DNA from: an uncultured Candidatus Saccharibacteria bacterium
GTDB taxonomy: Bacteria > Patescibacteriota > Minisyncoccia > Phycocordibacterales > CAYSCM01
Length of the DNA: 64,000 nt
Direction: 5' to 3'
Assembly (NCBI GenBank): GCA_964429815.1
Contig: CAYSCM010000001.1
Span: forward strand, 416,001 to 480,000
Shown here: piece after piece, positions 1-64,000 of the stretch
Position numbering within the stretch: the first letter of the stretch is position 1
Layout: each line of letters begins with the position of its first letter
The notes under the pieces: model-generated
Seen by the model: only the letters and a program-made list of their open reading frames with translations
Database searches by the model: none
Told to the model about the DNA's origin: nothing
Position numbers and translations under genes: made by a program

Positions 1-529
1 GCTCAGCGAGACAGTCGAAGCAATCGTCGCGGATGAGCGCGCGCGCCGCCGCGGGGAGCTCGTTGATATTTTTGCGCAAGTAGACTTGGAGCTCGCGGGC
101 AAAGCGCGCTGCCGAATCGCGGTCGCCGACGCTGTTGAGACGGATAGATATGTTCTTGACCCCGAGTTCGTCGAGTATCGCAAGCGAGGCCTTCATAATG
201 AGCGCTTCCGCGACGCTCTTACCGTTCCCCACTATGTCGAGGGATAGGCGTGTGGTATCGCGCTCGGCGCGAAGCGTATAGAGAAGGAGCGGGTTGGGGC
301 TCTCCGTGCGAGGCAAATCCGAGAAATGGACGAGCGCAGCGAGAGCTTCCTGGGTAAGCGGGGCGAAACTGCGCGGCAAATCCTTGAGCGCGCGCACGCC
401 GAACTCGCGCGTTTTCTTTTCGACGTCGTGGACGACCGCCTCGAGGGGGGAAAATCCGAAGTGCCGCGCGGCGAGGAGCGCGCGCTTCACGGACGCTGCC
501 GAGGGAACTTCGAAAATGGTTTCTGGCAT
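1..529 (-). CDS. histidyl-tRNA synthetase-like protein, N-terminal part (runs off window; truncated/degenerate class II aaRS core)
   Basis: Minus-strand ORF starting at ATG 529 and open to position 1, with an in-frame stop just upstream at 536-538. Translation MPETIFEVPSAASVKRALLAARHFGF...LDIVGNGKSVAEALIMKASLAILDELGVKNISIRLNSVGDRDSAARFARELQVYLRKNINELPAAAR aligns with the HisRS region after motif 2 (E. coli CEVFGL..DAELIML..LGI..LELNSIGS..AR..YR..L..FL). Only about 100 aa precede that region, and motif 1/2 arginines are not recognisable. Confidence 0.4.
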   Translation of the reverse strand, partial: MPETIFEVPSAASVKRALLAARHFGFSPLEAVVHDVEKKTREFGVRALKDLPRSFAPLTQEALAALVHFSDLPRTESPNPLLLYTLRAERDTTRLSLDIVGNGKSVAEALIMKASLAILDELGVKNISIRLNSVGDRDSAARFARELQVYLRKNINELPAAARALIRDDCFDCLAE

Positions 530-535
530 CCCGAC

Positions 536-1120
536 TTAGAGTGATGGCGTCGGCGTGACTTTACCGGGAAGAAGTTCAATGGAGGAAAGAGGGAAGAGGC
601 GTACCAGTGCGCGACCCACGAGGTCGCGTGCGGGAAGCGTTCCCCAGTAGCGAGAATCGGAACTTGCCTTGCGGTTGTCACCGAGAACGTAGTACTCGTT
701 GGGACCGAGCGTGACGCTCAAGTGGTCATTGCTTTGACGCTCTGGCGCAATGAAAGACTGGTTGAAGGCGGCCCCTTCGGGGTGTTCCTTGTTCACGATG
801 ACGATAGAAGAACCGTTTATCTTCAGCGTATCTCCGGGGAGCCCGATGATGCGTTTTATGAAAAATTTACTCCTGTCTTTTGGGTAGCGGAAAATAACCA
901 CGTCGCCATACGCCGGCTGCCCCAGCCGGTAGGAGAGCTCGTCGACGATGAGGTAGTCGGCATTCTCGAAGGTCGGCTCCATAGAAGCGCCGGAGACGAT
1001 AAAGGGCTGCGCGATGAAAGTGCGGATAGGAGCCACGATAATGAACGCGAGCACCGCGAATTTGATGAGCTCCCAGAGAAAGTTTCCTTGCTGCTTCGGG
1101 ATCTCAACGAAAGGTTCCAT
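536..1120 (-). CDS. lepB: signal peptidase I
   Basis: 194 aa with an N-terminal TM segment. Contains the S26 catalytic regions IVSGASMEPTF and YYVLGDNRKASSDSRYWG. Stop is 4 nt before the downstream hisS-like start. Confidence 0.85.
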   Translation of the reverse strand: MEPFVEIPKQQGNFLWELIKFAVLAFIIVAPIRTFIAQPFIVSGASMEPTFENADYLIVDELSYRLGQPAYGDVVIFRYPKDRSKFFIKRIIGLPGDTLKINGSSIVIVNKEHPEGAAFNQSFIAPERQSNDHLSVTLGPNEYYVLGDNRKASSDSRYWGTLPARDLVGRALVRLFPLSSIELLPGKVTPTPSL

Positions 1121-1217
1121 ACGACTTGGGCACCATTATAGGCGCGTGGCTTCGTTGACGCAATAGATTTTCTCGTGTCGTAGCGCGTCCGTGGCGATTT
1201 TTGGTACAATCGCACGC

Positions 1218-1808
1218 ATGCAGCCGATACTGGTGGGACTTGGAAATCCCGGGGAAGAGTACGAATCGACCCGTCACAACTCAGGGCGCGACTTTTGCGC
1301 GTACGTTTTGCGCAAGATGGGCGCGGGTGAGCCCGAGGCTCATAAAAAGAGCAACGCGCTCTTAGGTGAGACCAAGATCGGGAAGAAGAAGGTGCTCGTC
1401 GCCATGCCTCAAACGTACATGAACAGCTCTGGGAAGGCCGTGAAAGCGTTGGTGAAGAGTAAAAAGGCGGCCCAAAACCTCACCGTTGCCTACGATGACC
1501 TCGATTTACCGCTCGGCGCCATAAAAATATCCTATGGGCGCTCCTCGGGAGGGCATAACGGGGTGGATTCTATAATAAAGAGTCTCGGCACGAGGGAGTT
1601 TGTGCGCATCCGCATCGGCGTGTCGCCGGGAACTCCCTCCGGCAAAACAAAAAAGCCCTCCGGTGAGAAGGCCATACTCGACTTTTTAATGGGGAAGCGC
1701 CGCCCAATGGAAGAAGAAGTTCTTAAAAAAGTTTTCAAAAAGGCTCTCGAAGCTTTCGAGACAGTCGTTAACGAGGGCCGCGATGTCGCGATGAGCAGGT
1801 TCAATTAA
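1218..1808 (+). CDS. pth: peptidyl-tRNA hydrolase
   Basis: MQPILVGLGNPGEEYESTRHNSGRDF is the classic Pth N-terminus. The track ORF begins at 1191; the internal ATG at 1218 matches the family start. Confidence 0.85.
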   Translation: MQPILVGLGNPGEEYESTRHNSGRDFCAYVLRKMGAGEPEAHKKSNALLGETKIGKKKVLVAMPQTYMNSSGKAVKALVKSKKAAQNLTVAYDDLDLPLGAIKISYGRSSGGHNGVDSIIKSLGTREFVRIRIGVSPGTPSGKTKKPSGEKAILDFLMGKRRPMEEEVLKKVFKKALEAFETVVNEGRDVAMSRFN

Positions 1809-1816
1809 GAATGAGA

Positions 1817-1848
1817 AAACCCGATTCGCGCTTGCGCGAATCGGGTTT
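1817..1848. terminator. bidirectional intrinsic terminator between convergent pth and rpsA
   Basis: Perfect 14-bp stem aaacccgattcgcg/cgcgaatcgggttt with loop cttg. A-tract upstream and T-tract downstream. Confidence 0.6.
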
Positions 1849-1860
1849 CAGCAGACCAGC

Positions 1861-3000
1861 TTACTTCTTTCCAGCAAACGAGAGCGTCATACGATGCTCT
1901 TTCGGCTCGAATACGTTGATGGTGAAGGGGTAGGATTTGCCAAGCTCGAGCGCGGAACGCAATTCTGCCTCACTTTTGAACTCGGAGATGTGCACCAAGC
2001 CTGCAACACCCTCTTCAATAGAGGCGAGCGCGCCGTGCTTGTTGTACTTGATGATCACAGCGTTCACGGTTTGGCCCTTGGCATACTTCCCAGCTGCCTC
2101 AACCCACGGATTCTGCTTGAGCGCCTTGATGGAGAGAGAAATCTTTCCGTCCTTTATTTCGATGACTTTCACCTTCATCTTATCGCCGACACGGAAGAGC
2201 GCCTTCGGGTCTTCCACAAGACCCCAGTCAATTTCCGAAATATGCACGAGCCCCTCGAGGCCCTCTTCGAGCTTCACGAAGATGCCGAAGTCGACGGCGC
2301 CGGTCACCGTGCCCGTTACCTCATCGCCCACGCTGTAGCGGTCGATGAGCTTCGCTTTCTCTTTTTCGGCTTCACCTTTCTCGGAAAAGATAAGTTTTCC
2401 CTCCCGCGGGTCTGCGGTGATGATCATGACCGAGAGTTTCTCTCCGACGAGCTTTCGGAGTTCATCAAGAATCTTATCTTTGTCGGCATCCGGCACCCGT
2501 GGGTAGTGCTCGGCCTTGAGCTGGGAGGCGGGCAGGAACCCCGGGATGCCCTGCCACTCGAGAATGAGCCCGCCCTTGTTTGCCTCTTTGACCGGAAGCT
2601 CGAAGACTTTCTTTTCCTTGATGGCGCTGTCGGCCTCGCCCCAGATGACCGCTTGACGTGCCTCTTTGAGTGAGAGCTCGATATAGCCGTCTTTGTTTTC
2701 CGTCTCGACAACTTTCGCAGCGATCATGTCACCGGGGTTTACCTTGCGCAAAATCTCGCGCGCGTTCATGTACTCGCGTCCGTAAATGACGCCTGTGCCA
2801 AAAGGCGCGAGGTCTATGTAAATGCGAGCGCGGTCGATCGCGATGACGGGACCCTCGACGAGCTCGCCCACTTTCGGCGGCTCGTTGGTTTCGGCCAAGA
2901 GACGGCCCATGAGGCTCTCGTCTTTCTGTTTTTGCTCGGCCTGTGCGAGGAGTTCCTCCTCGGAAAGCTCGACCGGCGCTTTGGTTGCTGCTTCTGCCAT
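1861..3000 (-). CDS. rpsA: 30S ribosomal protein S1 (short 4-domain form)
   Basis: 379 aa with repeated S1 domains (GDKMKVKVIEI, VGDEVTGTVTGAVDFGIFVKLEEGLEGLVHISEI, GELVEGPVIAIDRARIYIDL). Confidence 0.85.
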   Translation of the reverse strand: MAEAATKAPVELSEEELLAQAEQKQKDESLMGRLLAETNEPPKVGELVEGPVIAIDRARIYIDLAPFGTGVIYGREYMNAREILRKVNPGDMIAAKVVETENKDGYIELSLKEARQAVIWGEADSAIKEKKVFELPVKEANKGGLILEWQGIPGFLPASQLKAEHYPRVPDADKDKILDELRKLVGEKLSVMIITADPREGKLIFSEKGEAEKEKAKLIDRYSVGDEVTGTVTGAVDFGIFVKLEEGLEGLVHISEIDWGLVEDPKALFRVGDKMKVKVIEIKDGKISLSIKALKQNPWVEAAGKYAKGQTVNAVIIKYNKHGALASIEEGVAGLVHISEFKSEAELRSALELGKSYPFTINVFEPKEHRMTLSFAGKK

Positions 3001-3219
3001 GTTTCTTAAAAATTAAAGGCCGCAGAGATTTCTCTCATGCGAGCCGTCCGCACAGTTTCTCCAGAATTCTCCCGTGACCGTCTCCGAAGGGGTTACTGCA
3101 CGCGCTCTAATAAGATATGTGACTTGTTTGCCCGGCATCGAAGATGCTTAGGGTTATCCGACGCCCGAAGGGCGTTTAGGATCCCGGCGCCCGGGCTCCC
3201 AGGACTATACACCAACGGG

Positions 3220-3276
3220 GGAAATAGAAAAGGCCCGTCCTTCCGTTTGCGCTGTAACGCAAACTTAGGACGGGCC
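3220..3276 (-). terminator. intrinsic terminator-like nested hairpin upstream of rpsA and downstream of small ORF
   Basis: Outer 9-bp stem ggcccgtcc/ggacgggcc (3232-3240 / 3268-3276) encloses an inner hairpin gtttgcg-ctgtaa-cgcaaac. On the minus strand it is followed by UUUUCUAUUUCC. Confidence 0.45.
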
Positions 3277-3298
3277 CGCCCACCGCCATGGGACTCGG

Positions 3299-3433
3299 TC
3301 AAATCTCGGTACCGCCGTCACCGTTGGTGTGGCCGCCGATGAGCATGGAGCCGCCGTCGATATAGCCGAGGTCTTTCTCGATGCCGCCCCAGCCCTCGCT
3401 GATATCGTCGCCGATCGGTCTGAAGAACAACAT
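3299..3433 (-). CDS. hypothetical small Gly-rich protein (44 aa), possible leader peptide
   Basis: ATG at 3433 is preceded by a consensus SD (minus-strand AAAGGAGGAAGUC-AUG). Peptide MLFFRPIGDDISEGWGGIEKDLGYIDGGSMLIGGHTNGDGGTEI. Flanked by terminator-like hairpins on both sides. No family recognised. Confidence 0.35.
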   Translation of the reverse strand: MLFFRPIGDDISEGWGGIEKDLGYIDGGSMLIGGHTNGDGGTEI

Positions 3434-3464
3434 GACTTCCTCCTTTCGTTTACGTAAGCGTAGC

Positions 3465-3500
3465 AATAAGGAGAAAAGCCCGCCACAGGGGGTGGCGGGC
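3465..3500 (-). terminator. terminator/attenuator-like hairpin immediately upstream of the small ORF SD
   Basis: Stem gcccgcca/tggcgggc (3478-3485 / 3493-3500). The minus strand is followed by UUUUCUCCUUAUU, which ends about 18 nt before the SD of the 3433 ORF. Confidence 0.4.
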
Positions 3501-3565
3501 TTCCACTGATCAACGGGTACGTTTGTGACCGAATCGAGCCTCCCTGGTAGTTTGCTGCTGTGGGT

Positions 3566-3616
3566 ATACAAAAGAAAGCCGCCCCGTCGCGCATTTGATT
3601 GCAGCTGACGGGGCGG
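3566..3616 (-). terminator. terminator-like hairpin (third in series) in rpsA upstream region
   Basis: 10-bp stem ccgccccgtc/gacggggcgg with an 18-nt loop. The minus strand is followed by CUUUCUUUUGUAU. Confidence 0.35.
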
Positions 3617-3991
3617 GGGCTCGACGGCACATCCTCGGAGGATATGCGAGAGCGCGTTCATTTTTTCCCGCGCGTACGCGGAGTAAGACTCAGTAACTAT
3701 GTCAATCTCGGGCGAGGCATGTTTCATCCCCGCTTGCTAGCGTCGATTTGCGGACCGATTAAGACCCGTGCCGGGGCCTACTTCCGGCTGCGCCTACGTA
3801 GGCTTCATATCCCCTCTTTGGCGCCACGAGCGCGGTCGGGTGGCGGGCCTGCCCCCCAGACTTCTACCCGAATGGTAGCATATAGTTACTACATTGTCAA
3901 TGTACCCCTATGGAATCTATACGTCACCTAATTTGTCCACATTTTAAGCCATTTTTCAGATATTTTAAGCCGTGCATTCACCGGTTGTTTA

Positions 3992-4000
3992 TGCTAGAAT
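3992..4000 (+). promoter_or_regulatory. extended -10 element TGCTAGAAT
   Basis: tgcTAGAAT lies 44 nt upstream of ATG 4044. The same (T/A)GCTAGAAT / ACTAGAAT -10 recurs at 29733-29738, 49651-49656 and 51615-51620. Confidence 0.4.
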
Positions 4001-4043
4001 GGCCCTACAAGCGGCATACGCTTTTTTCGTTAAACTACCCCTC

Positions 4044-4676
4044 ATGGTCATCAGCTACCACGGCGCAGAATTCATAAAAGCCTCCTTCGGCAACACGACG
4101 CTCGCCTTTAACCCTGTCTCGAAAGATTCTAAGCTCGCTAAAACCCGCTTCGGCGCCGATCTGGCGCTTGTTTCCCTCGACGATCCGGACATGAACGGCA
4201 TCGACCAGGTGACCCACGGGACGACGGTGCCCTTTCTCATCGACGGAGCAGGGGAATATGAAGTGAAGGGCGTTACGGTACGGGGCTATCCAAGCGTCTC
4301 CAAATACATGGGCGATGAGCGCCCCAACACCATTTACTTTGTCGAGCTCGAGGGGATGAACCTTTGCTTTCTTGGCGCGCTTGGCGATAAAAAACTCCCT
4401 GTCGAGGCGAAAGAGGGCAGTGCCTCCGTCGATATTCTCTTCGTCCCTATTGGGGGAGAGGGCGTGCTCACCCCGGCGGAAGCTGCGGAAGTAGCCGCCC
4501 AGATAGAACCCTCTCTCGTCATCCCCATCCACTTCGGCGACATCGGAAAAAGAGATGTCCTCAAAGCGTTCCTTAAAGAAGAGGGGGAAGAAGGACTCAA
4601 GCCGATCGATAAGCTCACCCTTAAAAAGAAAGACCTTGAAGGCAAGGAAGGAGAGGTCGTCGTACTTCAGGCATAA
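4044..4676 (+). CDS. metal-dependent hydrolase, MBL fold (UPF0173-like)
   Basis: MVISYHGAEFIKASFGNTTLAFNP...DILFVPIGGEGVLTPAEA...VIPIHFGD matches the UPF0173/MBL hydrolase family. Track ORF starts at 3972; the start is moved to ATG 4044, downstream of the putative -10 and matching the family N-terminus. Confidence 0.65.
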   Translation: MVISYHGAEFIKASFGNTTLAFNPVSKDSKLAKTRFGADLALVSLDDPDMNGIDQVTHGTTVPFLIDGAGEYEVKGVTVRGYPSVSKYMGDERPNTIYFVELEGMNLCFLGALGDKKLPVEAKEGSASVDILFVPIGGEGVLTPAEAAEVAAQIEPSLVIPIHFGDIGKRDVLKAFLKEEGEEGLKPIDKLTLKKKDLEGKEGEVVVLQA

Positions 4677-4678
4677 CC

Positions 4679-5083
4679 ATGTTCGAGCTTATCGCGAGAC
4701 TGCAAAAGAAATCCGAGCACGAGCGTCAGGCGATCGCTTTTTGGGTCGCCGCAAGCGTGACCGGCGTCATCGCGCTTGGCTGGTTTGTCTCCGTCATGAC
4801 GCTCCGGAGTGCACCGGCGGCGAATACCGCAGCCTCGGATTCATCGCTTCCCGGTACCGGGCAACTTCAAAATATCGGGACATCCGCCGTGAATTTCTAC
4901 GAACAATTCAAACAAAATCTTGACCAGGTCCGCTCGGGCCTCTCGGGCCAGACTCAAACTGAAGGTAGCGTACAGCCGGCACCCCCAGGGGGGAGTGTCA
5001 CTGATACGACCTCATCAAATAACGAGCCCCCGCCCGCGCGAGCGCCCTCTCAGCCTATATGGGAGGGGAATGGAGGGCAATAA
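4679..5083 (+). CDS. hypothetical membrane-anchored protein (one TM, low-complexity C-terminus)
   Basis: 134 aa. ATG overlaps the upstream stop (TAACCATG). TM segment [22 protein letters not shown]-terminus is S/T/P rich. Confidence 0.5.
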
Positions 5084-5085
5084 CC

Positions 5086-7554
5086 ATGGCTGACGATAAA
5101 AAAACGAACTACGAGCACCAAAGCATCCTTCCGCGCAGCATCAGCGCGGAGATGAAAGAAGCGTACCTCGACTACGCGATGAGCGTTATTACGAGTCGCG
5201 CACTCCCTGATGCACGTGACGGCTTAAAGCCGGTGCACCGCCGCATTCTCTACACGATGCATCGACTCGGACTCGCCTCGACCGCGAAGGCACGCAAATC
5301 AGCGACCGTCGTCGGCGATGTGCTCGGTAAGTTCCATCCGCATGGCGATGTGGCAGTCTACGATGCGATGGTGAAGATGGCCCAAGATTTCGTCATGCGC
5401 TACCCGCTCATCGTGGGGCAGGGCAACTTCGGTTCGATAGACGGCGACTCCGCCGCAGCCATGCGCTACACCGAGGCAAAAATGTCGCGCATCGCCGTCG
5501 AGCTCCTGCGCGACCTCGACAAAGAAACGGTCGAGTGGCGTCCCAACTACGATGGCACGCTCAAAGAGCCCGTCGTGCTGCCCTCTGCGGTTCCGAACCT
5601 TCTCTTAAACGGCACTCTCGGCATCGCGGTCGGCATGGCAACGAACGTTCCCCCGCACAACCTCGGTGAGGTGATCGATGCGACCATCCACCTCATTGAA
5701 AACGACGAAGCGGGAAATGAAGATCTTCTCCAGTTCGTCAAAGGCCCCGATTTTCCAACCGGCGGCATCGCGTACAACCAAAAAGATATTTCGCACGCCT
5801 ATGCGAGCGGGAAGGGGGGCGTGGTTGTTCGCGGCGAGACGGAAATTTCTGAAGATAAGAAAGGGCAGTTCCGCATCGTCATTTCCTCCATCCCGTACCG
5901 CGTTAATAAAAGTGATCTCATTGTAAAGGTTGCCGATCTGGTGCGCGAGAAGAAGCTCGAAGGCATCCGCGACATCCGCGACGAATCGACCAAGGACATC
6001 CACATCGTCGTTGAACTGAAGCAGGGTGCTCAGCCGCAGAAGGTACTCAACTATCTCTTCAAGCACACGCCGCTTGAGGAAACCTTCCACTACAACATGC
6101 TCGCACTTGTCGACGGCGTACCGCAGACGCTCTCGCTCAAGGGCATTCTCGAGGAATTTATCAAGCATCGTCGCGAGGTGGTAAAGCGCCGCACGGAGTT
6201 TGACCTCAAGGTCGCCGAGGATCGCGAACATATTTTGCTCGGTCTTTCCAAGGCGCTTGATCATATCGATGCCATCATAAAGATCATAAAGGCGGCTAAA
6301 GACGTGCCGACCGCTAAGGTGGATTTGATGAAGAAGTTTAAGTTTTCTGATCGCCAGGCGGATGCGATCTTGGAAATGCGACTTTCAAGGCTTGCGGGGC
6401 TTGAGCGCAAAAAGATCGAGGATGAACTCACCGAGGTACAAGCGCTCATCAAAAAGCTCAAAGATATTCTCTCGAGCCCGAAGAAAATCCTTGCCGTCGT
6501 CAAAGAGGAGCTCGTCGCGATTCGAGAAAAGTACGCGGACGACCGAAGGACGAAAGTCGTGAAGGGCGGCGTGAAAGAGATATCCGATGAGGATCTCATT
6601 CCGGATGAGGAGAGTGTGCTCGTTCTCACCGCTGGCGGCTACGTGAAGCGCACCAACCCTTCTGAGTACCGCAAACAGAAGCGCGGCGGTGTCGGCGTCG
6701 TCGACCTCGATACGAAAGAAGAAGATTTTGTCACGACCTTCCTCACCACCTCGACCCATGCGGACCTTCTCTTCTTCACCGACCGCGGCAAAGCCTACCA
6801 AATAAAAATGTACGACATTGCGGAGGGGCGCCGCGCGACGAAGGGGAAGTCCATCATGAACTACCTGCCGCTCAGCGACGGTGAAAAGGTCTCGTCCATC
6901 CTCGCGATGCCAAAATCAGCAAAGAAAGCCGAGGGACTCGCACTTCTCATGGTCACCAAAAACGGTGTCGCGAAAAAGGTGAAGGCCCAGAGCTTCTACG
7001 ACGTGCGCCGCTCAGGCCTCATCGCCATTACCCTTAAAGAAAAGGGTGATGAACTCATTTCCGCAAACTTTGTCGAGAAGGGGGACCATGTGATCGTCGC
7101 CACCAGCAAGGGCCAATCCATCCGCTTTAAGGAAAGCGATATTCGCGAAATGGGGCGCACCGCCGCAGGAGTGCGCGCTATGAAACTTGGGAAGAAGGGA
7201 GACGCGGTTGTCGCTGCAGAAATCATCAAAAAAGGTGACAACACCGCGGAGCTCCTCGTGCTTAGTAAAAAAGGCTACGGTAAAAAAACCAAAGCGAGCG
7301 AATACAAAGTACAGCACCGTGGCGGCTCGGGCATTAAGACTTCGAAAGTCACGGACAAAACAGGAGAAATTATTGCCTCGCGCATCGTGACCCCGGAAGA
7401 TGTCGCGGAGGGTGAGCTTGTCGTCATTTCTAAGAAGAGCCAGGTTATCCGCACCGACCTCAAGGCCGTGCCGACACTCTCTCGCGCAACGCAGGGGGTG
7501 CGTATTATGAAGCTTCGCGAGGGAGACGCGATCGCAAGCTTCGTCTGTCTGTAG
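5086..7554 (+). CDS. gyrA: DNA gyrase subunit A
   Basis: [30 protein letters not shown] and the full GyrA length. Start taken at ATG 5086 (MADDKK) right after the upstream stop, again a TAACCATG junction. No gyrB in the window. Confidence 0.92.
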
Positions 7555-7588
7555 TGGATTAAGAAAGAACACTCCCTCCTACTCGCGC

Positions 7589-7594
7589 TATACT
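7589..7594 (+). promoter_or_regulatory. -10 hexamer TATACT 8 nt before ATG (leaderless start)
   Basis: tatact at 7589-7594, then aattctgt, then ATG at 7603. Confidence 0.35.
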
Positions 7595-7602
7595 AATTCT
7601 GT

Positions 7603-8130
7603 ATGGCCTTTTTAGAACCGAAGAAGGCGGTGAAGTTCTTTGGTGTTAACGAAGGCATGAAGGTTGCCGATTTTGGTGCGGGTATCGGCGCATTTGCGCT
7701 CGCGGCCGCCGAAGCGGTCGGGGGAAGCGGCATTGTCTTCGCCATCGACCTCCAGAAAGAACTCCTCGCAGGGCTCAAGAAAGAGGCTCGACGCAGAAAA
7801 CTCAACCTCGAAGTGCTCTGGGGCGACCTTGAGAAAGAAGGCGGAAGTCATATCAAAGATGATCTTCTCGACCTCGTCATTGCGACCAATATTCTTTTCC
7901 AGCTCTCCGAGCGACCGGCGTTTTTGCGCGAGGGGAAGCGTATTCTCCACCCCAAGGGCCGTCTCATTCTCATCGACTGGAGCGATTCTTTCGGAGGACT
8001 GGGGCCGCGGCCGGAGGATGTTGTCACCGATACCCACGCCCGCAAGCTCGCCGAGGAAGCGGGCTTCGTTTACGATAAAGATATTCCTGCGGGGGACCAC
8101 CACTGGGGAGCTATTTTTAGAAAACCATGA
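7603..8130 (+). CDS. class I SAM-dependent methyltransferase
   Basis: Motif I VADFGAGIGAFALAAA, then IDLQKELL and a post-motif II region. 175 aa. Confidence 0.7.
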   Translation: MAFLEPKKAVKFFGVNEGMKVADFGAGIGAFALAAAEAVGGSGIVFAIDLQKELLAGLKKEARRRKLNLEVLWGDLEKEGGSHIKDDLLDLVIATNILFQLSERPAFLREGKRILHPKGRLILIDWSDSFGGLGPRPEDVVTDTHARKLAEEAGFVYDKDIPAGDHHWGAIFRKP

Positions 8131-8256
8131 ATCCCGTAGTAGAATTTTTGCTTGCGCGAAGCGCGATACGAAACCTCAAACCATGAGCGGCACGATCATC
8201 AGCTTCTCGTTACGAAATGCTATTTTTAGTTTATCTAGCCGAAATCTCACCACAGG

Positions 8257-9552
8257 ATGAAGACCTTTCAAACCGCCATTTTGCTTATTTTTGGGGCGCT
8301 CGCGCTCATCGGGGTGCTTGTCTTTGCGACCGTGAGCAACCAGAGCTCCGGCGGTATCGGAGCGGTTGCCGTTTGGGGGACGCTCCCGAAGGATTCCGTC
8401 GACTCGCTCCTCGCGCAAATAGAGACAAACCGTCATGACTTCGACCAGGTGCGCTACACTTACATCGACCCGGCGCTCTATGAGCAAAAGCTTCTTGAGG
8501 GGTTTGCCTCCGGCACAGGCCCCGATCTTTTCCTCGTACCGCAGGAGTCCCTTCTTGCACAAACGTCCCATATCGCTCCGATAGGTTATTCAACACTCTC
8601 GCAACGGGCGTTCAAGGACCGGTTCGTCCAGGAAGGGGAGCTCTACCTCAAGGACTCCGGCGCCCTGGCGCTTCCTCTTACGATCGACCCGCTAGTTCTC
8701 TATTGGAATCGGGACATGCTGGCGAATGGAGGCATCGCCAAACCGCCAAGCTTTTGGGATGAGCTCGTGACGCTCGCGCCGAAGCTCTCCGTGCGCGACA
8801 GCAAGGGGACCGTAACGCAATCGGCTATTGCACTTGGCGAGTACCGCAATATCACCAACGCAAAAGCCATTCTCTCCGCTCTTTTCATGCAGGCGGGGGA
8901 TTCTATCGTTTCTCGTGATGCGGACGGCAACCCCTACGCGTCGCTCGCGGCGGAAAATTCCTCGCTTACCTCCGCGGGACCCTCGGCGATTCGCTTCTAT
9001 ACGCAGTTCGCGAACCCCATCAACACCATCTATTCCTGGAACCGCGCGCTTCCCGAATCGCAAAAAGCGTTTTTGGCAGGGAGTCTGGCGTTTTATGTGG
9101 GGTTCGCGAGCGAAGCGGCAGGACTCCGCGCCCAAAATCCCAACCTAAACTTTGATGTCGCTCCATTGCCGCAAACGCGCGACATAAAAAATAAGCTCAC
9201 TTACGGCGCGATGCAGGCCATTTCGGTCCCCAAGACGACGCACAACCTCTCCGGCGCCACAGCGGTCGCGCTCGAGCTAGTGTCGGACGCCAACCTCGCA
9301 TATCTCGCCGACAAGCTCGGACTTCCGCCAGTGTCCCGCGCAGATCTTTCCTCACAGCCCCCCAGTGCCGCTCAGCAAGTGTTTTATGCGAGTGCGCTCA
9401 TAGCACGTGGATGGCTCGATCCGGCTCCGGAAAAAACGAATACTATCTTCCAGGATATGATCGAGGGGGTGACGAGCGGGAAGTTTGAAATTTCCGACGC
9501 ACTCTCTCGTGCATCCCTTGCGCTCGATGAGCTTTTACGAGGTAATCAATAG
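8257..9552 (+). CDS. extracellular solute-binding protein (ABC-type, family 1), orphan
   Basis: N-terminal TM/signal, then a DLFLVPQESL...LPLTIDPLVLYWNRDML...FLAGSLAFYVGFASE pattern typical of SBP_bac_1. No permease or ATPase genes adjacent. Confidence 0.6.
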   Translation: MKTFQTAILLIFGALALIGVLVFATVSNQSSGGIGAVAVWGTLPKDSVDSLLAQIETNRHDFDQVRYTYIDPALYEQKLLEGFASGTGPDLFLVPQESLLAQTSHIAPIGYSTLSQRAFKDRFVQEGELYLKDSGALALPLTIDPLVLYWNRDMLANGGIAKPPSFWDELVTLAPKLSVRDSKGTVTQSAIALGEYRNITNAKAILSALFMQAGDSIVSRDADGNPYASLAAENSSLTSAGPSAIRFYTQFANPINTIYSWNRALPESQKAFLAGSLAFYVGFASEAAGLRAQNPNLNFDVAPLPQTRDIKNKLTYGAMQAISVPKTTHNLSGATAVALELVSDANLAYLADKLGLPPVSRADLSSQPPSAAQQVFYASALIARGWLDPAPEKTNTIFQDMIEGVTSGKFEISDALSRASLALDELLRGNQ

Positions 9553-9553
9553 T

Positions 9554-9964
9554 ATGTTTCGCAAAAACCGTATTGCCTTATCCGCTCTTGCACTACTTTT
9601 AGCACCGGCCCTTACACTTGCGCAGCAAGGCAGTTTTTCGGGAAATGGCGTTCAATTTTCATTCCGAAACCCCCTTGGTCCAAATGTGAATGATCTCGGC
9701 ACCTTCCTTAAGCTCCTCCTTAATTTTGTGACTGAGCTAGCGATCCCCATAATTGTCCTCATGCTCATCTACACCGGCTTTAAATTCGTCGCGGCACAGG
9801 GGAATTCAGACAAACTCGCGGAAGCGCGGCGCATACTCTTGTGGACTCTCATCGGCGCGGGCATTATTCTCGGGGCCAACGCGATACTCCTTGCCATTCA
9901 AGGCACGGTGACCCAAATACGGGGGGCAACGGGGCTTGTCGATATCTTCTCGCACCTCACGTAG
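9554..9964 (+). CDS. TrbC/VirB2-like (T4SS-type) pilin-like protein, paralog 1
   Basis: 137 aa: signal peptide (ALTLA-QQ), then two hydrophobic helices (LAIPIIVLMLIYTGFKFV; ILLWTLIGAGIILGANAILLAI). ATG overlaps the upstream stop (ATAGTATG). Track ORF 9485 start is moved to 9554. Confidence 0.55.
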   Translation: MFRKNRIALSALALLLAPALTLAQQGSFSGNGVQFSFRNPLGPNVNDLGTFLKLLLNFVTELAIPIIVLMLIYTGFKFVAAQGNSDKLAEARRILLWTLIGAGIILGANAILLAIQGTVTQIRGATGLVDIFSHLT

Positions 9965-9967
9965 CCC

Positions 9968-10306
9968 ATGAAGCGACCACTTCGAACGCTTGTCCTCACA
10001 CTGCCACTCCTCGCGCCTTCCGTAGCGCTCGCGGCGGCGCGGCCGCAAAATTTCGCCGACTTCGTCCACCACCTCACGAGGCTCCTTAACCTTACGATCC
10101 CCATCGCATTCGCTATCGCACTTCTTGCGTTCTTCTGGGGGCTAGTGAAATTCATATACCTCTCCTCCGAGAGCGATTCGGCCCGTGAAGATGCCAAAAA
10201 CATCATGCTCTACGGAGTGCTCGCGCTTTTCGTCATGCTCTCGGTGTGGGGCTTCGTGCGGATTCTCCAGGAGACTATCTTTGGTACCTCGGGCATTCTT
10301 CCGTAG
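9968..10306 (+). CDS. TrbC/VirB2-like pilin-like protein, paralog 2
   Basis: 112 aa: signal peptide, then IPIAFAIALLAFFWGL...EDAKNIMLYGVLALFVMLSVWGFVRILQETIFG. Two-TM topology shared with paralogs 3 and 4. Confidence 0.6.
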   Translation: MKRPLRTLVLTLPLLAPSVALAAARPQNFADFVHHLTRLLNLTIPIAFAIALLAFFWGLVKFIYLSSESDSAREDAKNIMLYGVLALFVMLSVWGFVRILQETIFGTSGILP

Positions 10307-10405
10307 AGAGCTTGTCCACATTGACCCTTTTACGCTCCGAGAGCGAGGGCGTACTATAAGCTCGTACAACAATTAGCAAACCTTAGCCCATAAATCGACA
10401 TTTTC

Positions 10406-10759
10406 ATGCGTAAATACGCTTTACTCGCAACCGCCTATCTTCTCCCCGTCGTTGTATTCGCGCAGGGGAGCGGCGTTGAAGGGCTTCTCAACAAGCTCTC
10501 CCGCTGGATAAACATCGCGACCCCGATAGTTTTTGCGCTTGCACTCCTAGCGTTTTTCTGGGGCCTCGCGGTCTATGTTTTTAACACCGGTGATGAAGAA
10601 AAGCGCAAGCAGGGCAAGGACATCATGATCTGGGGCGTCATCGCGCTTTTCGTCATGGTCTCGGTCTTCGGCATCGTGCGCATTATTCGCGAGACTTTCG
10701 GCATTAGCGCCAACGAAACCGCTCATATCCCGACCGTTCAAGGGACGAACGCTCAATAG
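10406..10759 (+). CDS. TrbC/VirB2-like pilin-like protein, paralog 3
   Basis: 117 aa: signal peptide, then TPIVFALALLAFFWGL...GKDIMIWGVIALFVMVSVFGIVRIIRETFG. Clearly homologous to paralog 2. Confidence 0.6.
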   Translation: MRKYALLATAYLLPVVVFAQGSGVEGLLNKLSRWINIATPIVFALALLAFFWGLAVYVFNTGDEEKRKQGKDIMIWGVIALFVMVSVFGIVRIIRETFGISANETAHIPTVQGTNAQ

Positions 10760-10768
10760 CGTTGGCCA

Positions 10769-11032
10769 ATGACCGCGGCCACCACTTTCGTCAGGGCGAT
10801 AAACGACTACATCATCAACCCTATCATCGGGCTCCTCTTTGCTGCGGCCATGGTCCTTTTTATCTGGGGCGGCGCGCAAATGATTTTCTACCCTGGCACC
10901 GAAGATAAGCGCGAGGACGGCAAGCGTCACCTCTTTTGGGGCATCATCGGGATGTTCATCATGGTCTCGGTCTACGGACTCCTCAATCTCATCACGAGCA
11001 CATTCGGCCTCCCGCACGTCGTCAGCCACTAA
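10769..11032 (+). CDS. TrbC/VirB2-like pilin-like protein, paralog 4 (short N-terminus)
   Basis: 87 aa: IIGLLFAAAMVLFIWGG...GKRHLFWGIIGMFIMVSVYGLLNLITSTFG. Same core motif as paralogs 2 and 3. Confidence 0.55.
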   Translation: MTAATTFVRAINDYIINPIIGLLFAAAMVLFIWGGAQMIFYPGTEDKREDGKRHLFWGIIGMFIMVSVYGLLNLITSTFGLPHVVSH

Positions 11033-11037
11033 AAGAA

Positions 11038-11065
11038 AACGGGCCGCACTTGCGTGCGACCCGTT
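11038..11065. terminator. intrinsic terminator shared by convergent genes
   Basis: Stem aacgggccgcac/gtgcgacccgtt (1 mismatch), loop ttgc. On the minus strand it is followed by UUUCUUUUAG. Lies between the pilin-4 stop (11032) and the minus-gene stop (11081). Confidence 0.5.
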
Positions 11066-11080
11066 GGTCGTAAAGAACAG

Positions 11081-12109
11081 TTAGAGCTTGTTGTACCAAT
11101 ACTTGAGTGGAACCGGTTCACCCACGATCGAGCGGAACCGAATGCACTTAGTGGGCTTCATTCCTTCGTTGAAGAAGCCCTGATACACCTTGATGGTACC
11201 GTCGTGGAAGTATGCTGCGGCGACTATCTTCAAAATGCCCGGATTCTCCGTCCGGTACATCAAGTTGTAGCCGTCAGGAATGGGCACGCAGCGTGACCAC
11301 TCGGTCGGTACCAGGAAGGTTGAACCTTCAGCCGTAAAGGCAGGGTGGACACGTGGTTGGACCCGCGTTGGTGCCGCCTTGGCCTCCTGGAAGTAGTGGG
11401 GGAACATCTTCGGTGCGGTGTAGATCGCAATTGCGATTGCGAGCAGTGCCGCGAATCCGCCGGCGAAATAGTGACCGACTTCCTGCTTCGTCTTTCCCTT
11501 GCGCGACCCGAGGATGACCACCAACGCAACGGCCGCCACGAATGCGTAGTAAAACGCGAGGTAGGGCTTGAAGTTGTTGATCCACCAGAATTTAAGCTCG
11601 GGGTCGCCCTTCCAGTAGGCAAAAAAGTAGAGGATCGCTGGGATGAAGATCCCCATGAAGGCGATCCATACCATTGTGCCACCCGTGAGGTTGCCCTTAA
11701 TGAACTTGCCGATCTTCGGCAGGGTCCAAAGAAGGATGAACGCAACAAACAGGATGATGCCCGCTTGCATCAGGAAGTCGACGAGTGGCTCACCGGTGAG
11801 GGTGAGTAGGTCGAGCTCCTCCATAGTGTTGTACGTCCAGAGCGAAAGCACGGGGTAGTAGGCGTAGACGAGCAGGCCCACGATCGTCGCAAAGATGATC
11901 GCGAGGATTACGATGCGACGCCGTTGCTTTTTCGGCGCAGTGGTTGTGGTTTGGGTCGTCGTGGTCTGCTGAGCCTGCTGCGATTGTGCGGGCGGTTGAG
12001 CGGAAGCTTGCGCTTGCCCACCCTTGACGGTAGCGATGGTGCCCGAGGCGACCGCCCCGGTCATTTTCATTGCCGCCGTGCTCGCTGAGTAGCGTTGTAC
12101 GGCCATCAC
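11081..12109 (-). CDS. polytopic membrane protein (5 predicted TM + about 100-aa C-terminal soluble domain), function unknown
   Basis: 342 aa. Q/T-rich N-terminus, TM helices (IVILAIIFATIVGLLVYAYY, MVWIAFMGIFIPAILYFFAYW, others), C-terminal domain with two Cys. Start overlaps the upstream SPFH stop (ATGA). Confidence 0.5.
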   Translation of the reverse strand: MMAVQRYSASTAAMKMTGAVASGTIATVKGGQAQASAQPPAQSQQAQQTTTTQTTTTAPKKQRRRIVILAIIFATIVGLLVYAYYPVLSLWTYNTMEELDLLTLTGEPLVDFLMQAGIILFVAFILLWTLPKIGKFIKGNLTGGTMVWIAFMGIFIPAILYFFAYWKGDPELKFWWINNFKPYLAFYYAFVAAVALVVILGSRKGKTKQEVGHYFAGGFAALLAIAIAIYTAPKMFPHYFQEAKAAPTRVQPRVHPAFTAEGSTFLVPTEWSRCVPIPDGYNLMYRTENPGILKIVAAAYFHDGTIKVYQGFFNEGMKPTKCIRFRSIVGEPVPLKYWYNKL

Positions 12110-13299
12110 TTATCTCCTTCTTTTGGCTTGAGACCTTGGGGGACGGCTTTGATCACCGCCCCGAGCGTGGCCGCGGGGGATGCGAGACCGTCGGCGCCGA
12201 CGGCGATGAAGGTATCGACTTCCTTAGCCACTTGGACTGCAGTGTCGCGTGCGAAGATGAGTTCGAGCGCACGCGGCTTGTCGCCGCCTTGCGCCGCGAG
12301 CTTTTCGATCGCTTGTGCGTCTCCTTCCGCCTCGTACGAGGTAGCATCTCCCTTCGCCCGACCAGCAATACGGGTGGCCTCACCCTCGGCAAGCGCCTGA
12401 GCGGGCTTCTGTATCGACGTATTGAGCGCGTGAGAGAAATTGAAGAGCTTGATGTTGGCGGTATCGACTTCGACGCCGCCCTTGCCAAGTTTCTCTTCAA
12501 TGAGTGTTCGCAGGTCTACGTTGATAGTCGACGTGCCCCGAAGGGCCTCGGCTGCCGTCCTCGACGGAAGTGTTTCGCTCAGCCCCGTCACGATTGTGTC
12601 TTCAGCTTGCTTCATGGCGGCCGCAAGGTCGCCATTGTACAGGACGAAGAACTCTCGCAAATTTCCTTTTTCGGGTCTGATCTTAAGGATCGCAGCGACC
12701 TCCGCAGTGATGCGGCGGTCGAGCGGATCCTGACCATCCTTGCCGGCGAACGTGATACGCACCGGCGGGTAGTACCCCTCAGCGACGGTGTCTTTGTCGC
12801 CACGATCAACGAGTTCCGGCTCGCTCGGGATCTCTTTTTGCAGCAGCTCGAGATCGGTGATCCGGAGCATGCTGAGAAAGAGGGGAGCATAAACGGGCCC
12901 GTTGGGAAGTTCGCAAACGACCCAGCCGAAGATGCTGAGCACTGCTCCTTCGTTGATATCTACCTCCTCGAAGCTCTTCCACGTGTAGAGTGTGAAGAGC
13001 ACAAGAAGGATCGGGATCACGGGAATGTTGAGCTGGCCGAGCTTGATTGAACTTGCCCCGAGGTTGGAGTAAACGACCAGCAAGGCAAAACTAAGAAGGA
13101 GGATGTTGGCGAAGAGTGCAGCAAGGTGCCAGACGAACCAATTTCTGGTCAAGCGCCCCATCACCGAAGCCTTGTGCCGTTCCTCGTCGGAACCGCCTGA
13201 GGCGGGACCTGCAGGGGGCGTTGGTGGGGTGGGAGGGGCTGGAGGTGTTGGAGTCCCAGCGCCGTTTGGCGGCTGGGTTGGCGTTGCTGTCTGTTGCAT
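12106..13299 (-). CDS. SPFH/band-7 (stomatin/prohibitin-like) domain protein with Pro-rich N-terminus
   Basis: 397 aa. PTPP repeats, one TM, then a band-7 core (VDLRTLIEEKLGKGGVEVDTANIKLFNFSHA...AEGEATRIAGRAKGDATSYEAEG). Confidence 0.7.
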   Translation of the reverse strand: MQQTATPTQPPNGAGTPTPPAPPTPPTPPAGPASGGSDEERHKASVMGRLTRNWFVWHLAALFANILLLSFALLVVYSNLGASSIKLGQLNIPVIPILLVLFTLYTWKSFEEVDINEGAVLSIFGWVVCELPNGPVYAPLFLSMLRITDLELLQKEIPSEPELVDRGDKDTVAEGYYPPVRITFAGKDGQDPLDRRITAEVAAILKIRPEKGNLREFFVLYNGDLAAAMKQAEDTIVTGLSETLPSRTAAEALRGTSTINVDLRTLIEEKLGKGGVEVDTANIKLFNFSHALNTSIQKPAQALAEGEATRIAGRAKGDATSYEAEGDAQAIEKLAAQGGDKPRALELIFARDTAVQVAKEVDTFIAVGADGLASPAATLGAVIKAVPQGLKPKEGDK

Positions 13300-13392
13300 A
13301 ATGAACCTCTATGCAGTTGTGTGGGAACGGGATACTGCCTGGAATTCAAGCATAAAATTTCAAAAAAGTCAAGGATTGCGCGGCGGAATGGC

Positions 13393-13419
13393 AAAAAAGC
13401 CCTCAAAATGGGCTTTTTT
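13393..13419. terminator. bidirectional intrinsic terminator
   Basis: aaaaaagccc-tcaaaat-gggcttttttg. A-tract and T-tract flank a GC stem. Downstream of the tRNA-Leu(TAG) 3' end on the minus strand. Confidence 0.5.
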
Positions 13420-13434
13420 GCGTAGAGCACAATG

Positions 13435-13516
13435 TGGGCGAGAGAGGACTTGAACCTCCACCCCTTGCGGGACGCGGTCCTAAGCCGCGCGCGTATACCA
13501 ATTCCGCCACTCGCCC
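13435..13516 (-). tRNA. tRNA-Leu (anticodon TAG), type II
   Basis: Minus-strand cloverleaf: acceptor GGGCGAG/CUCGCCC, anticodon loop CUUAGGA, long variable arm UCCCGCAAGGGGUGGAG, T-arm GGAGG-UUCAAGU-CCUCU. No encoded CCA. Confidence 0.8.
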
Positions 13517-13568
13517 GTATGTGTATTCTACATCCTTGCCGTCACGAATAATTTGATTGCCGTCGAAG

Positions 13569-13678
13569 AGGACTCGGTCCTTACAGGACCAGTACCCCGA
13601 TTGGATAGTTTGCTTCGGCTCCTCGCAAACTATACTCAATCGGGCTTCGAGTCCTGCACGCAAACGCACCGCGTTTGC
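13569..13678. other. structured spacer between tRNA-Leu and tRNA-Lys (multi-hairpin element)
   Basis: 8-bp enclosing stem aggactcg(13569-76)/cgagtcct(13648-55). It contains hairpin ggtcc-ttaca-ggacc and a 16-bp hairpin cgattggatagtttgc/gcaaactatactcaatcg. Followed by hairpin gcaaacgc-acc-gcgtttgc. Confidence 0.3.
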
Positions 13679-13703
13679 TCGGGCGGCACTCGCTGCGCTC
13701 GTG

Positions 13704-13776
13704 TCCGCCCAGCAGGACTCGAACCTGCGACCAATTGCTTAAGAGGCAACTGCTCTACCAACTGAGCTATGGGCGG
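13704..13776 (-). tRNA. tRNA-Lys (anticodon CTT)
   Basis: Minus-strand cloverleaf: D-arm GCUCAGUUGGUAGAGC, anticodon stem GUUGC/GCAAU with loop CUCUUAA, T-arm GCAGG-UUCGAGU-CCUGC. Acceptor begins with a C1:G72 pair. Confidence 0.75.
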
Positions 13777-13818
13777 AAAAACAGAAACGATAGTAGCACG
13801 CTCTTCCGTATGAATGAA

Positions 13819-13838
13819 GCCCCGCATTGCTGCGGGGC
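13819..13838. terminator. intrinsic terminator after 13845-14186 gene
   Basis: gccccgca-ttgc-tgcggggc hairpin, followed on the minus strand by UUCAUUCAUAC. Confidence 0.4.
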
Positions 13839-13844
13839 TTTAGC

Positions 13845-14186
13845 CTAGGCGGCCATGAGGTTTTCGATGAGGACGACACCATCCCGGTAGCGTGGGTGTG
13901 TGCTTTCGAGTCCCCAGGCATGTACCGGCGTCGAGTTCTGGTTGTCGCTCTTGAGGACGATTTTCTTCCCGGATTCGTCGGTGAGCGTAAGATGCCACTG
14001 GTCGACGATCCAGAACTTGATAAAGTTGATCTTCTGTTCCTTCGCGAACCGAACAAAGGCCTTGGGATCGCGCGAGGTGAATTCGAGGCGATTCTCGTGA
14101 ACGGCTCGATCCTCGTATTCGCCTTCCCAGCGCTGGAAGATAACGACATGCTTCAGCTCCGGTGCACCCACTTCCATATTCGGCAT
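13845..14186 (-). CDS. hypothetical protein (113 aa)
   Basis: Start moved to ATG 14186, which has a consensus SD (AGGAGGCUAAC-AUG). MPNMEVGAPELKHVVIFQRWEGEYEDRAV...KINFIKFWIVDQWHLTLTDESGKKIVLKSD. No confident family. Track ORF start at 14270 lies inside a tRNA-derived repeat. Confidence 0.45.
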   Translation of the reverse strand: MPNMEVGAPELKHVVIFQRWEGEYEDRAVHENRLEFTSRDPKAFVRFAKEQKINFIKFWIVDQWHLTLTDESGKKIVLKSDNQNSTPVHAWGLESTHPRYRDGVVLIENLMAA

Positions 14187-14245
14187 GTTAGCCTCCTGTT
14201 TCTTGTTCCTGCCCGACTCTAGCAGGAAGCATTCTTTTTTCAATA

Positions 14246-14270
14246 GTGCCGGGGGTGGGGGTCGGCACAT
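14246..14270 (+). repeat. partial direct duplicate of the tRNA-Leu(TAA) 3' end (att-like)
   Basis: gtgccgggggtgggggtcg (19/19) plus cacat matches plus-strand 15813-15840, which is the 3' half of tRNA-Leu(TAA). Same orientation, 1.55 kb away. Confidence 0.6.
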
Positions 14271-14339
14271 CCGGCTTCCAAAATGCCGAACACGGCGCCT
14301 GCCCGTCCGAAGCTTTAGCGAAGGAGGGAGGCCGCTTCG
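14263..14339. repeat. 77-bp inverted repeat, left copy (IR-L)
   Basis: Reverse complement of 15543-15619 with one mismatch (76/77). Abuts and overlaps the tRNA-derived repeat by 8 nt. Confidence 0.8.
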
Positions 14340-14470
14340 TTGACAATATAAAATTTTTCTTTGGCGGACTAATTCGAGAATGCGCGGAGCGTATACAATA
14401 TTGTTCTTTGAAAAAATAAAGAGCGCCCCATCGCTGGAGCGCTCTGTGTCGAGTTGAACGGCGCGAGCCG

Positions 14471-14809
14471 CTACTTGTCGGACTTTTCGGCCCCTTGCAG
14501 CTTGCAGTCGGCGTAGGCCCAGACGTAGCGGGTGCAGGTGAATGCGCCGGGTTTCTGGAGATATGCCGAGATGAACTTCGGCTCCTTGGTCTCGTCCTCC
14601 TTGCCGCCGCAGTCGAGCTTCATCACCACTTTGGTATTGGTGGCATCGTAGGATTTCGCGGTGCAGATCGCGTCACGAGCGACGACGGTATTGCTGACGA
14701 TAGCCGCGTGGACGCCCCACTGAATGCCACCGCTGACGGCGATGACGATGCCGAAGCCGAACAGCTGCTTCCACGTCATGACGAAGTTGCCGACGAATCG
14801 GTTCCTCAT
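14471..14809 (-). CDS. hypothetical small signal-anchored protein with 4 Cys (112 aa)
   Basis: ATG 14809 overlaps the upstream stop (ATGA). N-terminal hydrophobic LFGFGIVIAVSGGIQWGV, then a domain with C-x-n-C-x-n-C-x-n-C (CTAKSYD...LDCGG...FTCTRYVWAYADC). Confidence 0.45.
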   Translation of the reverse strand: MRNRFVGNFVMTWKQLFGFGIVIAVSGGIQWGVHAAIVSNTVVARDAICTAKSYDATNTKVVMKLDCGGKEDETKEPKFISAYLQKPGAFTCTRYVWAYADCKLQGAEKSDK

Positions 14810-15309
14810 GACACCGCTCCCTGTGCTTGGTGGTTGAAGGTGATGATCGGGCAGACCTTCTGCTTGGCCGCCACGATGTATTGCCACACGACCTGCCAGA
14901 AGCCGGGACCCGTCGGCGCCGGAGCGGCGACCTTGGGCGGTTCCTTCTTCTTTTCAGGCTTGGGCGCGGGAGAAGGTTGCCGCCCCCACTCCTTCAGCCG
15001 TCGGAACAGCGCCTTCAGACCGATGATAACGCCGACGACGATTGCGAGTGCGCCGACGACATACGCATAGCCGGTGCCGCCCCAGAAGTAGATGGGTAGC
15101 GCCGTCAGTGCGGCGACACCCGAGCCGTACACCACTGCGTTGAGCAGCAGCACGAGCGGGCACCAGACCAGCATAACGCGCAGGAAATGGCACAAGTTTG
15201 TGCCGTCCCGATAGTGCCACGAGTCGTCGCCGCGGTCCTTGAACTCGTCCCAGACCGTCAAAGACCAGAAGAACCAACGGACGTACCACTGGCGTTTGTC
15301 CAACTCCAT
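14806..15309 (-). CDS. hypothetical membrane protein (167 aa; 2 TM, Pro/Lys-rich linker)
   Basis: Start set to ATG 15309 with SD AAGGGGAG-7nt-AUG. The track M at 15342 is a TTG codon. W-rich N-terminus, TMs VMLVWCPLVLLLNAVVYG and YAYVVGALAIVVGVIIGL, then PSPAPKPEKKKEPPKVAAPAP. Confidence 0.45.
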   Translation of the reverse strand: MELDKRQWYVRWFFWSLTVWDEFKDRGDDSWHYRDGTNLCHFLRVMLVWCPLVLLLNAVVYGSGVAALTALPIYFWGGTGYAYVVGALAIVVGVIIGLKALFRRLKEWGRQPSPAPKPEKKKEPPKVAAPAPTGPGFWQVVWQYIVAAKQKVCPIITFNHQAQGAVS

Positions 15310-15542
15310 GATGTTTCTCCCCTTGAAAATTGGCCAAAACAAGCCAAGGATTGTGTACCACTTCCAAGCATCAGTGTCAAGTTGTGGCGAACTGTCGCAC
15401 CGAAAGAGTGTTTAGTAGCTAATCGTTCTGTATGCCAAAAAGTTTTCTTTTTCCTGACATAGATTCAGAGCGGGCTTCGCCCGCACCGAGTGAGAATGGT
15501 TTGCACCGATGTTTTTCTCCGGGCTCTTTTGCGGTTTTCGAG

Positions 15543-15619
15543 CGAAGCGGCCTCCCTCCTTCGCTAAAGCTTCGGACGGGCAGGCGCCGCGTTCGGCATT
15601 TTGGAAGCCGGATGTGCCG
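15543..15619. repeat. 77-bp inverted repeat, right copy (IR-R)
   Basis: cgaagcggcctccctccttcgctaaagcttcggacgggcaggcgccgcgttcggcattttggaagccggatgtgccg is the reverse complement of 14263-14339. Confidence 0.8.
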
Positions 15620-15810
15620 CGCCGCCGCCCTCGCCACCGACGGCGCGGCTGGTTCGAGTTATTTCTAGTATTCTGCACTATAGCAGGCAACTGCTTGCCT
15701 GCGTGTGGGCATCGAAGGCCGCAGTGATGTTTCGTTAGGAGACGAAACCGCGGGGCGGGGTCGCGACCGAGGCGAGCGGCGGCGAGCTCTGATTTGTAGT
15801 TTCAAACTTG

Positions 15811-15897
15811 GTGCCGGGGGTGGGGGTCGAACCCACATCTCTTGCGAGGCACGATTTTAAGTCGTGTGCGTATACCAATTCCGCCACCCCGGCGTTC
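15811..15897 (-). tRNA. tRNA-Leu (anticodon TAA), type II, CCA encoded
   Basis: Acceptor GCCGGGG/CCCCGGC, anticodon stem CACGA/UCGUG with loop CUUAAAA, long variable arm, T-arm GUGGG-UUCGACC-CCCAC, 3' ACCA. 5' end is 2 nt from the NUDIX stop. Confidence 0.85.
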
Positions 15898-15899
15898 GT

Positions 15900-16295
15900 C
15901 TATTGTAAAACCTTTTCGAGTTTACTCGGAAGCGCGGGGTATGCAAACGGATAGTTTTGAAGCTCAGCGATCGAGACAAATGCATACTCCTGGTGCTCGT
16001 GGCTAAGTTTTAGTTGCGATAGGTCTTTGATTTGAACATCAAACACGACCGCGTACGTAAGCCCTGATGTACTAATGTCGACATCCACAATTTTATTCAT
16101 CCCGCCCACTTCGAGATCGGTCTCTTCTCGCGTCTCTCTCTGTAGTGCTTCAAAACATCCCTTATCGCGATGCTCCATGCGGCCGCCGGGCAGCATCCAA
16201 CCGTTTTTATTTTTCAAAATCAAAATTTTACCGTCCCCACTTCGGATGATTGTCTGCTGGCTGATGAAATGAGGTTTGTGATCGGTTTGATTCAT
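15900..16295 (-). CDS. NUDIX hydrolase
   Basis: Nudix box GGRMEHRDKGCFEALQRETREETDLEV. Start set to ATG 16295 because the track ORF N-terminus overlaps tRNA-Cys; the AUG lies 5 nt after the tRNA-Cys 3' end. Confidence 0.7.
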   Translation of the reverse strand: MNQTDHKPHFISQQTIIRSGDGKILILKNKNGWMLPGGRMEHRDKGCFEALQRETREETDLEVGGMNKIVDVDISTSGLTYAVVFDVQIKDLSQLKLSHEHQEYAFVSIAELQNYPFAYPALPSKLEKVLQ

Positions 16296-16299
16296 GTAG

Positions 16300-16374
16300 T
16301 GGAGGCCCAGACCGGAATCGAACCGGCGCATCGCGGTTTTGCAGACCGCTGTGTTACCACTTCACCACTGGGCC
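16300..16374 (-). tRNA. tRNA-Cys (anticodon GCA), CCA encoded
   Basis: Acceptor GGCCCAG/CUGGGCC, anticodon stem GCGGU/ACCGC with loop CUGCAAA, T-loop UUCGAUU, 3' UCCA. Confidence 0.85.
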
Positions 16375-16379
16375 AAGTA

Positions 16380-16712
16380 TTACTTTTCGCTATCTTCCTC
16401 GACAAGGCGATCTAGACGTTGCCGATTCCTTTCGCCCTGGTCAAGTGTAACACTAAGCGACGGTACCCTCGCGATGCGGGATTCCTTGGCAACGTACGTG
16501 CGAAGGTCGCCGAGGTTGCGCTTTAAGAATGCGAGTGCGGGTTTTTCTTTTTCCGTCGGAAACACGGTGACAAAAATAGTCGCGTACTTAAGGTCGGGGC
16601 TAAGTTGTATGCGCGTCACCGTAATAAGCGACGTGCGGTTGCTCTCCGAGGCTATATAACGACCGATAACGGTTCGAAGCTCCTCGCTCACTTTTTCCTG
16701 GCGCTCGCTCAT
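16380..16712 (-). CDS. rbfA: ribosome-binding factor A
   Basis: 110 aa. SLITVTRIQLSPDLKYATIFVTVF matches the RbfA KH-like core. TAATG overlap with the infB stop. Confidence 0.75.
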   Translation of the reverse strand: MSERQEKVSEELRTVIGRYIASESNRTSLITVTRIQLSPDLKYATIFVTVFPTEKEKPALAFLKRNLGDLRTYVAKESRIARVPSLSVTLDQGERNRQRLDRLVEEDSEK

Positions 16713-18214
16713 TAGCGTTTGACGACGACAAAGCTCTGGAGTTCGTCTCCGGGCATTATTTCAATCTTTGATTGCACTTCGGCGCCGAATTCTCCATCGG
16801 TTACCTTCTTTACATCAACTTTCTGCTGCTGGAGGTTGGTGATTTTACCCTTGCCGACCTCGAGCTTTTGGCGAATAATCTTTACCTGATCGCCGAGCGC
16901 GATGGCTCCTTCCTCCATCCGCGCGCCGATAACGTGCTTGTCCTTAGTCGTATTGAATTTTCGCAGCACTTTGAGACGAGCAGAGCTTTCTTCGACGTCG
17001 ACCTTCGGCGCGGCCGTGGTCAGTTTTTCAGCGAGCCACTCGGAGAGTTTGTAGATGATATCGAAAGTCGCTACTTCGACGCCATCGCGTTCCGCCAAAA
17101 TTTTCGCCGCCGACTCGACCGGGGAATTGAACCCGACAATAATGCCCTTTTCCGTACCAAGGGCCTTTACGTCGGCCTCGGAGACGGGTCCGACACCGCG
17201 CTCTACGATCTTCATAGTGATGCGTTCGTGGGAGAATTTCGCAAGCTCATGCTCGATGGCTTCAAGCGAGCCCGCGGTGTCCGCTTTTATTACGATAGGC
17301 AGCCGAAGTTTTTCACCCTCCGACGCGCTCACCGGAGTTTTCTTTTTCATGGCGAGACGTTCGGTCTTGGTTATTTCCTCGGCCTCCTTTTTCTTTTCGA
17401 CCGCTGTGAAGGGCGAGCCGACCTCGGGGAGTTCGCTCCAGCCGATGATGCGCGCGGGGGTGCCTGCAACGATCTTCTTTGCGGGCTTTCCCAAAAAATT
17501 TTCCATAATACGAACGGGGGAGTATGCCGCCCCCGCGATCACAAAGCTGCCGCTCGCCAAGGTACCGTCTTTGACGATAAGGGTCGCTGCGATGCCGCGC
17601 TTGGGGTCGCGGTGCGCTTCGATGACAACCCCGGAGGCAGGCGCGCGCGGATCTGCTCGAAGCTCTGCGAGGTCGGCGACGAGGAGAAGAATGTCGAGAA
17701 GTTGCGGAATACCCTCGCCCGATTTCGAAGAAATGGGAACGTACGGTACATCGCCACCCATGCCTTCAAGATAGATTTCATTCTCAATCAAATTTGCTTT
17801 GACGCGTTCGACGTTGGCGTTTGGCTTATCGATCTTGGTGATAGCGACGACGAAGGGACGCTTAGCGTCTCTGATCGATTTGAGCGCTTCGAGCGTCTGC
17901 GGTTTTACGCCGTCCTCTGCGGATACCACAAGGATGGCAATGTCGGCAGCATCCGCGCCGCGCGAGCGCATTTTTACGAACGCCTCGTGGCCGGGCGTGT
18001 CGAGGAAGGTGATCGTGCGCAAAGCGCCTTTCTCACCCTTATGCGTGACCTCGTACGCAGAGAGGTGCTGCGTTATGCCACCCGCCTCTTTTTCGACGAC
18101 GTTTGTTTTACGAAGGTAATCGAGAAGTGTCGATTTGCCGTGGTCGATGTGTCCCAACACGGCGATAACAGGAGCTCGCGTTGAAAGGGAAATAGCTTGT
18201 GTCGTTTTTTCCAT
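16712..18214 (-). CDS. infB: translation initiation factor IF-2 (short form lacking the long N-terminal region)
   Basis: GTP-binding [29 protein letters not shown], and the C-terminal IF2 domains. 500 aa. Confidence 0.9.
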
Positions 18215-18231
18215 ACAAAACGTGATGAAAT

Positions 18232-18711
18232 CTACTTGTCGCCGAGATACTCTTTAGCATCTTTGATCGCTGCCTTCTCTTCGTCGGTAAGCTCGTAGGA
18301 GGAGCTGCCTTTTTGGAGCGGCTTTCCAAACACACTCATACGATCCCTACTCCAGAGTGTCGAGAGGATCATGCCGTCTCCATCTTCGTTGAGGAATGCG
18401 GTAGCAAAGCTCTGAAATCCTCCCTCGCCGGTTCCCTTAAAAGGATTGAAGCGGATGGTTTTCACACCCTGCACGGCACGTCGGAGTCTTCGCTCGACGC
18501 GCGAGAGATATTTCTCCATCTCATCCTGCCACTCCCGCATCTCGATGAGCGACTTACCATGCTCGGCGATCGCGGACTCAAGGTCGGCGCCTTTCTTTCC
18601 GCGCGTGAGGCGATGAAGTCGCATTTCGAGGCGAATGATCCACAGCGTCGCGATGATGAGTGCGCCCGTAAGAATAAGAAGAAGCGTCGTGGTTTCAAAA
18701 GGAGCGGTCAC
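18232..18711 (-). CDS. DUF4446-like membrane-anchored protein
   Basis: N-terminal TM, coiled segment, then IRFNPFKGTGEGGFQSFATAFLNEDGDGMILSTLWSRD, the DUF4446 signature region. Confidence 0.55.
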   Translation of the reverse strand: MTAPFETTTLLLILTGALIIATLWIIRLEMRLHRLTRGKKGADLESAIAEHGKSLIEMREWQDEMEKYLSRVERRLRRAVQGVKTIRFNPFKGTGEGGFQSFATAFLNEDGDGMILSTLWSRDRMSVFGKPLQKGSSSYELTDEEKAAIKDAKEYLGDK

Positions 18712-18776
18712 GGCATAGCCATACTACACGCGGGGGACGCTTTTGCAAAACGGCACTCCCTGCGTAGAATGGCGCA

Positions 18777-19982
18777 ATGGTTTGGTTTCTGCGCCGAAAA
18801 GCGCCAGCATTGAAGCGAGTATACCTCGACTACGCATCGACTACGCCGGTCGACCCGCGCGTCAGCGCGGCCATGGCGCCATACCTTTCGGAGACCTTTG
18901 GGAATCCGAGCTCGCAGCACGAAGAGGGATTCGCGGCTCGCGACGCGCTCGCTATATTTCGCCGATCCATCGCGCGCACGATAGAGGCGCACGCGGACGA
19001 GATAACGTTCACCGGAAGCGGCTCGGAAGCAAACAATCTCGCCATTCTCGGTCTTGCGCGCGCGCTTGAGAGGAAGGGAAGAAAACTCTCCGACATGCAT
19101 GCCGTCGCCTCGGCCATCGAGCATCCCTCCGTGCTCGAGTGCCTTGCCAAGCTTCGTCGGCGGAGTCTCTCGGTCACTTTGGTGCGCCCCACCAAGGAGG
19201 GCATCGTAACGGCAGAGGCGATCGTGAAAGAGCTTACGGAGAGGACGGTGCTCGTTTCGGTTGGGCTCGTAAACGGCGAGATAGGGACGATCGCGCCATT
19301 GCGCAAGATCTCTCAGGTGCTCAGGGCCCGGAAGGGGGAGACGATCTACCTCCATACGGATGCGTCACAAGCGCCGCTCTACCTGTCGCTTCTTGTCGAT
19401 TCCCTTGGCATCGACCTCATGACGGTTGATGCACAAAAAATCTATGGACCCAAGGGCGTAGGGTTCCTCTACCACAAGCGCGGCGTGCCGCTCTCGCCAC
19501 AAACTCTCGGCGGTTCGCAAGAGTCGGGGCTACGCGCCGGCACTGAGCCGCTCTCGCTCATCGCGGGGCTCGCGACGGCACTTCGCCTCGCTCAGGAAGG
19601 GTGGAAAGAGCGTCGCGAGAGTACCATGTCGCTGCGTGACTATCTTATAGAAGGGTTGGAAGCGCGCATTCCCAAGGCTGTTCTCAACGGAAGCCGCAGC
19701 AAGCGCGTCGCGAACAACGTCAACATGTCGTTTCCAGGGATGGACGGAGAGTATCTGGCGGCGCTTCTCAATGCCGCGGGCTTTGCGGTCGCGACCAAAA
19801 GCGCATGCCTTAACAGAGAGCGTGTCTCCTACGTTATCGAGGCGTTGGGAGCGGACGAGGCCCGCTCTTCATCGGCGATTCGCATCACTCTTGGTATACA
19901 TGTAGGTCATGGGGAGCTCAATGCGTTCCTCAAATCACTCGCGACGATCGTTGCAAAATTTGACAAATCGCCTCAAAAGTGA
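18777..19982 (+). CDS. cysteine desulfurase (class V aminotransferase, IscS/NifS-like)
   Basis: VYLDYASTTPVDPRV...TGSGSEANNLAI...HTDASQA...MTVDAQKIYGPKGVGFLY (PLP-Lys region) and a C-terminal Cys loop (ATKSACLNRE). Confidence 0.85.
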   Translation: MVWFLRRKAPALKRVYLDYASTTPVDPRVSAAMAPYLSETFGNPSSQHEEGFAARDALAIFRRSIARTIEAHADEITFTGSGSEANNLAILGLARALERKGRKLSDMHAVASAIEHPSVLECLAKLRRRSLSVTLVRPTKEGIVTAEAIVKELTERTVLVSVGLVNGEIGTIAPLRKISQVLRARKGETIYLHTDASQAPLYLSLLVDSLGIDLMTVDAQKIYGPKGVGFLYHKRGVPLSPQTLGGSQESGLRAGTEPLSLIAGLATALRLAQEGWKERRESTMSLRDYLIEGLEARIPKAVLNGSRSKRVANNVNMSFPGMDGEYLAALLNAAGFAVATKSACLNRERVSYVIEALGADEARSSSAIRITLGIHVGHGELNAFLKSLATIVAKFDKSPQK

Positions 19983-20059
19983 CACGATGACGACATCGGT
20001 GCGCACTCCGTAAACGCTAGCAGTTGTAGAGGGAAGCGGCCCGGCTTACAATATTTCCA

Positions 20060-20905
20060 ATGAATATCGAAGAACTCACGAAAACCCAGCTCATTCTCCT
20101 CACGCTCCTCGTGGCCTTCGTGACCTCGATCGCGACCGGCATCGTGACCGCTTCGCTTCTCCAGGAAGCCCCGCAAACTCTCACCCAGACCATCAACCGC
20201 GTCGTTGAGCGCACGGTAGAGCGGGTCGTTCCCGACACCTCGACCGCTGCGGCGACCGTCGCCAAGGAAAAAGAGACGACCGTGGTCGTCAAAGAGGATG
20301 ACCTTGTGACGAGTGCCATCGCTAAAAACAGCGCCTCGCTCGTGCGCCTCACGCGCCACATTCCAAACGGCGGCACGGAGGAGTTCTCCTTTGCCGCGAT
20401 CGGCGTCATTCTCACGAAAGACGGGCTCGTGGCGACCGACGATGCGCAAATAAGCGCCGGCGGCTCCTATATAGCTTTGCTTCCGGACGGAACCCAGGTG
20501 AACGCTAAGGTAGTTACGGAGGGTGCGGGCCCGATAGCCCTTCTGTCCCTCGATATGACCTCCGCGACGACGACCAAGCTCACGCCCATCACGATCGGCG
20601 GCTCGGATTCGCTCAAACTCGGACAATCCATCGTCGGGCTCTCTGGGCGCGAGCGCACCACAGTCGCGACCGGCATCATTTCGGGCATCATCTCCGGAAA
20701 GGGCGGTACACCGGCCTTCATCGAAACCACAGTCGGGGGGCTCGCCGCCGGCGCGCCCGTCATAAACGTCTTCGGTGACGTTGTCGGGCTTTCGACCGGA
20801 AATTCACGCGAACACGACCCGTCTACGTTCACACCGGGCTCGGTCATCAGTGCCGAGCTCAAGAGCCTCTCCGGCACGGCGACGAGCACCCAAACAGGGA
20901 CTTAG
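20060..20905 (+). CDS. trypsin-like (S1C/DegP-fold) domain protein, apparently lacking catalytic His and Ser; N-terminal TM
   Basis: Fold-level resemblance to HtrA proteases (AIGVILTKDGLVATDDAQI; TVGGLAAGAPVINVFGDVVGLS). The canonical TNxHV and GNSGGP motifs are replaced. Confidence 0.4.
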   Translation: MNIEELTKTQLILLTLLVAFVTSIATGIVTASLLQEAPQTLTQTINRVVERTVERVVPDTSTAAATVAKEKETTVVVKEDDLVTSAIAKNSASLVRLTRHIPNGGTEEFSFAAIGVILTKDGLVATDDAQISAGGSYIALLPDGTQVNAKVVTEGAGPIALLSLDMTSATTTKLTPITIGGSDSLKLGQSIVGLSGRERTTVATGIISGIISGKGGTPAFIETTVGGLAAGAPVINVFGDVVGLSTGNSREHDPSTFTPGSVISAELKSLSGTATSTQTGT

Positions 20906-20923
20906 CACGTAAAAGAAATTACC

Positions 20924-23602
20924 ATGCCTCCATTCAGCAATTTCACAACTAAAGCGCGGGAAGCTATCCGGAAAGCACACGAACTCGCCATCGAGCGGGG
21001 GCAAAACCATGTGAACCCGCTCCACCTCCTCGCGGCCCTCGCTCTCCAAGAGGAGTCGATGGTCTTTTCCATTCTTGAAAAACTCGACATCGATACGATA
21101 CTCCTCACTGACTCCGTGCTCGAAGCGCTCGAAACGCCCGAAAACGCCTCGGTGCTCTCACCCTCTTACCAACTCTACCTGACGCCGGAGTTCGCACAGG
21201 TGCTTGAGAGCTCGACCAAGATCGCAGGGAACCTCGGGGAGAATTTCGTCTCGACCGAGCACCTCTTCGTCGGCATCATCGACAATCCGGGCCCGGCCCG
21301 CGACGTCCTTTCGCGCTTCAAGCTCGACCGCACCAGTGTCCTTAACGTTCTCTCGGAGCTTAAAAACAGCAAGGTCGCTGAGACGAAAGAGCCCAAGCGC
21401 TTCCGTGCACTCGGCAAATACACGCGCTCGCTCACCAAGCTCGCCGCGGAGAATAAGCTCGACCCGGTCATCGGCCGCGACAGTGAAATAAACCGCGTCA
21501 TTCAGATAATTTCCCGCCGTACGAAGAATAACCCGATCCTCATCGGCGAGGCCGGCGTGGGAAAGACGGCCATCGCGGAGGGTCTCGCTCAGCGCATCGC
21601 GAGCGGCGACGTTCCGGACTCTATTCGTGAAAAAGAGCTTCTCTCGCTCGATCTCGGGCTCCTCATCGCCGGCACTAAGTATCGTGGTGAGTTCGAGGAG
21701 CGTCTCAAGAATGTTATGAAAGAGGTGGAACGCGCGGAAGGGAAGGTCATTCTCTTCATCGATGAGCTTCACACGATCGTCGGTGCTGGGGCCGCTGAGG
21801 GCGCCATGGATGCTAGCAATATGCTCAAGCCCGCTCTTGCGCGCGGCGAGCTTCGTGTTGTCGGGGCGACGACTCTCAAGGAGTATCAAAAGCACATCGA
21901 ACGCGATCCGGCGCTTACGCGACGCTTCCAGCCGATCTACGTCCAAGAGCCGAGCCTCGACGATGCTATCGCCATTTTGCGGGGTCTCAAGGAGAAATAC
22001 GAGCTTTTCCATGGCGTGCACATCACCGATGACGCCATCGTCGCGGCGGCACAGCTCAGCTCCCGCTACATCAGCGATCGCTATCTCCCCGACAAAGCCA
22101 TCGACCTCATCGACGAAGCCGCTTCCGGACTGCGCATATCGCTTGAGAACAAGCCTCCCATCCTCGAAGAAGCCCATCGGAAAATCTTGCGCCTCGAAAT
22201 AGAGAAGGAAGCGCTCAAAAAGGATGTCGAAGCAGGCACCAATTCCGCCAAAAATCGCGTTAAGAAAATAGACAAAGAGATCGCCGACCTCAAGGAGAAA
22301 ACTTCCGAGCTCTCGCTCAAGTGGAGCAACGAAAAGGCGACCCTCGGGGAAATAAAGGAGGCAAAAAAGACGCTCGAGAGTTTGCGCGTCGAAGCGGACG
22401 CTGCGGAAGCGCGCGCCGACCTCGCCCGTGCGGCCGAGATCCGTTACGGCCGCATCCCGAACCTCGAAAAGGACCTCGATGCAAAAAGCAAGCGCCTCAA
22501 GAAGCTCCAGAGCTCGCGTCGCATACTTAAGGAAGAAGTCACTGAGTCCGATATCGCCTCGGTCGTCGCGCGTTGGACCGGCATTCCGGTCGCCCGCATG
22601 CTCGAGGAGGAGGCCGCGAAGCTCTCTCGCATGGAGGAGGAGCTCAGGAAGCGCATCATCGGCCAGGACGATGCCGTGAAGCGCGTCGCGGACGCCGTGA
22701 AGCGCTCACGTGCCGGCATCTCCGACCCCCACCGCCCCATAGGCTCTTTTCTCTTCCTTGGCCCCACCGGAGTGGGAAAGACCGAGCTCACCAAGGCGCT
22801 TGCTGAGTTTATGTTCGACGACGAGAAAGCTCTCATCCGCGTCGATATGTCGGAGTATATGGAGCGCCACGCGGTCTCTAAGATCATCGGGGCTCCTCCG
22901 GGCTACGTCGGGCACGACGAAGGAGGCTCGCTCACGGAGATGATCCGTCACCGACCGTACTCGGTGGTCCTCTTCGATGAGATAGAGAAGGCTCACCCGG
23001 AGGTCTTCAACATCCTTCTCCAAGTGCTCGACAACGGCCGCCTCACGGACGCAAAAGGACGCGTGGTGAACTTCAAAAACACCATAATCATCCTCACGAG
23101 CAACATCGGTGCCGAATTCATGGACAAAGGGAGCTCTATCGGCTTTGCCGCGAAGGGGGGCGAGGTTGCCGAATACGAGCAGATAAAAGAGAAAGTGACG
23201 GGCCGCCTCAAGGATTACTTCCGTCCCGAGTTCATCAATCGCCTCGACGAGATCATCAACTTCAACATTCTTTCGCAGGAAGCTATAGCCAATATCGTAA
23301 AGCTTCAGGTCGAGGTCGTGCGCAAGCGGCTCCTCGAAAAAGAAATCGAGCTCGAGATTGCGCCGGAGGTTTATGCCTACCTCGGCAAGGAGGGCTATAA
23401 CCCGCAGTATGGTGCTCGACCACTGAAGCGCTTGATCCAGAACAAAATTCTCACCCCCATTGCCTCACTTATGGTGTCCCACGGAGTCATGGAAGGAGGT
23501 CTTATCTCGATCGGCCTCAAGGGCGAAGAGTTTACCTTCGAGGTAAAGAAAGGGAAGATCCGCTCGCACTTCTCGGCAAAGAAGCAAAAAGCCACAGCAT
23601 AG
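20924..23602 (+). CDS. clpB: ATP-dependent chaperone ClpB
   Basis: Clp N-domain repeats, two AAA+ modules ([15 protein letters not shown]; [15 protein letters not shown]), long coiled-coil middle domain. 892 aa. Confidence 0.92.
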
Positions 23603-23664
23603 GTGGGGTTTGTAAAAAGAAAGCCGCCCAATGTGGGACGGCCTTTAGTCGGTCATCACGATGC

Positions 23665-24156
23665 CTAAAGTGGTACAGCTTCGTGAGCGATGTTCTCCAT
23701 GAAGTTTGAATCGCGGTGGGGGAGTAGACATTGGAGTGTCGACAGATTCTGCCTCCAGTTTGGAGGAAAGCAGAATATATCGAGGACTCCACAGTAGTGA
23801 GCGCTCAGTTTGTAAATGAGGTCATCGGCCGTGGGGCCAAAGGTATCACGAAGAAGTTCTCTCCAGGCCCCGAAGTCTTCATGTTGGAAGGTGGGATCTT
23901 GGTTGTCGTCGTAGTCATCGAGATCGCTGATTTCAAACGAGGTCCATCGCGTCTCGACCCCAGCTGCTATGTGAGCAGCTTCCTGGCGTTTTGCGACAAA
24001 AAAATGGGCAGCGATAAAATCTGGGACGGTCAGGATGATGTCAATATCGCCACCCCTTCCTTCGCGCGCGATGCTACCGAACAACTCTACCGATTGCACG
24101 TATGGACAACTGCGCAGTACCTCGGCCACCTTTTTTGCGTCCGCAAGTGTAGGCAT
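23665..24156 (-). CDS. nucleotidyltransferase-domain protein (Pol-beta superfamily, MNT-like) with about 100-aa C-terminal extension
   Basis: VELFGSIAREGRGGDIDIILTV is the GS-x9-DxD NTase motif. Strong SD (AAGGAGGCUAGC-AUG). No HEPN partner adjacent. Confidence 0.6.
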   Translation of the reverse strand: MPTLADAKKVAEVLRSCPYVQSVELFGSIAREGRGGDIDIILTVPDFIAAHFFVAKRQEAAHIAAGVETRWTSFEISDLDDYDDNQDPTFQHEDFGAWRELLRDTFGPTADDLIYKLSAHYCGVLDIFCFPPNWRQNLSTLQCLLPHRDSNFMENIAHEAVPL

Positions 24157-24263
24157 GCTAGCCTCCTTACATGTTCATTCTCTGAAAAATATTATATCAA
24201 TAAAAATTTAAAATGTCAAAGCTCGCCAGCGAGGGATTTTAAAAAGACAAAAAAAATGCTAGC

Positions 24264-24347
24264 CTAGCTTCGCGCGTCGGTGGCGGAGTGGTCAATCGCA
24301 CCTGACTGTAAATCAGGCGGCTTTATGCCTACGGGGGTTCGAATCCC
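24264..24347 (+). tRNA. tRNA-Tyr (anticodon GTA), type II
   Basis: Acceptor GCGUCGG/CCGGCGC (one U-G), anticodon stem CCUGA/UCAGG with loop CUGUAAA, long variable arm CGGCUUUAUGCCUAC, T-arm GGGGG-UUCGAAU-CCCUC. No encoded CCA. Confidence 0.8.
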
Positions 24348-24489
24348 TCCCGGCGCACTACGTGACAAGTACTCTAAATAAGAGTACTGTTAAGAGCAGA
24401 GTACCTGTAGCGCGACGCTGCAGGTGCGTTCCTAGGGCAAGCGTGATGCTTGTCTAACAATACGGCGCGATGCCGTAAGGAGTAGTACC

Positions 24490-24915
24490 ATGAGACGTTC
24501 GAATGTTGACGCAATTTATGCGGAAAATCCCTTTCTGTCGAAAGTGATCGCGAGAGTCAAGGTTCCAGATGCGCAGGTGAAGCGCTGGAACGAAGATTTC
24601 CTCGGCAGCACACCCGACACCTACCCTGATTCAGGAACTGAAAAGATTTACCTGATCGACGGACAAGGCAACAAGATCGTACGCGTGGGAAGTCTTTCTG
24701 ATCGAATCACTGGATTCTTTGGACTCCACCAGAACAGCGAAACGGTCGGACAGGCCTTAGCGCGTATCGGCGACAAAACTCGCCAGGTGCAGTACGCGGT
24801 CGGAGAGTGGAACGGGAGGGTCATTTTGTGGAAACTCCCGAACGGCTACAACAACGCAGCCGATTGGTTGAGGTCGCGGATTGCGGAAGCTCGGGCTGAG
24901 CTGAAAGCATCCTGA
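24490..24915 (+). CDS. hypothetical protein (141 aa), lower GC than neighbours
   Basis: Strong SD (taAGGAGtagtacc-ATG). Followed by two intrinsic terminators. No recognisable domain. Confidence 0.45.
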   Translation: MRRSNVDAIYAENPFLSKVIARVKVPDAQVKRWNEDFLGSTPDTYPDSGTEKIYLIDGQGNKIVRVGSLSDRITGFFGLHQNSETVGQALARIGDKTRQVQYAVGEWNGRVILWKLPNGYNNAADWLRSRIAEARAELKAS

Positions 24916-24940
24916 TCAACCTACCAGAATAATTGTTTGA

Positions 24941-24973
24941 CCCCAGGCAATCCGGCCTGGGGTTTTATGTTTT
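24941..24973 (+). terminator. intrinsic terminator
   Basis: ccccagg-caatccgg-cctgggg, then ttttatgtttt. Confidence 0.65.
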
Positions 24974-25013
24974 CTGATCTAAAACCATTCCGATATCGTT
25001 CCATACGGCGCAC

Positions 25014-25055
25014 CAAAACAAAAACCCACAGCGAAAGGCTGTGGGTTTTTGTTTT
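25014..25055. terminator. bidirectional intrinsic terminator
   Basis: A-tract, cccacagc-gaaag-gctgtggg, then tttttgtttt. Confidence 0.6.
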
Positions 25056-25073
25056 GGCTCTATACTTAACTCA

Positions 25074-26366
25074 ATGAGCAAAAAGCTCGCCTTCTTTATA
25101 TTTATTGTGTCTGTCGTTGCCGTGTTGGTCGCGACAGCAGTGCAGACATCCGCGGCTCCCATCGTGCCGCAGGTATCCGCCCAGCCCGGCTCTGTTGAAG
25201 GCGGTCCGCTTCGCGCCTGCGACCTCCTCACCCTCTACAACAACATCCTCCGGTTCGGGATCTATGCTGCGACGGTTATTGCGACCCTCATGCTTACCTA
25301 CGCGGGCTTCCTCTACATCACCTCCTCGGCCAAGATAGGAAACATTGAAAAGGCACACGGGATTTTTACCAATGTCATCATCGGCTTCATCATTGTCCTC
25401 GTCGCGTGGCTTATCGTCTCGACTCTTTTGCGCGTGTTTACCGCGCAATCGAACTACAATCCGTTCGCCGCGATACAGTGCAATGTTGAAACACCGACGA
25501 CGACGCGCAACGTCACCCCTGCCGGATTTGAAACACAGTCCTATTCTGACTATCCCACCGGTCTTCCCGCCGGAGAGGTTCCGGTGTGCCTCACCGCCGA
25601 TAGCGACAGCAATTGCACCACCTACGCTTCCATCGGGCTGCAAGACTCGACCCTTCTTGAGTGCCAGGATCCCGGAGCAACCGGCGAGCAGTACTGTTGC
25701 TCGATGACTAACGCCGACGGCTCATGTAAGCTAGCGGTCACGGTCGGGCCAAATGGCCAACCTTCCTACAACAACGATGTGGGTGAGAATCTCTACGTAA
25801 ATCCGAATGTGGGGCTCACTGGCGTTGCCCCGACAGAAGGTATTTGCTCCCCGGATGCGCTCCAGAGCGTGTGGGGAGATAACGCCGCAACCGCTGGGTG
25901 CATATGCGCTTCAGAAAGTGGTGGGGGGCTCTACAACGGCATTACGGGCCCGCGCACGGACGTCATGCTCATCGATCAACAGCAGCCAGATGGTTTTTAT
26001 CCAGGTTTTTCGGCATGCCCATTCCAGCTCAACGTCACGAGCCTTCCGGCACAATATGGTGGATGTGGCGCGTATACCTGCAATACCAACACACAGGCGT
26101 GTATGATAAACGGTGTATTAACGCCACCCAATCCCACGAAATGCGATACAAATGTATCAGCCTATGAGCAAACCCTTGGATACAAGGAAGGGGCTCTGAG
26201 TCGAAACGGAGGCTATTGCCATGTGATAACCAATCAACCCGCCTTTAACTCCTGCGTGCAAAACCTTCTTACACCCGGGGGATGTGCCAAGGGAGCTCAA
26301 TATCTTCTTGCCAATGGCGGCTGGGCGCACTGGAGTACGAGCGCTAAAAAATGCCGAGCTATATGA
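25074..26366 (+). CDS. pilin-like (TrbC/VirB2-type two-TM domain) N-terminus fused to a large Cys-rich extracellular domain
   Basis: Start set to ATG 25074 (MSKKLAFFIF); the track start 25041 lies within the terminator. Signal peptide, then LRFGIYAATVIATLMLTYAGFLYITS...NVIIGFIIVLVAWLIVSTLLRVF, then about 300 aa rich in Cys/Gly/Thr/Asn. The N-terminal domain is paralogous to 26920-27813. Confidence 0.5.
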   Translation: MSKKLAFFIFIVSVVAVLVATAVQTSAAPIVPQVSAQPGSVEGGPLRACDLLTLYNNILRFGIYAATVIATLMLTYAGFLYITSSAKIGNIEKAHGIFTNVIIGFIIVLVAWLIVSTLLRVFTAQSNYNPFAAIQCNVETPTTTRNVTPAGFETQSYSDYPTGLPAGEVPVCLTADSDSNCTTYASIGLQDSTLLECQDPGATGEQYCCSMTNADGSCKLAVTVGPNGQPSYNNDVGENLYVNPNVGLTGVAPTEGICSPDALQSVWGDNAATAGCICASESGGGLYNGITGPRTDVMLIDQQQPDGFYPGFSACPFQLNVTSLPAQYGGCGAYTCNTNTQACMINGVLTPPNPTKCDTNVSAYEQTLGYKEGALSRNGGYCHVITNQPAFNSCVQNLLTPGGCAKGAQYLLANGGWAHWSTSAKKCRAI

Positions 26367-26923
26367 GAAAACTATTACTCACCATCGTGCTCCTTCTTGT
26401 AGCGGTTGTCATCGGTGGTGGAATCTACGTATTCCTCGTTTCGCGCAGCACCCAGCCGGCAAGCGTACAAAACGAAACGGGAACTTCGCCTTTTGGCAGC
26501 GGCGCAGGAGCTATTCCTTCTGGCGGCAGCGGGCAAGGAAATACCACGTCCAGCCAAACCTCGGAGCAATTCATCGTCCTGGGAGCTGACGGTAGCATGA
26601 TTTCGGTAGCTGACTTCCGCTCAGAGCCGGGAGTGCAAGAGCTTTCTGACGGGAGCTATCGGCTCGGTCCATTCACCGGAAGCTCGACGTATCAAATTCT
26701 CTACTATGCCGCCGACAAGAGCTTCACGGTGACTCTTCTCGAGGAGCCACTGGGAGCCACGAGAGAGAGCGCAGAGCAGTACCTCATGAATGCTCTCCAA
26801 ATCGGCAAACCCCAGATGTGCAGATTGCGCTATGGTGTCTACGTGCCCATCAAGATCAGCCAGTTCTATGCGGCCACCAATCTCGGATTTAGTTTCTGTC
26901 CTCGCGCGATAAAACTACCATGA
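26351..26923 (+). CDS. hypothetical membrane-anchored protein (N-terminal TM, extracellular domain)
   Basis: 190 aa. Overlaps both neighbours; an alternative ATG at 26363 forms an ATGA overlap, and its 3' end forms ATGA with the next gene. TM LLLTIVLLLVAVVIGGGIYVFLV. Confidence 0.45.
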   Translation: MPSYMRKLLLTIVLLLVAVVIGGGIYVFLVSRSTQPASVQNETGTSPFGSGAGAIPSGGSGQGNTTSSQTSEQFIVLGADGSMISVADFRSEPGVQELSDGSYRLGPFTGSSTYQILYYAADKSFTVTLLEEPLGATRESAEQYLMNALQIGKPQMCRLRYGVYVPIKISQFYAATNLGFSFCPRAIKLP

Positions 26924-27813
26924 TACGCACCGCCGCAATCGCGCTCATTCTCTTGTGCGTCTTTGTCGTGACACCCTTTGCGCACGCGCAGAGTTTTGCT
27001 GGTCCCATAGTCCCCGATTGTGGTGGTGGCCCGTGCCAAGCCTGCCACCTCGTAAAGCTTGCGGACAACCTCCTGCGTTTCGGCATCTATCTGGCGACCG
27101 TCATTGCGACTCTAATCCTTGTCTATGCGGGTATTCTCTACATCACCTCAGCGAGCAACCCCAGCAATATTTCGAAAGCACACAGTTTATTTGGGAATGT
27201 CATTCTCGGTTTTATCATCATACTCATCGCTTGGATCGTCGTTGCTACGCTGCTGCGGGTTTTTCTCGGACAGGGCAAAGCTCTTCCGTGGGAGCAGCTC
27301 ACCTGTAACGTCACGGCGAATCCTGGCCCGACACCCTCGACCACGCCTCCAGGACTAACCGTAGCACCCCTTGCAGCTCCGCCAGGGGAAGGACAGCTCA
27401 CTGATCCGCAGGCGCGCCTTTCAATTGCCGCCTATAATGAGTCTCATCCTGACGCGCAGGTGTTAACTTGTGGTGATACAGCTTCCTGCCCGGCAATTCG
27501 CGACCGCGTCCTGTACGGCGGTATTGATAACGGCCTTCTCCAAAATGTCCTTGATACTACCTCTGCGGCCAATAGGGGGAACACCATTGTTACCTCCGCG
27601 GCAAATGAGCGTACTTCAGCTTCCAATCACCCAAGCGGCAATGCAATTGATATATACGGCACAAGCGCTTTCAATGCCTATGTTCAAAGCTTTCCGGCGG
27701 TCCCAGGTCTTTCAAACACATACCAGGTCGGGAATTATCGATACTGGTGGGAGCCATCAGGCACGGCTAATTCAACAGGGGACCATTGGCATATCTCAAA
27801 GACCGGACGTTGA
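26920..27813 (+). CDS. pilin-like (TrbC/VirB2-type) N-terminus fused to a peptidase-M15-like (Zn D-Ala-D-Ala carboxypeptidase/cell-wall hydrolase) C-terminal domain
   Basis: N-terminus LLRFGIYLATVIATLILVYAGILYITS...NVILGFIIILIAWIVVATLLRVF parallels 25074. C-terminus carries SNHPSGNAIDIY and GDHWHIS, matching the M15 S-x-H-x-x-G-x-A-x-D and D-x-x-H zinc-ligand motifs. Confidence 0.5.
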   Translation: MIRTAAIALILLCVFVVTPFAHAQSFAGPIVPDCGGGPCQACHLVKLADNLLRFGIYLATVIATLILVYAGILYITSASNPSNISKAHSLFGNVILGFIIILIAWIVVATLLRVFLGQGKALPWEQLTCNVTANPGPTPSTTPPGLTVAPLAAPPGEGQLTDPQARLSIAAYNESHPDAQVLTCGDTASCPAIRDRVLYGGIDNGLLQNVLDTTSAANRGNTIVTSAANERTSASNHPSGNAIDIYGTSAFNAYVQSFPAVPGLSNTYQVGNYRYWWEPSGTANSTGDHWHISKTGR

Positions 27814-27873
27814 CGCCTTCCTCGCGGTCTTGTATATTCTCCTTCACAGGGCAAGGCCCTTATTTTAATTTTC

Positions 27874-28032
27874 ATGTCACAAGATAGGCTTCTCAGGCTC
27901 AATTGCAGCGTCTGTAAGAACACCAATTATTGGACGAGCAAAAATAAAAAACTTGTCGAGCGCAAACTCGAGTTTAAAAAGTATTGCAAATTCTGCCGCA
28001 AGCAGACTATCCACAAGGAGGCAAAGAAATAA
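27874..28032 (+). CDS. rpmG: 50S ribosomal protein L33
   Basis: 52 aa, absent from the ORF track. MSQDRLLRLNCSVCKNTNYWTSKNKKLVERKLEFKKYCKFCRKQTIHKEAKK has the L33 CxxC...C..C zinc-ribbon and KLE-KK-C pattern. Confidence 0.8.
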   Translation: MSQDRLLRLNCSVCKNTNYWTSKNKKLVERKLEFKKYCKFCRKQTIHKEAKK

Positions 28033-28034
28033 TC

Positions 28035-28067
28035 AAAACACCGCCCCCAGGGGCGGTGTTTTGATTT
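28035..28067. terminator. bidirectional intrinsic terminator after rpmG
   Basis: aaaacaccgcccc-cag-gggcggtgtttt. Confidence 0.7.
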
Positions 28068-28098
28068 GAGGAGGGGAGTAAGGTAATTTAGATACGTT

Positions 28099-28170
28099 GG
28101 GCCTATAGTTTAATTGGTAAAACAGCGGTCTCCAAAACCGCCATTCCCCGTTCAAGTCGGGGTGGGCCCG
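28099..28170 (+). tRNA. tRNA-Trp (anticodon CCA)
   Basis: Acceptor GGGCCUA/UGGGCCC, anticodon stem GCGGU/ACCGC with loop CUCCAAA, T-arm CCCCG-UUCAAGU-CGGGG. The classic rpmG-tRNA-Trp linkage. Confidence 0.85.
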
Positions 28171-29071
28171 CCTGGAATTTATACGAGAGCGCTTTCTTCG
28201 CGGACGAAAACCAACGTATGCCGTTGTCACGTTTCCACCACGTCATCTGTCGACGCGAGAACTGCCAAATGGCAGCCTCAAGCCGCGTGAGCATCTCCTC
28301 TTTGGATAGTTTCCCCTCAAGGTAGTCGGCGAGATAGCGATACTCAAGTCCAAGCTCACGCATGCGCTTCAAGCGGAGCCCCCTTCGTCGTAGGCGCTTC
28401 GCCTCAGCGACCATTCCCTCTCGTATACGGGCATGAAGACGTTTCGCAATGTTGGCTCGGAGTTGCGAGTCTTTTGGCCGTATCCCGATTGTTACTGCCT
28501 CGTAGCGTGGTTTCGGGAGCTCTGCGGTTTTTTCTGCTGCGAGTGCGACCTCGATGGCGCGAATGAGACGCACGGGATTTTGCTTGTCGATAGTGAGATA
28601 GCGACGCGGGGCGAGCTCTTTAAGGAGTGTTTTGAGTTCTGGGAGCGTCTTCTTTCTTAAATGATGTCTGAGAGCGGCGTCTGGCCGGACATTGGCAAGC
28701 TTTGTCTTACCGAGTGCGGCATCGATGTAAAACGCCGAGCCGCCGACCATGATGGGCAGTTTACCGCGCCGCGCTATATCCTCGATAGCGGCGCGGGCAG
28801 CGATAGCGAAATCATACGCAGTGAAGACCCGCTTAGGGTCAGCGATGTCGAGGAGGTGATGGCGGACACCTTTCATCTCACGTTTCGTAATTTTGCCCGT
28901 GCCAATCGTGAGACCGCGATATACCTGTCGAGAATCCGCGGAAATTATCTCGCCGTTAAGTTTTTTTGCCAGTCGCACACCCAGGCCGCTTTTCCCAGAG
29001 GCTGTGGGGCCGACTATAACGAGCACTTTTGTTCTTACGGACCTGTTTTTGTATACTTCTTTCGTACTCAT
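28103..29071 (-). CDS. miaA: tRNA dimethylallyltransferase
   Basis: VLVIVGPTASGKSGLGVRLAKKLNGEIISADSRQVYRGLTIGTGK and the RRQMTWWKRD C-terminal motif. The last about 22 codons overlap tRNA-Trp on the opposite strand. Confidence 0.85.
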   Translation of the reverse strand: MSTKEVYKNRSVRTKVLVIVGPTASGKSGLGVRLAKKLNGEIISADSRQVYRGLTIGTGKITKREMKGVRHHLLDIADPKRVFTAYDFAIAARAAIEDIARRGKLPIMVGGSAFYIDAALGKTKLANVRPDAALRHHLRKKTLPELKTLLKELAPRRYLTIDKQNPVRLIRAIEVALAAEKTAELPKPRYEAVTIGIRPKDSQLRANIAKRLHARIREGMVAEAKRLRRRGLRLKRMRELGLEYRYLADYLEGKLSKEEMLTRLEAAIWQFSRRQMTWWKRDNGIRWFSSAKKALSYKFQAGPPRLERGMAVLETAVLPIKL

Positions 29072-29084
29072 TAACTACATACTT

Positions 29085-29663
29085 ATGGAAACCATCACAC
29101 CGATCCACATCGGACAAAAAGTCCCAGATCTAGCCTTCAATGTCTACCACAATGATAAGGAGAAGAAAATGAGCCTCTCTGATTTCAAAGGGAAGTGGCT
29201 TATCCTCTTCTTCTATCCAAAGGACTTTACCTTCGTGTGCCCGACCGAGCTCGAAGAGATGGCCGGCCTTTATGATAAGTTCAAAAAAGAGGGGGCAGAG
29301 ATCGTCTCGGTCTCAACCGATACCGTGCAGGTGCATAAAGCCTGGCATGACACGTCCGAAGCTATCAAAACGATAACCTTTCCGATGGCTGCGGACCCAA
29401 CGCACGCCCTCACGCACACCTTCGGTGTCCATATCGAGGAGGAGGGTGTGGCACTACGCGGCTCATTCGTGGTTGACCCTGAGGGAGTGCTTCAGGCGCT
29501 TGAGATAAACCCCGATGGGGTAGGGCGTAATGCGAAGGAACTTTTGCGCAAGGTGCAGGCGCTCAAATTCGTCCGGGAGCACGGGGACAAAGTGTGTCCG
29601 GCGAGCTGGGAACCGGGGGACGAGACTCTTACTCCCGGAATGGACCTTGTCGGGAAAATATAG
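29085..29663 (+). CDS. peroxiredoxin (typical 2-Cys, AhpC/Prx1 family)
   Basis: FTFVCPTELEE (peroxidatic Cys) and KVCPASWEPG (resolving Cys). Start set to ATG 29085 (METITPIH); the track ORF start at 28893 overlaps the miaA start. Confidence 0.85.
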   Translation: METITPIHIGQKVPDLAFNVYHNDKEKKMSLSDFKGKWLILFFYPKDFTFVCPTELEEMAGLYDKFKKEGAEIVSVSTDTVQVHKAWHDTSEAIKTITFPMAADPTHALTHTFGVHIEEEGVALRGSFVVDPEGVLQALEINPDGVGRNAKELLRKVQALKFVREHGDKVCPASWEPGDETLTPGMDLVGKI

Positions 29664-29707
29664 CCGCTAGAGAAGTACCCTCTCCGGGTCTTCTGATCTA
29701 CTAACTC

Positions 29708-29741
29708 CATATTCTAGTTTTTTGCAAAAAACTAGAATATG
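29708..29741. promoter_or_regulatory. 34-bp perfect palindrome catattctagttttttgcaaaaaactagaatatg (operator-like; contains symmetric ATTCTA-N16-TAGAAT)
   Basis: Exact reverse-complement symmetry over 34 bp. Related copies at 49628-49657 and 49931-49960 flank an ArsR-family gene. Confidence 0.55.
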
Positions 29742-29770
29742 AGATTTCTATTATATATAGCGTCGCGGTC

Positions 29771-29808
29771 GGGGAATAAAAAGAAAAGCGGCGGCTCGTG
29801 AGAGCCGC
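29771..29808 (-). terminator. intrinsic terminator of 29816-30559 gene
   Basis: gcggcggctc-gtga-gagccgccgc, followed on the minus strand by UUUUCUUUUUAUU. Confidence 0.65.
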
Positions 29809-29815
29809 CGCGGCA

Positions 29816-30559
29816 TTACCGGCGGTACAAATCCGTGTACTTGGTGATTATCTCAAGGGGTGACTTTTCATACCTTGGGTGAAAGAGCATTCGTCCCAAA
29901 ATATGATTCACCACTCGACCGTCCATGAGTGCAATAAGTTCTTCGGGCGTGATGGTATGGATTTGGTCGTCCTCCGCGATCCACGTGACCCACGTCGGGC
30001 GAATAGCGGGGATCCAAAAGATAACCTTATCGAAGCGAGGCTTTTCGAGCAGTGTCGGCAGATCCCTTCCCGAACAAACAATGTCATTGATACCGGCGTT
30101 GACTGCCTCGGTCGCGAGGAGTTCCACCGCCTCAGCTCGTGTCTCGACCTTGTGAAGTCGTCTGGTCTCAACAAGGGGCTGCGTCGTCGGAACCGTGACT
30201 GCAATCAGGGTAAGGTCGTGAGCTTTGGCAAGTGCGGCTCGCATCATGTGCTGCCCACCGACGGCAGCGACCGTGAGGTACTTCGCTCCAGCAAAGCGCG
30301 CTTTTTCAACGCGCTCCACCACGTCACTGTCGGCGCCATATCCTTTGTCGTCAACGAACACTCCTAGTGGGTCGAGTGGTCTTGCCGAGTGGATCGCGTT
30401 GACACCTCCTTTTAGGTTATGAGAGCGAAAGGGTCCGTGGATCTTGATACCCCGAACATGTGGATTCCTCGCGAGTTCAACTGCGAGGTTTTCATGCGTG
30501 TCTGGGAGCGGATGACCCAATCGCTCGTCAAGCGCTGGCCAAATTCTGAGTTCCTGCAT
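29816..30559 (-). CDS. OMP-decarboxylase/HPS-like TIM-barrel family protein (possible orotidine 5'-phosphate decarboxylase)
   Basis: 247 aa with a weak family-level resemblance (KYLTVAAVGG, C-terminal NHILGRMLF). Not confidently assigned. Confidence 0.3.
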   Translation of the reverse strand: MQELRIWPALDERLGHPLPDTHENLAVELARNPHVRGIKIHGPFRSHNLKGGVNAIHSARPLDPLGVFVDDKGYGADSDVVERVEKARFAGAKYLTVAAVGGQHMMRAALAKAHDLTLIAVTVPTTQPLVETRRLHKVETRAEAVELLATEAVNAGINDIVCSGRDLPTLLEKPRFDKVIFWIPAIRPTWVTWIAEDDQIHTITPEELIALMDGRVVNHILGRMLFHPRYEKSPLEIITKYTDLYRR

Positions 30560-30625
30560 TTCTCACCTCAGATGAACAGAGAATCTCGCGGTATAGTACG
30601 CTCCAAGAAAGGAAATGCAAGTTTG

Positions 30626-30709
30626 TGCCGGGGGAGAGAATCGAACTCTCATGACCGTGAGGTCGCACGATTTTGAGTCGTGTGCGTCTACCAATTCCGC
30701 CACCCCGGC
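30626..30709 (-). tRNA. tRNA-Leu (anticodon CAA), type II
   Basis: Acceptor GCCGGGG/CCCCGGC, anticodon stem CACGA/UCGUG with loop CUCAAAA, variable arm CGACCUCACGGUCAU, T-arm GAGAG-UUCGAUU-CUCUC. Confidence 0.8.
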
Positions 30710-30810
30710 AATTGGCTCCAATCTACACCACGCTGGATATTAAAGAAAATTCTTGCCGGCAGCGATAAGTTCGTGTAGATTCGGCGTAGCAGCTCTTAAG
30801 GGAGATCAAG

Positions 30811-31620
30811 ATGTCAGAGTCACTCACTAAGCGGCTCCGATTCGTGGAGACGTTTCAACGTCAAGCTGAACGAGAAAGTGAGAGGGACGAGTTTCAAATC
30901 GGGCGCCTCAAAGAACAACAGAGGCGGCGCAAGGAACGTGTCTATCAAATCCTTCGTCGCCTGAAGAGCGATCTGTCGACTGGAAGAATCCCGGTTCACA
31001 ACCGATTTCTCGCGTACGCCGCGCAGACGACCCACGCCGAAGGTCTGCACAATATTCCCTATCATTCCGCAGCTCTGAAGGCTCTCCACGGCGACTTATT
31101 GAAAAAGGAAGGGGAGTTGGCACTGGTAGCCACACTCTACATGCCCGAGTACCGACCGAGCGTCATAGTGGGTGTAATTGCTGCCGGCGGGTTACTAATC
31201 GGAGTAAACTCGCGAGGCGATCGCACCTGCTTCATTGATACTTCAAAACTCTCTCTCTGCTTCGGCGAGGAGGCTCATGATATGCCGGACGGACCGATGG
31301 CGATTGATGTTCCCCTTAGTCCCAGGTGGAGCAAGGATGACGGTCCACGACCTGAAGCGGGGTTTAACTGGCACTTTAAATTTTTCTTGGAGAACCACTT
31401 TGGTTGGCCAAAGCGGCGTGGGATTAAGGCGTTCGTCGCCGAATTACGTCGGGTGTGGTCCGGAGAAGGGATGCCGGAGAAAGGGTCTCAGTACCTTCTT
31501 TTGGGAAATGACGCCATCCGTAAAGCACAATACTTACTACAGCGTAGTGGAGTTGATCTTGGTCAGGTCAAAAAACTTTTTGGAGTCGATCTGAGCAAAT
31601 CAATTTCGGCGGCAGCCTAA
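30811..31620 (+). CDS. hypothetical protein (269 aa)
   Basis: Good SD (taAGGGAGatcaag-ATG). Charged coiled N-terminus, central hydrophobic patch, no recognisable domain. Followed by a terminator. Confidence 0.5.
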   Translation: MSESLTKRLRFVETFQRQAERESERDEFQIGRLKEQQRRRKERVYQILRRLKSDLSTGRIPVHNRFLAYAAQTTHAEGLHNIPYHSAALKALHGDLLKKEGELALVATLYMPEYRPSVIVGVIAAGGLLIGVNSRGDRTCFIDTSKLSLCFGEEAHDMPDGPMAIDVPLSPRWSKDDGPRPEAGFNWHFKFFLENHFGWPKRRGIKAFVAELRRVWSGEGMPEKGSQYLLLGNDAIRKAQYLLQRSGVDLGQVKKLFGVDLSKSISAAA

Positions 31621-31630
31621 TTCACCTACA

Positions 31631-31659
31631 AGCCCAGTGCGCAAGCGCTGGGCTTTTTG
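31631..31659 (+). terminator. intrinsic terminator
   Basis: agcccag-tgcgcaagcgc-ctgggct, then ttttt. Immediately followed by tacaat and the parB ATG. Confidence 0.5.
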
Positions 31660-31672
31660 TTACAATATCGAA

Positions 31673-32590
31673 ATGACCCCCTACGTCGGAGACTCCATTT
31701 TTTGGGTCGAGCTCGATCGCATCAAGCCCAACCCCTACCAGCCGCGGCGAGAGTTCGACGAGGGGAAACTTTCCGACCTCGCTGAGTCGATACGGCAGTA
31801 CGGCGTGTTGCAGCCCATCGTCGTTACGCGCAAAGAGGTCCGCAAGGAGGACGGTGGCATCGTAAGCGAGTACGAGCTCATCGCTGGCGAGCGTAGGCTC
31901 CGCGCCAGCAGGCTTGCTGGCCTTTCCCAAATTCCGGCCATTATTCGCAACGAAGCGGAAAGTGATCGGATGAAGCTCGAGCTCGCCATCATCGAAAATT
32001 TGCAGCGCGAAGACCTCAATCCCATGGACCGCGCTCGCGCGTTCGAGCGCCTCGTGAAGGAATTCGGCTTCAAGCAATCACAGATCGCGGACAAGGTGGC
32101 CAAGAGCCGCGAATATGTCGCCAACACCGTCCGCCTCCTCATGCTTCCCGCGCATATGCAGCAAGCCCTCTCGGAGGGGAAAATGACCGAGGGTCACACG
32201 CGGCCGCTTCTCATGCTTATCGACCGTAAAGACGAGCAGGAGGTCCTTTTCAAGGAAATACTCCTCAAGAAGCTTACCGTGCGCGAGGCGGAGGGTATCG
32301 CACGCCGCATTGCGGTCGACCGCGTCCGCAAGCGCGAGCTAGAGCCGGAACTCATTGAGCTTGAAAAAGCCCTCACCGAGCGTCTTGGCACGCGCGTGAA
32401 GATAGAAAAAAAGGAAGTTGGCGGCAAGCTTGTTATCGACTACTTTGACGCCAAGGACCTCCAGAGCATCGCCGATACGCTTTCGGCTAAAACCAGTTCT
32501 TCCGGTGGGGCGGAACCCGAAGTTCCGATCAATGACAAGCCGGAAAACGAGGAGGACGGCCTCTACTCGATAAAAAACTTCAGCGTTTAG
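31673..32590 (+). CDS. parB: ParB/Spo0J-family partition protein (orphan, no parA adjacent)
   Basis: IKPNPYQPRREFDEGKLSDLAESIRQYGVLQPIVV and GERRLRA ParB box. Start set to ATG 31673, 7 nt after tacaat. Track ORF begins at 31637. Confidence 0.8.
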   Translation: MTPYVGDSIFWVELDRIKPNPYQPRREFDEGKLSDLAESIRQYGVLQPIVVTRKEVRKEDGGIVSEYELIAGERRLRASRLAGLSQIPAIIRNEAESDRMKLELAIIENLQREDLNPMDRARAFERLVKEFGFKQSQIADKVAKSREYVANTVRLLMLPAHMQQALSEGKMTEGHTRPLLMLIDRKDEQEVLFKEILLKKLTVREAEGIARRIAVDRVRKRELEPELIELEKALTERLGTRVKIEKKEVGGKLVIDYFDAKDLQSIADTLSAKTSSSGGAEPEVPINDKPENEEDGLYSIKNFSV

Positions 32591-34157
32591 TCGAGACCTT
32601 CCCGCCCGCGGCTTCTTTACGTGCGATGGCGGCACGGATATGCTTCTGCGCGAACGACGTTTTGGCGACGTCGAGCCATTTGGCGTTCGGATGGGCCGAT
32701 TCTTTTGTCATGATTTCGACAATGTCGCCGTTATGAAGAGGGGTGTCGATGGAGACAAGCTTGCCGTTCACCTTGGCACCTGTGAGGTGATCGCCGATGT
32801 CGGAGTGGATGGCGTAAGCAAAGTCGACGGGAGAGGCGCCGATGGGGAGGTCGACGACGTCACCCTTGGGGGTGAAAGCAAAAACGCGGTGGCTGAAAAA
32901 GTCGGTTTTGAGCTTATCCATGAATTCTTTTCCTTGACCTGCTTCGTCCACTCCAGCCAGGTCTTCGACCCATCGGGGCACGGTCGAGATGCTGTACTTC
33001 GTACGTGATGCATGAGGCAGGTCTTTTTTTGGGTTTGCTTTTGGAGTCACTGCGGTTTTGCGTGAGCCCACGAACGGGATAAGGCTCCGAAGCCAGTTGA
33101 TGCTTTGTCGCTCGATCGTCCCGCCCGGCCGCTCTTTGTAGAGAACGTGCGAGGCGATACCATACTCGGCCTCCTGATGCATTTTTTCGGTCCGTATCTG
33201 TATCTCGACAAGGGAGCCATCTCCGGTAAAAACCGTGGTATGGATAGATTGGTAGCCGTTCGGTTTCGGAAACGCGATATAGTCCTTGATCTTGTTTGGA
33301 AGCGGGCGAAAATTGGCGTGCACGATGCCGAGCACTTTGTAGCAATCCTCGACGGAGGGCACAACAATGCGCAGCGCAGCAAGATCGTATATCTTGTCGA
33401 CATCCCCATCCTTGCGCTCGAGCTTTCGGTAGAGGCTGTAGAGCCCTTTTATGCGGTAGTCTGTTTTGAAATTCGTGATGCCGCCCGACGCAAGTTTTTT
33501 CTTAAGGTCCTTGAGAACCTTCGCGAGCCGCTCGGTCGTTGGGGTCGCGCGCTCTTTGCGTAGCTTCTCCGTCTCCTCGTACTCTTTTGGTTGAACATAT
33601 TTAAACGAAAGATCCTCAAGCTCGCGACGGAGGAGTCCCATACCGAGCCGATGAGCGATAGGCGCGAATATCTCGAGGGTCTCAAGTGCTATACGCCGCT
33701 GTTTGTCGGAGGGCACATGCTCGAGCGTCTTCATGTTGTGGAGCCGGTCCATGAGCTTGATGAGGAGGACCCTGATGTCCTGTGAGGTCGCGACCATAAG
33801 GCGGCGCAAGCTCTCGGTATGGCGCTCTAGGCCGCGGTACTTGAGATGCCCAAGCTTGGTGACCCCGCGGATAAGGAACAATATTTCATCCCCGAACTCT
33901 TTCTCAATAGTCTCCTCGGTCACCCCGACGTCCTCGATGGTGTCGTGGAGGAGCCCTGCGGAGATGGTGCGTGGACCGAAGCCCAGTTCTGCGAGGCTTT
34001 TTGCGGTTTCGAAAAGGTGGTTGAAGTAAGGCTCCCCGGAGAAGCGCTTATGGTCCTTGTGGGCGTTTTCAGCAAACGAGTAAGCTTTTTCAACGAGTTT
34101 TATATCCTCGGCGGAGGGGTCGTGCATCAGGGATGTGATGTCTTTGACAGATGCCAT
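32580..34157 (-). CDS. rel: bifunctional (p)ppGpp synthetase/hydrolase (RelA/SpoT homolog)
   Basis: HD domain (LLHDTIEDVG), synthetase region (YRIKGLYSLYRKL...DLAALRIVV), TGS and C-terminal domains. Start set to ATG 34157; the track M at 34175 is a GTG. Confidence 0.88.
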   Translation of the reverse strand: MASVKDITSLMHDPSAEDIKLVEKAYSFAENAHKDHKRFSGEPYFNHLFETAKSLAELGFGPRTISAGLLHDTIEDVGVTEETIEKEFGDEILFLIRGVTKLGHLKYRGLERHTESLRRLMVATSQDIRVLLIKLMDRLHNMKTLEHVPSDKQRRIALETLEIFAPIAHRLGMGLLRRELEDLSFKYVQPKEYEETEKLRKERATPTTERLAKVLKDLKKKLASGGITNFKTDYRIKGLYSLYRKLERKDGDVDKIYDLAALRIVVPSVEDCYKVLGIVHANFRPLPNKIKDYIAFPKPNGYQSIHTTVFTGDGSLVEIQIRTEKMHQEAEYGIASHVLYKERPGGTIERQSINWLRSLIPFVGSRKTAVTPKANPKKDLPHASRTKYSISTVPRWVEDLAGVDEAGQGKEFMDKLKTDFFSHRVFAFTPKGDVVDLPIGASPVDFAYAIHSDIGDHLTGAKVNGKLVSIDTPLHNGDIVEIMTKESAHPNAKWLDVAKTSFAQKHIRAAIARKEAAGGKVSTKR

Positions 34158-34164
34158 GTTTTCT

Positions 34165-34199
34165 AGTATAGTCACTTTCGGAATTTAGGCAAAACAACC
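34165..34199 (-). promoter_or_regulatory. putative sigma70-type promoter of rel (TTGCCT-16-TATACT), leaderless configuration
   Basis: Minus strand reads TTGCCTaaattccgaaagtgacTATACTagaaaacAUG, so the -10 lies 7 nt before the AUG. Confidence 0.35.
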
Positions 34200-34214
34200 T
34201 TAAGGGAGGGCAGT

Positions 34215-34508
34215 ATGCCCCTATGTAAGACGAAGGGGATGAAAACGCCTTTCTCCGCGACGCCCCCCGAGGGCGAGAAGGACGGTGTGCATCCGGCGGA
34301 GCTTCCGGCCAACGCGAATCTCCCAATCGGTCAAACGAGTTTCTCGACCGACAAGGAGTCGATCGAGATAGCTGCACAACGCAGCCTCGTCGAGAACTCC
34401 GGGGGCATCTTCAATGCTCCGACGACCTGTTCATGCCGTCCGCCCAAATCGCGCGTCAGCAAGGACGGCGGCGGCCGCCCGGGGGATACGGAAGACCCCG
34501 AATGCTAA
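34215..34508 (+). CDS. hypothetical small low-complexity protein (97 aa)
   Basis: Consensus SD (tAAGGGAGGgcagt-ATG). Intrinsic terminator at 34527-34560. No domain recognised. Confidence 0.4.
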   Translation: MPLCKTKGMKTPFSATPPEGEKDGVHPAELPANANLPIGQTSFSTDKESIEIAAQRSLVENSGGIFNAPTTCSCRPPKSRVSKDGGGRPGDTEDPEC

Positions 34509-34526
34509 CTAATAAGCCTCGCACGA

Positions 34527-34560
34527 ACGACCGGTCCAAGGCGCCCGGTCGTTTTCTTTT
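34527..34560 (+). terminator. intrinsic terminator
   Basis: acgaccgg-tccaaggcgc-ccggtcgt, then tttcttttc. Confidence 0.65.
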
Positions 34561-34663
34561 CGTTCAAAGGGCCACTTCGAGCAAAATAAATCAATCCTTT
34601 TGCCGCCCCTTCGTATCGATCCCGTCGTCGCTTACTGTCCATACTTCCTCTCGCACGCTCCGA

Positions 34664-36841
34664 TCACTCCGCGAGTTTCGAGAGCTTATGTGGGTTGTGC
34701 ATTTTGCAGGCTTTATTTGAGCATCTCTCAGGTATCGTTTTCGTGCCTTCCATCATGAGGGAGCCGCACTCTTTACAGATATTGCCGGTCGGACGCGCCT
34801 TGATGGCGTTCTTGCAATCAGGATAGTTGCTGCAGGAAAAAAACGGTCCAAAACGACCGCGACGCTCCACCATCTCACCCTTGCCGCAGGTGGGGCACTT
34901 CACGCCGGTTGAGTTGAGGAGAGCATCGCGCTTTATGTACTTGCACTTTGGATAGTTGCTGCAAGCGATGAACTTACCGAAGCGTCCTTCGCGCTCGATG
35001 AGCTTTCCATCTTTGCACTGCGGGCAGGGCTCCCCGGTGTCCTTGGGAGGCTCGAGTTCCTTACCCTCCGCTGTGCGCGCGCCCTGGCACTCAGGGAAGC
35101 GCGAGCAGCTCATGAATTTGCCGCCCCGCGAGAGCTTGTAGACCATGGGGCCGTCGCAGATAGGGCAGGGGAATTCCTTCGGCGCGTTCCCGATGTTGGT
35201 GAGCTTTTGTGCCGTTTTGTCCTTACTCTTCACTTCCTTGCGAAAGGGCGTATAGAAATCCCTGAGCGTTTTCTCATAGTCGCGCTTTCCCTCGGCGATC
35301 TGATCGAGCTCATCCTCCATCTCCGCGGTGAACGTGTCGCTTATGTAGTCGGTAAAATTTTTTTCGAGAAACGTTGAAACGACGTCGCCCACATCCGTGG
35401 GGAAAAGAGTCTTTCCTTCTTTGGTGACGTAGCCGCGGTCCGCGAGTGTCTTCATGATGGACGCGTACGTCGAGGGACGTCCGATCCCGCGCTTCTCGAG
35501 CTCCTTGATGAGCCCCGCTTCGGTGTAGCGGGAGGGCGGCTGCGTTTGCTTTCCTTCAGCATTTGCATCGATAAGCGCGAGCGGCTCACCCCCTGCGACC
35601 TTGGGAACCTCGACGTCCTCGCCGCGCGCCGCTGGGTCTGCCTTGAGCCACCCCTCAAAGAGCACGCGCGAACCAACAACGGAAAAGTCCGGAATTTTTC
35701 CCTCTGAAACATTTGCCGAAATTTTGGTCTTGAGCAGTTTCGCATCCGCCATTTGAGAGCTTATGGCTCTCTGCCAGATGAGGCGGTAGAGCTTTTTCTG
35801 CTCCTCGGTCGAGCCGGCGTTTCTGACGTTCGGATTGCTCGGTCGGATGGCCTCGTGCGCTTCCTGGGCAGATTTGCTCTTGGTCTTGTAGACGCGACTC
35901 TCCGCGTACTCTTTGCCGTACTCCTTCTCTACTATAGAGAGCATAGTGCGGCGGGCTCCCTCGGATAGATTCGTGCTATCAGTGCGCATGTAGGTTATGT
36001 GACCCGCCTCATAGAGTTTTTGGGCTATGGACATCGTGCGAGAAGGGGCGAATCCGAGTCGGCTGGAGGCGGATTGCTGAAGCGTTGAGGTTGTATAGGG
36101 GGCTCGCGCCGAGCGCTTCGTCTCGCTCTCCGAGACCTCGGTAACGCTCCACGAGCCCGTACGGACGATTTTGAGAATGCGTTCTACCTCCTTCTCGTCT
36201 CGCGGCTCTTCCTCGCAAATAAGGGTGAGCGCGTCGCCCTTCTTGGTTTTGACGTTCACGGTAAGCACCCAAAAATTTTCCGGCACGAATGCGCGTATCT
36301 CGCGCTCGCGCTCCATGAGAATGCGAAGCGCAGGGGACTGGACGCGTCCTGCCGAAAGGCCGTAACGCACCTTCTTCCAAATGAGGCCAGAGAGATCGTA
36401 CCCAACGAGTCTATCAAGGACGCGCCGCGCTTCCTGGGCGCGCTTAAGGTTCTCATCTATGGTGCGGGGGTGTTTCATCGCTTCCTGGACCGCCTCCTCT
36501 GTTATCTCGTGGAAAACGATGCGTTTCGGCCGCTTGAGCTTGAGCGCCTGTGCAAGATGCCACGCGATGGCCTCACCCTCGCGATCGGGGTCGGTCGCAA
36601 GGACCACCTCGTCGGCTTTTTCGGCAATGTCGGTGAGCTCGTCGATGACGTGCTGTTTGCCCTTTACGATCTCGTAGTGCGGCACAAAACCGCCCTCGAT
36701 GTCGATGGCTTTTTTGTTGCTCTTCGGAAGATCTCGCACGTGCCCCACGGAGGCTTTGACCGTGTACTTGTTGTCGAGATATTTCGAGATGGTCTTCGCT
36801 TTTGCGGGCGACTCAACTATGAGAAGTTTCGCCATAGTCAA
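34664..36841 (-). CDS. topA: DNA topoisomerase I
   Basis: Toprim N-terminus (MAKLLIVESPAKAKTI), catalytic Tyr region, multiple C-terminal C4 zinc ribbons. 725 aa. Confidence 0.92.
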   Translation of the reverse strand: MTMAKLLIVESPAKAKTISKYLDNKYTVKASVGHVRDLPKSNKKAIDIEGGFVPHYEIVKGKQHVIDELTDIAEKADEVVLATDPDREGEAIAWHLAQALKLKRPKRIVFHEITEEAVQEAMKHPRTIDENLKRAQEARRVLDRLVGYDLSGLIWKKVRYGLSAGRVQSPALRILMEREREIRAFVPENFWVLTVNVKTKKGDALTLICEEEPRDEKEVERILKIVRTGSWSVTEVSESETKRSARAPYTTSTLQQSASSRLGFAPSRTMSIAQKLYEAGHITYMRTDSTNLSEGARRTMLSIVEKEYGKEYAESRVYKTKSKSAQEAHEAIRPSNPNVRNAGSTEEQKKLYRLIWQRAISSQMADAKLLKTKISANVSEGKIPDFSVVGSRVLFEGWLKADPAARGEDVEVPKVAGGEPLALIDANAEGKQTQPPSRYTEAGLIKELEKRGIGRPSTYASIMKTLADRGYVTKEGKTLFPTDVGDVVSTFLEKNFTDYISDTFTAEMEDELDQIAEGKRDYEKTLRDFYTPFRKEVKSKDKTAQKLTNIGNAPKEFPCPICDGPMVYKLSRGGKFMSCSRFPECQGARTAEGKELEPPKDTGEPCPQCKDGKLIEREGRFGKFIACSNYPKCKYIKRDALLNSTGVKCPTCGKGEMVERRGRFGPFFSCSNYPDCKNAIKARPTGNICKECGSLMMEGTKTIPERCSNKACKMHNPHKLSKLAE

Positions 36842-36886
36842 ACACTAGTACGTTAGTTCAAATTATTTGTCAAATTCTTCGCTCCC

Positions 36887-37741
36887 TCACGCGCGGCGGA
36901 TTTCGCCCATTTCTTCTTTGATAAGACCGCGAAGTTCTAGCCGTGCGAGCGTGACTTGTATCTCGCTAGTGGGTAGCGATAGCGTATCGATAAGTTCATC
37001 CCGTGAGAGGGGATTTTCGAGGCTCGCGAGGATTTTCTGCTCAAGCTCGGAGAGGTTCTCGACGCTCGCCTGTCGCGCTTCACTCTTGAGACCAAGCGCG
37101 TCAAGAATCTCCTCGCTTTTTATCACTGGTGTGGCACCGAGTCGCAGGAGCATGTGCGGTCCAAACGAATTTCCGGAAAAAATAGAACCCGGTACTGTGA
37201 GCACGTCGCGATTGTAGTCAGTTGCGAGTTTGCTCGTGATGAGCGTTCCTGATTTTTCACTGGCCTCGACGACAAGGACCGCATGGGAAAGTCCGGCCAT
37301 AATACGATTGCGCAGCGGAAACGAGTAGGGAGTTGCCTTAAAATCATCGGGGAAGGGAGAAAGAAGGCAGCCGCCGGCCTTGAGGATGCGCTTCGCGAGG
37401 GCGCGGTTGCTGGCGGGGTAGAGGACGCTCCCGCCAAGTCCGGAGCCGGGCACGGCTACCGTCGTAAGACCCGCCTCCAGAGCTGCCTCGTGAGCGATGG
37501 CGTCTATGCCGAGGGCGAGTCCGGAGACAATAACGATTGGATAGCCGGCAAGTCCCGCGATAAGTTTTTGCACAGCCTGCTTGCCATAGGGGGTGTATTT
37601 GCGGGAGCCGACGACCGCGAGGAATTTATTCTCCGCTTTAGGAAGGGTTCCACGCGCATAGAGCTTCTCGGGTGGATCTGTAATCTCTCGCAAAAGCGGC
37701 GGAAATTGGGAGGGTTTGAGGACTATGGAGCCGCTATGCAT
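36887..37741 (-). CDS. dprA: DNA processing protein DprA (Smf)
   Basis: LAVVGSRKYTPYGKQAVQKLIAGLA...IVIVSGLALGIDAIAHEAAL...TVAVPGSGL is the DprA Rossmann core. C-terminal winged-helix-like tail. Confidence 0.85.
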   Translation of the reverse strand: MHSGSIVLKPSQFPPLLREITDPPEKLYARGTLPKAENKFLAVVGSRKYTPYGKQAVQKLIAGLAGYPIVIVSGLALGIDAIAHEAALEAGLTTVAVPGSGLGGSVLYPASNRALAKRILKAGGCLLSPFPDDFKATPYSFPLRNRIMAGLSHAVLVVEASEKSGTLITSKLATDYNRDVLTVPGSIFSGNSFGPHMLLRLGATPVIKSEEILDALGLKSEARQASVENLSELEQKILASLENPLSRDELIDTLSLPTSEIQVTLARLELRGLIKEEMGEIRRA

Positions 37742-37796
37742 ACCGTGATACTACTGTAAAAGAAAACAGGCCGCACGAAGCGACCTGTTCTATCCC

Positions 37797-37992
37797 TTAC
37801 GCGTTTAGGGGATCATCGTCGTAGAGCTGTTCGGCTCGCTTACGACTCATTTGGGGATTTGAGAGCATCAGTTGGCCGATGACGTAGGAACGACGTTGCG
37901 CCCTACGCTCTTCCGGAGTCATCTGGTGCTGCCGTGCGCTCTCGAGGAGTGCATCGAGTGCAGGACGCTTCGGGCTCGAGGGAATACGCATA
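37797..37992 (-). CDS. hypothetical small basic protein (about 65 aa)
   Basis: MRIPSSPKRPALDALLESARQHQMTPEERRAQRRSYVIGQLMLSNPQMSRKRAEQLYDDDPLNA. SD-like AAGGAUGG lies 7 nt upstream. Located between dprA and divergent serS. Start uncertain. Confidence 0.3.
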
Positions 37993-38069
37993 GGAACCAT
38001 CCTTTCTGGCCTCACTATACTAGTGAAGCGACGCCTATAAAAATCAAAAAAGCCGGCTATACTGTAGCT

Positions 38070-39338
38070 ATGCTCGATATTAAGTTCATCCGAGAAAACC
38101 TTGATCTCATCAAAGAAGGAGCTCGCAAAAAGCGCATTAAAGTCGATTTTGACCGGCTGACCTCCGTCGACGATGAGCGCAAAAAACTCCTCGCGGCGGT
38201 TGAGGAAAAACGCAGCAAGCAAAATGCCGCCTCCGAGACCATTACCCGGGCCTCTTCAGGGGACCGAGTTGTTCTCCTTAGCGCTATGAAGGTGCTCAAA
38301 GAGGAGCTTCGAAGGGAGGAGGAAAAGCTCAAAGAGATTATGAAGGAATGGCAAGGGCTCATGGTGCAGGTTCCCAACATTCCGGATATGTCAGTCCCGG
38401 AAGGGGATTCGGATGCAGATAATAAGGAAGTTCGGACTTGGGGAAAGCCAACGAAATTTTCTTTTAAGCCCAAAAGTCACATCGAACTCATGGAGGGGCT
38501 CGGGATGGTTGACCTCGAGCGCGGCACCAAGGTAGCTGGTTTCCGAGGGTACTTTCTCAAGGGTGCTGGCGTCGAGCTTAACTTTGCTATCTGGAATTTC
38601 GTCAATGAAATGTTCCGTGCGCGTGGTGACTTCACGCCTATCATCGCGCCCTCACTCGTGAAGCGCGAACCGTTCCTCGGCACCGGGTACCTCCCGCAGA
38701 GCGAGGAAGATCTCTACAAAACGCAAGACGGCGAATACCTCGCGGGTACCGCGGAGGTGGGGGTGATGGGCTACTACATGGACGAGACACTCGAGACAAA
38801 AGACCTTCCGGTAAAATTTTTCGGTTTTTCCCCATGTTTTCGCCGAGAAGTGGGAAGTCACGGCAAGGACACCAAGGGCATTATGCGGGTCCACGAGTTT
38901 TTCAAGTTCGAACAGGTGGTGCTCTGTGCCGCCTCGCACGAGGAGTCGGTGAAGCACCATGAAGCGCTCACGGAAAATTCTGAGAAGCTTCTTCAGGCGC
39001 TCGAAATACCCTATCACGTCGTCATCAACTGCGGCGGAGACTTAGGGCTCGGCCAGGTGAAAAAGTATGACATCGAGGCGTGGGTGCCCTCGGAAAATAA
39101 ATATCGCGAGACGCACAGCTCCTCCTACTTCCACGATTTCCAGACGCGTCGCCTCAACATCCGCTACCGCGACGAGGAGGGGAAGTTGCGTTTCGCCCAC
39201 TCGCTCAACAACACGGCCCTTGCGACCCCGCGCATTCTCATTCCGCTTATTGAAAACAACCAGCAGGAGGATGGCTCCATCATGATCCCGAAAGCGCTCC
39301 AGAAGTATCTTGGCCGCGAAAAAATAGCGGCGACATAG
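38070..39338 (+). CDS. serS: seryl-tRNA synthetase
   Basis: MLDIKFIRENLDLIKEGARKKR N-terminal coiled-coil and class II core (FRREVGSHGKDTKGIMRVHEF; GLGQVKKYDIEAWVP). Start moved from the track 37872 to ATG 38070. Confidence 0.9.
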   Translation: MLDIKFIRENLDLIKEGARKKRIKVDFDRLTSVDDERKKLLAAVEEKRSKQNAASETITRASSGDRVVLLSAMKVLKEELRREEEKLKEIMKEWQGLMVQVPNIPDMSVPEGDSDADNKEVRTWGKPTKFSFKPKSHIELMEGLGMVDLERGTKVAGFRGYFLKGAGVELNFAIWNFVNEMFRARGDFTPIIAPSLVKREPFLGTGYLPQSEEDLYKTQDGEYLAGTAEVGVMGYYMDETLETKDLPVKFFGFSPCFRREVGSHGKDTKGIMRVHEFFKFEQVVLCAASHEESVKHHEALTENSEKLLQALEIPYHVVINCGGDLGLGQVKKYDIEAWVPSENKYRETHSSSYFHDFQTRRLNIRYRDEEGKLRFAHSLNNTALATPRILIPLIENNQQEDGSIMIPKALQKYLGREKIAAT

Positions 39339-39339
39339 C

Positions 39340-40176
39340 ATGATCGAGAACCGCTGGCGCAAAAAGGCTAAGCCGGCGAAACTGGGCCGCCGCCGCCGCC
39401 GCCTCTTCTACATAAGAAGCGCGCTTATAACTACTGCAGCTCTCACGCTGGTAGCCAGCTCGATTCTCCTTTCGCACACCCCGGGGCTTCAGGTAAAGGA
39501 ATTTTCGGTTTCAGGCAACAGTACGGCGCTTACGGACGATATCGTCGCTCTTGCTCGTAAGATTGGGCGAGGAGCATATTTGTTCGTATTTCCGAAAATG
39601 AACATCGCATTGTATCCGCGCGAAGCGCTTGCCTCCGCGATTCTCTCCGAATTTCCCCAGCTCAAAGCCGCGAACATAAGCGAGCGAGGATTCACCGGAC
39701 TTTCGATCGCAGTCACTGAGCGCACCCCGATCGGGCTTTGGTGTGGACGGCAGACGTCGGAAGGGAGTCCGGCAGCGAACGATTGCTACTTTCTCGATGA
39801 GGATGGCTATATTTACGGCAAGGCGCCCGGCTTTTCTGGCCCCGTCTTTGTGCGCTTCTATGGACTTGATTTTGATGGCGAGGCAGTGGCAACACAGTAC
39901 CTTCCGCCCGGCACCTTCAGGTCTCTTGAGGCATTTTTTTTGCAGATGCGCCGCCTTGGTCTTACGGTGAGTTCGTTCACGATAAAAGACCGCTACGATT
40001 ACGAGGTCGATTTCAGCGAAGGGCCGTACCTCCTCTTTGCGCGCGCGAGCGACCTTACGGCGGTGCTCCAAAACCTGGAATCTGTCGCCGACTCCGATGC
40101 GCTCCGAGGCAAACTGAGTACGCTCGAATACCTTGACCTGCGTTTCGGCAATCGGGTCTACTACAAGGAACGATAA
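39340..40176 (+). CDS. FtsQ/DivIB-like cell-division protein (POTRA domain)
   Basis: Basic N-terminus, TM (ALITTAALTLVASSILL), POTRA-like VKEFSVSGNS...IAL, C-terminal beta domain. Confidence 0.6.
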   Translation: MIENRWRKKAKPAKLGRRRRRLFYIRSALITTAALTLVASSILLSHTPGLQVKEFSVSGNSTALTDDIVALARKIGRGAYLFVFPKMNIALYPREALASAILSEFPQLKAANISERGFTGLSIAVTERTPIGLWCGRQTSEGSPAANDCYFLDEDGYIYGKAPGFSGPVFVRFYGLDFDGEAVATQYLPPGTFRSLEAFFLQMRRLGLTVSSFTIKDRYDYEVDFSEGPYLLFARASDLTAVLQNLESVADSDALRGKLSTLEYLDLRFGNRVYYKER

Positions 40177-40202
40177 GAGGCGGTCCGTCGAGGACCGCCT
40201 CT
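40177..40202. terminator. bidirectional hairpin between convergent genes
   Basis: gaggcggtcc-gtcga-ggaccgcctc, a perfect 10-bp stem. Confidence 0.45.
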
Positions 40203-40358
40203 TCACTTGTTGCTCCTGCGTATGCGCTTGAAATTTTCTCTGCGGCGCTCTTCTCGTTCGATTTCCTCGAGCTGGCCGCGAAGAGACCCGCTTTTGAATA
40301 TGTCGAGCGCCACTTTCGGCAATCGAACGATGAGAGCGAGCATTCTGCGTATGCCCAT
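40203..40358 (-). CDS. hypothetical small basic protein (51 aa)
   Basis: Consensus SD (GAAAGGAGuucuucc-AUG). MGIRRMLALIVRLPKVALDIFKSGSLRGQLEEIEREERRRENFKRIRRSNK. Lies in the ftsQ-dus intergenic gap. Confidence 0.35.
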   Translation of the reverse strand: MGIRRMLALIVRLPKVALDIFKSGSLRGQLEEIEREERRRENFKRIRRSNK

Positions 40359-40426
40359 GGAAGAACTCCTTTCACGGTCATAGTAGCGTCTTCCAAAGAA
40401 GGCAGGCAAGTGTTACGGTCATAACC

Positions 40427-41395
40427 GTGCAGAAAAACTTTTGGCTTACGCTCCCACGACCGTTTTTCCTCCTCGCGCCGATGGCGGACGTCACCGACGC
40501 GGCGTTTCGGCGCGTCATAGCCCGCTATGGCAAGCCCGATGCGATGTTCACCGAGTTCGTCTCCGCTGACGGACTCCTTCTGGCGGACGAGGAAAGCAGA
40601 AACAAGCTCATGAAGGACCTCATCTTTACGCAAGCGGAGCGGCCCATCGTCGCCCAGTTTTTCACAGCGACCCCGGATCATTTGGAACAGGCGGCCGCAC
40701 TTGCCCGGGATATGGGCTTTGACGGCGTCGATATCAACATGGGGTGTCCCGATCGTGCTATAGAAAAACAAGGCGCCGGGGCGGCGCTCATAAAAAATCC
40801 CGCGCTCGCGCGGCAGCTCATCCGCGCCGCTAAGCGCGGCGCGGCCCCTCTTCCCGTCTCAGTGAAAACCCGCATCGGCTTCAATAAGAATGAGCTCGAT
40901 ACATGGCTCCCTGAGCTTCTTGCCGAGGAGCCGGTCGCCATTACCCTCCACGCGCGCACGCGAAAAGAAATGTCCAAAGTTCCGGCACAGTGGGATCAAG
41001 TTAAGCGCGCGGTCGAGATTCGCGATTCGCTCAATTCCAAAACGTTCATTGTGGGGAATGGCGATGTGCTTACACTCGCGCAAGCTCGGGAAAAAATTGA
41101 ACATACCGGCTGCGATGGGGTCATGATAGGCAAGGGAATCTTCGGTAACCCATGGCGATTCAATCGAAAACGCGATGAACCGACCCGACAGGAGCGACTC
41201 TCCGCGCTCGTCGAGCACGCAAGACTCTTTGAAGAGCTTCTCGGCGACACCAAAAGTTTTGCGGTCATGAAAAAGCACATCAAGGCGTACGTTGAAGGAT
41301 TCCCCGGGGCGAAAGAGCTTCGCATGCGCCTCATGGAGGCGGCGGACGCTGCAACGGTCGCGCGCGCGATTGAGGAAACCCCGATTGCTCCGTAG
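40427..41395 (+). CDS. dus: tRNA-dihydrouridine synthase
   Basis: LAPMADVTDAAFRRV and the FMN-binding TIM-barrel motifs (VDINMGCP). Confidence 0.88.
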   Translation: MQKNFWLTLPRPFFLLAPMADVTDAAFRRVIARYGKPDAMFTEFVSADGLLLADEESRNKLMKDLIFTQAERPIVAQFFTATPDHLEQAAALARDMGFDGVDINMGCPDRAIEKQGAGAALIKNPALARQLIRAAKRGAAPLPVSVKTRIGFNKNELDTWLPELLAEEPVAITLHARTRKEMSKVPAQWDQVKRAVEIRDSLNSKTFIVGNGDVLTLAQAREKIEHTGCDGVMIGKGIFGNPWRFNRKRDEPTRQERLSALVEHARLFEELLGDTKSFAVMKKHIKAYVEGFPGAKELRMRLMEAADAATVARAIEETPIAP

Positions 41396-41450
41396 CGCGA
41401 CTGGTGTTAGCGTGGCGTCAGAAATCAGGGAAATCCAGACAGGAGGTCTT

Positions 41451-42323
41451 ATGTCACAGATCCCCGTTCATGCAGTACGGCTCGTGAGCCGCTGCTCGGG
41501 CGTCGAGAGTGGTGGCAACGCGTACGCGACCATCCTCGTATCGGTGCACGAAAAAGAGTATACCCCTGCGTATGCGTGGATTCTCTACCGCGCGTACGGC
41601 AGTTCAACTAAGTCCGCGGAGAAGTACCTTATGCAGTGCTTCACGGACCAGGGCGAAGCGCTACGAAGCTTTCCGTGCGGCTATCCGGATCGACCATGGG
41701 AGGCGCAGAACGCGTGGCTCGCCGAGGTCGCATTCGACGAAGATCCGACTGTCATGCAGCGCACGTACTATCGCAAGATACCGGATTGGCTGTTTGGCCA
41801 AGAGCGAACGCTCGTCACACACCGGCCGTCTCTTTCTCCGGAGGAACCGATCGTGTGGCACTTTCCCGACTTCACGAAGGAAGAGAGCCGAATGCTCGAG
41901 GAGCTTGATATCGTTGTGCACGCGGCGTGTCGTGTCGCGATGGATGAACGTGCTCAAGAGCTTTCGGAGGAAGGGAAGCAGGAACACATTCTGGTCTTTT
42001 CCTCTCCAGAGCCGTTTGCCATCACAGAAGAGGCCCTGACGCGCGTATGGCTTCTCGAAGCTCGCAGTACGGTCGCACAGGACTACCGCAGTGCACGTTA
42101 CTTCGATCCCGGTGATACGCTCTTTCTGGTTTACGTCGAGTACACGGCAATGCGAGAGGAGTTTCGTAAAAAGCATGTCCTCTACGCATGGAGGGACGGA
42201 TTCCCGAGGGCGGCGCGGAAACAACTCATCAAAGGCGTTCGCGCCTGGGCGCGAACGCACGGGTTCAACTCTTCGTTCAAGCACTTCGGCCTTATCCTCA
42301 GGAGCGTTCACCGCTCGTCATGA
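41451..42323 (+). CDS. hypothetical protein (290 aa)
   Basis: Start set to ATG 41451 with SD CAGGAGGtcttATG. The track ORF begins at 41292, inside dus. No domain recognised. Confidence 0.45.
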   Translation: MSQIPVHAVRLVSRCSGVESGGNAYATILVSVHEKEYTPAYAWILYRAYGSSTKSAEKYLMQCFTDQGEALRSFPCGYPDRPWEAQNAWLAEVAFDEDPTVMQRTYYRKIPDWLFGQERTLVTHRPSLSPEEPIVWHFPDFTKEESRMLEELDIVVHAACRVAMDERAQELSEEGKQEHILVFSSPEPFAITEEALTRVWLLEARSTVAQDYRSARYFDPGDTLFLVYVEYTAMREEFRKKHVLYAWRDGFPRAARKQLIKGVRAWARTHGFNSSFKHFGLILRSVHRSS

Positions 42324-42329
42324 TCTATC

Positions 42330-42363
42330 AAGGCGCGCCTTGCGGCGCGCCTTTTTGTTTTTT
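42330..42363 (+). terminator. intrinsic terminator
   Basis: Palindromic ggcgcgcc-ttgc-ggcgcgcc, then tttttgtttttt. Confidence 0.7.
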
Positions 42364-42369
42364 CACCTA

Positions 42370-42375
42370 TATAAT
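42370..42375 (+). promoter_or_regulatory. -10 hexamer TATAAT 7 nt before dnaX ATG (leaderless configuration)
   Basis: cacctaTATAATgagagccATG. The -35 region would fall inside the preceding terminator. Confidence 0.4.
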
Positions 42376-42382
42376 GAGAGCC

Positions 42383-43423
42383 ATGTCGGAAAATCTCGCG
42401 CTCTACCGTAAGTACCGTCCGCGCTCCTTTACGGAAGTGCTCGGTCAGGATCAGGTCGTGAAGGTGCTTCAAGGGGCCATCAAGAAGGGTAACATCGCGC
42501 ACGCGTACCTTTTCGCCGGCTCGCGCGGCACGGGGAAGACTTCCATCGCGCGCATTTTCGCTCGAGAAATAGGCACTTCCGATAAGGATCTCTACGAGAT
42601 AGATGCGGCAAGCAATCGCGGCGTCGATGACATTCGCGAACTTCGCGAGGGTGTCCATGCCCTCCCATTCGGTTCCGCTCACAAGGTCTACATTGTTGAT
42701 GAGGTACACATGCTCACGAAGGAGGCGTTCAACGCGTTTCTGAAAACACTCGAAGAGCCTCCGAAGCATGCGGTATTCATTCTCGCCACCACCGAGATGG
42801 AAAAACTTCCCGAGACTATTATTTCGCGCTGCCAGGTATTTACCTTCAAAAAACCGACGCAGAAGATCCTCAAGGACATGGTGAGTGTGGTCGCCAAAAA
42901 AGAAGGCTTCAGCATAGAGCCGGCCGCAGCAGAGCTCATGGCATTGCTCGCTGACGGTTCGTTTCGCGACGCGCTGGGAGTTCTCCAAAAGATCCTGAGC
43001 TCCTCTAAAGACAAAAAGGTAAGCCTCTCTGAGGTCGAGCTCGTGACCGGCGCGCCCAAAGCAGGGCTCCTCGTCGGAGTCCTTTCCTCCATCGGCTCCG
43101 GCGATGCATCCGCAGGCCTCAGGGCGGTCAAACGAGCCGCCGTGGAGAACATTGACATGAGGGTTTTTCTCACGATGCTCCTCGAGCGCGTCCGCACTGT
43201 ACTTCTCTTGCGCTTCGCGAAAGATATGGAAAGCGCTCTTGCCGAAGAATTTAACGAAGACGAGTTCGCAACGTTAAAAAAAATCGCTGCGACGAAAGAC
43301 TCCAAAATAAACGCCGCAACCCTAAAACGCCTCCTCGAGGCGTACACGGAATCCGCTCGCGCCTACATCCCCGAGCTGCCGCTCGAGCTCGCGCTTATCG
43401 ACCTTGCGGGGGAAGAGAATTAG
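42383..43423 (+). CDS. dnaX: DNA polymerase III subunit gamma/tau (short gamma-like form)
   Basis: YRKYRPRSFTEVLGQDQV...AYLFAGSRGTGKTSIARIFAREI...VYIVDEVHML...FILATTE clamp-loader motifs. 346 aa, no tau extension. Confidence 0.9.
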   Translation: MSENLALYRKYRPRSFTEVLGQDQVVKVLQGAIKKGNIAHAYLFAGSRGTGKTSIARIFAREIGTSDKDLYEIDAASNRGVDDIRELREGVHALPFGSAHKVYIVDEVHMLTKEAFNAFLKTLEEPPKHAVFILATTEMEKLPETIISRCQVFTFKKPTQKILKDMVSVVAKKEGFSIEPAAAELMALLADGSFRDALGVLQKILSSSKDKKVSLSEVELVTGAPKAGLLVGVLSSIGSGDASAGLRAVKRAAVENIDMRVFLTMLLERVRTVLLLRFAKDMESALAEEFNEDEFATLKKIAATKDSKINAATLKRLLEAYTESARAYIPELPLELALIDLAGEEN

Positions 43424-43462
43424 CCTGATGTGACACTCGCACTTTTTCACACGCCGTAGGGT

Positions 43463-45325
43463 ATGCATAAGACTTCGCTGCAAACGGGATTCGAAATAGT
43501 ATTGAGCGCGGCTCTTGGCGTTATACTGCTCCTCCACTACCTACACCATCTCTCGGATCTGCCCGCGCTCATCATGTACGCGGCACTTGCCGGCACTGTG
43601 CCGGTCATCGTCGGCGCAGTGCTCGACCTCTGGAGAGGGGAGTGGGCATCGATGGACATGCTCGCCTCCATCGCCCTTATCTTTTCGCTCGCCGATCATG
43701 AGTGGGGGCCTGCTGCGTTCATCGCGCTCATGCTCGCAACCGCGCGTCTCCTCTCCCTCTACACGGCCACCCGCGCAGAGAAGAGTATCGACAGTCTCTT
43801 CAAGCTGCGTCCCGAGTCGGCCAGGATCGAGCGCGCCGGAGCGATAGAGATTGTGCCGCTTGAAAAAGTGGTACCTGGCGACACCGTCCTCCTCGACGTG
43901 GGCGAGCGCATACCTGTTGACGGCGTTGTCGTCTCGGGGGAAGCCGCTGTCGACGAGTCCTCCCTCACCGGGGAGTCGCTCCCAGTCGATAAGGAGAAAG
44001 ACTCGCAGGTCTTCAGCTCGACCCTCGTTTCCTCTGGCGGTCTCCGGGTGCGCACGGAGCGGGTCGGCAAGGACACGACGCTCGAGAAAATCATCGAGCT
44101 TGTAAAATCCGCCCGCGCCAAGCGCCCCGCGATCGAAACAGCCGCCGAGCGCTTCGGCAAAGCCTATCTCGTGGGCATGATAGCCCTCTCCGCCAGCCTC
44201 CTTTATCTCACGCGCGACATTCATCTGGTGCTCTCCGTCGTCCTCGTCGTCTGCGCGGACGATGTTGCGGTCGCCATACCGCTTGCGTTCATGGGTGCCA
44301 TCGGCTCGGCCGCCAAGCGCGGAGTAGTCGTAAAGGGAAGTGCCCACCTCGAGGCGCTGCGGCGCGCGACGACGTTCGTCTTCGACAAGACCGGCACCCT
44401 CACGACGGGCAAACTCACTGTCTCAGGCATTTCCTGCACGAAGGGCTGCGACGAAGGAGAGCTCCTCAGCTACTCCGCGCTCGCCTCGCGCGGCTCGAAG
44501 CACCCGCTCTCCCGCGCCATTACCGCCTACGCAAATGAGCGCGGCATTCCCCCGCTTACCCCCGATGAATCGCACTCGGTCGGCGGCAAGGGCGCGATCG
44601 CGACCTACCAAGGTTCGCGTATACTCATCGGGCGCCGCGCATTCATGCGCTCAGAAAAAATTGAGATACCGGAGGAAATAGAAAAAGCCATCGCCTCCTA
44701 CGGCGATGAGGGCAAGAGCATTTCCCTTACCGCCAAGGACGGAAAAATCCTCGGTATCATTGCGCTCCACGACGAGATACGCCCCGAGGCCAAAGACTCC
44801 CTCATGGCGCTCCGAGAGCTCGGCGCGAAGCGCCTCGTGATGCTCACGGGAGATAATGAGCACGTCGCGCGCGTCGTCGCGCGCGAGCTTAGCATCGACG
44901 AGTTCCACGCGGGACTTATGCCGCAGGACAAAGTCGCTCGCATCGAGTCTTTCGTAAAGGAAGGGTCGGTCGTCATGGTGGGGGACGGGGTGAACGACGC
45001 GGCGGCCCTCTCCGCAGCCACGGTGGGTATCGCGATGGGCGCCATCGGCTACGACACCGCCATCGAGTCGGCAAGCATCGTCCTTATGACCGACGATCTC
45101 GAGCGCATGGTGGAGACAGTGCGGCTCTCGCGGCGGGTCCAGCACATCGCGACAGAGGATTTCTGGATATGGGGCGCCACCAACGCGCTCGGGCTCGCGC
45201 TTGTCTTTCTGGGCTTTATCGGGCCGGCGGGTGCGGCGGCCTACAACTTCATTTCAGACTTTTTCCCGCTCGGGAATTCCGTGCGCGCGTGGTTCCCCGC
45301 GCGCCTCTCTACGAAAACGAGATAA
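43463..45325 (+). CDS. cation-transporting P-type ATPase (no N-terminal metal-binding domain, no CPC motif)
   Basis: VFDKTGTLT phosphorylation site, GDGVNDAAAL hinge, TGDN, about 6-8 TM helices. Specificity not assignable. Confidence 0.8.
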   Translation: MHKTSLQTGFEIVLSAALGVILLLHYLHHLSDLPALIMYAALAGTVPVIVGAVLDLWRGEWASMDMLASIALIFSLADHEWGPAAFIALMLATARLLSLYTATRAEKSIDSLFKLRPESARIERAGAIEIVPLEKVVPGDTVLLDVGERIPVDGVVVSGEAAVDESSLTGESLPVDKEKDSQVFSSTLVSSGGLRVRTERVGKDTTLEKIIELVKSARAKRPAIETAAERFGKAYLVGMIALSASLLYLTRDIHLVLSVVLVVCADDVAVAIPLAFMGAIGSAAKRGVVVKGSAHLEALRRATTFVFDKTGTLTTGKLTVSGISCTKGCDEGELLSYSALASRGSKHPLSRAITAYANERGIPPLTPDESHSVGGKGAIATYQGSRILIGRRAFMRSEKIEIPEEIEKAIASYGDEGKSISLTAKDGKILGIIALHDEIRPEAKDSLMALRELGAKRLVMLTGDNEHVARVVARELSIDEFHAGLMPQDKVARIESFVKEGSVVMVGDGVNDAAALSAATVGIAMGAIGYDTAIESASIVLMTDDLERMVETVRLSRRVQHIATEDFWIWGATNALGLALVFLGFIGPAGAAAYNFISDFFPLGNSVRAWFPARLSTKTR

Positions 45326-45611
45326 GAAGATAGCTAAGGTAAAGGCCGACCAAGAGCGCAAAGGAGCCGACGGTCCTGCCGAAGAAGACGAGTGCCTCAG
45401 GGCGCTTCTCATCGAGGTAGAGCTCGATGGGCACGGCAAGAAATAGGTAGCCCATGACCACCGCGGAGAGGACGAAAAATCCCAGTAAAAGTATGGGGAG
45501 AAAAAGCGTTTGCTGGAGCGCGTGCATCGAGGAGATAAGGTTAATTATAAAGACGATGCCGACGATATAGAGGCCGGCTAGGAGCGTGCGCACATAGGGG
45601 TTTCTGCTCAT
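45309..45611 (-). CDS. hypothetical small membrane protein (3 TM)
   Basis: 100 aa, strongly hydrophobic (LLAGLYIVGIVFIINLI...). Overlaps the ATPase 3' end by 17 nt. Confidence 0.4.
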   Translation of the reverse strand: MSRNPYVRTLLAGLYIVGIVFIINLISSMHALQQTLFLPILLLGFFVLSAVVMGYLFLAVPIELYLDEKRPEALVFFGRTVGSFALLVGLYLSYLLISFS

Positions 45612-45797
45612 GGTCTTTACAACTGTGCCGATAACTAAAAGTTATTTCTTGAACCTAAGAGGTATCTAGGCTTTCACTTTCATCATAGGGCCTGCCGCAA
45701 GCGCTTTACACAAATCCATAGGTGTCTTTCCCATCAGGAGTTGTAGCAAATCGACTGCTACGCCAGGCGCGCTGCTGAAGTCCCTGAAAAGGGTGTA

Positions 45798-47021
45798 TCA
45801 GGGATTATTGAGCGCCGTCAAAAGTGTCTGCAAGGCCACTTTGGCGGTTTGTGCGTTCGGATTCACTGCGCGAATTTCGCGCAGCACTGTATCGATCGCT
45901 CCATCTATATGTGTCCAAGCGGTCGGGTCCAACGGCTTCATTTGAGCCTGCGCATGGTCCCAATCGTACTCGAGGTCGTTGGCATGGCCATTTGCGCCTG
46001 GCCAATCCGCGGCATTCACGGAATCAAGAATGGCCTGCGTGACAGACTTCAACATAGATAGATCGCCGAGCGGTGAAAGGGTAGTATTTCCTAAAGCCAC
46101 GGCGGTTGATTTTGCAGCTTGCTGCTTGGTTTGGAGCTCATGGGTTCGCCAGATGTATCCGCCTATAGCCGCAATCGCAAGGAGCACAGTCACGATGACG
46201 ACTTGAATGAAAATGCGTCCCCCAGGCTCTCCCGAGGGTTTCTCCGCCGCAACGGTCTCACTGGTTATGTCTGGCTTGGCGATGATGAGGTAGAGGACAG
46301 TGAGCGCTATGGCGGCCGTAAAGATACCGGTCGTAAGAGTCGCACCGAACCCAAGGCCTCCATGCGCCTGTGTTTGCGTGAGAAAATCGCCGATCGATGC
46401 TCCTAGGGGCCGCGTAAAAATATAGATTATCCAAAACGCCAGTATCGAGTTGAGTCCCGCTCGCCAGGCGACGGCAAAAACCGCGATGAGAAGGGCGACG
46501 ATGACCCCGGTCGTGAAGTAGCCAAGCCCGAGCGCCTCGGCGTACAGATCGCCTGTTGCAGTACCAAGTGCAAATGTGAATAGAACCGCAAGCCAATAAA
46601 ATGCTTCGCGCTTAGTAGTAAAGATCGAATGAATCGAGAGTGTCTTTTCCTGCCAATACCAAACGGCAAAAGTAATAAGCAGGAGCGCACTAAAGATCAT
46701 TGTGCTGTACTCGAGCGGGAATCCGAGCGCGTCGGTGAGGTTGTCGGTCACCAGCGTGCCAAAGACGCTGATGAGGACGACGTTGAGCCAGTAGACGACA
46801 GGTATATATCGCTTGGCGCGGAATTGAACGGCGAGCGCTATAGCAAGCACTATGCCCATAACAAACGACGTGCCGCGGAGACCGAAATTCAGACTGACGT
46901 TGAGGAAATCCGACGCCGTTTCCCCGACCGTCGTGCAGAGGACCTTAATAATCCAGAAATACAGGGTGATTTCCGGAACCTTATTGAGCATCTTGCGTAT
47001 TATTTGAGCGTTCGTCGGCAT
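45798..47021 (-). CDS. hypothetical polytopic membrane protein
   Basis: About 10 TM helices, C-terminal soluble tail. Start moved to the internal ATG (MPTNAQIIRKMLNK) because the track N-terminus, a TTG start, runs through tRNA-Gln. The displayed line numbering near 47020-47040 looked off by one against the ORF track, so this end coordinate may be off by 1 nt. Confidence 0.5.
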   Translation of the reverse strand: MPTNAQIIRKMLNKVPEITLYFWIIKVLCTTVGETASDFLNVSLNFGLRGTSFVMGIVLAIALAVQFRAKRYIPVVYWLNVVLISVFGTLVTDNLTDALGFPLEYSTMIFSALLLITFAVWYWQEKTLSIHSIFTTKREAFYWLAVLFTFALGTATGDLYAEALGLGYFTTGVIVALLIAVFAVAWRAGLNSILAFWIIYIFTRPLGASIGDFLTQTQAHGGLGFGATLTTGIFTAAIALTVLYLIIAKPDITSETVAAEKPSGEPGGRIFIQVVIVTVLLAIAAIGGYIWRTHELQTKQQAAKSTAVALGNTTLSPLGDLSMLKSVTQAILDSVNAADWPGANGHANDLEYDWDHAQAQMKPLDPTAWTHIDGAIDTVLREIRAVNPNAQTAKVALQTLLTALNNP

Positions 47022-47057
47022 AGGGGAGATGCTATCACGGCGATTGTGCAGAATTTG

Positions 47058-47128
47058 CTGGGGGACAGGGATTCGAACCCCGATTAATGGCTCCAAAGGC
47101 CACTGTCCTACCGTTAGACGATCCCCCA
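47058..47128 (-). tRNA. tRNA-Gln (anticodon TTG)
   Basis: U1:A72 acceptor (UGGGGGA/UCCCCCA), anticodon stem GUGGC/GCCAU with loop CUUUGGA, T-arm CGGGG-UUCGAAU-CCCUG. Coordinates may be off by 1 nt because of the same local numbering discrepancy as 45798-47021. Confidence 0.8.
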
Positions 47129-47209
47129 ATGGAGAGATACTAACCCGTGAGTGGTGTCGAGGCAAAGTTGTAAAAAATCTTCAAACGGGTAGATTCGGGA
47201 GAGGAACGT

Positions 47210-47695
47210 ATGAGGAACAAGATGACGCTCGAGTATCTCTTGGTGCTACCCGTCGACCCGATGCCGGTCGGGGCAACCTATCGACGCAATGAGTCGCTGC
47301 CGCTTCACTGTACGCTGATGCCGTGGTTTCCGCTGAGCCTTGAGACGAGCTTTCAGATGCTCGAGGAGGTCTTGGGGCAGATCGCGCTTCGCACACCTCC
47401 TCTTGCGCTGGTGTCGGAGCGAAGTGAACTTTTCGGGCCCAACAAGAACGTGCATGTCCACACACTTCGGATGCCCGACGCGCTCGAGGACCTTCACTAC
47501 CGCGTTTGTGAGAAGCTCCTGGACTTTGGCAGTCTGCCGAAGAGCCCGTGGATAGGCGATGGGTACCGCCCGCATGTCTCCGACCACAATGGAAGGACGT
47601 ATCTCCCGGGCACGGTCACCATCGCCAAAAGGATTACACTTCTTTCGCGCAATGCCGTCGAAAAGAGCGTCATTCGAGAATTTGCCCTCGATTGA
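47210..47695 (+). CDS. 2H phosphoesterase superfamily protein (LigT/2'-5' RNA ligase-like)
   Basis: Two H-x-T/S-x motifs (PLHCTLMPW; RPHVSDHN). 161 aa. SD GGGAGAGGaacgtATG. Confidence 0.55.
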   Translation: MRNKMTLEYLLVLPVDPMPVGATYRRNESLPLHCTLMPWFPLSLETSFQMLEEVLGQIALRTPPLALVSERSELFGPNKNVHVHTLRMPDALEDLHYRVCEKLLDFGSLPKSPWIGDGYRPHVSDHNGRTYLPGTVTIAKRITLLSRNAVEKSVIREFALD

Positions 47696-47702
47696 GTACG
47701 CT

Positions 47703-47736
47703 GCGCCGCCCAGGGAACCTGGGCGGCGCTTTTTCT
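47703..47736 (+). terminator. intrinsic terminator
   Basis: gcgccgcccagg-gaa-cctgggcggcgc, then ttttt. Confidence 0.7.
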
Positions 47737-47774
47737 ACACTGGCGCTTCAGGCTCGCGGCGGTACACTACTCTC

Positions 47775-48374
47775 ATGCGCAACATTATCGTTCTCTCGTT
47801 TATCAGCCTTGATGGTATCATGCAAGCCCCCGGCGGACCGCAGGAGGATACCTCGGGCGGATTTACATATGGCGGTTGGACCGTGCCGTACTTTGACGAG
47901 GTAGCAGGACAGATGATGGGAGAGCAAATGAAGGAGCCATTCGAGCTTCTCCTTGGCAGGAAAACGTTTGATATCTTCGCCGCCTACTGGCCGCAGCATG
48001 AGAGTACATGGCCCGGCATCAATAGTTCAAAAAAGTATGTTGCTTCAACTATAAAAAGCTCGCACACGTGGGAGAACTCCATTTTCCTTAAAAATCCGGT
48101 CGTCGAGGAAGTAAAGAAACTTAAAGAGGGAAGCGGCCCCGATCTGCAGGTTCACGGCAGCGGCAATTTTATCCAAACGCTCCTCAAAAATGACCTCGTC
48201 GATGAGCTTTGGCTCAAAACATTTCCCCTCACCCTAGGCTCCGGCAAGCGCCTCTTTGCGGAAGGCACCATCCCCGCCGCCTTCTCGCTTGTAGAGACCA
48301 AAGTGACCCCGGCTGGTGTTATCTTTGCCAACTACAAACGCGCGGGCGAAGTCAAAACCGGTTCATTCGAATAG
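47775..48374 (+). CDS. dihydrofolate reductase-like (RibD C-terminal domain) family protein
   Basis: MRNIIVLSFISLDGIMQAPGGP...LLLGRKTF...LQVHGSGNFIQTLL...DELWLKTFPLTLGSGKRLF. Start moved from the track 47559 to ATG 47775, downstream of the terminator. Confidence 0.7.
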   Translation: MRNIIVLSFISLDGIMQAPGGPQEDTSGGFTYGGWTVPYFDEVAGQMMGEQMKEPFELLLGRKTFDIFAAYWPQHESTWPGINSSKKYVASTIKSSHTWENSIFLKNPVVEEVKKLKEGSGPDLQVHGSGNFIQTLLKNDLVDELWLKTFPLTLGSGKRLFAEGTIPAAFSLVETKVTPAGVIFANYKRAGEVKTGSFE

Positions 48375-48380
48375 TGCGGG

Positions 48381-49556
48381 CTATTTGAGCGCCAAGAAGG
48401 CGTTCAGGTAGTGGAGCGAAATGCCGCCGAAGTCGGAAGCGCTTGCAAACGCTTTTTCGACGGCGGCAATCTGCCGTTCGTAGCGAGCCCGTGAGGTATT
48501 GAAGTAGGTGGTATAGGGAGGGGGAACATCGCCAAACTCGCTTGCAATGACTATTTTTGCGGTATGTCCCTGCGCTTCACGCAGCTCGCCCTGCGAGATA
48601 TCTATGGCGCCATCGTGTCCTTGCGCAAAATTGCGGTACGCCATGACGATTATCGAGCTGCCCGGCCGGCGGTCGAGGAGTCGCACCAGCTGGTTGATGG
48701 TGTCGCCACGATGGAAACCGTAGAAAAATTTTCCGGCTGAGAGTGTGTCATAAAAATCAGGAACGACCACCGCAAAACGCAAATCCGAGCCGTAGAGCCA
48801 CTCGAGGCTCTGGTCAACAAGTGCTGTAAAACGCCGCAAGACAACGCGCGGCTGACTCTGGTACTCTGAGAGAAGGTAGGGTTCGACATCGTACTGAAAA
48901 CCGCGCAGTTTTTCCGTATTCATTTTATTGAAGTCGATGGCGTAGGCGACAACAGCCGCAGGTTTGTAGGTGTGGCCGGGCTCAGCCCAATTGCGCCAGC
49001 CCCCCTCTGCATCGACCGCGATGCCGGCCGCATGGGCGTGCGTCACGAAATCCTCAAGCGTTTCATCAAACTGTTTCTTCAAGGCACTCTTTTGCGACCC
49101 CTCAGGCATGATGAAAATATCGAGATACGAATCGATCGAAAGATAGATAGCCTTGATGCCCTCCTGTTTTGCCCCAGCGATTACGGTGTCGCGGTAGGTC
49201 GGCGTAATCTCGAGCACAGGAGTCCACAGCCACGTGCCTTTTTCAGCTGCCGTGTCGGTAGGGAGGATTTGCGTATGTCGCGGTGCAAAGGCGCTCAAAA
49301 TGCTGGCGATTTGTCCGCCGCCTTCGATGGTGACCGAGTCGGCGAAGTGCGGATCGGAGAGCTTGGCGTTTTCCGTGATGTGAGTATCGGAGTACAGATG
49401 GGGGAGGACCGCAGGGAGGGAGAGAGTGAGCGCGGAGGAGCTCGGGGAGCTCGAACGCACCACGTAGTAGTACGCGCCGACGACGAGCCCGACGAGGAAA
49501 AGGGCGACGTAGAGTTGGTGCTTTGGACTGCCCCGAGGATGTCGAGCTTTGTGCAT
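48381..49556 (-). CDS. hypothetical secreted protein, possibly glycoside-hydrolase-like TIM barrel
   Basis: N-terminal TM/signal (LYVALFLVGLVVGAYYYVV). Alternating beta/alpha pattern with acidic residues at strand ends (KAIYLSIDSY; IVMAYRNFAQGHDG). Family not identified. Confidence 0.35.
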   Translation of the reverse strand: MHKARHPRGSPKHQLYVALFLVGLVVGAYYYVVRSSSPSSSALTLSLPAVLPHLYSDTHITENAKLSDPHFADSVTIEGGGQIASILSAFAPRHTQILPTDTAAEKGTWLWTPVLEITPTYRDTVIAGAKQEGIKAIYLSIDSYLDIFIMPEGSQKSALKKQFDETLEDFVTHAHAAGIAVDAEGGWRNWAEPGHTYKPAAVVAYAIDFNKMNTEKLRGFQYDVEPYLLSEYQSQPRVVLRRFTALVDQSLEWLYGSDLRFAVVVPDFYDTLSAGKFFYGFHRGDTINQLVRLLDRRPGSSIIVMAYRNFAQGHDGAIDISQGELREAQGHTAKIVIASEFGDVPPPYTTYFNTSRARYERQIAAVEKAFASASDFGGISLHYLNAFLALK

Positions 49557-49627
49557 TCGCTCTATTTTATCCTATTTATCCTACGGCCAACCTTCCCACC
49601 CCAGCCTCCCCACCCCAGCCTCGTGTA

Positions 49628-49657
49628 TATTCCAGTATTTTGCAAAATACTAGAATG
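49628..49657. promoter_or_regulatory. palindromic operator/promoter motif upstream of ArsR gene (tattccagtattttgcaaaatactagaatg)
   Basis: 18-bp perfect palindrome agtattttgcaaaatact within an ATTCCA-N16-TAGAAT arrangement. The -10 (49651-56) is 30 nt before ATG 49686. Confidence 0.5.
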
Positions 49658-49685
49658 AGTTGTCTTCCTGGGGTACGATACAGCC

Positions 49686-49961
49686 ATGGCTCAGCACACT
49701 TTCCGTTCACTTGAGCGCATTATCAAAGGATTTGACAACCATCGACGGCTCGGGATTCTCGACCTTCTTAAGCGTAAACCTGAACTCTCCGTGGACGAAA
49801 TTGCGGAGCAACTTCGGATCGGCTACCAAAACGCCTCTGATCACATACGCAAAATGGCCATCGCAGGGTTGGTAGCTAAACGATATGAAGGGACGACCGT
49901 GCGACACAAACTCACGCCGCGGGCTGAGGATATTCTAATATTTTGCAAAAAACTGGAATAA
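49686..49961 (+). CDS. ArsR/SmtB-family HTH transcriptional regulator
   Basis: 91 aa. RLGILDLLKRKPELSVDEIAEQLRIGYQNASDHIRKMAIAGLV winged-helix region. No CxC metal site evident. Confidence 0.75.
   Translation: MAQHTFRSLERIIKGFDNHRRLGILDLLKRKPELSVDEIAEQLRIGYQNASDHIRKMAIAGLVAKRYEGTTVRHKLTPRAEDILIFCKKLE
49931..49960. promoter_or_regulatory. third copy of the palindromic motif, embedded in the last codons of the ArsR gene (tattctaatattttgcaaaaaactggaata)
   Basis: Encodes ...DILIFCKKLE-stop. Imperfect palindrome, closely similar to the copies at 29708 and 49628. Confidence 0.45.
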
Positions 49962-50076
49962 GGAAACAATAATAAGGAAACAATGAGGATACGAGAGGAC
50001 GAAAATGGAAAAACTTGAATAAAGAAGTAAGGAAAAGCGCAAAGGGGGAAACGCAGAGTCATACAAAATAAGTGAG

Positions 50077-51543
50077 CTATTTGAGAACGCTCCACATGCC
50101 CTGATCCTCGCCGCCGTCCATTTTAAAGACGGCAACGCCGCGCACGCCGAGGCCCCGTGCGAGGTCGACTTTGTCTTTGATAGCCTGCGCGTCGTTCCAG
50201 GTCATGTAGTTGAAAGGTTTGCTCGCATCGATTTGTGAGCCGAGATTTTGTGCAACGGAAGTTGTCGCGACCTCTTGCTGCGTTTGCGTGATGTTACCAT
50301 CGGCCGGCGCCTGCGGAAGCGTCGCTTTGTCGTAGATGAAACCTACCTCGTTCGCGCTTGTGCGATGCACGGCGATGCCAAGCCGCGCGGCGATGTCGGT
50401 CGCATATCCGGGGTTAAACGGCCAGAGCACTTCATACTGAAAACCCGAGCCGGAAAGTGGCGTCACGTGGTACTCGTAGCCGTAGGTCGGAATGCCGATG
50501 ATGAGCTTATTGCGGGAAATGGTTTGTGCTGCAAGACGCACAAGATCTTCAACCCAGCCGGGGTCCGCGACCGGTGCGTACGGGGCGGAGCGTGCGACGT
50601 TTAAGCGCTTATCGACCGTCGTCTGATCATAGGCCATGATCTCGACGCGATCGCAGTACTTATTGAGCGCGACGTAGTCGTTGGCGTAGTCGGTCGCGTC
50701 CGGCGGAATGGTGTCGCCCGGAAGATAGCGGTCCTCAAGCGGCATGCGGGCTTCGACGGTGCAGTACACCCACTTTTGCCCCATGCGCTGGTAGAGGCCT
50801 TTGAGGAAGGTCGAGAAGTAGTTGATGGTCTCATGCTTTTTGGCTTCAAAGTCGATGTCTATGCCGTCAAAGCCCATGCCCTTCACGGTCGCCGCGATCT
50901 CGTCTTCCAGCGCGATACGCTTTGTGGTATTGCTCAATACCGCCTGCATCGCATCTGCGTTGCCCCAGAGAATGCTCGGCACCACGCGCACCTTGGTGGC
51001 CTTTGCCTGTGCGATAAAATCGCTCCAAGGTTCAAAGCCAAGTTGTGCGGTATCGATAAGATGACCATCTGAGCTCACGTTGTAGGAGAAGGGCATTACA
51101 CTTGCTAGCTGAGGCAGGTGGGGGATGACGTCTCGGGTCGCTGTCGCTACTCGCCAGTAGGGAACCCAGCCGCTTATTTCAAATTTTCCGGTGGCAGCGG
51201 GTGTAAGAGTGAGGGAAATTTTTGCAGGATTTTTGGGGTACGTGGTCCCAAGCGTGAGAGCAGCTTGCGTTCTTGGGCCATACACACCGTAGCCGGTCGC
51301 ATCTTCTGTACAGATGACCTCCTGCGCGCACTGGAACTTTTTAATCGCTGCTTGTGTGAGAGGACCAAAGTAGCCGGAGTCTTTTCCGGAGGCAAGATAA
51401 CCCTGCGCGATGAGTTTTTGCTGGAGAGTAGCCACATCGCTTCCTGAATCGCCAAGCGATAGGGAGCGAGTCGCTGCGGAGGCCGTGGGCGCGATGAGGA
51501 GTACGAAGAAAAGCGGAAGTGCAAATAAAAAACGTCGTGGCAT
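50077..51543 (-). CDS. GH18 (chitinase-like) glycosyl hydrolase with N-terminal peptidoglycan-binding domain and signal peptide
   Basis: PG_binding_1-like LGDSGSDVATLQQKLIAQGY...FGPLTQAAIKKFQ. GH18 catalytic FDGIDIDFE. Start taken at ATG 51543 (MPRRFLFALPLFFVLL signal). Confidence 0.7.
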   Translation of the reverse strand: MPRRFLFALPLFFVLLIAPTASAATRSLSLGDSGSDVATLQQKLIAQGYLASGKDSGYFGPLTQAAIKKFQCAQEVICTEDATGYGVYGPRTQAALTLGTTYPKNPAKISLTLTPAATGKFEISGWVPYWRVATATRDVIPHLPQLASVMPFSYNVSSDGHLIDTAQLGFEPWSDFIAQAKATKVRVVPSILWGNADAMQAVLSNTTKRIALEDEIAATVKGMGFDGIDIDFEAKKHETINYFSTFLKGLYQRMGQKWVYCTVEARMPLEDRYLPGDTIPPDATDYANDYVALNKYCDRVEIMAYDQTTVDKRLNVARSAPYAPVADPGWVEDLVRLAAQTISRNKLIIGIPTYGYEYHVTPLSGSGFQYEVLWPFNPGYATDIAARLGIAVHRTSANEVGFIYDKATLPQAPADGNITQTQQEVATTSVAQNLGSQIDASKPFNYMTWNDAQAIKDKVDLARGLGVRGVAVFKMDGGEDQGMWSVLK

Positions 51544-51611
51544 GTTCACATAGTAGCAGACGAACATAAAGAGGGGCGCTTACTCTTCGGCATCGGGTAC
51601 TAGCAGCAATT

Positions 51612-51620
51612 TGCTAGAAT
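51612..51620 (+). promoter_or_regulatory. extended -10 TGCTAGAAT 6 nt before ATG 51627 (leaderless)
   Basis: caatttgcTAGAATtgacccATG. Confidence 0.4.
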
Positions 51621-51626
51621 TGACCC

Positions 51627-52082
51627 ATGCAAAAGATAACGCCGTTTTTATGGTTTGATACAGAAGCGGAAGAGGCTGCGCGTTTTTACACGTCGCTTTT
51701 TAAGAACTCAAGCATTACCCATGTGACCAAGGGGCCAGAGGGGAGAGTTGAGTGGATTTCCTTCACCCTCGCGGGAGAAGAGTTTATGGCCCTCAACGGG
51801 GGCCCTGTGTTCACGTTCACCGAAGCGATATCGTTGTTCGTTTCCTGCGAAACTCAGGAGGAAGTGGACGAATTGTGGGGAAAGCTCTCGGCAGAACCCA
51901 AAGCGGAGCGATGCGGCTGGCTCAAAGACCGCTACGGCCTCTCCTGGCAGATAATCCCGACTGCACTTTCGAGACTTCTTGCATCGAAGGACAAGGCGGC
52001 CGCAGGGCGCGTGATGCAGGCGATGCTCCAGATGAAAAAAATCGATATTGCAAAGCTACAAGAAGCCCACGACCATGCCTGA
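51627..52082 (+). CDS. VOC-family protein (PhnB/3-demethylubiquinone-9 3-methyltransferase-like glyoxalase fold)
   Basis: ITPFLWFDTEAEEAARFYTSLF...FMALNGGP...CETQEEVDELWGKLS...RCGWLKDRYGLSWQI. Confidence 0.7.
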   Translation: MQKITPFLWFDTEAEEAARFYTSLFKNSSITHVTKGPEGRVEWISFTLAGEEFMALNGGPVFTFTEAISLFVSCETQEEVDELWGKLSAEPKAERCGWLKDRYGLSWQIIPTALSRLLASKDKAAAGRVMQAMLQMKKIDIAKLQEAHDHA

Positions 52083-52752
52083 ACTGGTCAAACACACGCC
52101 GAGGTGGCAGTGGATAGCTCTTATTCTTATCATCGTCGCGTTCGGCACGTATCTGTGGTGGAACAAGATCGGAAAAGGGGCATCAAATTCCACGGGGAGT
52201 GCCTCGACAACGGCTACCATGGTCTCCGACGGTACCATTACGTTGTTCCGTCCGGGCGACTTTGGACTTGCGGTCACGAAGGAGCGGGTACTCGTGCGCA
52301 CCTACACTCCGCCTTGTGAGGAAGGCTTCGACTACTGTCTCTACTACAACGGCTCCGCGTATAAAAACACCAACTTCGAGAGTGCCGGCCTTTCTATCCG
52401 CAGGCGCACTGATCTTGCCGACAAAGCACGCTGTCTCTCGGCGCAGCCCTCCGGCTACAGCGGCGTGCCAATACGGATCCTTGACAAACCGAACTATTCC
52501 GTAAGCGTCGCGCAAACGGGGGAGGGCGCCGCAGGACACTACGCTACCGGCGAAGAATTCCGCCTCTTCACGGCCAGGAAATGCTACCAATTCGACACGC
52601 AGGTGGGGGAGTCGCAATTCGCCAACTATCCTGCCGGCTCCATAGAGGAGTTTTCCAAAGACAGTCGCACCGGAATGCTTCTCGTTCTCCGAAACCTCGT
52701 GCAGTCAGTGAAGCTCAACGCGACGGGAGAGTCGCTTACCCTCCCGCAGTAG
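52075..52752 (+). CDS. hypothetical membrane-anchored protein
   Basis: ATG 52075 overlaps the upstream stop. TM WQWIALILIIVAFGTYLWW, then a roughly 190-aa domain with 4 Cys. Confidence 0.45.
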   Translation: MPELVKHTPRWQWIALILIIVAFGTYLWWNKIGKGASNSTGSASTTATMVSDGTITLFRPGDFGLAVTKERVLVRTYTPPCEEGFDYCLYYNGSAYKNTNFESAGLSIRRRTDLADKARCLSAQPSGYSGVPIRILDKPNYSVSVAQTGEGAAGHYATGEEFRLFTARKCYQFDTQVGESQFANYPAGSIEEFSKDSRTGMLLVLRNLVQSVKLNATGESLTLPQ

Positions 52753-52837
52753 ATCTCACCCAGGCTTATTTGGTATACTTGCCTCACGGTGTCGTTCACA
52801 TTCGCATCGTCAATCGAGTAAATACTCTAAATACTCC

Positions 52838-53299
52838 ATGACGCTCAAACGCATCGGCATAGTCATTGTAGTCGTCCTTATCCTTGGATTCGGGTATTAT
52901 GCTATTTCGCCGCTTTTTATAAATGTCAAAGTAGATGAGGCGCTCCCACAGCAATCCTCATCGCTTGCCACAACCTCTCACGCCATGGCAGGAGCCGCAG
53001 CGGGAGATGTTATGGGAACCCTGGGGCACCCAGCAAGCGGAACGGCGCGCATAGTAAGCTCGGAGGGTAAAAACTATCTTCGCTATGAAAATTTCAAGAC
53101 CATTAATGGTCCGGACATTTACGTGTATCTTGCGAAGGATCTCGACGCAAAGGAGTTTGTAAGTTTGGGAAAGGTGCGGGCGACTGAAGGAAATATTAAC
53201 TACGAAATCCCCGCGGGTGTTGATCCCAAAGACTACCCGTATGCGCTTACCTGGTGCAAAACGTTTGCGGTGCTCTTCAATTCAGCAAAACTCTTTTAG
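52838..53299 (+). CDS. DM13 domain protein (membrane-anchored)
   Basis: N-terminal TM, then GTARIVSSEGKNYLRYENFKTINGPDIYVYLAKD, the DM13 signature. Confidence 0.6.
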   Translation: MTLKRIGIVIVVVLILGFGYYAISPLFINVKVDEALPQQSSSLATTSHAMAGAAAGDVMGTLGHPASGTARIVSSEGKNYLRYENFKTINGPDIYVYLAKDLDAKEFVSLGKVRATEGNINYEIPAGVDPKDYPYALTWCKTFAVLFNSAKLF

Positions 53300-53343
53300 A
53301 CGCGACGGTCTCGGCTTGGTATAGTGGGCAGAAATAATTTCAT

Positions 53344-54765
53344 ATGGCCGATTCACAAAAGTGGTACGCACTTGCATTCTTGGTTCTTGCTCAGTTTATG
53401 ATCGTGCTCGACGTTGCGATCCTCAATGTCGCCATCCCCTCCATTGAGCGCACCTTCGGCTTCAGTGTGGAAAATCTGCAGTGGCTGGTGACCGGCTATA
53501 CGCTTGCATTTGGCGGATTTCTCCTCCTCGGTGGCCGAGCTTCCGATCTCTATGGCCGCAAACGAGTCTTCATCGCGGGGGTCCTCGGATTCACGATGGT
53601 TTCCTTCCTTATCGGTGCCCTCAACTCAGGGTCCCTCATCGTTCCGATGCGGGTCTTGCAGGGGTTTTTCGCGGCGTTCATGTCACCCGCCGCCCTCTCC
53701 CTCGTGCTGACGCTCTTTAGCGACCATCGCCGACGCAGCATCGCCATATCGCTGTGGGGTGCTGTCTCCGCTGGAGGAGCCACGGTTGCGCTCTTGCTCG
53801 GAGGTCTCTTGACGCAGTATCTCGGGTGGCGATGGAATTTCTTTGTCAACGTGCCGATAGGGATCATCGTGATCGCCGCTGCATGGAGGCTGCTACCTGC
53901 GCATGTGGCGGAGGAAACGGACAAGACCCTCGACCTTCCCGGCGCTGCTCTGGTCACCTCGGGACTTATGCTCCTGGTCTACACACTCACCAAGGCGAAC
54001 GCGTGGGGATGGAGGTCGTCTCTCACGGTAGGGCTCCTGGCCCTTTCGGTAGTACTACTCGCGGGTTTTGTGGTGAACGAGTGGGTCGCGCGACATCCCC
54101 TCATGCCGCTCTCCATGTTCCGCATAGGAAATATCGCAGCCGCGAACCTCTACATGCTTCCCGTCGTCGGGAGCCTCTTTTCGGCGTTCTTTTTTCTCAC
54201 GCTCTACGCGCAGAACATACTTCACTACTCCCCGTTCGAGGCGGGACTCGCGTTTTTGCCGATGAGCCTTCTTATCGGCGTGTTCGCGATACTCGCTCCG
54301 AGAGTGTTGCGATTTATGAGCTACCGATGGCTTTTGGTCATAACACCTCTATTCCCGGCGTTCGGTCTCTTCCTTCTCACCTACATTCCGGTCGCGGGGA
54401 GCTACGCGACCCACATGTTGCCAGCGCTCCTTATCATGCCGATCGGCATGGGACTTTCATTCGTAGCGACCACCGTCGCGGCGACCTCCGGCATTCCTCC
54501 GCAGGAATCCGGACTTGCCTCGGGACTTCTCACCACATCTCAGCAGATAGGCGGATCCGTCGGCCTTGCGATCCTCACAGCCATCTCGACCTCCACGATC
54601 ACCGATGCGCTTGCGGGAGGAGCTTCTCAAGCACAAGCCGCGGTTTTCGGGTTCCATAGCGCGTTTTACACCGGGGTCGTCTTTGCGCTTCTGGCATCGG
54701 CCATGGCGCTTTTCTTTCTTAGGCGAGTCCCAACAAGCGGGGAAGTCTCTGTAGTGCAAGGATAG
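53344..54765 (+). CDS. MFS transporter (14-TM DHA2-like drug:H+ antiporter)
   Basis: LDVAILNVAIPSI, GGRASDLYGRKRVF (motif A-like), 14 hydrophobic segments. Confidence 0.85.
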   Translation: MADSQKWYALAFLVLAQFMIVLDVAILNVAIPSIERTFGFSVENLQWLVTGYTLAFGGFLLLGGRASDLYGRKRVFIAGVLGFTMVSFLIGALNSGSLIVPMRVLQGFFAAFMSPAALSLVLTLFSDHRRRSIAISLWGAVSAGGATVALLLGGLLTQYLGWRWNFFVNVPIGIIVIAAAWRLLPAHVAEETDKTLDLPGAALVTSGLMLLVYTLTKANAWGWRSSLTVGLLALSVVLLAGFVVNEWVARHPLMPLSMFRIGNIAAANLYMLPVVGSLFSAFFFLTLYAQNILHYSPFEAGLAFLPMSLLIGVFAILAPRVLRFMSYRWLLVITPLFPAFGLFLLTYIPVAGSYATHMLPALLIMPIGMGLSFVATTVAATSGIPPQESGLASGLLTTSQQIGGSVGLAILTAISTSTITDALAGGASQAQAAVFGFHSAFYTGVVFALLASAMALFFLRRVPTSGEVSVVQG

Positions 54766-54808
54766 TTCGCTTGTGGAAGAGAGGGCTTTTCGATAGCGTC
54801 AGTAGTGT

Positions 54809-55801
54809 ATGAGCGCGGATACGTGGGAATGGGTCGGCAGTGGCGTCGCACTTCTTGGGGTGCTGGCGATCGGTCTCGCCATTTATCTCGTGCCCTACGC
54901 TGCGCCTAAGCCGGTCCAGATCCCCTCTGCCGGGCCTATCTCCGTTCACGGACAGCTCGTGTGCTTACCGCACAAAAACGAGCGCGGCCCACAGACCCTC
55001 GAATGCGCGTTTGGCATTCAGGACGTCGAGAACCGCTACTTTGCGCTGCGCGATAGCGACCCTACCTACCACAACCTCACCGGCGTCCCCACCAATGTCC
55101 CCATTGTGGTCGACGGCACGTTCACCCCGCGGGAGGATCCGAAGTACCAGAGTATCGGTGTCATTGAGGTGACGAGGATTGCACGCACCGACACGGAGGA
55201 GCGCGCCACTCTTTCAGGAACGTTCGTTTGTCTGCCGCACAAAGATGGAACACCGACCGAGAGCGAAGAGTGCGCCTATGGGCTCCTCACGGATACCGGC
55301 GCCTTTTACGGCCTTGACCTCGGTATCACCAACACCGCAGTCCCGAACCTCACGGTGGGAGACCGCATATCAGCCTCGGGCGCGGTCATTCCCATCGACG
55401 AGCTTCCGGCGTCGTCGTGGGCGCGCTATCGCGCAGCCGCGATTTTTACCGTCACTGACTCGTTCACTTTTCTTAGTCCCGACGACTTAAAAAGTGGCAT
55501 ACGAGGAAGCGTACTCCTTGGTCCAACCTGTCCGGTGCAAAGGGTTCCGTCGGACCCGGCGTGCGCCGATAAACCCTATAAAGCGACCCTCTCGCTCACG
55601 AGCGCGGACGGCTCGCGGGTCATCACCACGTTCACCTCCGACGAGGAAGGCAACTTCAGCCTTTCGGTGACGCCGGGAACCTACCGCATACGGTCCGCCT
55701 CCTCTTCGTCCGTCTGGCCGCGCTGTGCCAGCGGCGATATCCTCGTCCCTCCCGACGTCTACGCCAAAGTGAGAGTCTCGTGCGATACCGGCATCCGCTA
55801 G
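54809..55801 (+). CDS. hypothetical secreted protein with internally duplicated about 90-aa domain (VCLPHK...EC) and C-terminal beta-sandwich-like domain
   Basis: Repeat 1 QLVCLPHKNERGPQTLECAFG; repeat 2 TFVCLPHKDGTPTESEECAYG. N-terminal TM. Confidence 0.45.
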   Translation: MSADTWEWVGSGVALLGVLAIGLAIYLVPYAAPKPVQIPSAGPISVHGQLVCLPHKNERGPQTLECAFGIQDVENRYFALRDSDPTYHNLTGVPTNVPIVVDGTFTPREDPKYQSIGVIEVTRIARTDTEERATLSGTFVCLPHKDGTPTESEECAYGLLTDTGAFYGLDLGITNTAVPNLTVGDRISASGAVIPIDELPASSWARYRAAAIFTVTDSFTFLSPDDLKSGIRGSVLLGPTCPVQRVPSDPACADKPYKATLSLTSADGSRVITTFTSDEEGNFSLSVTPGTYRIRSASSSSVWPRCASGDILVPPDVYAKVRVSCDTGIR

Positions 55802-55876
55802 GAATCCGCGAGCACTACGAGAGGCTAGACACAAAACACGCCCGCAGGTGTGGGCGTGTTTTCGTAATCGCTACGC

Positions 55877-56227
55877 TTAGAAGGTGAAATATTTTGAGAA
55901 CCCTCCCACTAGCGGTAACTCCTTTTCTTTTCCTTGAACGACGTTCACGATGCCGACGATAGAGAGGACCACGCAGCCCAGGTTGACGAGTTGCCAGAGC
56001 GTCCAGAGTTGCCAGAGTGTCATGCCGAGCACCCATACGATGATCTCGATGACGACGAGCACGAGCCCCTGCTTGATGTGAAATTTCACGACCGGATCGT
56101 CTTTCGCGACGATAAGGGGGACAACGACCAAAATACCAAGGTAGGCGAGGATTCCCATAAGGGTATTCGATTTTCCCTTAGCGCCCATTCCCGAGGCCGG
56201 AGCAGCCTGCTGTTTCTGTGGATCCAT
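55877..56227 (-). CDS. DUF4870-family membrane protein
   Basis: GILAYLGILVVVPLIVAKDDPVVKFHIKQGLVLVVI matches the DUF4870 core. Confidence 0.6.
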   Translation of the reverse strand: MDPQKQQAAPASGMGAKGKSNTLMGILAYLGILVVVPLIVAKDDPVVKFHIKQGLVLVVIEIIVWVLGMTLWQLWTLWQLVNLGCVVLSIVGIVNVVQGKEKELPLVGGFSKYFTF

Positions 56228-56295
56228 GAAAAAAAGTTATGTATTAAAGCTCTTTCAGTATAGCGCCTCGCTAGGTCGCGTTTCAACAGGCGGTC

Positions 56296-56640
56296 CTAGA
56301 GGTCGCGGCCATTATAGGGCTTGATGGTGAGCTTCCCGAAGTCGATGCCGTCGAGACAGCGCACGTTGATGGCCGCCTTGGGAAAGGTGACCCCTTCGGC
56401 AAAACTCTCGACGCCGCAGGTTCGGCAGAAGAGGTGGCGGATGCTTTTTTTGTTAAACCTGTAGTCGCTGAGGGCGTCTGCACCCGAGAGCAGGGTAAAT
56501 GTATCGTTATCGACGAAGAGGAGCAGGAGCCCTTTCATTTCGCAGTGGGAGCAGTTGCAGGAGAGGACCGGCACTGAAAGATTGAGCTCAACCTCGTAGC
56601 GTACTTTTTTGCAGTGACAGCCGCCCGAGTAGGATTTCAT
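56296..56640 (-). CDS. GFA-family (CENP-V/glutathione-dependent formaldehyde-activating-like) zinc protein
   Basis: GGCHCKKVRYE...CNCSHC...CRTCG cysteine pattern typical of the GFA domain. Confidence 0.7.
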   Translation of the reverse strand: MKSYSGGCHCKKVRYEVELNLSVPVLSCNCSHCEMKGLLLLFVDNDTFTLLSGADALSDYRFNKKSIRHLFCRTCGVESFAEGVTFPKAAINVRCLDGIDFGKLTIKPYNGRDL

Positions 56641-56656
56641 AGCTGTCTATGTTAGC

Positions 56657-58288
56657 ATGACGGCTCACACCCGTATCGCTATGCTGTATTTGCGCCTCAT
56701 TTGGAGACAATTGAAAATAGTCGGAGCGCACCTTAAGACCATCGGCAAAATTGTCTGGTCGTTCGCTAAATCGCACAAAATCGTGAGCTCGATCGTAGCG
56801 GCCGCCTTGGCCACAGGCCTTGGTGCGGCCGCTTATTTTGGCGCCAGCAAGGCCGCGACGACGATAGCGGAGGGTCCTGCCGTCCACCTCGTGCGCGTCG
56901 GCGACGTGTCCGCCTCAGCTCCCATTTCGCTCATCGGCATCGTGCGCGCCACGCGGGAGGCCAATGTCGCTCCGGATATTTCTGGCACGGTCTCGGCCGT
57001 GTACCGCAACCTCGGTGACTACGTGCCCGCCGGGACCATCATCGCGGAGCTTAAAAACGACACGCAGCGCGCTGCCGTGGCGGCTGCTCGCGCGGCGCTC
57101 CAAAAAGCCCAAAGCGGCAGCGTCGTCGGCGGCATCAGCGTCGAGAACGCCCAGAATTCCTACGCCGCAGCCATCGATACCGCACGGTCAACGGTACAAA
57201 GCGCATACTCGACCATTGATGACGCTATCGCACGAAAAGCGGATCAAACGTTTTCAAACCCCAACAGCCCGCAGCCGCATTTCAACGTCTCAAGCTCTAA
57301 TTCGCAGCTCGTCGTCAATGTTCAAAATGACCGTTTGGCTATGCAGGCCATTCGGGCGCGCGAGAGCACGGTAGTGGTAGCTACACTCTCTCCAGGCGAT
57401 CTCCTTGCCGAACTCTCCTTACTTGGAAGTGAAGTAAAGTCCGTTCAAAACTTCATGCAGGACCTGGTCGCCGCACTTAATGCCGCCGTTCCCACCTACG
57501 GGATCACTGAAGCGACTATCGCAGGCTATCGTGCGGACGTATCAGCAGGGCTCGCCAGCATTAATGCGCTTGCGAGCTCACTGCCGGGAGTATCCGAGAT
57601 GCTCAAAACAAAACGTGCCGCGGTCGACATCGCTCAGACGTCGCTTGCAACCGGCTCCACGGGAGAGAGCGCCGACGTTGCGGCTGCGGAGGCGAACCTC
57701 GCGCTCCAACTCGCCGGACTTGAGAAAACGCTCATCCGAGCCCCCATCTCCGGGACCGTCAATAGGCTCGATCTCGACGTCGGCTCTTTCGTCAACGCAT
57801 CGGTCCCAATCGTCTACATCACGAGCGCCGGTGGTCTTGAAGTGGTCGCCTTCGTTTCGGGAAATGACATCGCTGACATCGCCGTCGGAGCCAAAGCGAA
57901 GGTAGGCGCCAGTGTTGACGGGGTAGTCGCACGCGTCGCAAGCGCCCTCGACCCTCTGACGAAAAAGGCGGAAGTGCGGGTCTTTGTACCGCCGTCCGCT
58001 CCGCTGGTCGCAGGACAGTCGGCGACCGTCTCTGTAGAGCGCTCCGCGCCAAAGGTCCCGTCGGCAAATCCGACCCTCACCGTCCCCCTCACCGCGATCA
58101 AGATAACGCCGCAATCTCCCTTGGTGTTCACCGTGAACGACGCGCACCAGCTCGTCGGAAATCCCGTGGTTCTCGGAACCCTGCGCGGGGACAGCGTCGA
58201 CATTGTAAGCGGCGTTACCGCCACCATGCAGATAGTCGAGGACGCCCGCGGGCTTAAGGAAGGACAGGCAGTTATCGTAAATCCCTAA
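56657..58288 (+). CDS. efflux RND transporter periplasmic adaptor subunit (HlyD/MFP family)
   Basis: N-terminal TM, long alpha-hairpin region, beta-barrel/MP domains (LIRAPISGTVNRLDLDVGSFV). Directly upstream of the RND permease. Confidence 0.8.
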   Translation: MTAHTRIAMLYLRLIWRQLKIVGAHLKTIGKIVWSFAKSHKIVSSIVAAALATGLGAAAYFGASKAATTIAEGPAVHLVRVGDVSASAPISLIGIVRATREANVAPDISGTVSAVYRNLGDYVPAGTIIAELKNDTQRAAVAAARAALQKAQSGSVVGGISVENAQNSYAAAIDTARSTVQSAYSTIDDAIARKADQTFSNPNSPQPHFNVSSSNSQLVVNVQNDRLAMQAIRARESTVVVATLSPGDLLAELSLLGSEVKSVQNFMQDLVAALNAAVPTYGITEATIAGYRADVSAGLASINALASSLPGVSEMLKTKRAAVDIAQTSLATGSTGESADVAAAEANLALQLAGLEKTLIRAPISGTVNRLDLDVGSFVNASVPIVYITSAGGLEVVAFVSGNDIADIAVGAKAKVGASVDGVVARVASALDPLTKKAEVRVFVPPSAPLVAGQSATVSVERSAPKVPSANPTLTVPLTAIKITPQSPLVFTVNDAHQLVGNPVVLGTLRGDSVDIVSGVTATMQIVEDARGLKEGQAVIVNP

Positions 58289-58294
58289 ACCGCC

Positions 58295-61200
58295 ATGTCC
58301 GGCCTCTGGAACTTTTTTATTGAACGACGGCAGTTCACGATACTCGTCATGATAGCGCTCACCGCGGCAGGCCTTGTCGCGGTCATCGCCATACCCAAGG
58401 AAAACGCACCCGAGGTTAAGGTGCCGGTCGCGGTCATCGCGACGACGCTCCGAGGCGCTTCTGCCGCGGACGTTACCAAGCTCGTCACCAAAGAGATCGA
58501 GAAGGAGGTTGGGACGGTCGAAAATCTTCACAAGCTCACCTCCTCTTCGCGGGAGGGAGTGTCGGTCGTGACCGCGGAATTCGAAGCCTCCGCCAACCTT
58601 GACAAATCTATCCAGAACATCAAAGACGCGGTCGACCGCGCCAAGCCGAACCTGCCGCGCGACGCCGACGAGCCCGTCATAACCCGTGTTTCTTTCAGTG
58701 ATCAGCCCATTCTCATCATTTCGATCTCGGGCGGGCTTCCGCCGACGGAGTTTGCCTCGCTTGCGAAGGACGTGAAAGACCAACTCGAGCTCGTTGCCGG
58801 CGTTTCCTCTGTTGACGTGGCCGGGACACGCGAGCGCGAAGCGGACGTCGTCGTGCGCCGCGAGGCGCTCGACGCCTACGGACTTACGCTCTCCGATGTC
58901 GTCGGTGCGATCGGCGCCGCGAACGCCTCGCTCCCCATCGGCACCATTACCGTCGACAAGGTCGAGTACGCCATCGCCTTTCACGGCGATCTCAATGACC
59001 CTGAAGACCTCCTCGGGGTGACCGTGGGACAGGTTGGCGGGCGGCCCGTGTATCTGCGCGACATCGCGGACATCGTTAACGGCATCGAAAGGGCGAAGAC
59101 CATCTCTCGCGCGTCGGTGCACGGGTCGCCCGCCGAGCCTGCCGTGACGCTTTCCGTCCATAAGCGCGCCGGTGCAAACATTTTCCTCACCGGAAGCGCC
59201 GTCAAGAAGAAACTTTCCGAACTCAGCGCAACGACCCTCTCGGGCCTTACGACCTCGATATCGATAGACCTCGGAGCGGAAGTCTCCAAGAGCCTCGGCG
59301 AGCTCACTCGGGTCGGCGTCGAAACGGTCATTCTCGTTATTTTGTGCCTCCTTCTCACGATAGGCTGGCGGGAATCGATCGTCGCCGGACTCTCTATCCC
59401 GCTCTCCTTTGTCATCGCATTCTCCGGACTTTATCTTTCCGGCAACACCATCAATTTCGTTTCGCTCTTCTCGCTCATTCTCGCGATAGGAATCCTCGTC
59501 GACTCCGGCATCGTCGTCACGGAAGCCATCCACACGCGCCTCAAGCGTTTCGGAGAGCCGATCTTTGCCGCAAAGGAAGCGATACGCGAGTATGCCTGGC
59601 CGCTCACCGCGGGGACCCTTACGACGGTCGCGGTGTTTGCGCCTCTCTTTTTCATCTCCGGCATAACGGGGCAGTTCATCGCCTCCATCCCATTCACGGT
59701 AATTTTCGTCCTTATCGCGTCCATTTTCGTCGCGCTTGGCCTCGTGCCGCTTATTGCGATCATGTTCACGAAGACGGAGCTCAACGGCCTCGAGCGGCTT
59801 CAGGAGGAGTGGAACCTCAAGCTCCAGAGGCGCTACCGGGCGTGGCTGCTTCGCATACTCGGCGACGGAGCGTTCCAGCGGAAGTTTTTGCGCGGCATGA
59901 CCGCGGGTTTCATCATCGCCCTCATCCTGCCCATGACGGGGCTCGTCAAGGTCATCTTCTTTCCCCAAAGCGATTCCGAGTATGCGTACCTTGAAATAGA
60001 GACCAAGCAAGGGACGCCGCTTGCGCAAACCGATCTCGCCGCGCGTGGGGTCGAGGAGCTTCTCTATGGAGACCCGCGCATCGCCTCCTTCGTAACGACG
60101 ATCGGCGCCACCTCGCCGCTCTCCCAAAGCCCGACTTCGGGCACTAAGTACGCCAACATCACGATTCGCCTCGTGCCCGAAAAAAATCGCGCGCAAAGCT
60201 CAACGAAGATCGTGAACGAGCTGCGCAACAAGGTCGCAGTCTTCCACGATTTCACCGTGCGCGCGCTTGAGCCGCAGGGCGGCCCGCCGACCGGCGCGCC
60301 GGTTGTTATCACCTTCTCGGGGGAGAATCTCGATGATTTGGAGAAGGCGGCCGACCTCGGAGAGCGAACCCTCAAGGAAATCCCAGGGGCGATCGAGGTG
60401 ACGACCTCGACGAAAGATAATGGGACGCAGTTTGGGCTCACTATAGACCGAGGAAAAGCGGCGGAAGTAGGGTTGACCCCTGTCCAAGTCGCCTCCGCGC
60501 TTCGCACGGCGGTCTCCGGCACTATCGCGACTACCATCAAGAGCGATGCGCGGGACATCGACGTGCTCGTCCTTTCCAATCTCAACCCGAACTGGCGCGA
60601 TCCGACGGATACGACCGAGGCGACGATAGATTCCGTCATGAACCTTTCGATAAAGACACCGCGGGGGAGCGTGTTGCTCGGCTCCATTCTCGCCTCCGGC
60701 ATCGAGCGCAACAGCGCCATCATTAAACGCGAAGACCAAAAGAACATCGCGACGGTTTCCTCGTACTTGTTGCCGGGGAAGACGGCAGGAGAGGTTTCGT
60801 CCGCCTTTTCCACGGCGATAAAAAAGGTCGATTTTCCGAAGGGAGTGGCTATGAAGATAGGAGGCGAAACAGCAAATGTCGACCAATCGTTCCAGGAAAT
60901 GTTCTATGCCCTCATCGGCGGCATGGTTCTCATGCTCGCCATACTTGTTCTTGCATTCAACTCTTTCCGCTACTCCTTCTACCTCCTGATGCTCGTGCCG
61001 CTTGCGCTCATCGGCGTTTTTGCCGGGCTTGCGATAACGCGCCAGCCGCTCTCGTTCCCTTCGCTTCTCGGCGTCATCGCGCTCGCTGGCGTCATCATCA
61101 ACCATGCCATCATCCTTGTTGATTCAATGATCGTGCGCATGAAAAACCCGGAGGGCAGAGGGCTCCCCGAGGTCGTCGCGGACGCCGCCGTTTCGCGCTT

Positions 61201-61420
61201 CCGGCCAATAATCCTCACCACGCTTACGACCGTCATCGGCATGGTGCCGCTCGCGGGCGCGTCAGCGCTGTGGGGCCCGCTCGCGTTTGCCATTATGTTC
61301 GGCCTCGCCTTCGCGATGGTGCTCACGCTTGTATTGACACCCATCCTTATTTTCCGACATCCCGGTAAAGAGTTTTGGAAGGAGCCTCAATCTGCAGCGC
61401 ACGGTAGTGCAAACGCTTAA
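58295..61420 (+). CDS. efflux RND transporter permease subunit (AcrB/HAE1-like)
   Basis: 1041 aa, 12 TM with two large periplasmic loops, conserved TM4 region (LSLFSLILAIGILVDSGIVVTEAI). Confidence 0.9.
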   Translation: MSGLWNFFIERRQFTILVMIALTAAGLVAVIAIPKENAPEVKVPVAVIATTLRGASAADVTKLVTKEIEKEVGTVENLHKLTSSSREGVSVVTAEFEASANLDKSIQNIKDAVDRAKPNLPRDADEPVITRVSFSDQPILIISISGGLPPTEFASLAKDVKDQLELVAGVSSVDVAGTREREADVVVRREALDAYGLTLSDVVGAIGAANASLPIGTITVDKVEYAIAFHGDLNDPEDLLGVTVGQVGGRPVYLRDIADIVNGIERAKTISRASVHGSPAEPAVTLSVHKRAGANIFLTGSAVKKKLSELSATTLSGLTTSISIDLGAEVSKSLGELTRVGVETVILVILCLLLTIGWRESIVAGLSIPLSFVIAFSGLYLSGNTINFVSLFSLILAIGILVDSGIVVTEAIHTRLKRFGEPIFAAKEAIREYAWPLTAGTLTTVAVFAPLFFISGITGQFIASIPFTVIFVLIASIFVALGLVPLIAIMFTKTELNGLERLQEEWNLKLQRRYRAWLLRILGDGAFQRKFLRGMTAGFIIALILPMTGLVKVIFFPQSDSEYAYLEIETKQGTPLAQTDLAARGVEELLYGDPRIASFVTTIGATSPLSQSPTSGTKYANITIRLVPEKNRAQSSTKIVNELRNKVAVFHDFTVRALEPQGGPPTGAPVVITFSGENLDDLEKAADLGERTLKEIPGAIEVTTSTKDNGTQFGLTIDRGKAAEVGLTPVQVASALRTAVSGTIATTIKSDARDIDVLVLSNLNPNWRDPTDTTEATIDSVMNLSIKTPRGSVLLGSILASGIERNSAIIKREDQKNIATVSSYLLPGKTAGEVSSAFSTAIKKVDFPKGVAMKIGGETANVDQSFQEMFYALIGGMVLMLAILVLAFNSFRYSFYLLMLVPLALIGVFAGLAITRQPLSFPSLLGVIALAGVIINHAIILVDSMIVRMKNPEGRGLPEVVADAAVSRFRPIILTTLTTVIGMVPLAGASALWGPLAFAIMFGLAFAMVLTLVLTPILIFRHPGKEFWKEPQSAAHGSANA

Positions 61421-61565
61421 TGCGCGTGGCGTTCGATCATCACCGGGAGGGAAACCTGGGTCGCTTCTGCTCATTTCCACGACCAGCCCCTTGCCGCATA
61501 GGTACGTCGTACTCAGTAGTTGACCCGGTATCCTCCTTGGAGCAGGGAAGGTGGCGAGAGGTCTA

Positions 61566-61594
61566 TTGACCGTCGTGAATAAATATGCTTTAAT
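61566..61594 (+). promoter_or_regulatory. sigma70-type promoter TTGACC-17-TTTAAT for paralog A
   Basis: ttgaccgtcgtgaataaatatgctttaat. A paralogous promoter at 62587-62615 shares the ataaatatg spacer. Confidence 0.5.
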
Positions 61595-61629
61595 TTCCCT
61601 CAGTTCTTTGGCATTCAAGAGTACCGTGA

Positions 61630-61684
61630 GATGAGCTTTTTGTGGCTGAAAAGTCGGCCCCAAAAAGCTCGTCTCATCAGAGAC
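61630..61684 (+). promoter_or_regulatory. conserved 5'-leader stem-loop, copy A (candidate cis-regulatory RNA)
   Basis: 13-bp stem gatgagctttttg/caaaaagctcgtc encloses ggcug-aaaagu-cggcc, followed by hairpin gtctc-atca-gagac. Copy B at 62659-62702 differs by compensatory base pairs. Confidence 0.45.
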
Positions 61685-61733
61685 AGTCGCCAGTCCGAGC
61701 GCCACGGGCATCACACCACTAAGGAGGTATGCG

Positions 61734-62501
61734 ATGGAAACCATCGTGAGCCGCACCTTGTCGGTACACAAGGAACACGAAGTCCTTCTGAAGCTCGAAG
61801 CGGCGGGGTTCAGCGACGATCTCGCACAGAAGGTCATCGAATCGAGGGACAACGACCTCGCCAAAAAGGTCGTGCGCCTCATTCGGAGCGGCGGCCTCGA
61901 GCCGTCGACCTCACAGCAGAAGGCCCGCGAGATCATGGGCACGAACATGTTCGGCATCGAGGACGCGATCAAGCATTTCGACGTCAACCCGTCGAAGACC
62001 CAGCTTGCCGCACTCTGCGAAATCCCGTTCAGTGAGGAAGTGCTCGTGGCCTCTAAGGACACGCACGTTCTTGTGGCGCTGTTTCCACTTTCAATCCTCG
62101 ACGTTCGAGGCGAGGCCGACTGTAGGCTCTTCTACTTCCACGAAGGCACCTGGTACAACAAGAAGCAGGCGTTCGCGAAAGACAGGGGCGAGATCGGCTG
62201 GCAGCTCGTTCGCAAGACCCCGGTTGACAACTCGACGAGCAAGTCTTGGGGCGAGCAGCAGAAACTGCTCGGTAAGGACGAGGAGACGCCGAAGGCGCAG
62301 GTAATTGTCTATACGATCATTGCCCACTTTCTCTCAACCGGCGAGCGATTGTTCGAAAGCATCTACGTCAGATGTTCCGATCTCGGCTCGGACGGCTTCC
62401 GCATCAACGTCGGCCGTTTTAACGTCATAGGTCTCCACATCAACCACTACTGGGACGACCGCCGCCACGACAACCTCGGCTTATCCTCTGCCCGGAAGTA
62501 A
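61734..62501 (+). CDS. hypothetical protein, paralog A (255 aa)
   Basis: SD AAGGAGGtatgcg-ATG. C-terminal half is homologous to 62753-63538 (IYVRCSDL..G..VG.F...GL...YWDD.RHD.LGLSSARK). Confidence 0.55.
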   Translation: METIVSRTLSVHKEHEVLLKLEAAGFSDDLAQKVIESRDNDLAKKVVRLIRSGGLEPSTSQQKAREIMGTNMFGIEDAIKHFDVNPSKTQLAALCEIPFSEEVLVASKDTHVLVALFPLSILDVRGEADCRLFYFHEGTWYNKKQAFAKDRGEIGWQLVRKTPVDNSTSKSWGEQQKLLGKDEETPKAQVIVYTIIAHFLSTGERLFESIYVRCSDLGSDGFRINVGRFNVIGLHINHYWDDRRHDNLGLSSARK

Positions 62502-62536
62502 CCTTGAATCTTGGGGCCTCGGTCTCTTGTTCCCTT

Positions 62537-62576
62537 GAGCCCCTGCGAATTTTTTTTGCGGGGGCTCTTTGTTTTT
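62537..62576 (+). terminator. intrinsic terminator after paralog A
   Basis: gagcccctgcg...cgggggctc, then tttgttttt. Confidence 0.65.
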
Positions 62577-62586
62577 GGCACTGAGA

Positions 62587-62615
62587 TTGACTAGAGTCTA
62601 TAAATATGATAAAGT
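62587..62615 (+). promoter_or_regulatory. sigma70-type promoter TTGACT-17-TAAAGT for paralog B
   Basis: ttgactagagtctataaatatgataaagt. Confidence 0.45.
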
Positions 62616-62658
62616 GCGTCCGGCGTTCTTTTCCATTTACTACAAAGGTTACTTATGA

Positions 62659-62702
62659 GGCGAGCTTCCTGCGGCTGAAAAGTCGGCCCCAAAAAGCTCG
62701 TC
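62659..62702 (+). promoter_or_regulatory. conserved 5'-leader stem-loop, copy B
   Basis: ggcgagcttcctgc-ggctgaaaagtcggcc-ccaaaaagctcgtc. Outer-stem pairs G-U and C-G occupy the positions where copy A has A-U and U-G. Confidence 0.45.
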
Positions 62703-62752
62703 TCAATCAAGAGGTAGCCGCTCGCCCAAGCGTAGGGCACAGGAGAACGACG

Positions 62753-63538
62753 ATGACGACCGCCAGGTCTATCACGTCCGAACAGCGTACCCAGTACAAT
62801 CGCTTCGTGCAGGATGGAGGCCGCAAGGCTCTTCGCCAAGCCGGTCTCGACAGGGAGGGTCTGCAACGGCTCTTCAAACGCGGCGGCGAATTCCAAGCCC
62901 ATATCTTGGAAGGCGTCAAGCGTTTTTCGGCGAAGCAGCCGGACTACACGCTGGCGCAATCCATCCTCGGCGTCGATTTCATCACGCCGGAGGAGCTCAT
63001 GAAAGTGTCGGCGGTAATTTACGAGGACAAGCACCTCGCTTCGCTCCACGACACTGTCCCGCCGGAAGACGTTCTGCGTTGGTGCAAAGACCATAATTAC
63101 GTCGTGGTCGCGGCCCCACCCTATCCGATAAACTTGCTCAACATCCGCATGCTCGACAGCAGCCTCTTCTATTCCAAAACGGGCGGCTGGTATTCCGAGC
63201 AGAAGTTCGCGAGCGAGAACAAGACCAACACGGGCTGGCTCATGATCCGCAAGGATCCTGTGCCGAAATCGACCAGCAAGAACTGGGACGAGCAGAACCA
63301 GCTCGTCTTCGGCGTCGAGCACGTTCCGAATTCGGCCGAGGTGAGTTGGCTTGTCACGACCTATTTCAAGGTTCGCGGCGTCCGGCTCTTCGAGAACATC
63401 TACGTCAGATGTTCCGATCTCGACTCGGGCGGCAACCGCGTCTACGTCGGCTACTTCGACTCGGAGGGTCTCCGCGTCAGCTTCTACTGGGACGACTTCC
63501 GCCACGACCTCCTCGGGTTGTCCTCCGCCCGGAAGTAA
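62753..63538 (+). CDS. hypothetical protein, paralog B (261 aa)
   Basis: Start set to ATG 62753 with SD cAGGAGAacgacg-ATG. The track ORF 62606 includes the leader. Homologous to paralog A over the C-terminal roughly 150 aa. Confidence 0.55.
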   Translation: MTTARSITSEQRTQYNRFVQDGGRKALRQAGLDREGLQRLFKRGGEFQAHILEGVKRFSAKQPDYTLAQSILGVDFITPEELMKVSAVIYEDKHLASLHDTVPPEDVLRWCKDHNYVVVAAPPYPINLLNIRMLDSSLFYSKTGGWYSEQKFASENKTNTGWLMIRKDPVPKSTSKNWDEQNQLVFGVEHVPNSAEVSWLVTTYFKVRGVRLFENIYVRCSDLDSGGNRVYVGYFDSEGLRVSFYWDDFRHDLLGLSSARK

Positions 63539-63573
63539 CCTTGAATCTTGAGGCCTCGGCCTCTTGTTCCCTT

Positions 63574-63612
63574 GAGCCCCCGCGAAATTTTTCGCGGGGG
63601 CTCTTTGTTTTT
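63574..63612 (+). terminator. intrinsic terminator after paralog B
   Basis: gagcccccgcgaaa-tt-tttcgcgggggctc, then tttgttttt. Confidence 0.7.
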
Positions 63613-63644
63613 AGAGTGAAAAATTTGTTCTTAAGGAATGGTCA

Positions 63645-63673
63645 TTGACGCAATAGAAGCTATGTGTCATAAT
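63645..63673 (+). promoter_or_regulatory. near-consensus sigma70 promoter TTGACG-17-(TGt)CATAAT, leaderless start
   Basis: ttgacg(63645-50), 17-nt spacer, tgtcataat. ATG at 63680 is 7 nt downstream of the -10. Confidence 0.55.
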
Positions 63674-63679
63674 TGAGGC

Positions 63680-63856
63680 ATGACAGGCAAGCGAGCCCAT
63701 AACCCGACCCGAGGCCCCATCAAGACTTTTATGGAGAATGGCCACTGGAGCGTTAAGCGCCACAAGACGGTCATTTTGGTGTGCCGCTCATGCGGCGGGA
63801 AATATGTAAAGACGCGTGATCGGCAGACCATGTGTTTGCGCTGTCTCCTCGCCTAA
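63680..63856 (+). CDS. hypothetical small zinc-ribbon protein (58 aa)
   Basis: MTGKRAHNPTRGPIKTFMENGHWSVKRHKTVILVCRSCGGKYVKTRDRQTMCLRCLLA with CxxC-x17-CxxC. Absent from the ORF track (<60 aa). Confidence 0.4.
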   Translation: MTGKRAHNPTRGPIKTFMENGHWSVKRHKTVILVCRSCGGKYVKTRDRQTMCLRCLLA

Positions 63857-64000
63857 CGGGATCACAAACGAGCGCCGCGCATCAAAACGATGCGCGGCGC
63901 TTTGCGTTTACGACACACTCTGCCAGTATAGGAAAGCATGGACGTCTGCAGCAAAAGAAAAACGGCCGGCTTTGTGCCCTATCGGATGGGCGGCCACTCC

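Follow-up and report, generated by a model that had tools for sequence, protein, structure and literature searches.

The window analysed here, a DNA stretch of 64,000 nucleotides, contains four consecutive open reading frames on the plus strand, located exactly where the initial annotation had placed a tandem array of pilin-like genes: gene 1 (9554-9964), of the TrbC/VirB2-like type, gene 2 (9968-10306), a middle-type copy, gene 3 (10406-10759), the most conserved member, and gene 4 (10769-11032), a short type devoid of signal peptide. The lengths originally given for the last three products, 112, 117 and 87 aa, are correct, while the product of gene 1 measures 136 aa, not 137. All four genes are full length, have the same orientation and form one operon, with no silent cassette. 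An ORF of 160 aa on the minus strand (10547-11029), overlapping genes 3 and 4, was treated as spurious, because the plus strand genes are conserved family members.

The pairwise identity of the four products ranges between 24 and 46 %. The consensus proposed for genes 2 to 4 was borne out, and is stronger still when 40 homologues are aligned, where it reads ...ALALLAFFWGLA.FIF..G.EE.K..GK.IMIWGIIALFVMVSVWGIV... At the DNA level, genes 2 to 4 have in common a segment of 94 nt, 61-71 % identical, which points to old duplications rather than recent ones. No near-identical DNA repeats, able to drive recombination, were revealed by DNA comparison of the array genes.

The proposed relationship to VirB2/TrbC pilins, and to the pilin-like families of CPR bacteria, was evaluated by Pfam profile searches, which were positive for all four products. 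Genes 1 to 4 match PF18895 (T4SS_pilin) with 30.7, 35.1, 46.6 and 40.7 bits, all above the gathering threshold of 26.6 bits for whole-protein scores; that four genes all exceed the curated threshold of one Pfam family is far beyond chance. For PF04956 (TrbC/VirB2), whose whole-protein gathering threshold is 27.9 bits, gene 1 scores above it (29.4 bits), gene 2 reaches 13.8 bits and genes 3 and 4 are unmatched. A CPR origin is also correct, as the relatives found are all Paceibacteria (Kaiser-, Zambryski-, Campbell- and Wolfebacteria). For gene 3, 251 homologues were detected with an E-value of at most 1e-3; among the 120 matches listed, nearly all carry PF18895, and one homologue is named 'pilin' by NCBI.

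Among solved structures, the pKM101 pilin TraM (8cw4, E = 0.005) is the one best matched by the family profile; searching the PDB with the sequence of gene 1 returned no match. An AlphaFold2 model of gene 3 (pLDDT 79.6) predicts an N-terminal helix and, after it, a helical hairpin, formed by residues 23-59 and 64-98 (pLDDT about 90) and closed by a loop of 4 residues. The described topology, two hydrophobic helices separated by a short charged loop, is thus present in this model, and the same pattern is found in the alignments of all four genes; in gene 3 the loop between the helices is NTGDEEKRKQGKD. A Foldseek search of the model against the PDB gave nothing significant (best E-value 1.0), with the conjugative pilus of Aeropyrum pernix (8dfu) at rank 5 (E = 1.6); the search neither supports nor refutes the assignment, since a bare helical hairpin is too simple to discriminate.

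A cleavable signal peptide had been ascribed to each of the four products. This may hold for genes 1 to 3, where a signal-peptide-like N-terminus can be read from the sequence, with n, h and c regions ending in a small-x-small motif (TLA/Q, ALA/A and VFA/Q, the slash marking the predicted cleavage site), and fails for gene 4. Public gene calls disagree on the start of gene 1, giving either a product of 92 aa, without signal peptide, or one of 137-145 aa; the ATG at 9554 gives a textbook n-h-c signal peptide ending in TLA/QQ. In this version, the predicted signal peptide MFRKNRIALSALALLLAPALTLA/QQ precedes a mature part with a long N-terminus and the two hydrophobic helices. For gene 3 the predicted signal peptide is MRKYALLATAYLLPVVVFA/QG. 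In gene 4, an in-frame start codon upstream of 10769 was sought and is absent. The judgement was based on the length of sequence preceding the first helix: the orthologues of gene 4 (n = 77; median 88 aa) have only about 16 residues ahead of the first hydrophobic helix, as against about 38 in the gene-3 type, and the HMM match of gene 4 begins at profile position 25, corresponding to the mature part of the gene-3 type. A detector of signal peptides based on regular expressions was dropped, being so permissive that it flagged helix 1 of gene 4.

The array is preceded by a gene (8257-9552, plus strand) for a membrane-anchored extracellular solute-binding protein of 431 aa (SBP_bac_8, PF13416, E = 7.5e-18), whose stop codon is separated from the start of gene 1 by a single base. 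No genes for ABC permeases or ATPases were found near it. The 126-nt gap upstream of this gene contains a promoter-like site, TTTAGA-18-TAGAAT (8116-8145, plus strand; 9/12 in a consensus scan), which is a weak candidate for the primary promoter of the operon, because such sites are not more frequent in the region than in shuffled sequences.

Within the array, genes 2 and 3 are separated by a spacer of 99 nt (10307-10405, plus strand). It contains a DnaA-box-like 9-mer, TTGTCCACA (10312-10320), and, after it, a promoter-like sequence, made of a weak -35 TTTACG (10329-10334) and a -10 TACTAT (10352-10357), 17 nt apart. Among 84 loci, the junction preceding the best conserved pilin gene has a median length of 107 nt; the other junctions of the array, where represented by at least 35 loci, have medians of 0-13 nt. 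A 9-mer with at most one mismatch from TTATCCACA occurs in 46 of 78 spacers, versus 3.0 +/- 1.7 in resampled spacers. Intergenic DNA elsewhere shows no enrichment of the motif. Downstream of it, many relatives have a clear TTGnnT-16/17-TAT(C/T)AT promoter. An Rfam scan of the locus, spacer included, gave no relevant match. The conservation of a spacer of about 100 nt, carrying a DnaA-box-like motif, before the penultimate gene suggests an internal promoter for genes 3 and 4.

Downstream, a G+C-rich hairpin with a 12 bp stem (11038-11065) separates the pilin operon from a convergent membrane-protein gene on the minus strand. A terminator scan gave a match with a T-run on the minus strand, and an A-run precedes the hairpin on the plus strand, so that the element is likely to terminate both convergent transcripts. 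The two convergent genes located beyond it, one coding for a protein with five hydrophobic segments (11081-12109) and the other for an SPFH/Band 7 protein (12106-13299), were evaluated as VirB6-like partners and rejected: neither gives a family match, and both are poorly conserved and missing from many related loci. They look like an ordinary pair of SPFH protein and membrane partner.

The array was compared with 80 related Paceibacteria loci, and is found in all of them in one gene order: a TrbC-like gene comes first, middle copies follow in variable number, the penultimate gene is highly conserved, and the array closes with a short gene devoid of signal peptide. Gene 1 either opens the array or stands after a gene of a further pilin-domain type, described below. 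Middle copies vary from 1 to 8 per locus, and related loci with a complete array hold 3-10 copies. The orthologues of gene 4 are the last array gene in 73 of 83 loci. Over 83 other loci, an orthologue closer than any paralogue from its own genome was found for gene 1 in 80 cases, for gene 3 in 83 and for gene 4 in 69, and for gene 2 in only 22. Across genera, genes 1, 3 and 4 have a median identity of 38-48 %, as compared to the 24-46 % of paralogues within a genome. Gene 2 shares 46 % identity with gene 3 and seems to have arisen by lineage-specific duplication of a gene of that type.

An orthologue of the solute-binding protein is located directly upstream of the array in all 76 related loci where one was detected. 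A search with the protein returned only orthologues from the same clade, 41-65 % identical. In the related loci the array always belongs to a block composed of gyrA, in some cases a methyltransferase gene, the solute-binding-protein gene and the pilin genes, within a region which is syntenic in the clade and includes a lactamase-fold gene, gyrA, the methyltransferase, the solute-binding protein, the pilins and, often, IF-2.

Besides the array, two more genes with a pilin domain are contained in the window, and were named pilX441 and pilX297. pilX441 (25041-26366, plus strand; 441 aa from the first possible start) matches PF18895 with 31.0 bits, and features a VirB2-like module at residues 64-129, followed by a cysteine-rich C-terminal region of about 300 aa, with no Pfam match. 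pilX297 (26920-27813, plus strand; 297 aa) combines a VirB2-like N-terminal module with a C-terminal LAS/M15-type zinc site (SxHxxGxAxD ... GxHWHxS), by which the C-terminal domain is a probable cell-wall peptidase. A word-based search retrieved only pilX297 itself and one N-terminal relative, while a full HMMER search identified five true relatives; HMMER matches to PE, ankyrin and chitin-binding proteins were discarded as false matches due to low complexity. In roughly half of the related loci, the array begins with a pilX-type gene that lacks the C-terminal extension.

The absence of VirB4 and VirD4 from the window, noted at the outset, was confirmed by scanning ORFs of at least 250 aa plus 20 mid-size ORFs, none of which matched a T4SS ATPase or channel family. 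Over a stretch that reaches about 20 kb upstream and 53 kb downstream of the array, no gene of the VirB4, VirD4, VirB6 or VirB3 family was found, nor are T4SS genes present in the 10 kb to the left of the window. Similarly, none of the 80 related loci has a recurrent large Walker-A ORF of VirB4-like type at less than 10 kb from its array, which indicates that the usual linkage to the secretion machine is missing in this clade. According to Table S1 of PMC12102498, VirB4 is listed for six of seven genomes carrying an orthologous array, the exception being a draft genome; on this basis the partner machinery is likely encoded elsewhere in the genome.

Taken as a whole, the locus is probably a chromosomal operon of Paceibacteria (Parcubacteria), which encodes a solute-binding protein and four VirB2-family subunits for the pilus-like tube or conduit of a T4SS; this interpretation is favored with moderate confidence. 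By analogy with known systems, pilins 1 to 3 would be inserted into the cell membrane via Sec/YidC and trimmed by Signal peptidase I, resulting in two-helix hairpins whose ends both face outward, with the charged loop on the inner side. A candidate enzyme for this step, proposed on the basis of VirB2-family propilin processing in other bacteria, is the Signal peptidase I encoded in the window (536-1120, minus strand), recognized by a precomputed Pfam match (Peptidase_S26) on an identical gene product. A VirB4-type ATPase machine, presumably encoded at another site of the genome, would then extract the pilins from the membrane pool, and the subunits would be assembled into a pilus-like tube or conduit of the Patescibacteria T4SS, a system reported to be required for host-cell life in the one species tested. 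The four genes would be old, position-specific paralogues, not interchangeable variants. Gene 3, best conserved and provided with its own upstream spacer and promoter-like region, is proposed as the major subunit. Genes 1 and 2 may encode minor subunits, and gene 4, without signal peptide, may encode a minor or membrane-proximal one. The literature considered here reports no pilus made of these proteins in any Patescibacteria.

The same components might instead operate without an extended pilus, staying in the cell membrane as part of a translocation channel, as is thought for the small pilin-like proteins of conjugation systems in wall-less and Gram-positive bacteria. The VirB4 of Patescibacteria is described as nested within the monoderm MPF-FATA class, generally devoid of pilus, and in the literature considered a Patescibacteria T4SS pilus is mentioned as a possibility only; moreover, all four proteins match the Mbov_0395 family below its threshold, with E-values from 1.5e-8 to 2e-3. 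A set of differentiated paralogues, one of them strongly conserved and with its own promoter-like region, however, fits a polymer of major and minor subunits, and reviews favor a pilus for the essential array of Southlakia epibionticum, so that a channel without pilus is judged rather unlikely. Another interpretation is a membrane or surface assembly of small subunits, independent of any T4SS, which would work with the co-transcribed solute-binding protein to capture or import molecules derived from the host. Such an assembly would account for the solute-binding-protein gene abutting the first pilin gene in the 76 loci, for a solute-binding protein without neighboring permease genes and for the lack of T4SS genes within 10 kb of the array at any locus. 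Yet family membership points to VirB2, and VirB4 is found elsewhere in most related genomes; the adjacency itself is weak evidence of a shared function, because synteny in the clade extends over the entire region. This possibility is therefore regarded as very unlikely.

The antigenic-variation role suggested in the initial annotation was evaluated against the same set of loci. Copies which mainly serve to vary the surface, for antigenic or host-range variation, have been proposed for the VirB2 paralogues of Bartonella and Anaplasma, and the idea is raised in PMC12102498; the number of middle-type copies, changing from 1 to 8 between genomes, and the behavior of gene 2 as a lineage-specific duplicate agree with it. 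Genes 1, 3 and 4, on the other hand, are ancient, conserved across genera, closer to their orthologues than to each other and fixed in their positions; the age of the paralogs and the maintenance of their order argue against antigenic variation, as do the lack of near-identical DNA repeats to drive recombination and the organization in four full-length, co-oriented genes of a single operon, with no silent cassette. Surface variation as the main function is regarded as very unlikely.

A more far-reaching interpretation would take the array of this large Paceibacteria clade as a core operon passed on by vertical inheritance, detached from the T4SS gene cluster and sharing its transcript with an orphan solute-binding protein. 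The operon would build a heteromeric structure from subunits in a fixed order (an optional pilX, a TrbC-like subunit, middle copies, the major subunit and a last one without signal peptide). The promoter of the major subunit would be under a DnaA box, tying the production of a host-contact conduit to the replication cycle, and solute-binding protein and pilus would together capture host-derived molecules. The conjunction of all these elements is quite unlikely.

Much of bacterial diversity is made up of Patescibacteria, which rely on host cells. In one cultivated species, the T4SS and its pilin array belong to the small number of features whose essentiality for this lifestyle has been demonstrated. 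The locus adds no new kind of system and is largely an ordinary find. The comparison of 80 loci adds that the multiple pilins would be old, differentiated subunits and not variable copies, that the Paceibacteria array adjoins a solute-binding-protein gene, away from VirB4, and that the candidate major-subunit gene has a conserved upstream element of its own. Subunit roles, regulation and partner protein are thereby offered as hypotheses for a cultivable relative.

Among known systems, the Mbov_0395 pilin-like conjugal transfer proteins of Mycoplasma ICEs (NF045849) resemble the array products in being small two-helix proteins, and serve conjugation in a bacterium with a single membrane. The matches are weak to moderate (21.0, 17.7, 34.2 and 31.8 bits for genes 1 to 4, a range of 17.7-34.2 bits over the E-values given above) and all fall below the curated cut-off of 40, so that the four proteins are not members of that family. 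The archaeal pili made of CedA1 in Aeropyrum pernix and TedC in Pyrobaculum (8dfu) likewise consist of a VirB2-like hairpin subunit in a single-membrane organism, but the fold match lacks significance (E = 1.6), and at the sequence level no similarity emerged.

Similarities are also found with the VirB2/TrbC/TraA pilins of Gram-negative bacteria (T-pilus, RP4 TrbC, pKM101 TraM and F TraA). They include the signal-peptide-like N-terminus of genes 1 to 3, the two hydrophobic helices with a short charged loop and a mature length of about 70-100 residues; in addition, gene 1 passes the PF04956 threshold and the best profile match to a solved structure is TraM. In contrast to these pilins, genes 2 to 4 are below the PF04956 threshold, gene 4 lacks a signal peptide, an outer membrane is absent from the host, virB3 and virB4 are not adjacent, and four differentiated paralogues replace the single pilin gene of Gram-negative T4SS.

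The closest counterparts are the arrays of VirB2-like pilins described in the ultra-small Patescibacteria, where VirB4 was reported in 2,417 of 3,035 genomes (Quinonero-Coronel et al. 2025, PMC12102498). In Southlakia epibionticum, pilin array and T4SS genes are reported as essential (PMC10633639, PMC12857230), and the essential array of strain ML1 consists of six genes (Wang et al. 2023, PMC10633639). The S. epibionticum array is located within a T4SS cluster, while the present Paceibacteria array and the 80 related ones lie in the block of gyrA and solute-binding protein, where the 10 kb around the array contain no VirB4. A fixed order of the genes and a last gene without signal peptide were not found in the published descriptions of Patescibacteria arrays considered here. 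In PMC12102498, an array is defined as 2-11 PF04956/PF18895 genes, in tandem or one gene apart, with low mutual identity, and such arrays of divergent genes are reported from 383 assemblies, with an average mutual identity of about 25 %. The present locus features tandem small PF18895/PF04956 genes on the chromosome of a Patescibacteria host, namely four adjacent genes with a mutual identity of 24-46 %, and corresponds to that definition. As tandem arrays of this type have been published (PMC12102498, PMC10633639), it belongs to a known kind of Patescibacteria locus.

The initial annotation described four consecutive small ORFs on the + strand, and their coordinates were reproduced exactly: gene 1 (9554-9964, 136 aa), gene 2 (9968-10306, 112 aa), gene 3 (10406-10759, 117 aa) and gene 4 (10769-11032, 87 aa), separated by gaps of 3, 99 and 9 nt. 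All four proteins match PF18895 (T4SS_pilin) above its curated threshold of 26.6 bits (30.7, 35.1, 46.6 and 40.7 bits for genes 1-4), and gene 1 also passes PF04956 (TrbC/VirB2; 29.4 bits, threshold 27.9), in agreement with the proposed relationship to VirB2/TrbC-type pilins; NF045849, the NCBIfam model for a Mycoplasma ICE pilin-like family, is matched below threshold only. When a profile of 42 homologues was compared with solved structures, the best match was the pKM101 pilin TraM (8cw4, E = 0.005). In the AlphaFold2 model of gene 3 (pLDDT 79.6), the signal helix is followed by a hairpin of two helices, residues 23-59 and 64-98. A Foldseek search of the PDB with this model returned nothing significant, an archaeal conjugation pilus ranking fifth with E = 1.6, a result which decides nothing because the fold is too simple. 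The assignment of the array to the VirB2 family is thus supported by the profile matches, and the earlier observation of a pilin array is essentially correct.

A cleavable signal peptide had been attributed to each protein. This holds for genes 1-3, whose N-termini combine positive charges and a hydrophobic segment with a small-x-small motif (TLA|QQ, ALA|AA and VFA|QG, respectively), but not for gene 4, where the pattern is absent, no in-frame start codon is found 5' of 10769, and the family-profile match begins at the position equivalent to the start of the mature gene 3 product. The lack of a signal peptide is consistent throughout the gene-4 type, since in 77 orthologues (median length 88 aa) about 16 residues precede the first helix. 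The four proteins share 24-46 % identity with one another, and the duplications must be old, because the DNA of genes 2-4 is only 61-71 % identical over a common segment of 94 nt.

Upstream of the array lie gyrA (5059-7554), a methyltransferase gene (7603-8130) and the gene for a membrane-anchored solute-binding protein of the SBP_bac_8 family (SBP, 8257-9552), whose stop codon is one base away from the start of gene 1. SBP is an orphan, as no ABC permease or ATPase genes were found nearby. Among 80 related Paceibacteria loci with an orthologous array, an SBP orthologue lies directly upstream in all 76 where it was detected, with gyrA and a lactamase-fold gene farther upstream. On the other side, a G+C-rich hairpin (11038-11065) separates the array from a convergent - strand transcription unit, composed of the gene for a protein with five hydrophobic segments and without family match (11081-12109) and, overlapping it by 4 nt, an SPFH/Band 7 gene (12106-13299). 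A similar convergent pair, poorly conserved in sequence, is present in roughly two thirds of the related loci. Elsewhere in the window (56657-61420), an RND-type pump of the AcrB family (1041 aa) adjoins an HlyD-type membrane-fusion protein; such pairing is commoner in two-membrane bacteria than in Patescibacteria.

The window had been said to encode no VirB4 or VirD4 ATPase, and the family scans bear this out: the VirB4, VirD4, VirB6, VirB3 and PrgI families gave no match among the scanned ORFs of at least 250 aa and 20 mid-size ORFs. The further 10 kb to the left, on the same contig of 501,704 bp, contain HisRS, YbeY, FtsA, FtsZ and other genes, none of them of a T4SS. Within 10 kb of the array, no large Walker A ORF recurs in any of the 80 related loci, so that in this clade the array is unlinked to virB4. 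Seven genomes of the locus set were found in Table S1 of Quinonero-Coronel et al. 2025 (PMC12102498), which lists VirB4 for six: Zambryskibacteria RIFCSPLOWO2_02_FULL_51_21, RIFCSPHIGHO2_01_FULL_46_25 and RIFCSPHIGHO2_02_FULL_43_14, and Parcubacteria C7867-005, Athens0714_16 and Greene0714_7; it gives VirB4 as absent from the draft genome RIFCSPHIGHO2_01_FULL_43_25. These entries support a location of the partner machinery elsewhere in the genome.

Homologues of gene 3, among the matches listed, occur in Kaiser-, Zambryski-, Campbell-, Wolfebacteria and other Paceibacteria, one of them labelled 'pilin' by NCBI; in the genome collection, even the nearest species representative shares no more than about 50-57 % identity in this gene. 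The array is found in every one of the 80 loci, complete arrays having 3 to 10 copies, mostly 4-6, in a fixed order: an optional pilX type (a further pilin-domain gene), the TrbC-like gene-1 type, one to several middle copies of gene-2/3 type, the highly conserved gene-3 type and, just after it, the short gene-4 type, which ends 73 of 83 arrays. An orthologue from another genome is closer than any own-genome paralogue for gene 1 in 80, gene 3 in 83 and gene 4 in 69 of 83 loci; for gene 2 this is true in only 22. Fixed order and orthologue relationships argue for differentiated subunits. The suggested role in antigenic variation, by which multiple copies would vary the cell surface, is not favoured: the number of middle copies does vary between loci, but it alone leaves room for diversification, whereas genes 1, 3 and 4 keep their places and their closer orthologues.

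From the observed family membership, topology and genomic organization we infer, largely by analogy, how the differentiated subunits might work. As VirB2 pilins do, the products of genes 1-3 would enter the membrane through Sec/YidC and lose their signal peptides to signal peptidase I, for which a Peptidase_S26 gene is present at 536-1120. The processed subunits would be held as membrane hairpins, their loop (NTGDEEKRKQGKD in gene 3) facing the cytoplasm, until extracted by a distant VirB4 machine to form a pilus-like conduit for host-cell contact, with gene 3 as the major subunit and genes 1, 2 and 4 as minor or membrane-proximal ones. P109 of gene 3, in an I/V-P-x-V motif near the C-terminus, is kept in at least 90 % of homologues, despite a predicted disorder of the tail, and may mark a site of processing or recognition. 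Rival explanations would have the same proteins form a membrane-resident channel, without a pilus, or act independently of a T4SS, jointly with SBP.

Across 84 loci, the gap in front of the best-conserved pilin gene measures 107 nt (median), against medians of 0-13 nt for the other array junctions represented in at least 35 loci. In these equivalent spacers (loci L004-L087), a 9-mer at most one mismatch from the DnaA box TTATCCACA follows right after the preceding stop codon in 46 of 78 cases (3.0 +/- 1.7 expected from resampled spacers); other spacers have instead G(G/T)GGATAAC, which may be read as the DnaA-box core in reversed orientation. Intergenic DNA elsewhere in the related loci shows no enrichment of the motif. 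Many relatives have a clear TTGnnT-16/17-TAT(C/T)AT promoter 3' of it. In the window, the spacer (10307-10405) contains TTGTCCACA (10312-10320), which we take to be the DnaA box form described in high-G+C actinobacteria, followed by a weak TTTACG-17-TACTAT. We read the spacer as a putative promoter, internal to the array, that would drive genes 3-4 and includes a conserved, putative protein-binding site, and we hypothesize that DnaA binds there. Zambryskibacteria-type loci (L007, L011, L038, L042, L044, L051, L075, L081 and others) feature, just 3' of the -10-like hexamer in the spacer before the gene-3 orthologue, a short palindrome, ATACC-N4-6-GGTAT, whose variants preserve pairing and which may serve as an operator or form a 5' hairpin; in other loci, AAGGTCGT is conserved in the same spacer region.

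A second pilin-related cluster is composed of three genes. The first, pilX441 (25041-26366, 441 aa), combines a T4SS_pilin module (residues 64-129, 31.0 bits) with a cysteine-rich C-terminal region of about 300 aa without family match; a membrane-anchored protein of 190 aa follows (26351-26923), also without family match, and then pilX297 (26920-27813, 297 aa), with a VirB2-like two-helix module (24.1 bits, below threshold). The cluster is flanked by tRNA-Tyr (24274-24358) and tRNA-Trp (28099-28172), has 52-53 % G+C against 55-59 % for most of the window, and may be an acquired island. For pilX297, with its C-terminal domain of 178 residues, only five distant relatives were found among 1.84 billion representative proteins, three of which also contain the pilin module; SxHxxGxAxD and GxHWHxS motifs are invariant in the C-terminal domain of all five. 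A LAS/M15-type zinc peptidase acting on cell walls is indicated, with moderate confidence, by a Peptidase_M15_4 match below threshold in one relative and by the top PDB matches of the domain profile (hedgehog and a zinc D-Ala-D-Ala carboxypeptidase), and pilX297 may be a pilin-anchored cell-wall peptidase.

Pilin arrays of Patescibacteria are an already published class, to which this one belongs. Using PF04956, PF18895 and T4SS profiles on 3,035 Patescibacteria genomes, Quinonero-Coronel et al. reported VirB4 in 2,417, VirB2-like pilins in 1,948 VirB4-containing assemblies, close to virB4 in 1,135 of these, and 441 arrays of 2-11 pilin genes (mean identity about 25 %) in 383 assemblies (PMC12102498). 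In Southlakia epibionticum, predicted pilin subunits encoded inside the T4SS cluster are essential (Wang et al. 2023, PMC10633639), and a 2025 review considers this system a possible pilus-forming T4SS of a single-membrane bacterium (PMC12857230). What the present comparison adds is the clade-wide anatomy: the fixed order, the absence of a nearby VirB4, the linkage to SBP and the putative internal promoter region with its DnaA-box-like motif.

Follow-up and report, generated by a model that had tools for sequence, protein, structure and literature searches.

The tRNA-Leu(TAA) gene in the window analysed here (the whole 64-kb stretch of DNA under study, part of a 501,704-nt contig) is accompanied by a second copy of its own 3′ end, and between the two copies lie a small operon and a pair of long inverted repeats. 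The question raised by this locus is whether the intervening DNA is, or has been, a mobile element, and which of the two kinds of repeat marks its ends. An earlier note on this DNA had offered two answers, a decayed integrative element or a non-autonomous unit bounded by the inverted repeats and resembling a MITE or insertion sequence. The outer parts of the locus are arranged as follows.

15809-15893, minus strand: tRNA-Leu(TAA), on the attL side, identified by ARAGORN and Rfam (59 bits)
15811-15829, minus strand: copy of the repeat within tRNA-Leu, the last 19 nt before CCA
14246-14264, minus strand: displaced 3′ end of tRNA-Leu, on the attR side, without CCA and followed by the host flank TATTGAAAAAAG
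14243-14216, minus strand: promoter-like site in the host-side flank, between the tRNA fragment and ORF C
13845-14186, minus strand: ORF C of the host-side flank, 113 aa, directly beyond the tRNA fragment
13845-14243, minus strand: host-side flank overall

The 19-mer GTGCCGGGGGTGGGGGTCG occurs in the window at 14246-14264 and 15811-15829 and nowhere else, exactly and in direct orientation, while the chance expectation is 0.02 matches with up to three mismatches permitted. The suggested att-type signature, that of insertion into the tRNA-Leu 3′ end, is genuine. Its length had been given as roughly 25 nt; the exact repeat measures 19 nt, and the sole further match is a 5-nt CACAT beyond a 3-nt indel. 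The CCA of tRNA-Leu(taa) is encoded in the genome, and an intact tRNA gene is restored at one end of the element. Of the seven other tRNA genes in the window, only that for tRNA-Cys encodes a CCA and the remaining six do not; the displaced fragment, which terminates as GGCAC/TATTG, has none either. Because an encoded CCA and the trailer described below as module a follow the intact gene, in contrast to the CCA-less displaced fragment, the 3′ end of tRNA-Leu looks to have been imported with the element. Rfam models detected only tRNAs between 13000 and 17000, ORF C matched no family in family searches, and the GC content of the element (58.1%, against 55.9% for the window) is not diagnostic.

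Most of the DNA between the repeats is occupied by two genes and their expression signals.

15313-15454, minus strand: promoter and 5′ untranslated region, which includes the Shine-Dalgarno-type GGGGAGAA
15380-15375, minus strand: −35 element TTGACA, with a 17-nt spacer to the TG-extended −10 element
15357-15352, minus strand: TG-extended −10 element TACACA
14806-15312, minus strand: memA, a small membrane protein of 167 aa
14471-14809, minus strand: smallB, a protein of 112 aa with an N-terminal membrane anchor and four conserved Cys residues
14445-14420, minus strand: intrinsic terminator, an 11-bp stem followed by TTATTTTTT

Of 12 homologous loci that were aligned, 11 preserve both the promoter, which is of sigma-70 type, and the Shine-Dalgarno site. 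The promoter was missed by a simple consensus scan because its −10 element is imperfect. The start of smallB overlaps the stop of memA in the tetranucleotide ATGA, so that the two genes are translationally coupled. Taken together, these predicted signals establish the operon as a self-contained expression unit, with its own promoter, two coupled genes and its own terminator.

The two overlapping genes of the cargo are present as described. MemA has a Trp-rich N-terminus, two long hydrophobic helices and a Pro/Lys linker, and carries the conserved motifs WYVRWFFWS, GTNLCHF and, at its C-terminus, KVCPxITF. Residues 2-163 match the profile of PHROG 944 over the full protein (E 2.4e-12), a family of phage small membrane proteins in the category 'moron, auxiliary metabolic gene and host takeover'. 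An AF2 model of MemA (pLDDT 78) has structural matches in BFVD to uncharacterised phage proteins (E 7e-4), and the MemA family comprises 821 clusters. Comparison of MemA with GenBank phages by tblastn gave no match, nor did a fold search of the PDB with the cargo. A toxin and immunity pair, or an exclusion system, had been proposed as the function of these genes. This idea finds no support in PADLOC, where the cargo has no match, or in Pfam and NCBIfam, where it has only uninformative, sub-threshold matches to transmembrane segments; the sole link is to uncharacterised phage membrane proteins.

The same cassette is found elsewhere. Its DNA recurs at 82-88% identity in at least six other Patescibacteria contexts, usually beside a different tRNA, and its protein cluster at 90% identity has 11 members. 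The cassette lies between tRNA-Val and rplS in locus L017, between tRNA-Arg(cct) and glutaredoxin in L052, and between tRNA-Leu(tag) and an MFS transporter in L055 and L056. A tRNA 3′ end abuts it in L028, and it is followed by tRNA-Lys and rbfA in L053, L054 and L018. In several Patescibacteria genomes the memA/smallB pair sits amid core genes. The recurrence of such similar DNA in unrelated contexts, by other tRNAs, bears out the proposal that the DNA between the tRNA repeats is mobile. Judged from these alignments, the cassette circulates among Patescibacteria and repeatedly adjoins tRNA 3′ ends.

The identity of the ends is a more difficult matter, and here the inverted repeats (the arms) and the non-coding modules next to them have to be considered.

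14263-14339: left, terminator-distal arm, whose outer end abuts the displaced tRNA fragment
14341-14411, minus strand: module m, the conserved 3′ motif of the cassette, CAAAGAACAAT..GC palindrome..GCCAAAGAAAAATTT
15455-15541, minus strand: module u, an upstream leader contiguous with the promoter region and shared with L052 and L028
15543-15619: right, promoter-proximal arm
15621-15678, plus strand: modules s and box
15621-15640: module s, C-rich and part of a GC hairpin at 15616-15649
15641-15678: module box, GGTTCG-N16-TTCTGCAC
15679-15749: module y, with the hairpin GTTTCGT-N6-ACGAAAC at 15729-15748
15750-15808, minus strand: module a, a trailer directly past the CCA, with the core GAGCTCGCCGCCGCTCGCC

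Several of these modules have counterparts in other loci. In L052 and L017 the GAGCTCGCCGCCGCTCGCC core of module a is likewise found past a CCA, that of tRNA-Arg(cct) and tRNA-Val(tac) respectively, with unchanged spacing, and this core is conserved together with module y next to rbfA in L053. Folding of the y/a region of the window is no better than that of shuffled sequence. Module s agrees with the tRNA 3′ block in 12 of 17 positions. Module m also terminates two unrelated small-gene cassettes in L018 and L054; a 19-mer from it has 20 matches in IMG/VR, which we took to be due to chance because none runs beyond 19-30 nt.

The arms are reverse-complementary at 76 of 77 positions, with the single mismatch (14292 against 15590) that had been described, and a weaker similarity extends to 88 nt at 93%. 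From the outer ends inward the first 29 nt match perfectly, and the longest uninterrupted match covers 48 nt. We rejected the view that they are the ends of a MITE or IS-like element. No target-site duplication was found in the flanks outside the arms, which read ...GGGGGT and CGCCGCC... and do not form a direct repeat. A search for further copies of the repeat had been proposed; the 64-kb window holds only these two (shuffled sequences give an expectation of 0 for a third), and an exact search of JGI metagenome contigs returned 0 matches. The inverted repeats also do not travel with the cargo, as among the close copies that extend to either end of the cassette, those of L017, L052, L028, L053/L054 and L018, no long inverted repeat is present, and the right arm is offset by about 190 nt from the tRNA-side direct repeat.

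In both L052 and L017 there is a single arm, downstream of the terminator and followed by modules s and box just as at the right arm of the window; the cassette of the window has the opposite orientation relative to this arm-s-box unit. A 31-nt segment common to both window arms is missing from these orthologues, and the window arms consequently resemble each other more than either resembles any orthologue. The arms are best read as two copies of the element's own terminator-distal, att-proximal region, which borders its att-like s/box sequence, and not as transposon ends.

The cassette had been described as free of any recombinase, and searches of its ORFs agree. A search for a tyrosine or serine integrase elsewhere had been recommended; the ORFs tested in the remainder of the 64-kb window, including 20 candidate ORFs examined for an integrase domain, yielded none. 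A more distant relative does carry such an enzyme. In L002, L019 and L003 the order is tRNA-Arg(ccg), a 150-nt repeat, a gene for a large serine recombinase, an HTH gene, memA, smallB and a second 150-nt repeat; the repeats are inverted, and the outer end abuts the tRNA 3′ end. The recombinase contains the Resolvase, Recombinase and Zn_ribbon_recom domains. Its best named NCBIfam matches, CcrB and XisF, fall far under the family cut-offs and, as sequence matches, show only generic homology among large serine recombinases. It has no relatives in IMG/VR, and a tblastn search of the window with the recombinase and HTH proteins gave no match.

This relative lends some substance to a reading that we consider possible but doubtful, in which the arm-bounded unit (14263-15619) is a non-autonomous mobile cassette acted on in trans by a large serine recombinase. 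The arms would then be the P and P′ halves of a palindromic attP, and the tRNA-Leu 3′ fragment together with module s would make up the target, an imperfect palindrome. When the arm ends are joined, they form a perfect palindrome with CG at its centre, GGAAGCCGGATGTGC-CG-GCACATCCGGCTTCC, and the flanks immediately beyond the arms match each other imperfectly when one is inverted (14 of 19 positions), as in the half-sites of a serine-recombinase attB. The L002-type elements, with their recombinase gene between inverted repeats, and L055, which carries fragments of L002-type arms on either side of a window-type cassette, also favour this arrangement. A symmetric crossover dinucleotide would, moreover, permit the flip of the cassette relative to the s-box flank that is seen in comparison with L052 and L017.

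The parallel would be with the SCC elements of staphylococci, which large serine recombinases move into the 3′ end of a conserved gene, and which have direct and inverted repeats at their ends and include recombinase-less (ccr-less, pseudo-SCC) cassettes that are moved in trans. The target here is a tRNA gene, however, and not rlmH, no recombinase was found in the window, and the inverted repeats of SCC are short in comparison with the 77-150 nt of the window and L002. Other observations also weigh against the arm-bounded unit. In L052 and L017 the s-box-y segment that adjoins the right arm on its outer side accompanies the cassette and is therefore not target DNA. Inverted arms are absent from the remaining close copies, and comparison of the L002 arms with those of the window shows no significant similarity (z 0.5-2.0), only a short motif, CCGAAG..GGAGGGAGG, being common to both, at the inner end. 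No serine recombinase was found in the window, and neither the window nor the exact JGI scan holds additional arm copies. On this reading the exact 19-nt tRNA copy would also need a separate, earlier event.

It is unlikely that the arms are sites of programmed DNA inversion, by which a phase-variable switch would flip the 1.2-kb operon. As in invertons, near-perfect inverted repeats of 77 bp surround a segment of about 1.2 kb, and the orientation of the cassette is indeed reversed between this locus and L052 or L017. In contrast to invertons, the promoter lies with both genes and the terminator inside the invertible segment, where a flip leaves the genes with their promoter; there is no adjacent invertase, and no second orientation was observed. 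The L002-type element has a single orientation in all three samples. Logan contigs were rejected as a test of orientation polymorphism because, with a perfect stretch of 48 nt, both orientations consist of identical 31-mers.

Very unlikely, too, is a fixed regulatory or RNA structure unrelated to mobility, in which a transcript across both arms would form the 77-bp duplex suggested in the earlier note. Although tRNA-Leu is co-directional with the operon and read-through from the tRNA could take in the right arm, the operon promoter is located downstream of that arm and the terminator ahead of the left one, neither arm folds beyond shuffled sequence, Rfam has no match, and the inverted repeat is missing in other copies of the operon. 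Least credible is an assembly artefact in the orientation or duplication of the arms: Logan k=31 contigs do break within the arms (L001 corresponds to window 14310-15572), and L029 and L030 stop about 340 nt beyond the NUDIX gene, but any repeat longer than k yields such breaks, the longest perfect stretch of 48 nt is resolved by ordinary reads and larger k, and both arm junctions were found independently in two sequencing runs (those containing this genome are SRR12313482 and SRR12313480).

On balance, then, 14246-15829 is probably a small, integrated and recombinase-less mobile element, an att-flanked islet of the CIME or decayed-genomic-island type with a moron-like cargo. The first of the two original proposals, a decayed or non-autonomous integrative element, holds because there is no recombinase in cis. 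Insertion at this particular tRNA-Leu locus we infer from the direct repeat. Databases hold next to no relatives of the host lineage, and neither an empty site nor an excised circle was seen; the search for an empty site by way of the NUDIX flank covered 5.8 billion proteins and gave a single distant homologue, encoded on a 1-kb contig that is not syntenic. The universal conservation at this locus that the earlier note would have taken as refutation was not seen.

For such an islet, a site-specific recombinase encoded elsewhere or since deleted would have joined the att region of the element to the 3′ end of tRNA-Leu(TAA). The element would have supplied the last 19 nt of the tRNA and its CCA, followed by the conserved trailer a, and the original 3′ end of the host gene would have been displaced by 1.56 kb to its position beside the ORF C promoter. 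The pre-insertion site would accordingly have read ...GGGTTCGACCCCCACCCCCGGCAC joined to TATTGAAAAAAGAATGC, and the junction of the excised circle would be ...GGAAGCCGGATGTGCCG, ACCCCCACCCCCGGCACCA and AGTTTGAAAC in succession. The distal arm copy stops exactly at the att junction, in the order arm, tRNA block, host, and the proximal copy is an inverted arm-s-box-y block placed between module a and the promoter leader.

This proximal junction speaks against the reading, since it is unlike the product of a simple attP × attB reaction. Module a and the inverted y-box-s-arm block separate the tRNA from the cassette, and at least one further rearrangement is therefore needed. Neither a single inversion of the L052/L017 arrangement nor a single attP × attB event, both of which we considered and rejected, reproduces the order in the window, so at least two events are required in all. 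The inverted arm copy may be a recent duplication in this lineage. Alternatively, long terminal inverted repeats may be ancestral, with L052 and L017 having lost them and gene conversion having homogenised them here; in that case truncation of the distal repeat would be due to a deletion between the block-like module s and the terminal repeat, which would have taken the recombinase with it. The flanking inverted repeats that recur in L002, and the L002-type arm fragments in L055, hint that the repeats may be functional recombination sites rather than an accident. By itself the element is probably immobile, and excision or a flip of the cassette would take place only through a recombinase acting in trans or through RecA acting on the arms.

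Several known systems offer parallels for the islet. With CIMEs and decayed tRNA-associated islets it shares attL and attR flanks, a site at a tRNA 3′ end and the lack of genes for integration or transfer; it differs in its size of only 1.56 kb, its single two-gene operon and its internal 77-bp inverted repeat. In contrast to the situation of CIMEs, we know of no partner ICE in Patescibacteria, and accretion with an incoming element is, by analogy, only a candidate route to mobilisation. The tycheposons of Prochlorococcus integrate at tRNA genes by means of tyrosine or, more rarely, large serine recombinases, and leave partial tRNAs, cargo and degenerate remnants by the tRNA (bioRxiv 10.1101/2020.12.28.424599). 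Streamlined genomes are common to both cases, whereas the window element has no replication or integrase genes, its cargo family and phylum differ, and tycheposon arrays have direct partial-tRNA repeats and not long inverted repeats. The cargo itself is reminiscent of phage morons, which are promoter-gene-terminator units near the ends of prophages, although no prophage surrounds it here.

To our knowledge, little is known of the mobile DNA carried in the very small genomes of Patescibacteria (CPR). The 1.1-kb operon with its two genes moves among genomes that bear the labels of different Patescibacteria lineages, and it repeatedly lies at tRNA 3′ ends. We suggest, with considerable reservation, that Patescibacteria harbour a family of tRNA-targeting elements of 1.5-3 kb, in which promoter-gene-terminator cassettes ending in m, arm, s and box modules are flanked by inverted repeats of 77-150 nt that serve as sites for large serine recombinases. 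If such a family exists, L002 would be its autonomous 3-kb form, with recombinase, HTH gene and memA/smallB; the element of the window would be its non-autonomous form, open to excision, re-insertion or inversion in trans; and the tandem cassettes of L018 and L054 would be arrays made by the same system. CPR bacteria would then have, in effect, a cassette economy like that of SCC or integrons. If the modules and long inverted repeats act as sites of recombination, they would constitute a minimal cassette-exchange system with a compact pair of serine recombinase and att site. If they do not, the locus would be an ordinary integrase-less tRNA islet, of value chiefly because it marks horizontal transfer and draws attention to a widespread group of uncharacterised small membrane proteins (821 clusters) of phages and CPR bacteria.

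The islet at window positions 14246-15829 is bounded by two copies of the 3′ end of tRNA-Leu(taa), and carries a gene cassette (memA and smallB) between 77-nt inverted repeats, hereafter termed arms.

14246-14264, direct orientation: displaced copy of the tRNA-Leu(taa) 3′ end
14263-14339: left arm
14445-14420, minus strand: intrinsic terminator, past smallB
14471-14809, minus strand: smallB, 112 aa
14806-15312, minus strand: memA, 167 aa
15380-15375 (-35) and 15357-15352 (-10), minus strand: operon promoter, from the upstream alignment
15543-15619: right arm
15809-15893, minus strand: tRNA-Leu(taa), from the tRNA gene call

The sequence GTGCCGGGGGTGGGGGTCG (plus strand) corresponds to the last 19 nt of tRNA-Leu(taa) before CCA, and the displaced copy is its sole other exact occurrence; chance matches number 0.02 in shuffles, even with three mismatches permitted. 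Today the tRNA gene encodes CCA followed by a trailer (module a), whose core recurs at equal spacing past the CCA of tRNA-Arg(cct) and tRNA-Val in two other cassette loci, L052 and L017 respectively. The displaced fragment terminates without CCA (GGCAC/TATTG), as do six of the seven other tRNA genes in the window; among all eight (13434-47128), CCA is encoded only by tRNA-Leu(taa) and tRNA-Cys(gca). The encoded CCA of tRNA-Leu thus fits a 3′ end supplied by the element. The exact direct repeat, the recurrence of CCA with module a and the CCA-less fragment support a real integration event, and indicate that the present 3′ end is element-borne and that the old end was displaced by 1.56 kb. An earlier note made from the sequence described the tRNA-end repeat, the arms, the two overlapping genes and the lack of a recombinase accurately, and of the readings it offered, the evidence most favours a decayed integrative element at the 3′ end of a tRNA. 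Just past the displaced fragment lies ORF C (13845-14186, minus strand, 113 aa), which has no match in Pfam, PHROGs, NCBIfam or PADLOC and whose own promoter-like site directly abuts the fragment; it could belong to the host or to an older island lying between tRNA-Leu(taa) and tRNA-Lys(ctt).

The memA and smallB genes, which overlap by ATGA, form a self-contained operon. In upstream regions aligned from 12 loci, a TTGACA-17 nt-TGnTAnAnA promoter is kept in all except the most distant (L014), and is followed by a conserved leader and a purine-rich site of the Shine-Dalgarno type (consensus AGGAGA; GGGGAGAA in the window). Motifs under strong conservation in the MemA protein are WYVRWFFWS, GTNLCHF and, at its C-terminus, KVCPxITF. 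The protein belongs to a family of 821 clusters (50% identity, E ≤ 1e-3), and its match to PHROG 944, annotated ‘membrane protein, moron/host takeover’, has E = 2.4e-12. AlphaFold (pLDDT 78) predicts a helical fold in which two of the helices are long and hydrophobic; a PDB search with this model gave no match, and its sole structural neighbours come from large lytic phages and are uncharacterised proteins of approximately 150 aa. SmallB has an N-terminal membrane anchor, four conserved Cys residues and a YLQKPGPFTCTRY motif. Neither protein matches defence, toxin or immunity families, which leaves the proposal of toxin/immunity or exclusion-type cargo unsupported. Judged by named database matches, the family belongs to Patescibacteria (Minisyncoccia, Paceibacterota and Saccharibacteria), and the window, which is part of a contig of 501,704 nt, has CPR-like traits (an IF2 of 500 aa and many tRNAs). 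Elsewhere in it, two plus-strand ORFs (25041-26366 and 26920-27813) weakly match PF18895, a type IV secretion system pilin domain (E = 2.7e-7 and 4e-5). Homologues of memA at 33-37% identity reside on IMG/VR or metagenome contigs of 46-152 kb (L010/L024, 3460-3888, and L011/L012/L026), one near a ParB-like gene. None has a recognisable smallB, and thus memA is also present by itself on what are putatively genomes of phages or plasmids.

At 90% identity the memA cluster has 11 members, and DNA from approximately 14330-15550 is found elsewhere at 82-88% identity, with flanks otherwise unlike those of the window. The gene orders at these loci are as follows, where u is the promoter leader, s and box are modules beyond the right arm and y is a hairpin block.

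L017: tRNA-Val(tac), a, cassette, arm-s-box, rplS
L052: tRNA-Arg(cct), a, u-cassette, arm-s-box, glutaredoxin
L028: tRNA 3′ end abutting u
L055/L056: tRNA-Leu(tag), cassette, MFS transporter
L053/L054/L018: two other small-gene cassettes, cassette, tRNA-Lys(ctt), y-a, rbfA-infB

More distant copies lie beside tRNA-Arg(ccg) or tRNA-His, or amid core genes (e.g. groES/secG, secE and mnmA). The cassette repeatedly lies beside tRNA 3′ ends, and conserved non-coding modules as well as long inverted repeats are recurrently linked with it. These arrangements mark it as mobile, with a preference for tRNA genes. At L018 (1-1830), L054 (256-1840) and L053 (125-830), two further small genes (174 aa, and 131 aa with a signal peptide) precede memA/smallB. 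Both genes end in a terminator of their own, after which come a motif CAAAGAACAAT...GCCAAAGAAAAATTTGATA resembling m (the cassette 3′ motif) and arm/s-like or box-like sequence, such that three cassettes with 3′ modules in common stand head-to-tail, reminiscent of integron or SCC arrays. The window (15718-15787) and L053 (1890-1961) share, at 74% identity, a non-coding block of approximately 70 nt made up of the hairpin ATGTTTCGTTAGnAnACGAAAC and the GC-rich core of a. In both it lies on the rbfA-infB side, although the infB DNA is just 61% identical. Strong folding is seen for the copy in L053 (z = -6.3) but not for that in the window.

The arms are reverse-complementary at 76 of 77 positions (the mismatch is 14292 versus 15590), with no third copy in the window. 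L052 and L017 carry one arm only, downstream of the terminator and m and followed by s and box, the same order as at the right arm on the plus strand. In the window, this arm-s-box block is inverted between a and u, and therefore the cassette is flipped relative to it; flipping the window in silico restores colinearity with L017 from promoter through box. The second arm occupies the ancestral place after m, its outer end cut off by the tRNA fragment. Both arms share a 31-nt segment absent from L052 and L017, and they diverge by 1.3% compared with 12-18% between the cassette and its closest relatives, indicating either recent duplication or arms evolving in concert. A recent inverted duplication in the window lineage fits these data; a short inverted repeat of ancestral origin may have seeded it, and L052 carries GGAGCCGCTCCG/CTCG upstream of u. 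Ancestral long inverted repeats (arm-s-box-y) fit also: the proximal repeat would have been deleted in L052 between short direct repeats GCCGCYYCG, and the distal one truncated in the window by loss of the stretch from s to the terminal repeat, which would also account for the missing recombinase; s and the tRNA block agree at 12 of 17 positions in the same orientation. Neither a single inversion nor a single attP × attB event reproduces the arrangement.

Alternatively, the arms could be P/P′ half-sites of a serine recombinase that mobilises the arm-bounded unit in trans. A 3-kb relative with 70% identical memA (L002/L019/L003) has the order tRNA-Arg(ccg), 150-nt IR-L, large serine recombinase, HTH, memA, smallB, 150-nt IR-R. 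The recombinase has Resolvase, Recombinase and Zn_ribbon_recom domains, its best named matches being CcrB and XisF, far below cut-off. Similarity between these arms and those of the window is not significant. However, L055 holds a window-type cassette between fragments of L002-type arms (37/37 nt downstream, 70-84% upstream); arm-type sequences therefore accompany the cassette repeatedly, which keeps the half-site reading alive. Moreover, sequences just outside the window arms are imperfect inverted repeats (14/19), and the arm ends, when joined, give a palindrome centred on CG. Against this, in other genomes s-box, the right outside flank, accompanies the cassette, the inverted repeat is absent from other close copies, and the exact tRNA copy needs its own explanation. 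At L002 (4019-5629, minus strand) the recombinase ORF meets no stop codon within the entire 150-nt IR-L or the gene for tRNA-Arg(ccg), and reaches 536 aa versus approximately 457 aa of recombinase; excision or circularisation would therefore alter its C-terminus. Where L055 1388-1435 is set against L002 6991-7040, 37 identical nt give way to GGCTTTGTAT in L002 and GGCATACAAAGCC in L055. The same 7-10 nt stand there reverse-complemented, a small flip of a hairpin loop where the two loci part.

The MITE/IS-like unit entertained in the earlier note is not supported, as the arms have no target-site duplication, no additional copies were found in the window or by exact search of JGI metagenome contigs, and the repeat does not accompany the cargo. 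Its 77-bp mRNA duplex is likewise not borne out: with promoter, genes and terminator inside the arms no transcript should span both, and the arms give no fold signal or Rfam match. The same layout speaks against a promoter switch. An assembly artefact was dismissed because Logan contigs (k = 31) break within the arms as expected of any repeat longer than k, and the longest perfect stretch, 48 nt, is resolved by normal assembly.

No recombinase was found inside the element or, by tblastn with the L002 large serine recombinase and Pfam scans of 20 candidate ORFs, in the 64-kb window. With att repeats present and no recombinase found, the element conforms to what is defined as a CIME (PMC6323972), and it resembles the degenerate remnants of tycheposons beside tRNAs. 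The locus is best read as an att-flanked, recombinase-less islet with a widely travelling, moron-like operon.

Follow-up and report, generated by a model that had tools for sequence, protein, structure and literature searches.

A recurrent three-gene cassette joining pilin-like modules to lysozyme-like and M15-like domains in a Saccharibacteria chromosome

Layout of the cassette

In the 64,000-nucleotide stretch of DNA that was analysed here (the window), three genes on the + strand follow one another in successive overlaps (25074-26366, 26363 or 26351-26923, and 26920-27813). The independent gene calls of the public contig give identical proteins of 430, 186 and 297 aa and all three open reading frames are present in the sequence, which confirms the overlapping gene set described in the initial annotation. 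The genes and their flanking signals are:

25015..25055, + strand: perfect 18-bp hairpin, AAAACAAAAACCCACAGC-gaaag-GCTGTGGGTTTTTGTTTT, read from the sequence
25074..26366, + strand: gene 1, 430 aa; after the signal peptide come a VirB2-like pilin module, a variable spacer rich in Cys and a lysozyme-like domain
26363..26923, + strand: gene 2, 186 aa (190 aa with the 26351 start); a transmembrane helix at the N-terminus, then a linker of low complexity and a conserved extracytoplasmic domain
26920..27813, + strand: gene 3, 297 aa; a signal peptide and VirB2-like pilin module, joined through a Pro/Thr linker to an M15-like, putative zinc-peptidase domain
27810-27838, + strand: promoter-like site for rpmG
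27848..27860, + strand: weak terminator-like hairpin, 3' of gene 3

The ATGA overlap reported between genes 2 and 3 is real in the sequence (CCATGATAC). Gene 2 had been started at 26351, but 26363 is likelier, given the 186-aa product on record and the overlap pattern: this start creates a second ATGA overlap, with the stop of gene 1, and homologous loci show the same 4-nt overlap. The 18-bp hairpin stands 19 nt 5' of the ATG of gene 1 and looks like a terminator or attenuator, and because it falls within the alternative open reading frame extension to GTG-25041, ATG 25074 is favoured as the start of gene 1. Another terminator-like site lies upstream of gene 1 at 24939-24964. In our reading, genes 1-3 form a single cassette for the envelope, translated together, on the chromosome of an ultrasmall bacterium of the Patescibacteria (CPR), at the slightly better than even confidence that we attach to our best explanation as a whole.

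Modules, domains and partner protein

Genes 1 and 3 both begin, behind their signal peptides, with a module of the following extent:

25155..25484, + strand: gene 1 pilin module, about residues 28-137; Cys49 and Cys136 on either side of two hydrophobic helices
26989..27309, + strand: gene 3 pilin module, about residues 24-130; the AlphaFold model places helices at 38-76 and 82-115

The two modules are paralogous, as had been proposed (58% identity over 104 aa, E=1e-41), and the consensus letters quoted for them are found in the sequence. Their likeness to VirB2-type pilins was similarly borne out, since gene 1 matches the Pfam family T4SS_pilin (PF18895) at 31.0 bits, above the curated cut-off of 26.6 bits, gene 3 reaches 24.1 bits (E=4e-5), below that cut-off, and homologs also match TrbC/VirB2. 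The stand-alone pilin P0002, itself 46% identical to the gene 3 module, scores 39.7 bits against PF18895 and E=9e-5 against TrbC, and the module that precedes the linker is complete, including the W..I.C end seen in P0002. The AlphaFold model of gene 3 (mean pLDDT 70.6) has the signal helix and two-helix hairpin of PF18895 pilins. In the gene 3 module, Cys34/39/42 stand before the helices and Cys129 after them; more generally, modules preceding a domain carry one or three Cys before the first helix and one soon after the second, and modules at the C-terminal end of a protein carry two before the helices and none after, a parity that fits an extracytoplasmic N-to-C disulfide. We know of no experiment showing that PF18895 proteins form pili.

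Beyond the modules, the two fusions continue into different domains:

25485..25820, + strand: gene 1 spacer, residues 138-249; 7 Cys, rich in Thr, Gly and Asn
25821..26363, + strand: gene 1 lysozyme-like (SLT_3-type) domain, residues 250-430; motifs FQLN and GGWAHW...C
25914-25916, + strand: codon of Glu281, predicted catalytic Glu of the lysozyme-like domain of gene 1
27382..27810, + strand: gene 3 C-terminal domain, residues 155-297; putative LAS/M15 (Hedgehog/DD-peptidase) type zinc peptidase
27622..27651, + strand: S-x-H-x-x-G-x-A-x-D motif SNHPSGNAID, with His237 and Asp244 as H-x6-D
27784..27792, + strand: H-x-H motif H289-W-H291, which may supply the third zinc ligand and the catalytic His

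Gene 1 had been described as carrying a surface domain with more than 20 Cys. The protein has exactly 20, of which 19 follow the module, and the Cys-rich part of that description stands, but the last 180 aa, overlooked at first, show affinity to a lysozyme-like/SLT_3 domain. The spacer is little conserved in alignments A3 and A4, has a model pLDDT of 21-33, and is replaced by a PKD domain at locus L021; full-length orthologs of gene 1 share 47% (P0013) and 45% (P0014) identity. Searched against the PDB, the gene 1 family profile (A5) finds the C-type lysozymes 6ukc (E=5e-4) and 3cb7 (0.03) in an alignment anchored on CIAxxES, FQIN and GWxAW..C, and family members match SLT_3 (best 4e-7), SLT, Phage_lysozyme2 and Destabilase. 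With the SLT_3 (PF18896) cut-off at 27 bits, homologs score 27.0 (P0014), 35.0 (L015) and 27.7 (L021), and gene 1 itself gives no match to SLT_3 in Pfam. Residues E281, Q318 and Cys 258, 276, 357, 394 and 427 are invariant in both family alignments; E281, within CICASES, is kept in 8/8 sequences and aligns with the catalytic Glu of lysozymes, which belongs to an E-S/T motif closing the first core helix. An hhalign comparison with hen egg-white lysozyme alone was not significant, and the AlphaFold model of gene 1 has a mean pLDDT of 49, with 65-83 only in helices around 260-282 and 388-426. The domain resembles SLT_3/C-type lysozymes in C-I-A-x-x-E-S, F-Q-(I/L)-N, G-W-x-x-W...C and the spacing of conserved Cys, and differs from them in a score below the SLT_3 cut-off and several inserts. 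Since it lacks an Asp at the lysozyme Asp52 position, its mechanism would be nearer that of a lytic transglycosylase or a goose-type enzyme.

Both motifs quoted for gene 3, SNHPSGNAIDIY (residues 235-246) and GDHWHIS (287-293), were found. In the six-frame open reading frames of the window (77,650 residues) the pattern S.H..G.A.D occurs only twice, in gene 3 and in a short frame at the window edge. Homologs of the domain number six among 1.84 billion representatives, and T225, S226, H237, G240, A242, D244, E278, H289, W290 and H291 are invariant in all 7 family members. The H-x6-D zinc-ligand motif of M15/LAS enzymes is present as S235-N-H237-P-S-G240-N-A242-I-D244, a pattern equalled by SVHAYGLAID in the bona fide Peptidase_M15_4 domain of L026, and the C-terminal His of the third ligand is found in H289-W290-H291, with E278 likewise invariant. 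We take H289-W-H291 to correspond to H195-T-H197 at the C-terminus of 1LBU, the Streptomyces albus zinc D-Ala-D-Ala carboxypeptidase (an M15A DD-carboxypeptidase).

Profile and HMM comparisons point weakly to the M15/Hedgehog clan. Against the PDB, the gene 3 family profile (A2) has 1lbu as its top match (E=0.077), followed by Hedgehog N-domains, all weak, and 24/27 of the matches listed are M15A (1lbu) or Hedgehog N-domains. Subthreshold matches within the family are to VanY (4/7, best E=0.0029), M15_4 (2/7, 0.0022) and M15_3 (1/7), the VanY match in two homologs reaching profile position 128/132, beyond both motif regions, and hhalign to the VanY domain of P0022 gives E=8e-4. The core of the domain is modelled at a pLDDT of mostly 85-94. 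For the domain of gene 3 itself no match was found in Pfam (M15 included), NCBIfam or PHROG, three fold searches with the full-length gene 3 model returned no M15 structure, and the family HMM did not rise above noise on the bona fide M15 domains of L026 and L008. Of the original M15 call, then, the zinc-ligand motifs hold, being exact and invariant, but a significant Pfam M15 match and an M15 match by fold do not accompany them, and because no M15 HMM match is significant we file the domain as a divergent M15-like family of the clan and not as a Pfam M15 member. Set beside M15/LAS enzymes (1LBU, VanY, VanX, phage L-alanoyl-D-glutamate endolysins, the Hedgehog N-domain), it shares H-x6-D in S-x-H-x-x-G-x-A-x-D, a V-T-S strand ahead of it, the C-terminal H-x-H and, in the model, the predicted order strand-loop(His)-strand(Asp)-helix-hairpin-strand(HxH); it differs in lying below every Pfam M15 threshold, in an Asp-to-HxH spacing of roughly 45 residues with an additional beta-hairpin, and in a Cys184-Cys190 insert specific to the window.

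The product of gene 2 has a single N-terminal transmembrane helix and a conserved extracytoplasmic domain ending in NLGFSFCP; its family alignment (A6) is invariant at EPLG..R, C153 and LGxSFCP. Homologs occur in 19 metagenome loci, and searches of Pfam and the PDB found no relatives.

Recurrence and the link to type IV secretion

The initial annotation knew of no described counterpart of this exact fusion, and neither a pilin-hydrolase fusion nor the cassette is described in the literature that could be searched, but the fusion is not unique: the fusions recur in related genomes as a syntenic cassette. A total of 21 related loci, counted as distinct loci with a gene 2 homolog, share the order pilin-lysozyme, gene 2 homolog and, usually, second pilin fusion. 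Wherever the gene 5' of the gene 2 homolog is visible it is a pilin fusion (19/19), detectably lysozyme-like in 18/19, and a pilin-module gene lies 3' in 14/18 loci with downstream sequence. The second fusion or partner gene carries Peptidase_M15_4 at L026 (67.7 bits, E=1e-18) and Peptidase_M15_3 at L008 (55.7 bits, E=6e-15), with weak matches to CHAP (L019) and NlpC/P60 (L013) elsewhere, and the gene 3-family homolog P0006 adjoins a pilin-SLT fusion in the same chromosomal neighbourhood. The usual site of the cassette is between clpB and miaA, and the clpB ... rpmG/miaA/parB neighbourhood is common to loci of at least six other genomes; at L022 an array of small pilins surrounds the cassette. 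Such an array is also present in the window:

9530..11029, + strand: four small stand-alone VirB2-like pilin genes; PF18895 30.6-46.6 bits, TrbC 29.4 bits

It had been placed at 9554-11032; the array itself stands, its extent is corrected to 9530-11029, and a fourth member (10760-11029) is detected by HMM (E=1e-15). These genes are putative filament subunits of the same system. Recurrence beside T4SS genes is another matter, as neither VirB4 nor any other T4SS ATPase was found in the large open reading frames of the 64-kb window or, in relatives, at up to 10 kb from the cassette, so that the T4SS link is one of homology and analogy only.

The analogy is with Southlakia epibionticum, whose T4SS locus is essential and holds VirB4 (PMC10633639; PMC12102498), next to which are encoded SEML1_0006, a two-lysozyme protein, and SEML1_0007, with a Hedgehog/DD-peptidase domain that has no Pfam match, in a locus with six PF18895 pilins (PMC10633639 Tables S1/S2). 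This essential locus carries the same enzyme pair, unfused, and its peptidase too is a Hedgehog/DD-peptidase domain that Pfam misses. Genes 1 and 3 share with Patescibacteria T4SS pilins the Pfam family (PF18895/TrbC), the signal peptide and the two hydrophobic helices, and the window likewise has its four-gene array; unlike those pilins, which are small, stand-alone and near virB4 (Wang et al. 2023, PMC10633639; Quinonero-Coronel et al. 2025, PMC12102498), they are fusions of 297-430 aa, a complete module plus linker plus enzyme-like domain of 140-300 aa, with no virB4 near. Similarly, the VirB1-type hydrolases of monoderm T4SSs, TraG (pIP501) and PrgK (pCF10), combine SLT with CHAP or LytM behind an N-terminal membrane anchor (PMC12102498). 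Like these and SEML1_0006/0007, the cassette appears to combine a lysozyme/SLT glycan cleaver with a peptide cleaver, both predicted to be membrane-tethered and extracytoplasmic, but it splits the activities over two genes, uses pilin homologs in place of a simple transmembrane helix as anchors, adds the conserved partner gene 2 and lies outside a T4SS cluster. Modular type IV pilins, such as PilB and PilC of Streptococcus sanguinis, are also filament subunits with a grafted module; however, they have an unrelated pilin fold and assembly machine, and the modules known to be grafted onto them are adhesins rather than wall hydrolases.

The same observations could be taken to mean that the hairpin is a mere two-helix anchor and that the two enzymes serve to remodel the cell's own wall as it grows and divides, with no tie to a pilus or T4SS. 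The vertically inherited clpB-miaA synteny, far from any T4SS gene, would agree with this, as does the finding that the module is elsewhere joined to non-hydrolase domains (fn3/PhoD_N-like, DUF5885, PKD) or ends large surface proteins, and so behaves as a general surface-display anchor. We nevertheless consider it unlikely that these are plain autolysins, as stand-alone pilins are homologous to the module over its full length, the L022 cassette sits within a pilin array, the S. epibionticum pair is T4SS-linked and essential, and fast replacement of the peptidase domain would be unexpected in a housekeeping autolysin.

A conserved N-terminal module paired with swapped C-terminal domains, and a small membrane protein encoded right after a hydrolase gene, also recall polymorphic toxins, in which the module would serve trafficking, the C-terminal domains would be interchangeable wall-degrading toxins and gene 2 would confer immunity; the closest analogy is with the T4SS effector/immunity pairs of Xanthomonadales (PMC6536674, PMC8740702). 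This strikes us as very improbable. At this cassette there is neither an immunity gene after each variable domain nor a variable or mobile locus: the variable third gene has no conserved small gene 3' of it, gene 2 comes after the conserved lysozyme and not after the variable domain, the locus is syntenic without mobility genes, and a toxin of this design would remain tethered to the producer's membrane.

A possible role in wall opening

We lean, by a little, towards reading the cassette as a pilin-tethered peptidoglycan hydrolase pair that serves VirB1-type wall opening for a patescibacterial T4SS-like pilus system. The initial suggestion of VirB2 plus VirB1 function fits the combination of pilin module and wall-hydrolase-like domains, and gene 1, with a lysozyme-like/SLT_3 domain at its C-terminus, would be the more literal VirB2-VirB1 fusion. 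A Sec signal peptide would export the products of genes 1 and 3, whose modules would insert as VirB2/T4SS_pilin-type two-helix hairpins with both ends outside the membrane, those outer ends probably stapled by a disulfide. Each hairpin would bear, on a flexible linker, a domain expected to cleave peptidoglycan: in gene 1 a lysozyme-like (SLT_3-type) cutter of glycan strands acting through Glu281, and in gene 3 a divergent LAS/M15-like zinc peptidase acting on peptide stems or cross-links, with His237, Asp244 and His291 as presumed ligands and His289 and Glu278 as catalytic helpers. Gene 2, apparently coupled to gene 1 in translation, encodes a single-pass membrane protein whose likeliest role is to bind the lysozyme domain and either restrain or position it, and the three products together would supply the wall-opening function. 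Tethering to pilin-type subunits would confine cleavage to the sites where such subunits are inserted or assembled. The wall that is cut may be the producer's own or that of a host.

A further possibility, which we regard as doubtful, is that VirB2-like pili of Patescibacteria are enzymatically armed, their modular pilins bringing to the host wall a lysozyme together with a peptidase that can be exchanged. Genes 1 and 3 would then encode minor subunits built into a VirB2-like filament of small pilins, the enzymes on its surface or tip would break down the host bacterium's wall where the two cells touch, giving access for nutrient uptake or a T4SS channel, and gene 2 would keep the lysozyme off the producer's own glycan strands. 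Of the two partners, the one predicted to cleave glycan is conserved and the one predicted to cleave peptide is repeatedly replaced (gene 3 type, HxH type, M15_4, M15_3, weak CHAP, weak NlpC/P60 and one unrecognised domain), even behind upstream DNA that is 99.3% identical, which would suit varied stem-peptide chemistry of hosts better than one constant self wall. In addition, gene 2 is always 3' of the lysozyme gene, as an immunity gene might be; cassette proteins evolve much faster than their neighbours (in one genome pair, ClpB is 89%, ParB 82% and gene 1 45% identical); some gene 1 homologs have long spacers or a PKD stalk; and the module ahead of the linker is complete. F pili can display peptides that are fused to the C-terminal end of F-pilin, and the S. 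sanguinis pilins bear functional grafts. Surface lytic enzymes of Patescibacteria have also been proposed to breach host envelopes (PMC11665869). On the other side, there is no evidence that a VirB2-type helical filament tolerates globular cargo of 140-300 aa, the neighbourhood of the cassette is a stable housekeeping one, the apparent exchange of domains in near-identical strains may reflect an assembly that jumped from one tandem gene to another with a shared 5' end, and the linker of gene 3, at about 25-40 residues, is short. If the pili were nonetheless armed in this way, the type of peptidase would track the peptidoglycan chemistry of the host, and gene 2 would represent a new family of self-protecting lysozyme inhibitors.

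A three-gene cassette with two pilin modules

The window, of 52-60% G+C, is part of a Patescibacteria-type chromosome, with gyrA, IF-2, clpB, rpmG, miaA, parB, relA/spoT, topA, serS and eight tRNAs among its genes. It contains an overlapping three-gene arrangement that the initial annotation had described correctly but for two small points, the Cys count of gene 1 and the start of gene 2; identical calls of 430, 186 and 297 aa are found on a public contig. The features of this cassette are as follows:

24939-24964: terminator-like hairpin, the first of two that bound the cassette upstream
25015-25055: perfect 18-bp hairpin with A-run and T-run arms, 19 nt 5' of the gene 1 start
25074-26366, + strand: gene 1, ORF of 430 aa
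26351 or 26363 to 26923, + strand: gene 2, ORF of 190 or 186 aa
26920-27813, + strand: gene 3, ORF of 297 aa
27848-27860: weak terminator that bounds the three ORFs downstream

The perfect hairpin may be a terminator that works in both directions or an attenuator of the cassette. For gene 2, the end first proposed and its ATGA overlap with gene 3 stand, but the start at 26351 is better moved to 26363, which is more likely: the product on record has 186 aa, and this start creates an ATGA overlap at both junctions, as in the homologous locus L002 from another genome, which indicates translational coupling. Further downstream, the miaA ORF (28103-29071, - strand) runs antisense to the whole tRNA-Trp gene (28099-28172, + strand), and its product exceeds the L002 homolog by 25 aa; the end of the ORF may therefore be a lost-stop artefact or a true overlap.

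Genes 1 and 3 were proposed to begin with paralogous, pilin-like modules, and both parts of this proposal are confirmed: gene 1 residues 24-127 and gene 3 residues 24-120 share 58% identity (E=1e-41); gene 1 matches Pfam T4SS_pilin (PF18895) with 31.0 bits, above the 26.6-bit cut-off, and gene 3 falls slightly under it (24.1 bits, E=4e-5), while close relatives clear it and also match TrbC/VirB2. The AlphaFold model of gene 3 has a signal helix followed by a helical hairpin (38-76, 82-115) at a pLDDT of ~80. An HMM of these two modules together with three small genes further upstream detected exactly six module-bearing ORFs in the window: genes 1 and 3, and the four members of an array at 9530-11029. 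The fourth array member (10760-11029, + strand; HMM E=1e-15) lies directly 3' of the three annotated ones and lacks both an obvious signal peptide and a clear start codon. Directly after the array, 11081-13299 (- strand) encodes a 342-aa polytopic membrane protein without a Pfam match and a Band_7/SPFH protein, neither of which resembles known T4SS parts by Pfam. In L007 (4996-12219), from a Candidatus Peregrinibacteria MAG, one protein of 323 aa contains three pilin modules in tandem and another of 1789 aa contains one.

Across the modules of genes 1 and 3 and of the homologous proteins P0002 and P0005-P0028, the Cys pattern goes with position: a module that leads into another domain carries 1 or 3 Cys ahead of its first helix and one more closely behind its second, and a module that ends its protein carries two ahead of the first helix and none behind the second. 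Because the totals are even, a disulfide between the two outer flanks is suggested, which would fit an N-out, C-out topology and so place the fused domains outside the membrane. Such a putative N-to-C staple recalls the head-to-tail cyclised VirB2/TrbC pilins.

A lysozyme-like and an M15-like domain

Gene 1 had been read as carrying a Cys-rich surface domain with more than 20 Cys; gene 1 as a whole has exactly 20, residues 138-249 are a poorly conserved Cys-rich spacer (a PKD domain stands at the same place in the related locus L021), and the lysozyme-like domain at the C-terminus was overlooked. Two full-length orthologs, P0013 (47% identity) and P0014 (45%), and another five pilin fusions have the last 130-180 residues in common with gene 1; P0014 attains the cut-off of the Pfam SLT_3 'lysozyme like domain', the cassette homologs in L015 (35 bits) and L021 (27.7 bits) lie above it, and the weak matches of other family members are to SLT, Phage_lysozyme2 and Destabilase, all of them lysozyme-type families. 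Against the PDB, the domain profile finds C-type lysozymes (6ukc, E=5e-4; 3cb7, E=0.03) in an alignment that spans CIAxxES, FQIN and the C-terminal GWxAW..C, and Glu281, Gln318 and Cys 258, 276, 357, 394 and 427 are invariant in both gene 1 family alignments. Compared by hhalign with hen egg-white lysozyme alone, the gene 1 family gave no significant score, although the correct motifs were paired; the AlphaFold model of gene 1 (mean pLDDT 49) is too poor for fold searching. A genome scan with A3, an alignment of the gene 1-related family, gave matches limited to distant pilin loci.

The C-terminal part of gene 3 had been assigned to peptidase M15, and here the motifs and a weak profile affinity support the assignment in part; gene 3 itself has no Pfam M15 match, and the fold searches gave none. 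An exhaustive HMMER search with residues 155-297 through 1.84 billion representatives returned only six true homologs, and since four of these also carry the pilin module, the gene 3-type fusion recurs. Invariant in the family are T225, S226, H237, G240, A242, D244, E278, H289, W290 and H291, in the order V-T-S, S-x-H-x-x-G-x-A-x-D (H-x6-D) and H-x-H. The top PDB match of the family profile is the zinc D-Ala-D-Ala carboxypeptidase of Streptomyces albus (1LBU, M15A, E=0.077), followed by ~20 Hedgehog N-domains, every one aligned on H-x6-D. Subthreshold matches to VanY (four of seven family members), Peptidase_M15_4 (two of seven) and M15_3 were also obtained, the VanY alignment reaching profile position 128 of 132 in two homologs, beyond both motif regions, and hhalign against the VanY domain of another pilin fusion (P0022) gave E=8e-4. 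In the gene 3 model, the domain has a pLDDT of 85-94 in most 10-residue blocks and an element order that fits the M15 core: VTS strand, His237 loop, Asp244 strand, helix, hairpin and HWH strand.

The C-terminal domain of gene 3 itself matches nothing in Pfam, NCBIfam or PHROG; family-wide NCBIfam and PHROGs scans gave nothing useful, tblastn against phage genomes gave noise only, and known M15 domains fell within the noise when the family HMM was run against all ORFs of the fetched loci. Word-indexed searches found no match for the C-terminal domain alone and only gene 3 itself and one pilin for the full length, and three fold searches with the full-length model returned no M15 structure. Three candidate relatives from the exhaustive search (P0003, P0004 and P0009) were rejected as repeat proteins that match a short G-N-S-I-D-V-Y-G..H-W stretch many times, and an M23/lysostaphin type was rejected because the spacing is H-x6-D, not H-x3-D, and the model is alpha/beta, not all-beta. 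With likeness at the clan level but no Pfam or fold match, the domain is filed as divergent LAS/M15-like; it lies outside every defined Pfam M15 family, and I regard the predicted M15-like fold and zinc site as likely. Elsewhere in the window, a PG_binding_1 and glycoside hydrolase family 18 protein (50077-51567, - strand) may be a further wall- or chitin-degrading enzyme, its export putative.

Recurrence and exchange of domains

The pilin-hydrolase fusions recur in related genomes, and a good marker for them is gene 2, whose family has no Pfam or PDB relatives. Homologs occur in 21 distinct loci (the window, L002, L008, L010 and 17 further metagenome loci); the gene directly upstream is a pilin fusion wherever it is visible (19/19) and a lysozyme-like one in 18 of these, and a pilin-module gene follows in 14 of the 18 loci with downstream sequence. 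This third gene, in the position of gene 3, varies in its C-terminal domain:

C-terminal domain of the third gene in related loci
Gene 3 type: window only
H-x-H type: common to L020, L024 and L025
Peptidase_M15_4 (67.7 bits): L026
CHAP (weak match): L019
NlpC/P60 (weak match): L013
Unrecognised: L002

In L002 (11847-12998) a gene 3-like pilin module is kept and the C-terminal 250 aa are unrelated, without a Pfam match; since hhalign with the gene 3 family finds no similarity, the domain was replaced rather than diverged. Between L024 (1-2365) and L026 (799-2144), 1346 nt are 99.3% identical; the match stops at about codon 161 in the third gene, and beyond it the sequences are unrelated, L024 having the H-x-H-type domain and L026 Peptidase_M15_4. 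This points to recombination, with a true domain swap, or to tandem pilin-peptidase genes, but it may be an artefact of an assembly that jumped from one tandem gene to another with almost the same 5' end. L024 2292-2365 duplicates the 5' end of the third gene, and L027 belongs to the same strain comparison. In L008 the genes run pilin-Peptidase_M15_3 (55.7 bits), pilin-lysozyme-like, gene 2 homolog; in L022 the cassette is embedded in a small-pilin array; and in L030 (2061-4257), where no gene 2 homolog occurs, P0006 (a pilin-M15-like member of the gene 3 family, 333 aa) is followed by a pilin-SLT protein (PF01464, 405 aa) that has an identical N-terminal stretch of ~190 aa. A conserved glycosidase beside a variable peptidase, with gene 2 in an immunity-like position, could speak for an armed pilus acting on the wall of the host, a reading that I hold possible but unlikely; an outright toxin and immunity system appears very improbable.

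In L002, L010 and L016 the cassette follows clpB and, as far as flank length permits, precedes rpmG, miaA and parB; only the clpB side is visible in L008 and L027, and L030 retains a clpB remnant (a 166-aa ClpB fragment upstream). Between the L002 genome and the window, ClpB is 89% and ParB 82% identical and gene 1 only 45%, so the cassette changes far more rapidly than the genes around it. Plain anchored autolysins, a reading that I regard as improbable, would suit a housekeeping locus with no virB4 close by. The reading that I favour, with guarded confidence, is that the cassette would provide pilin-tethered, locally confined wall opening for the T4SS-like pilus system, and that gene 2 would be coupled to the lysozyme as its partner or regulator.

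A proposed wall-opening function in Patescibacteria

Patescibacteria, which live attached to other microbes, account for a large part of bacterial diversity. Already known are their VirB2-like pilins, the wall hydrolases associated with T4SS, and the lysozyme and M15 families, and PF18895 together with M15 or SLT_3 in single proteins is present in precomputed domain annotations; the literature searched holds no account of pilin-hydrolase fusions, the three-gene cassette or the gene 2 family, in agreement with the initial claim that no counterpart of the fusion is described. In the single species tested, both the T4SS-like system and its VirB2-like pilins proved essential (PMC10633639). In the essential T4SS locus of Southlakia epibionticum, the two-lysozyme protein SEML1_0006 adjoins VirB4, SEML1_0007 beside VirB4 has a Hedgehog/DD-peptidase domain undetected by Pfam, and six PF18895 pilins lie nearby (PMC10633639, Tables S1/S2); the recurring pair of a putative glycan-cleaving and a putative peptide-cleaving domain in the cassette matches this locus. 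Likewise, the monoderm T4SS wall hydrolases TraG and PrgK (PMC12102498) have two activities, like the pair here.

A survey found that the majority of Patescibacteria with VirB2 homologs have no detectable VirB1 (PMC12102498). Pilin-hydrolase fusions would account for part of this gap; profiles for VirB1 may overlook a wall-cutting function that is carried by pilin fusions. The cassette also provides a putative new and very sparse M15-like peptidase family and an uncharacterised family of partner proteins, that of gene 2, which may regulate the lysozyme, and the swapped peptidase domains form a natural series that could serve to predict the wall type of the host.
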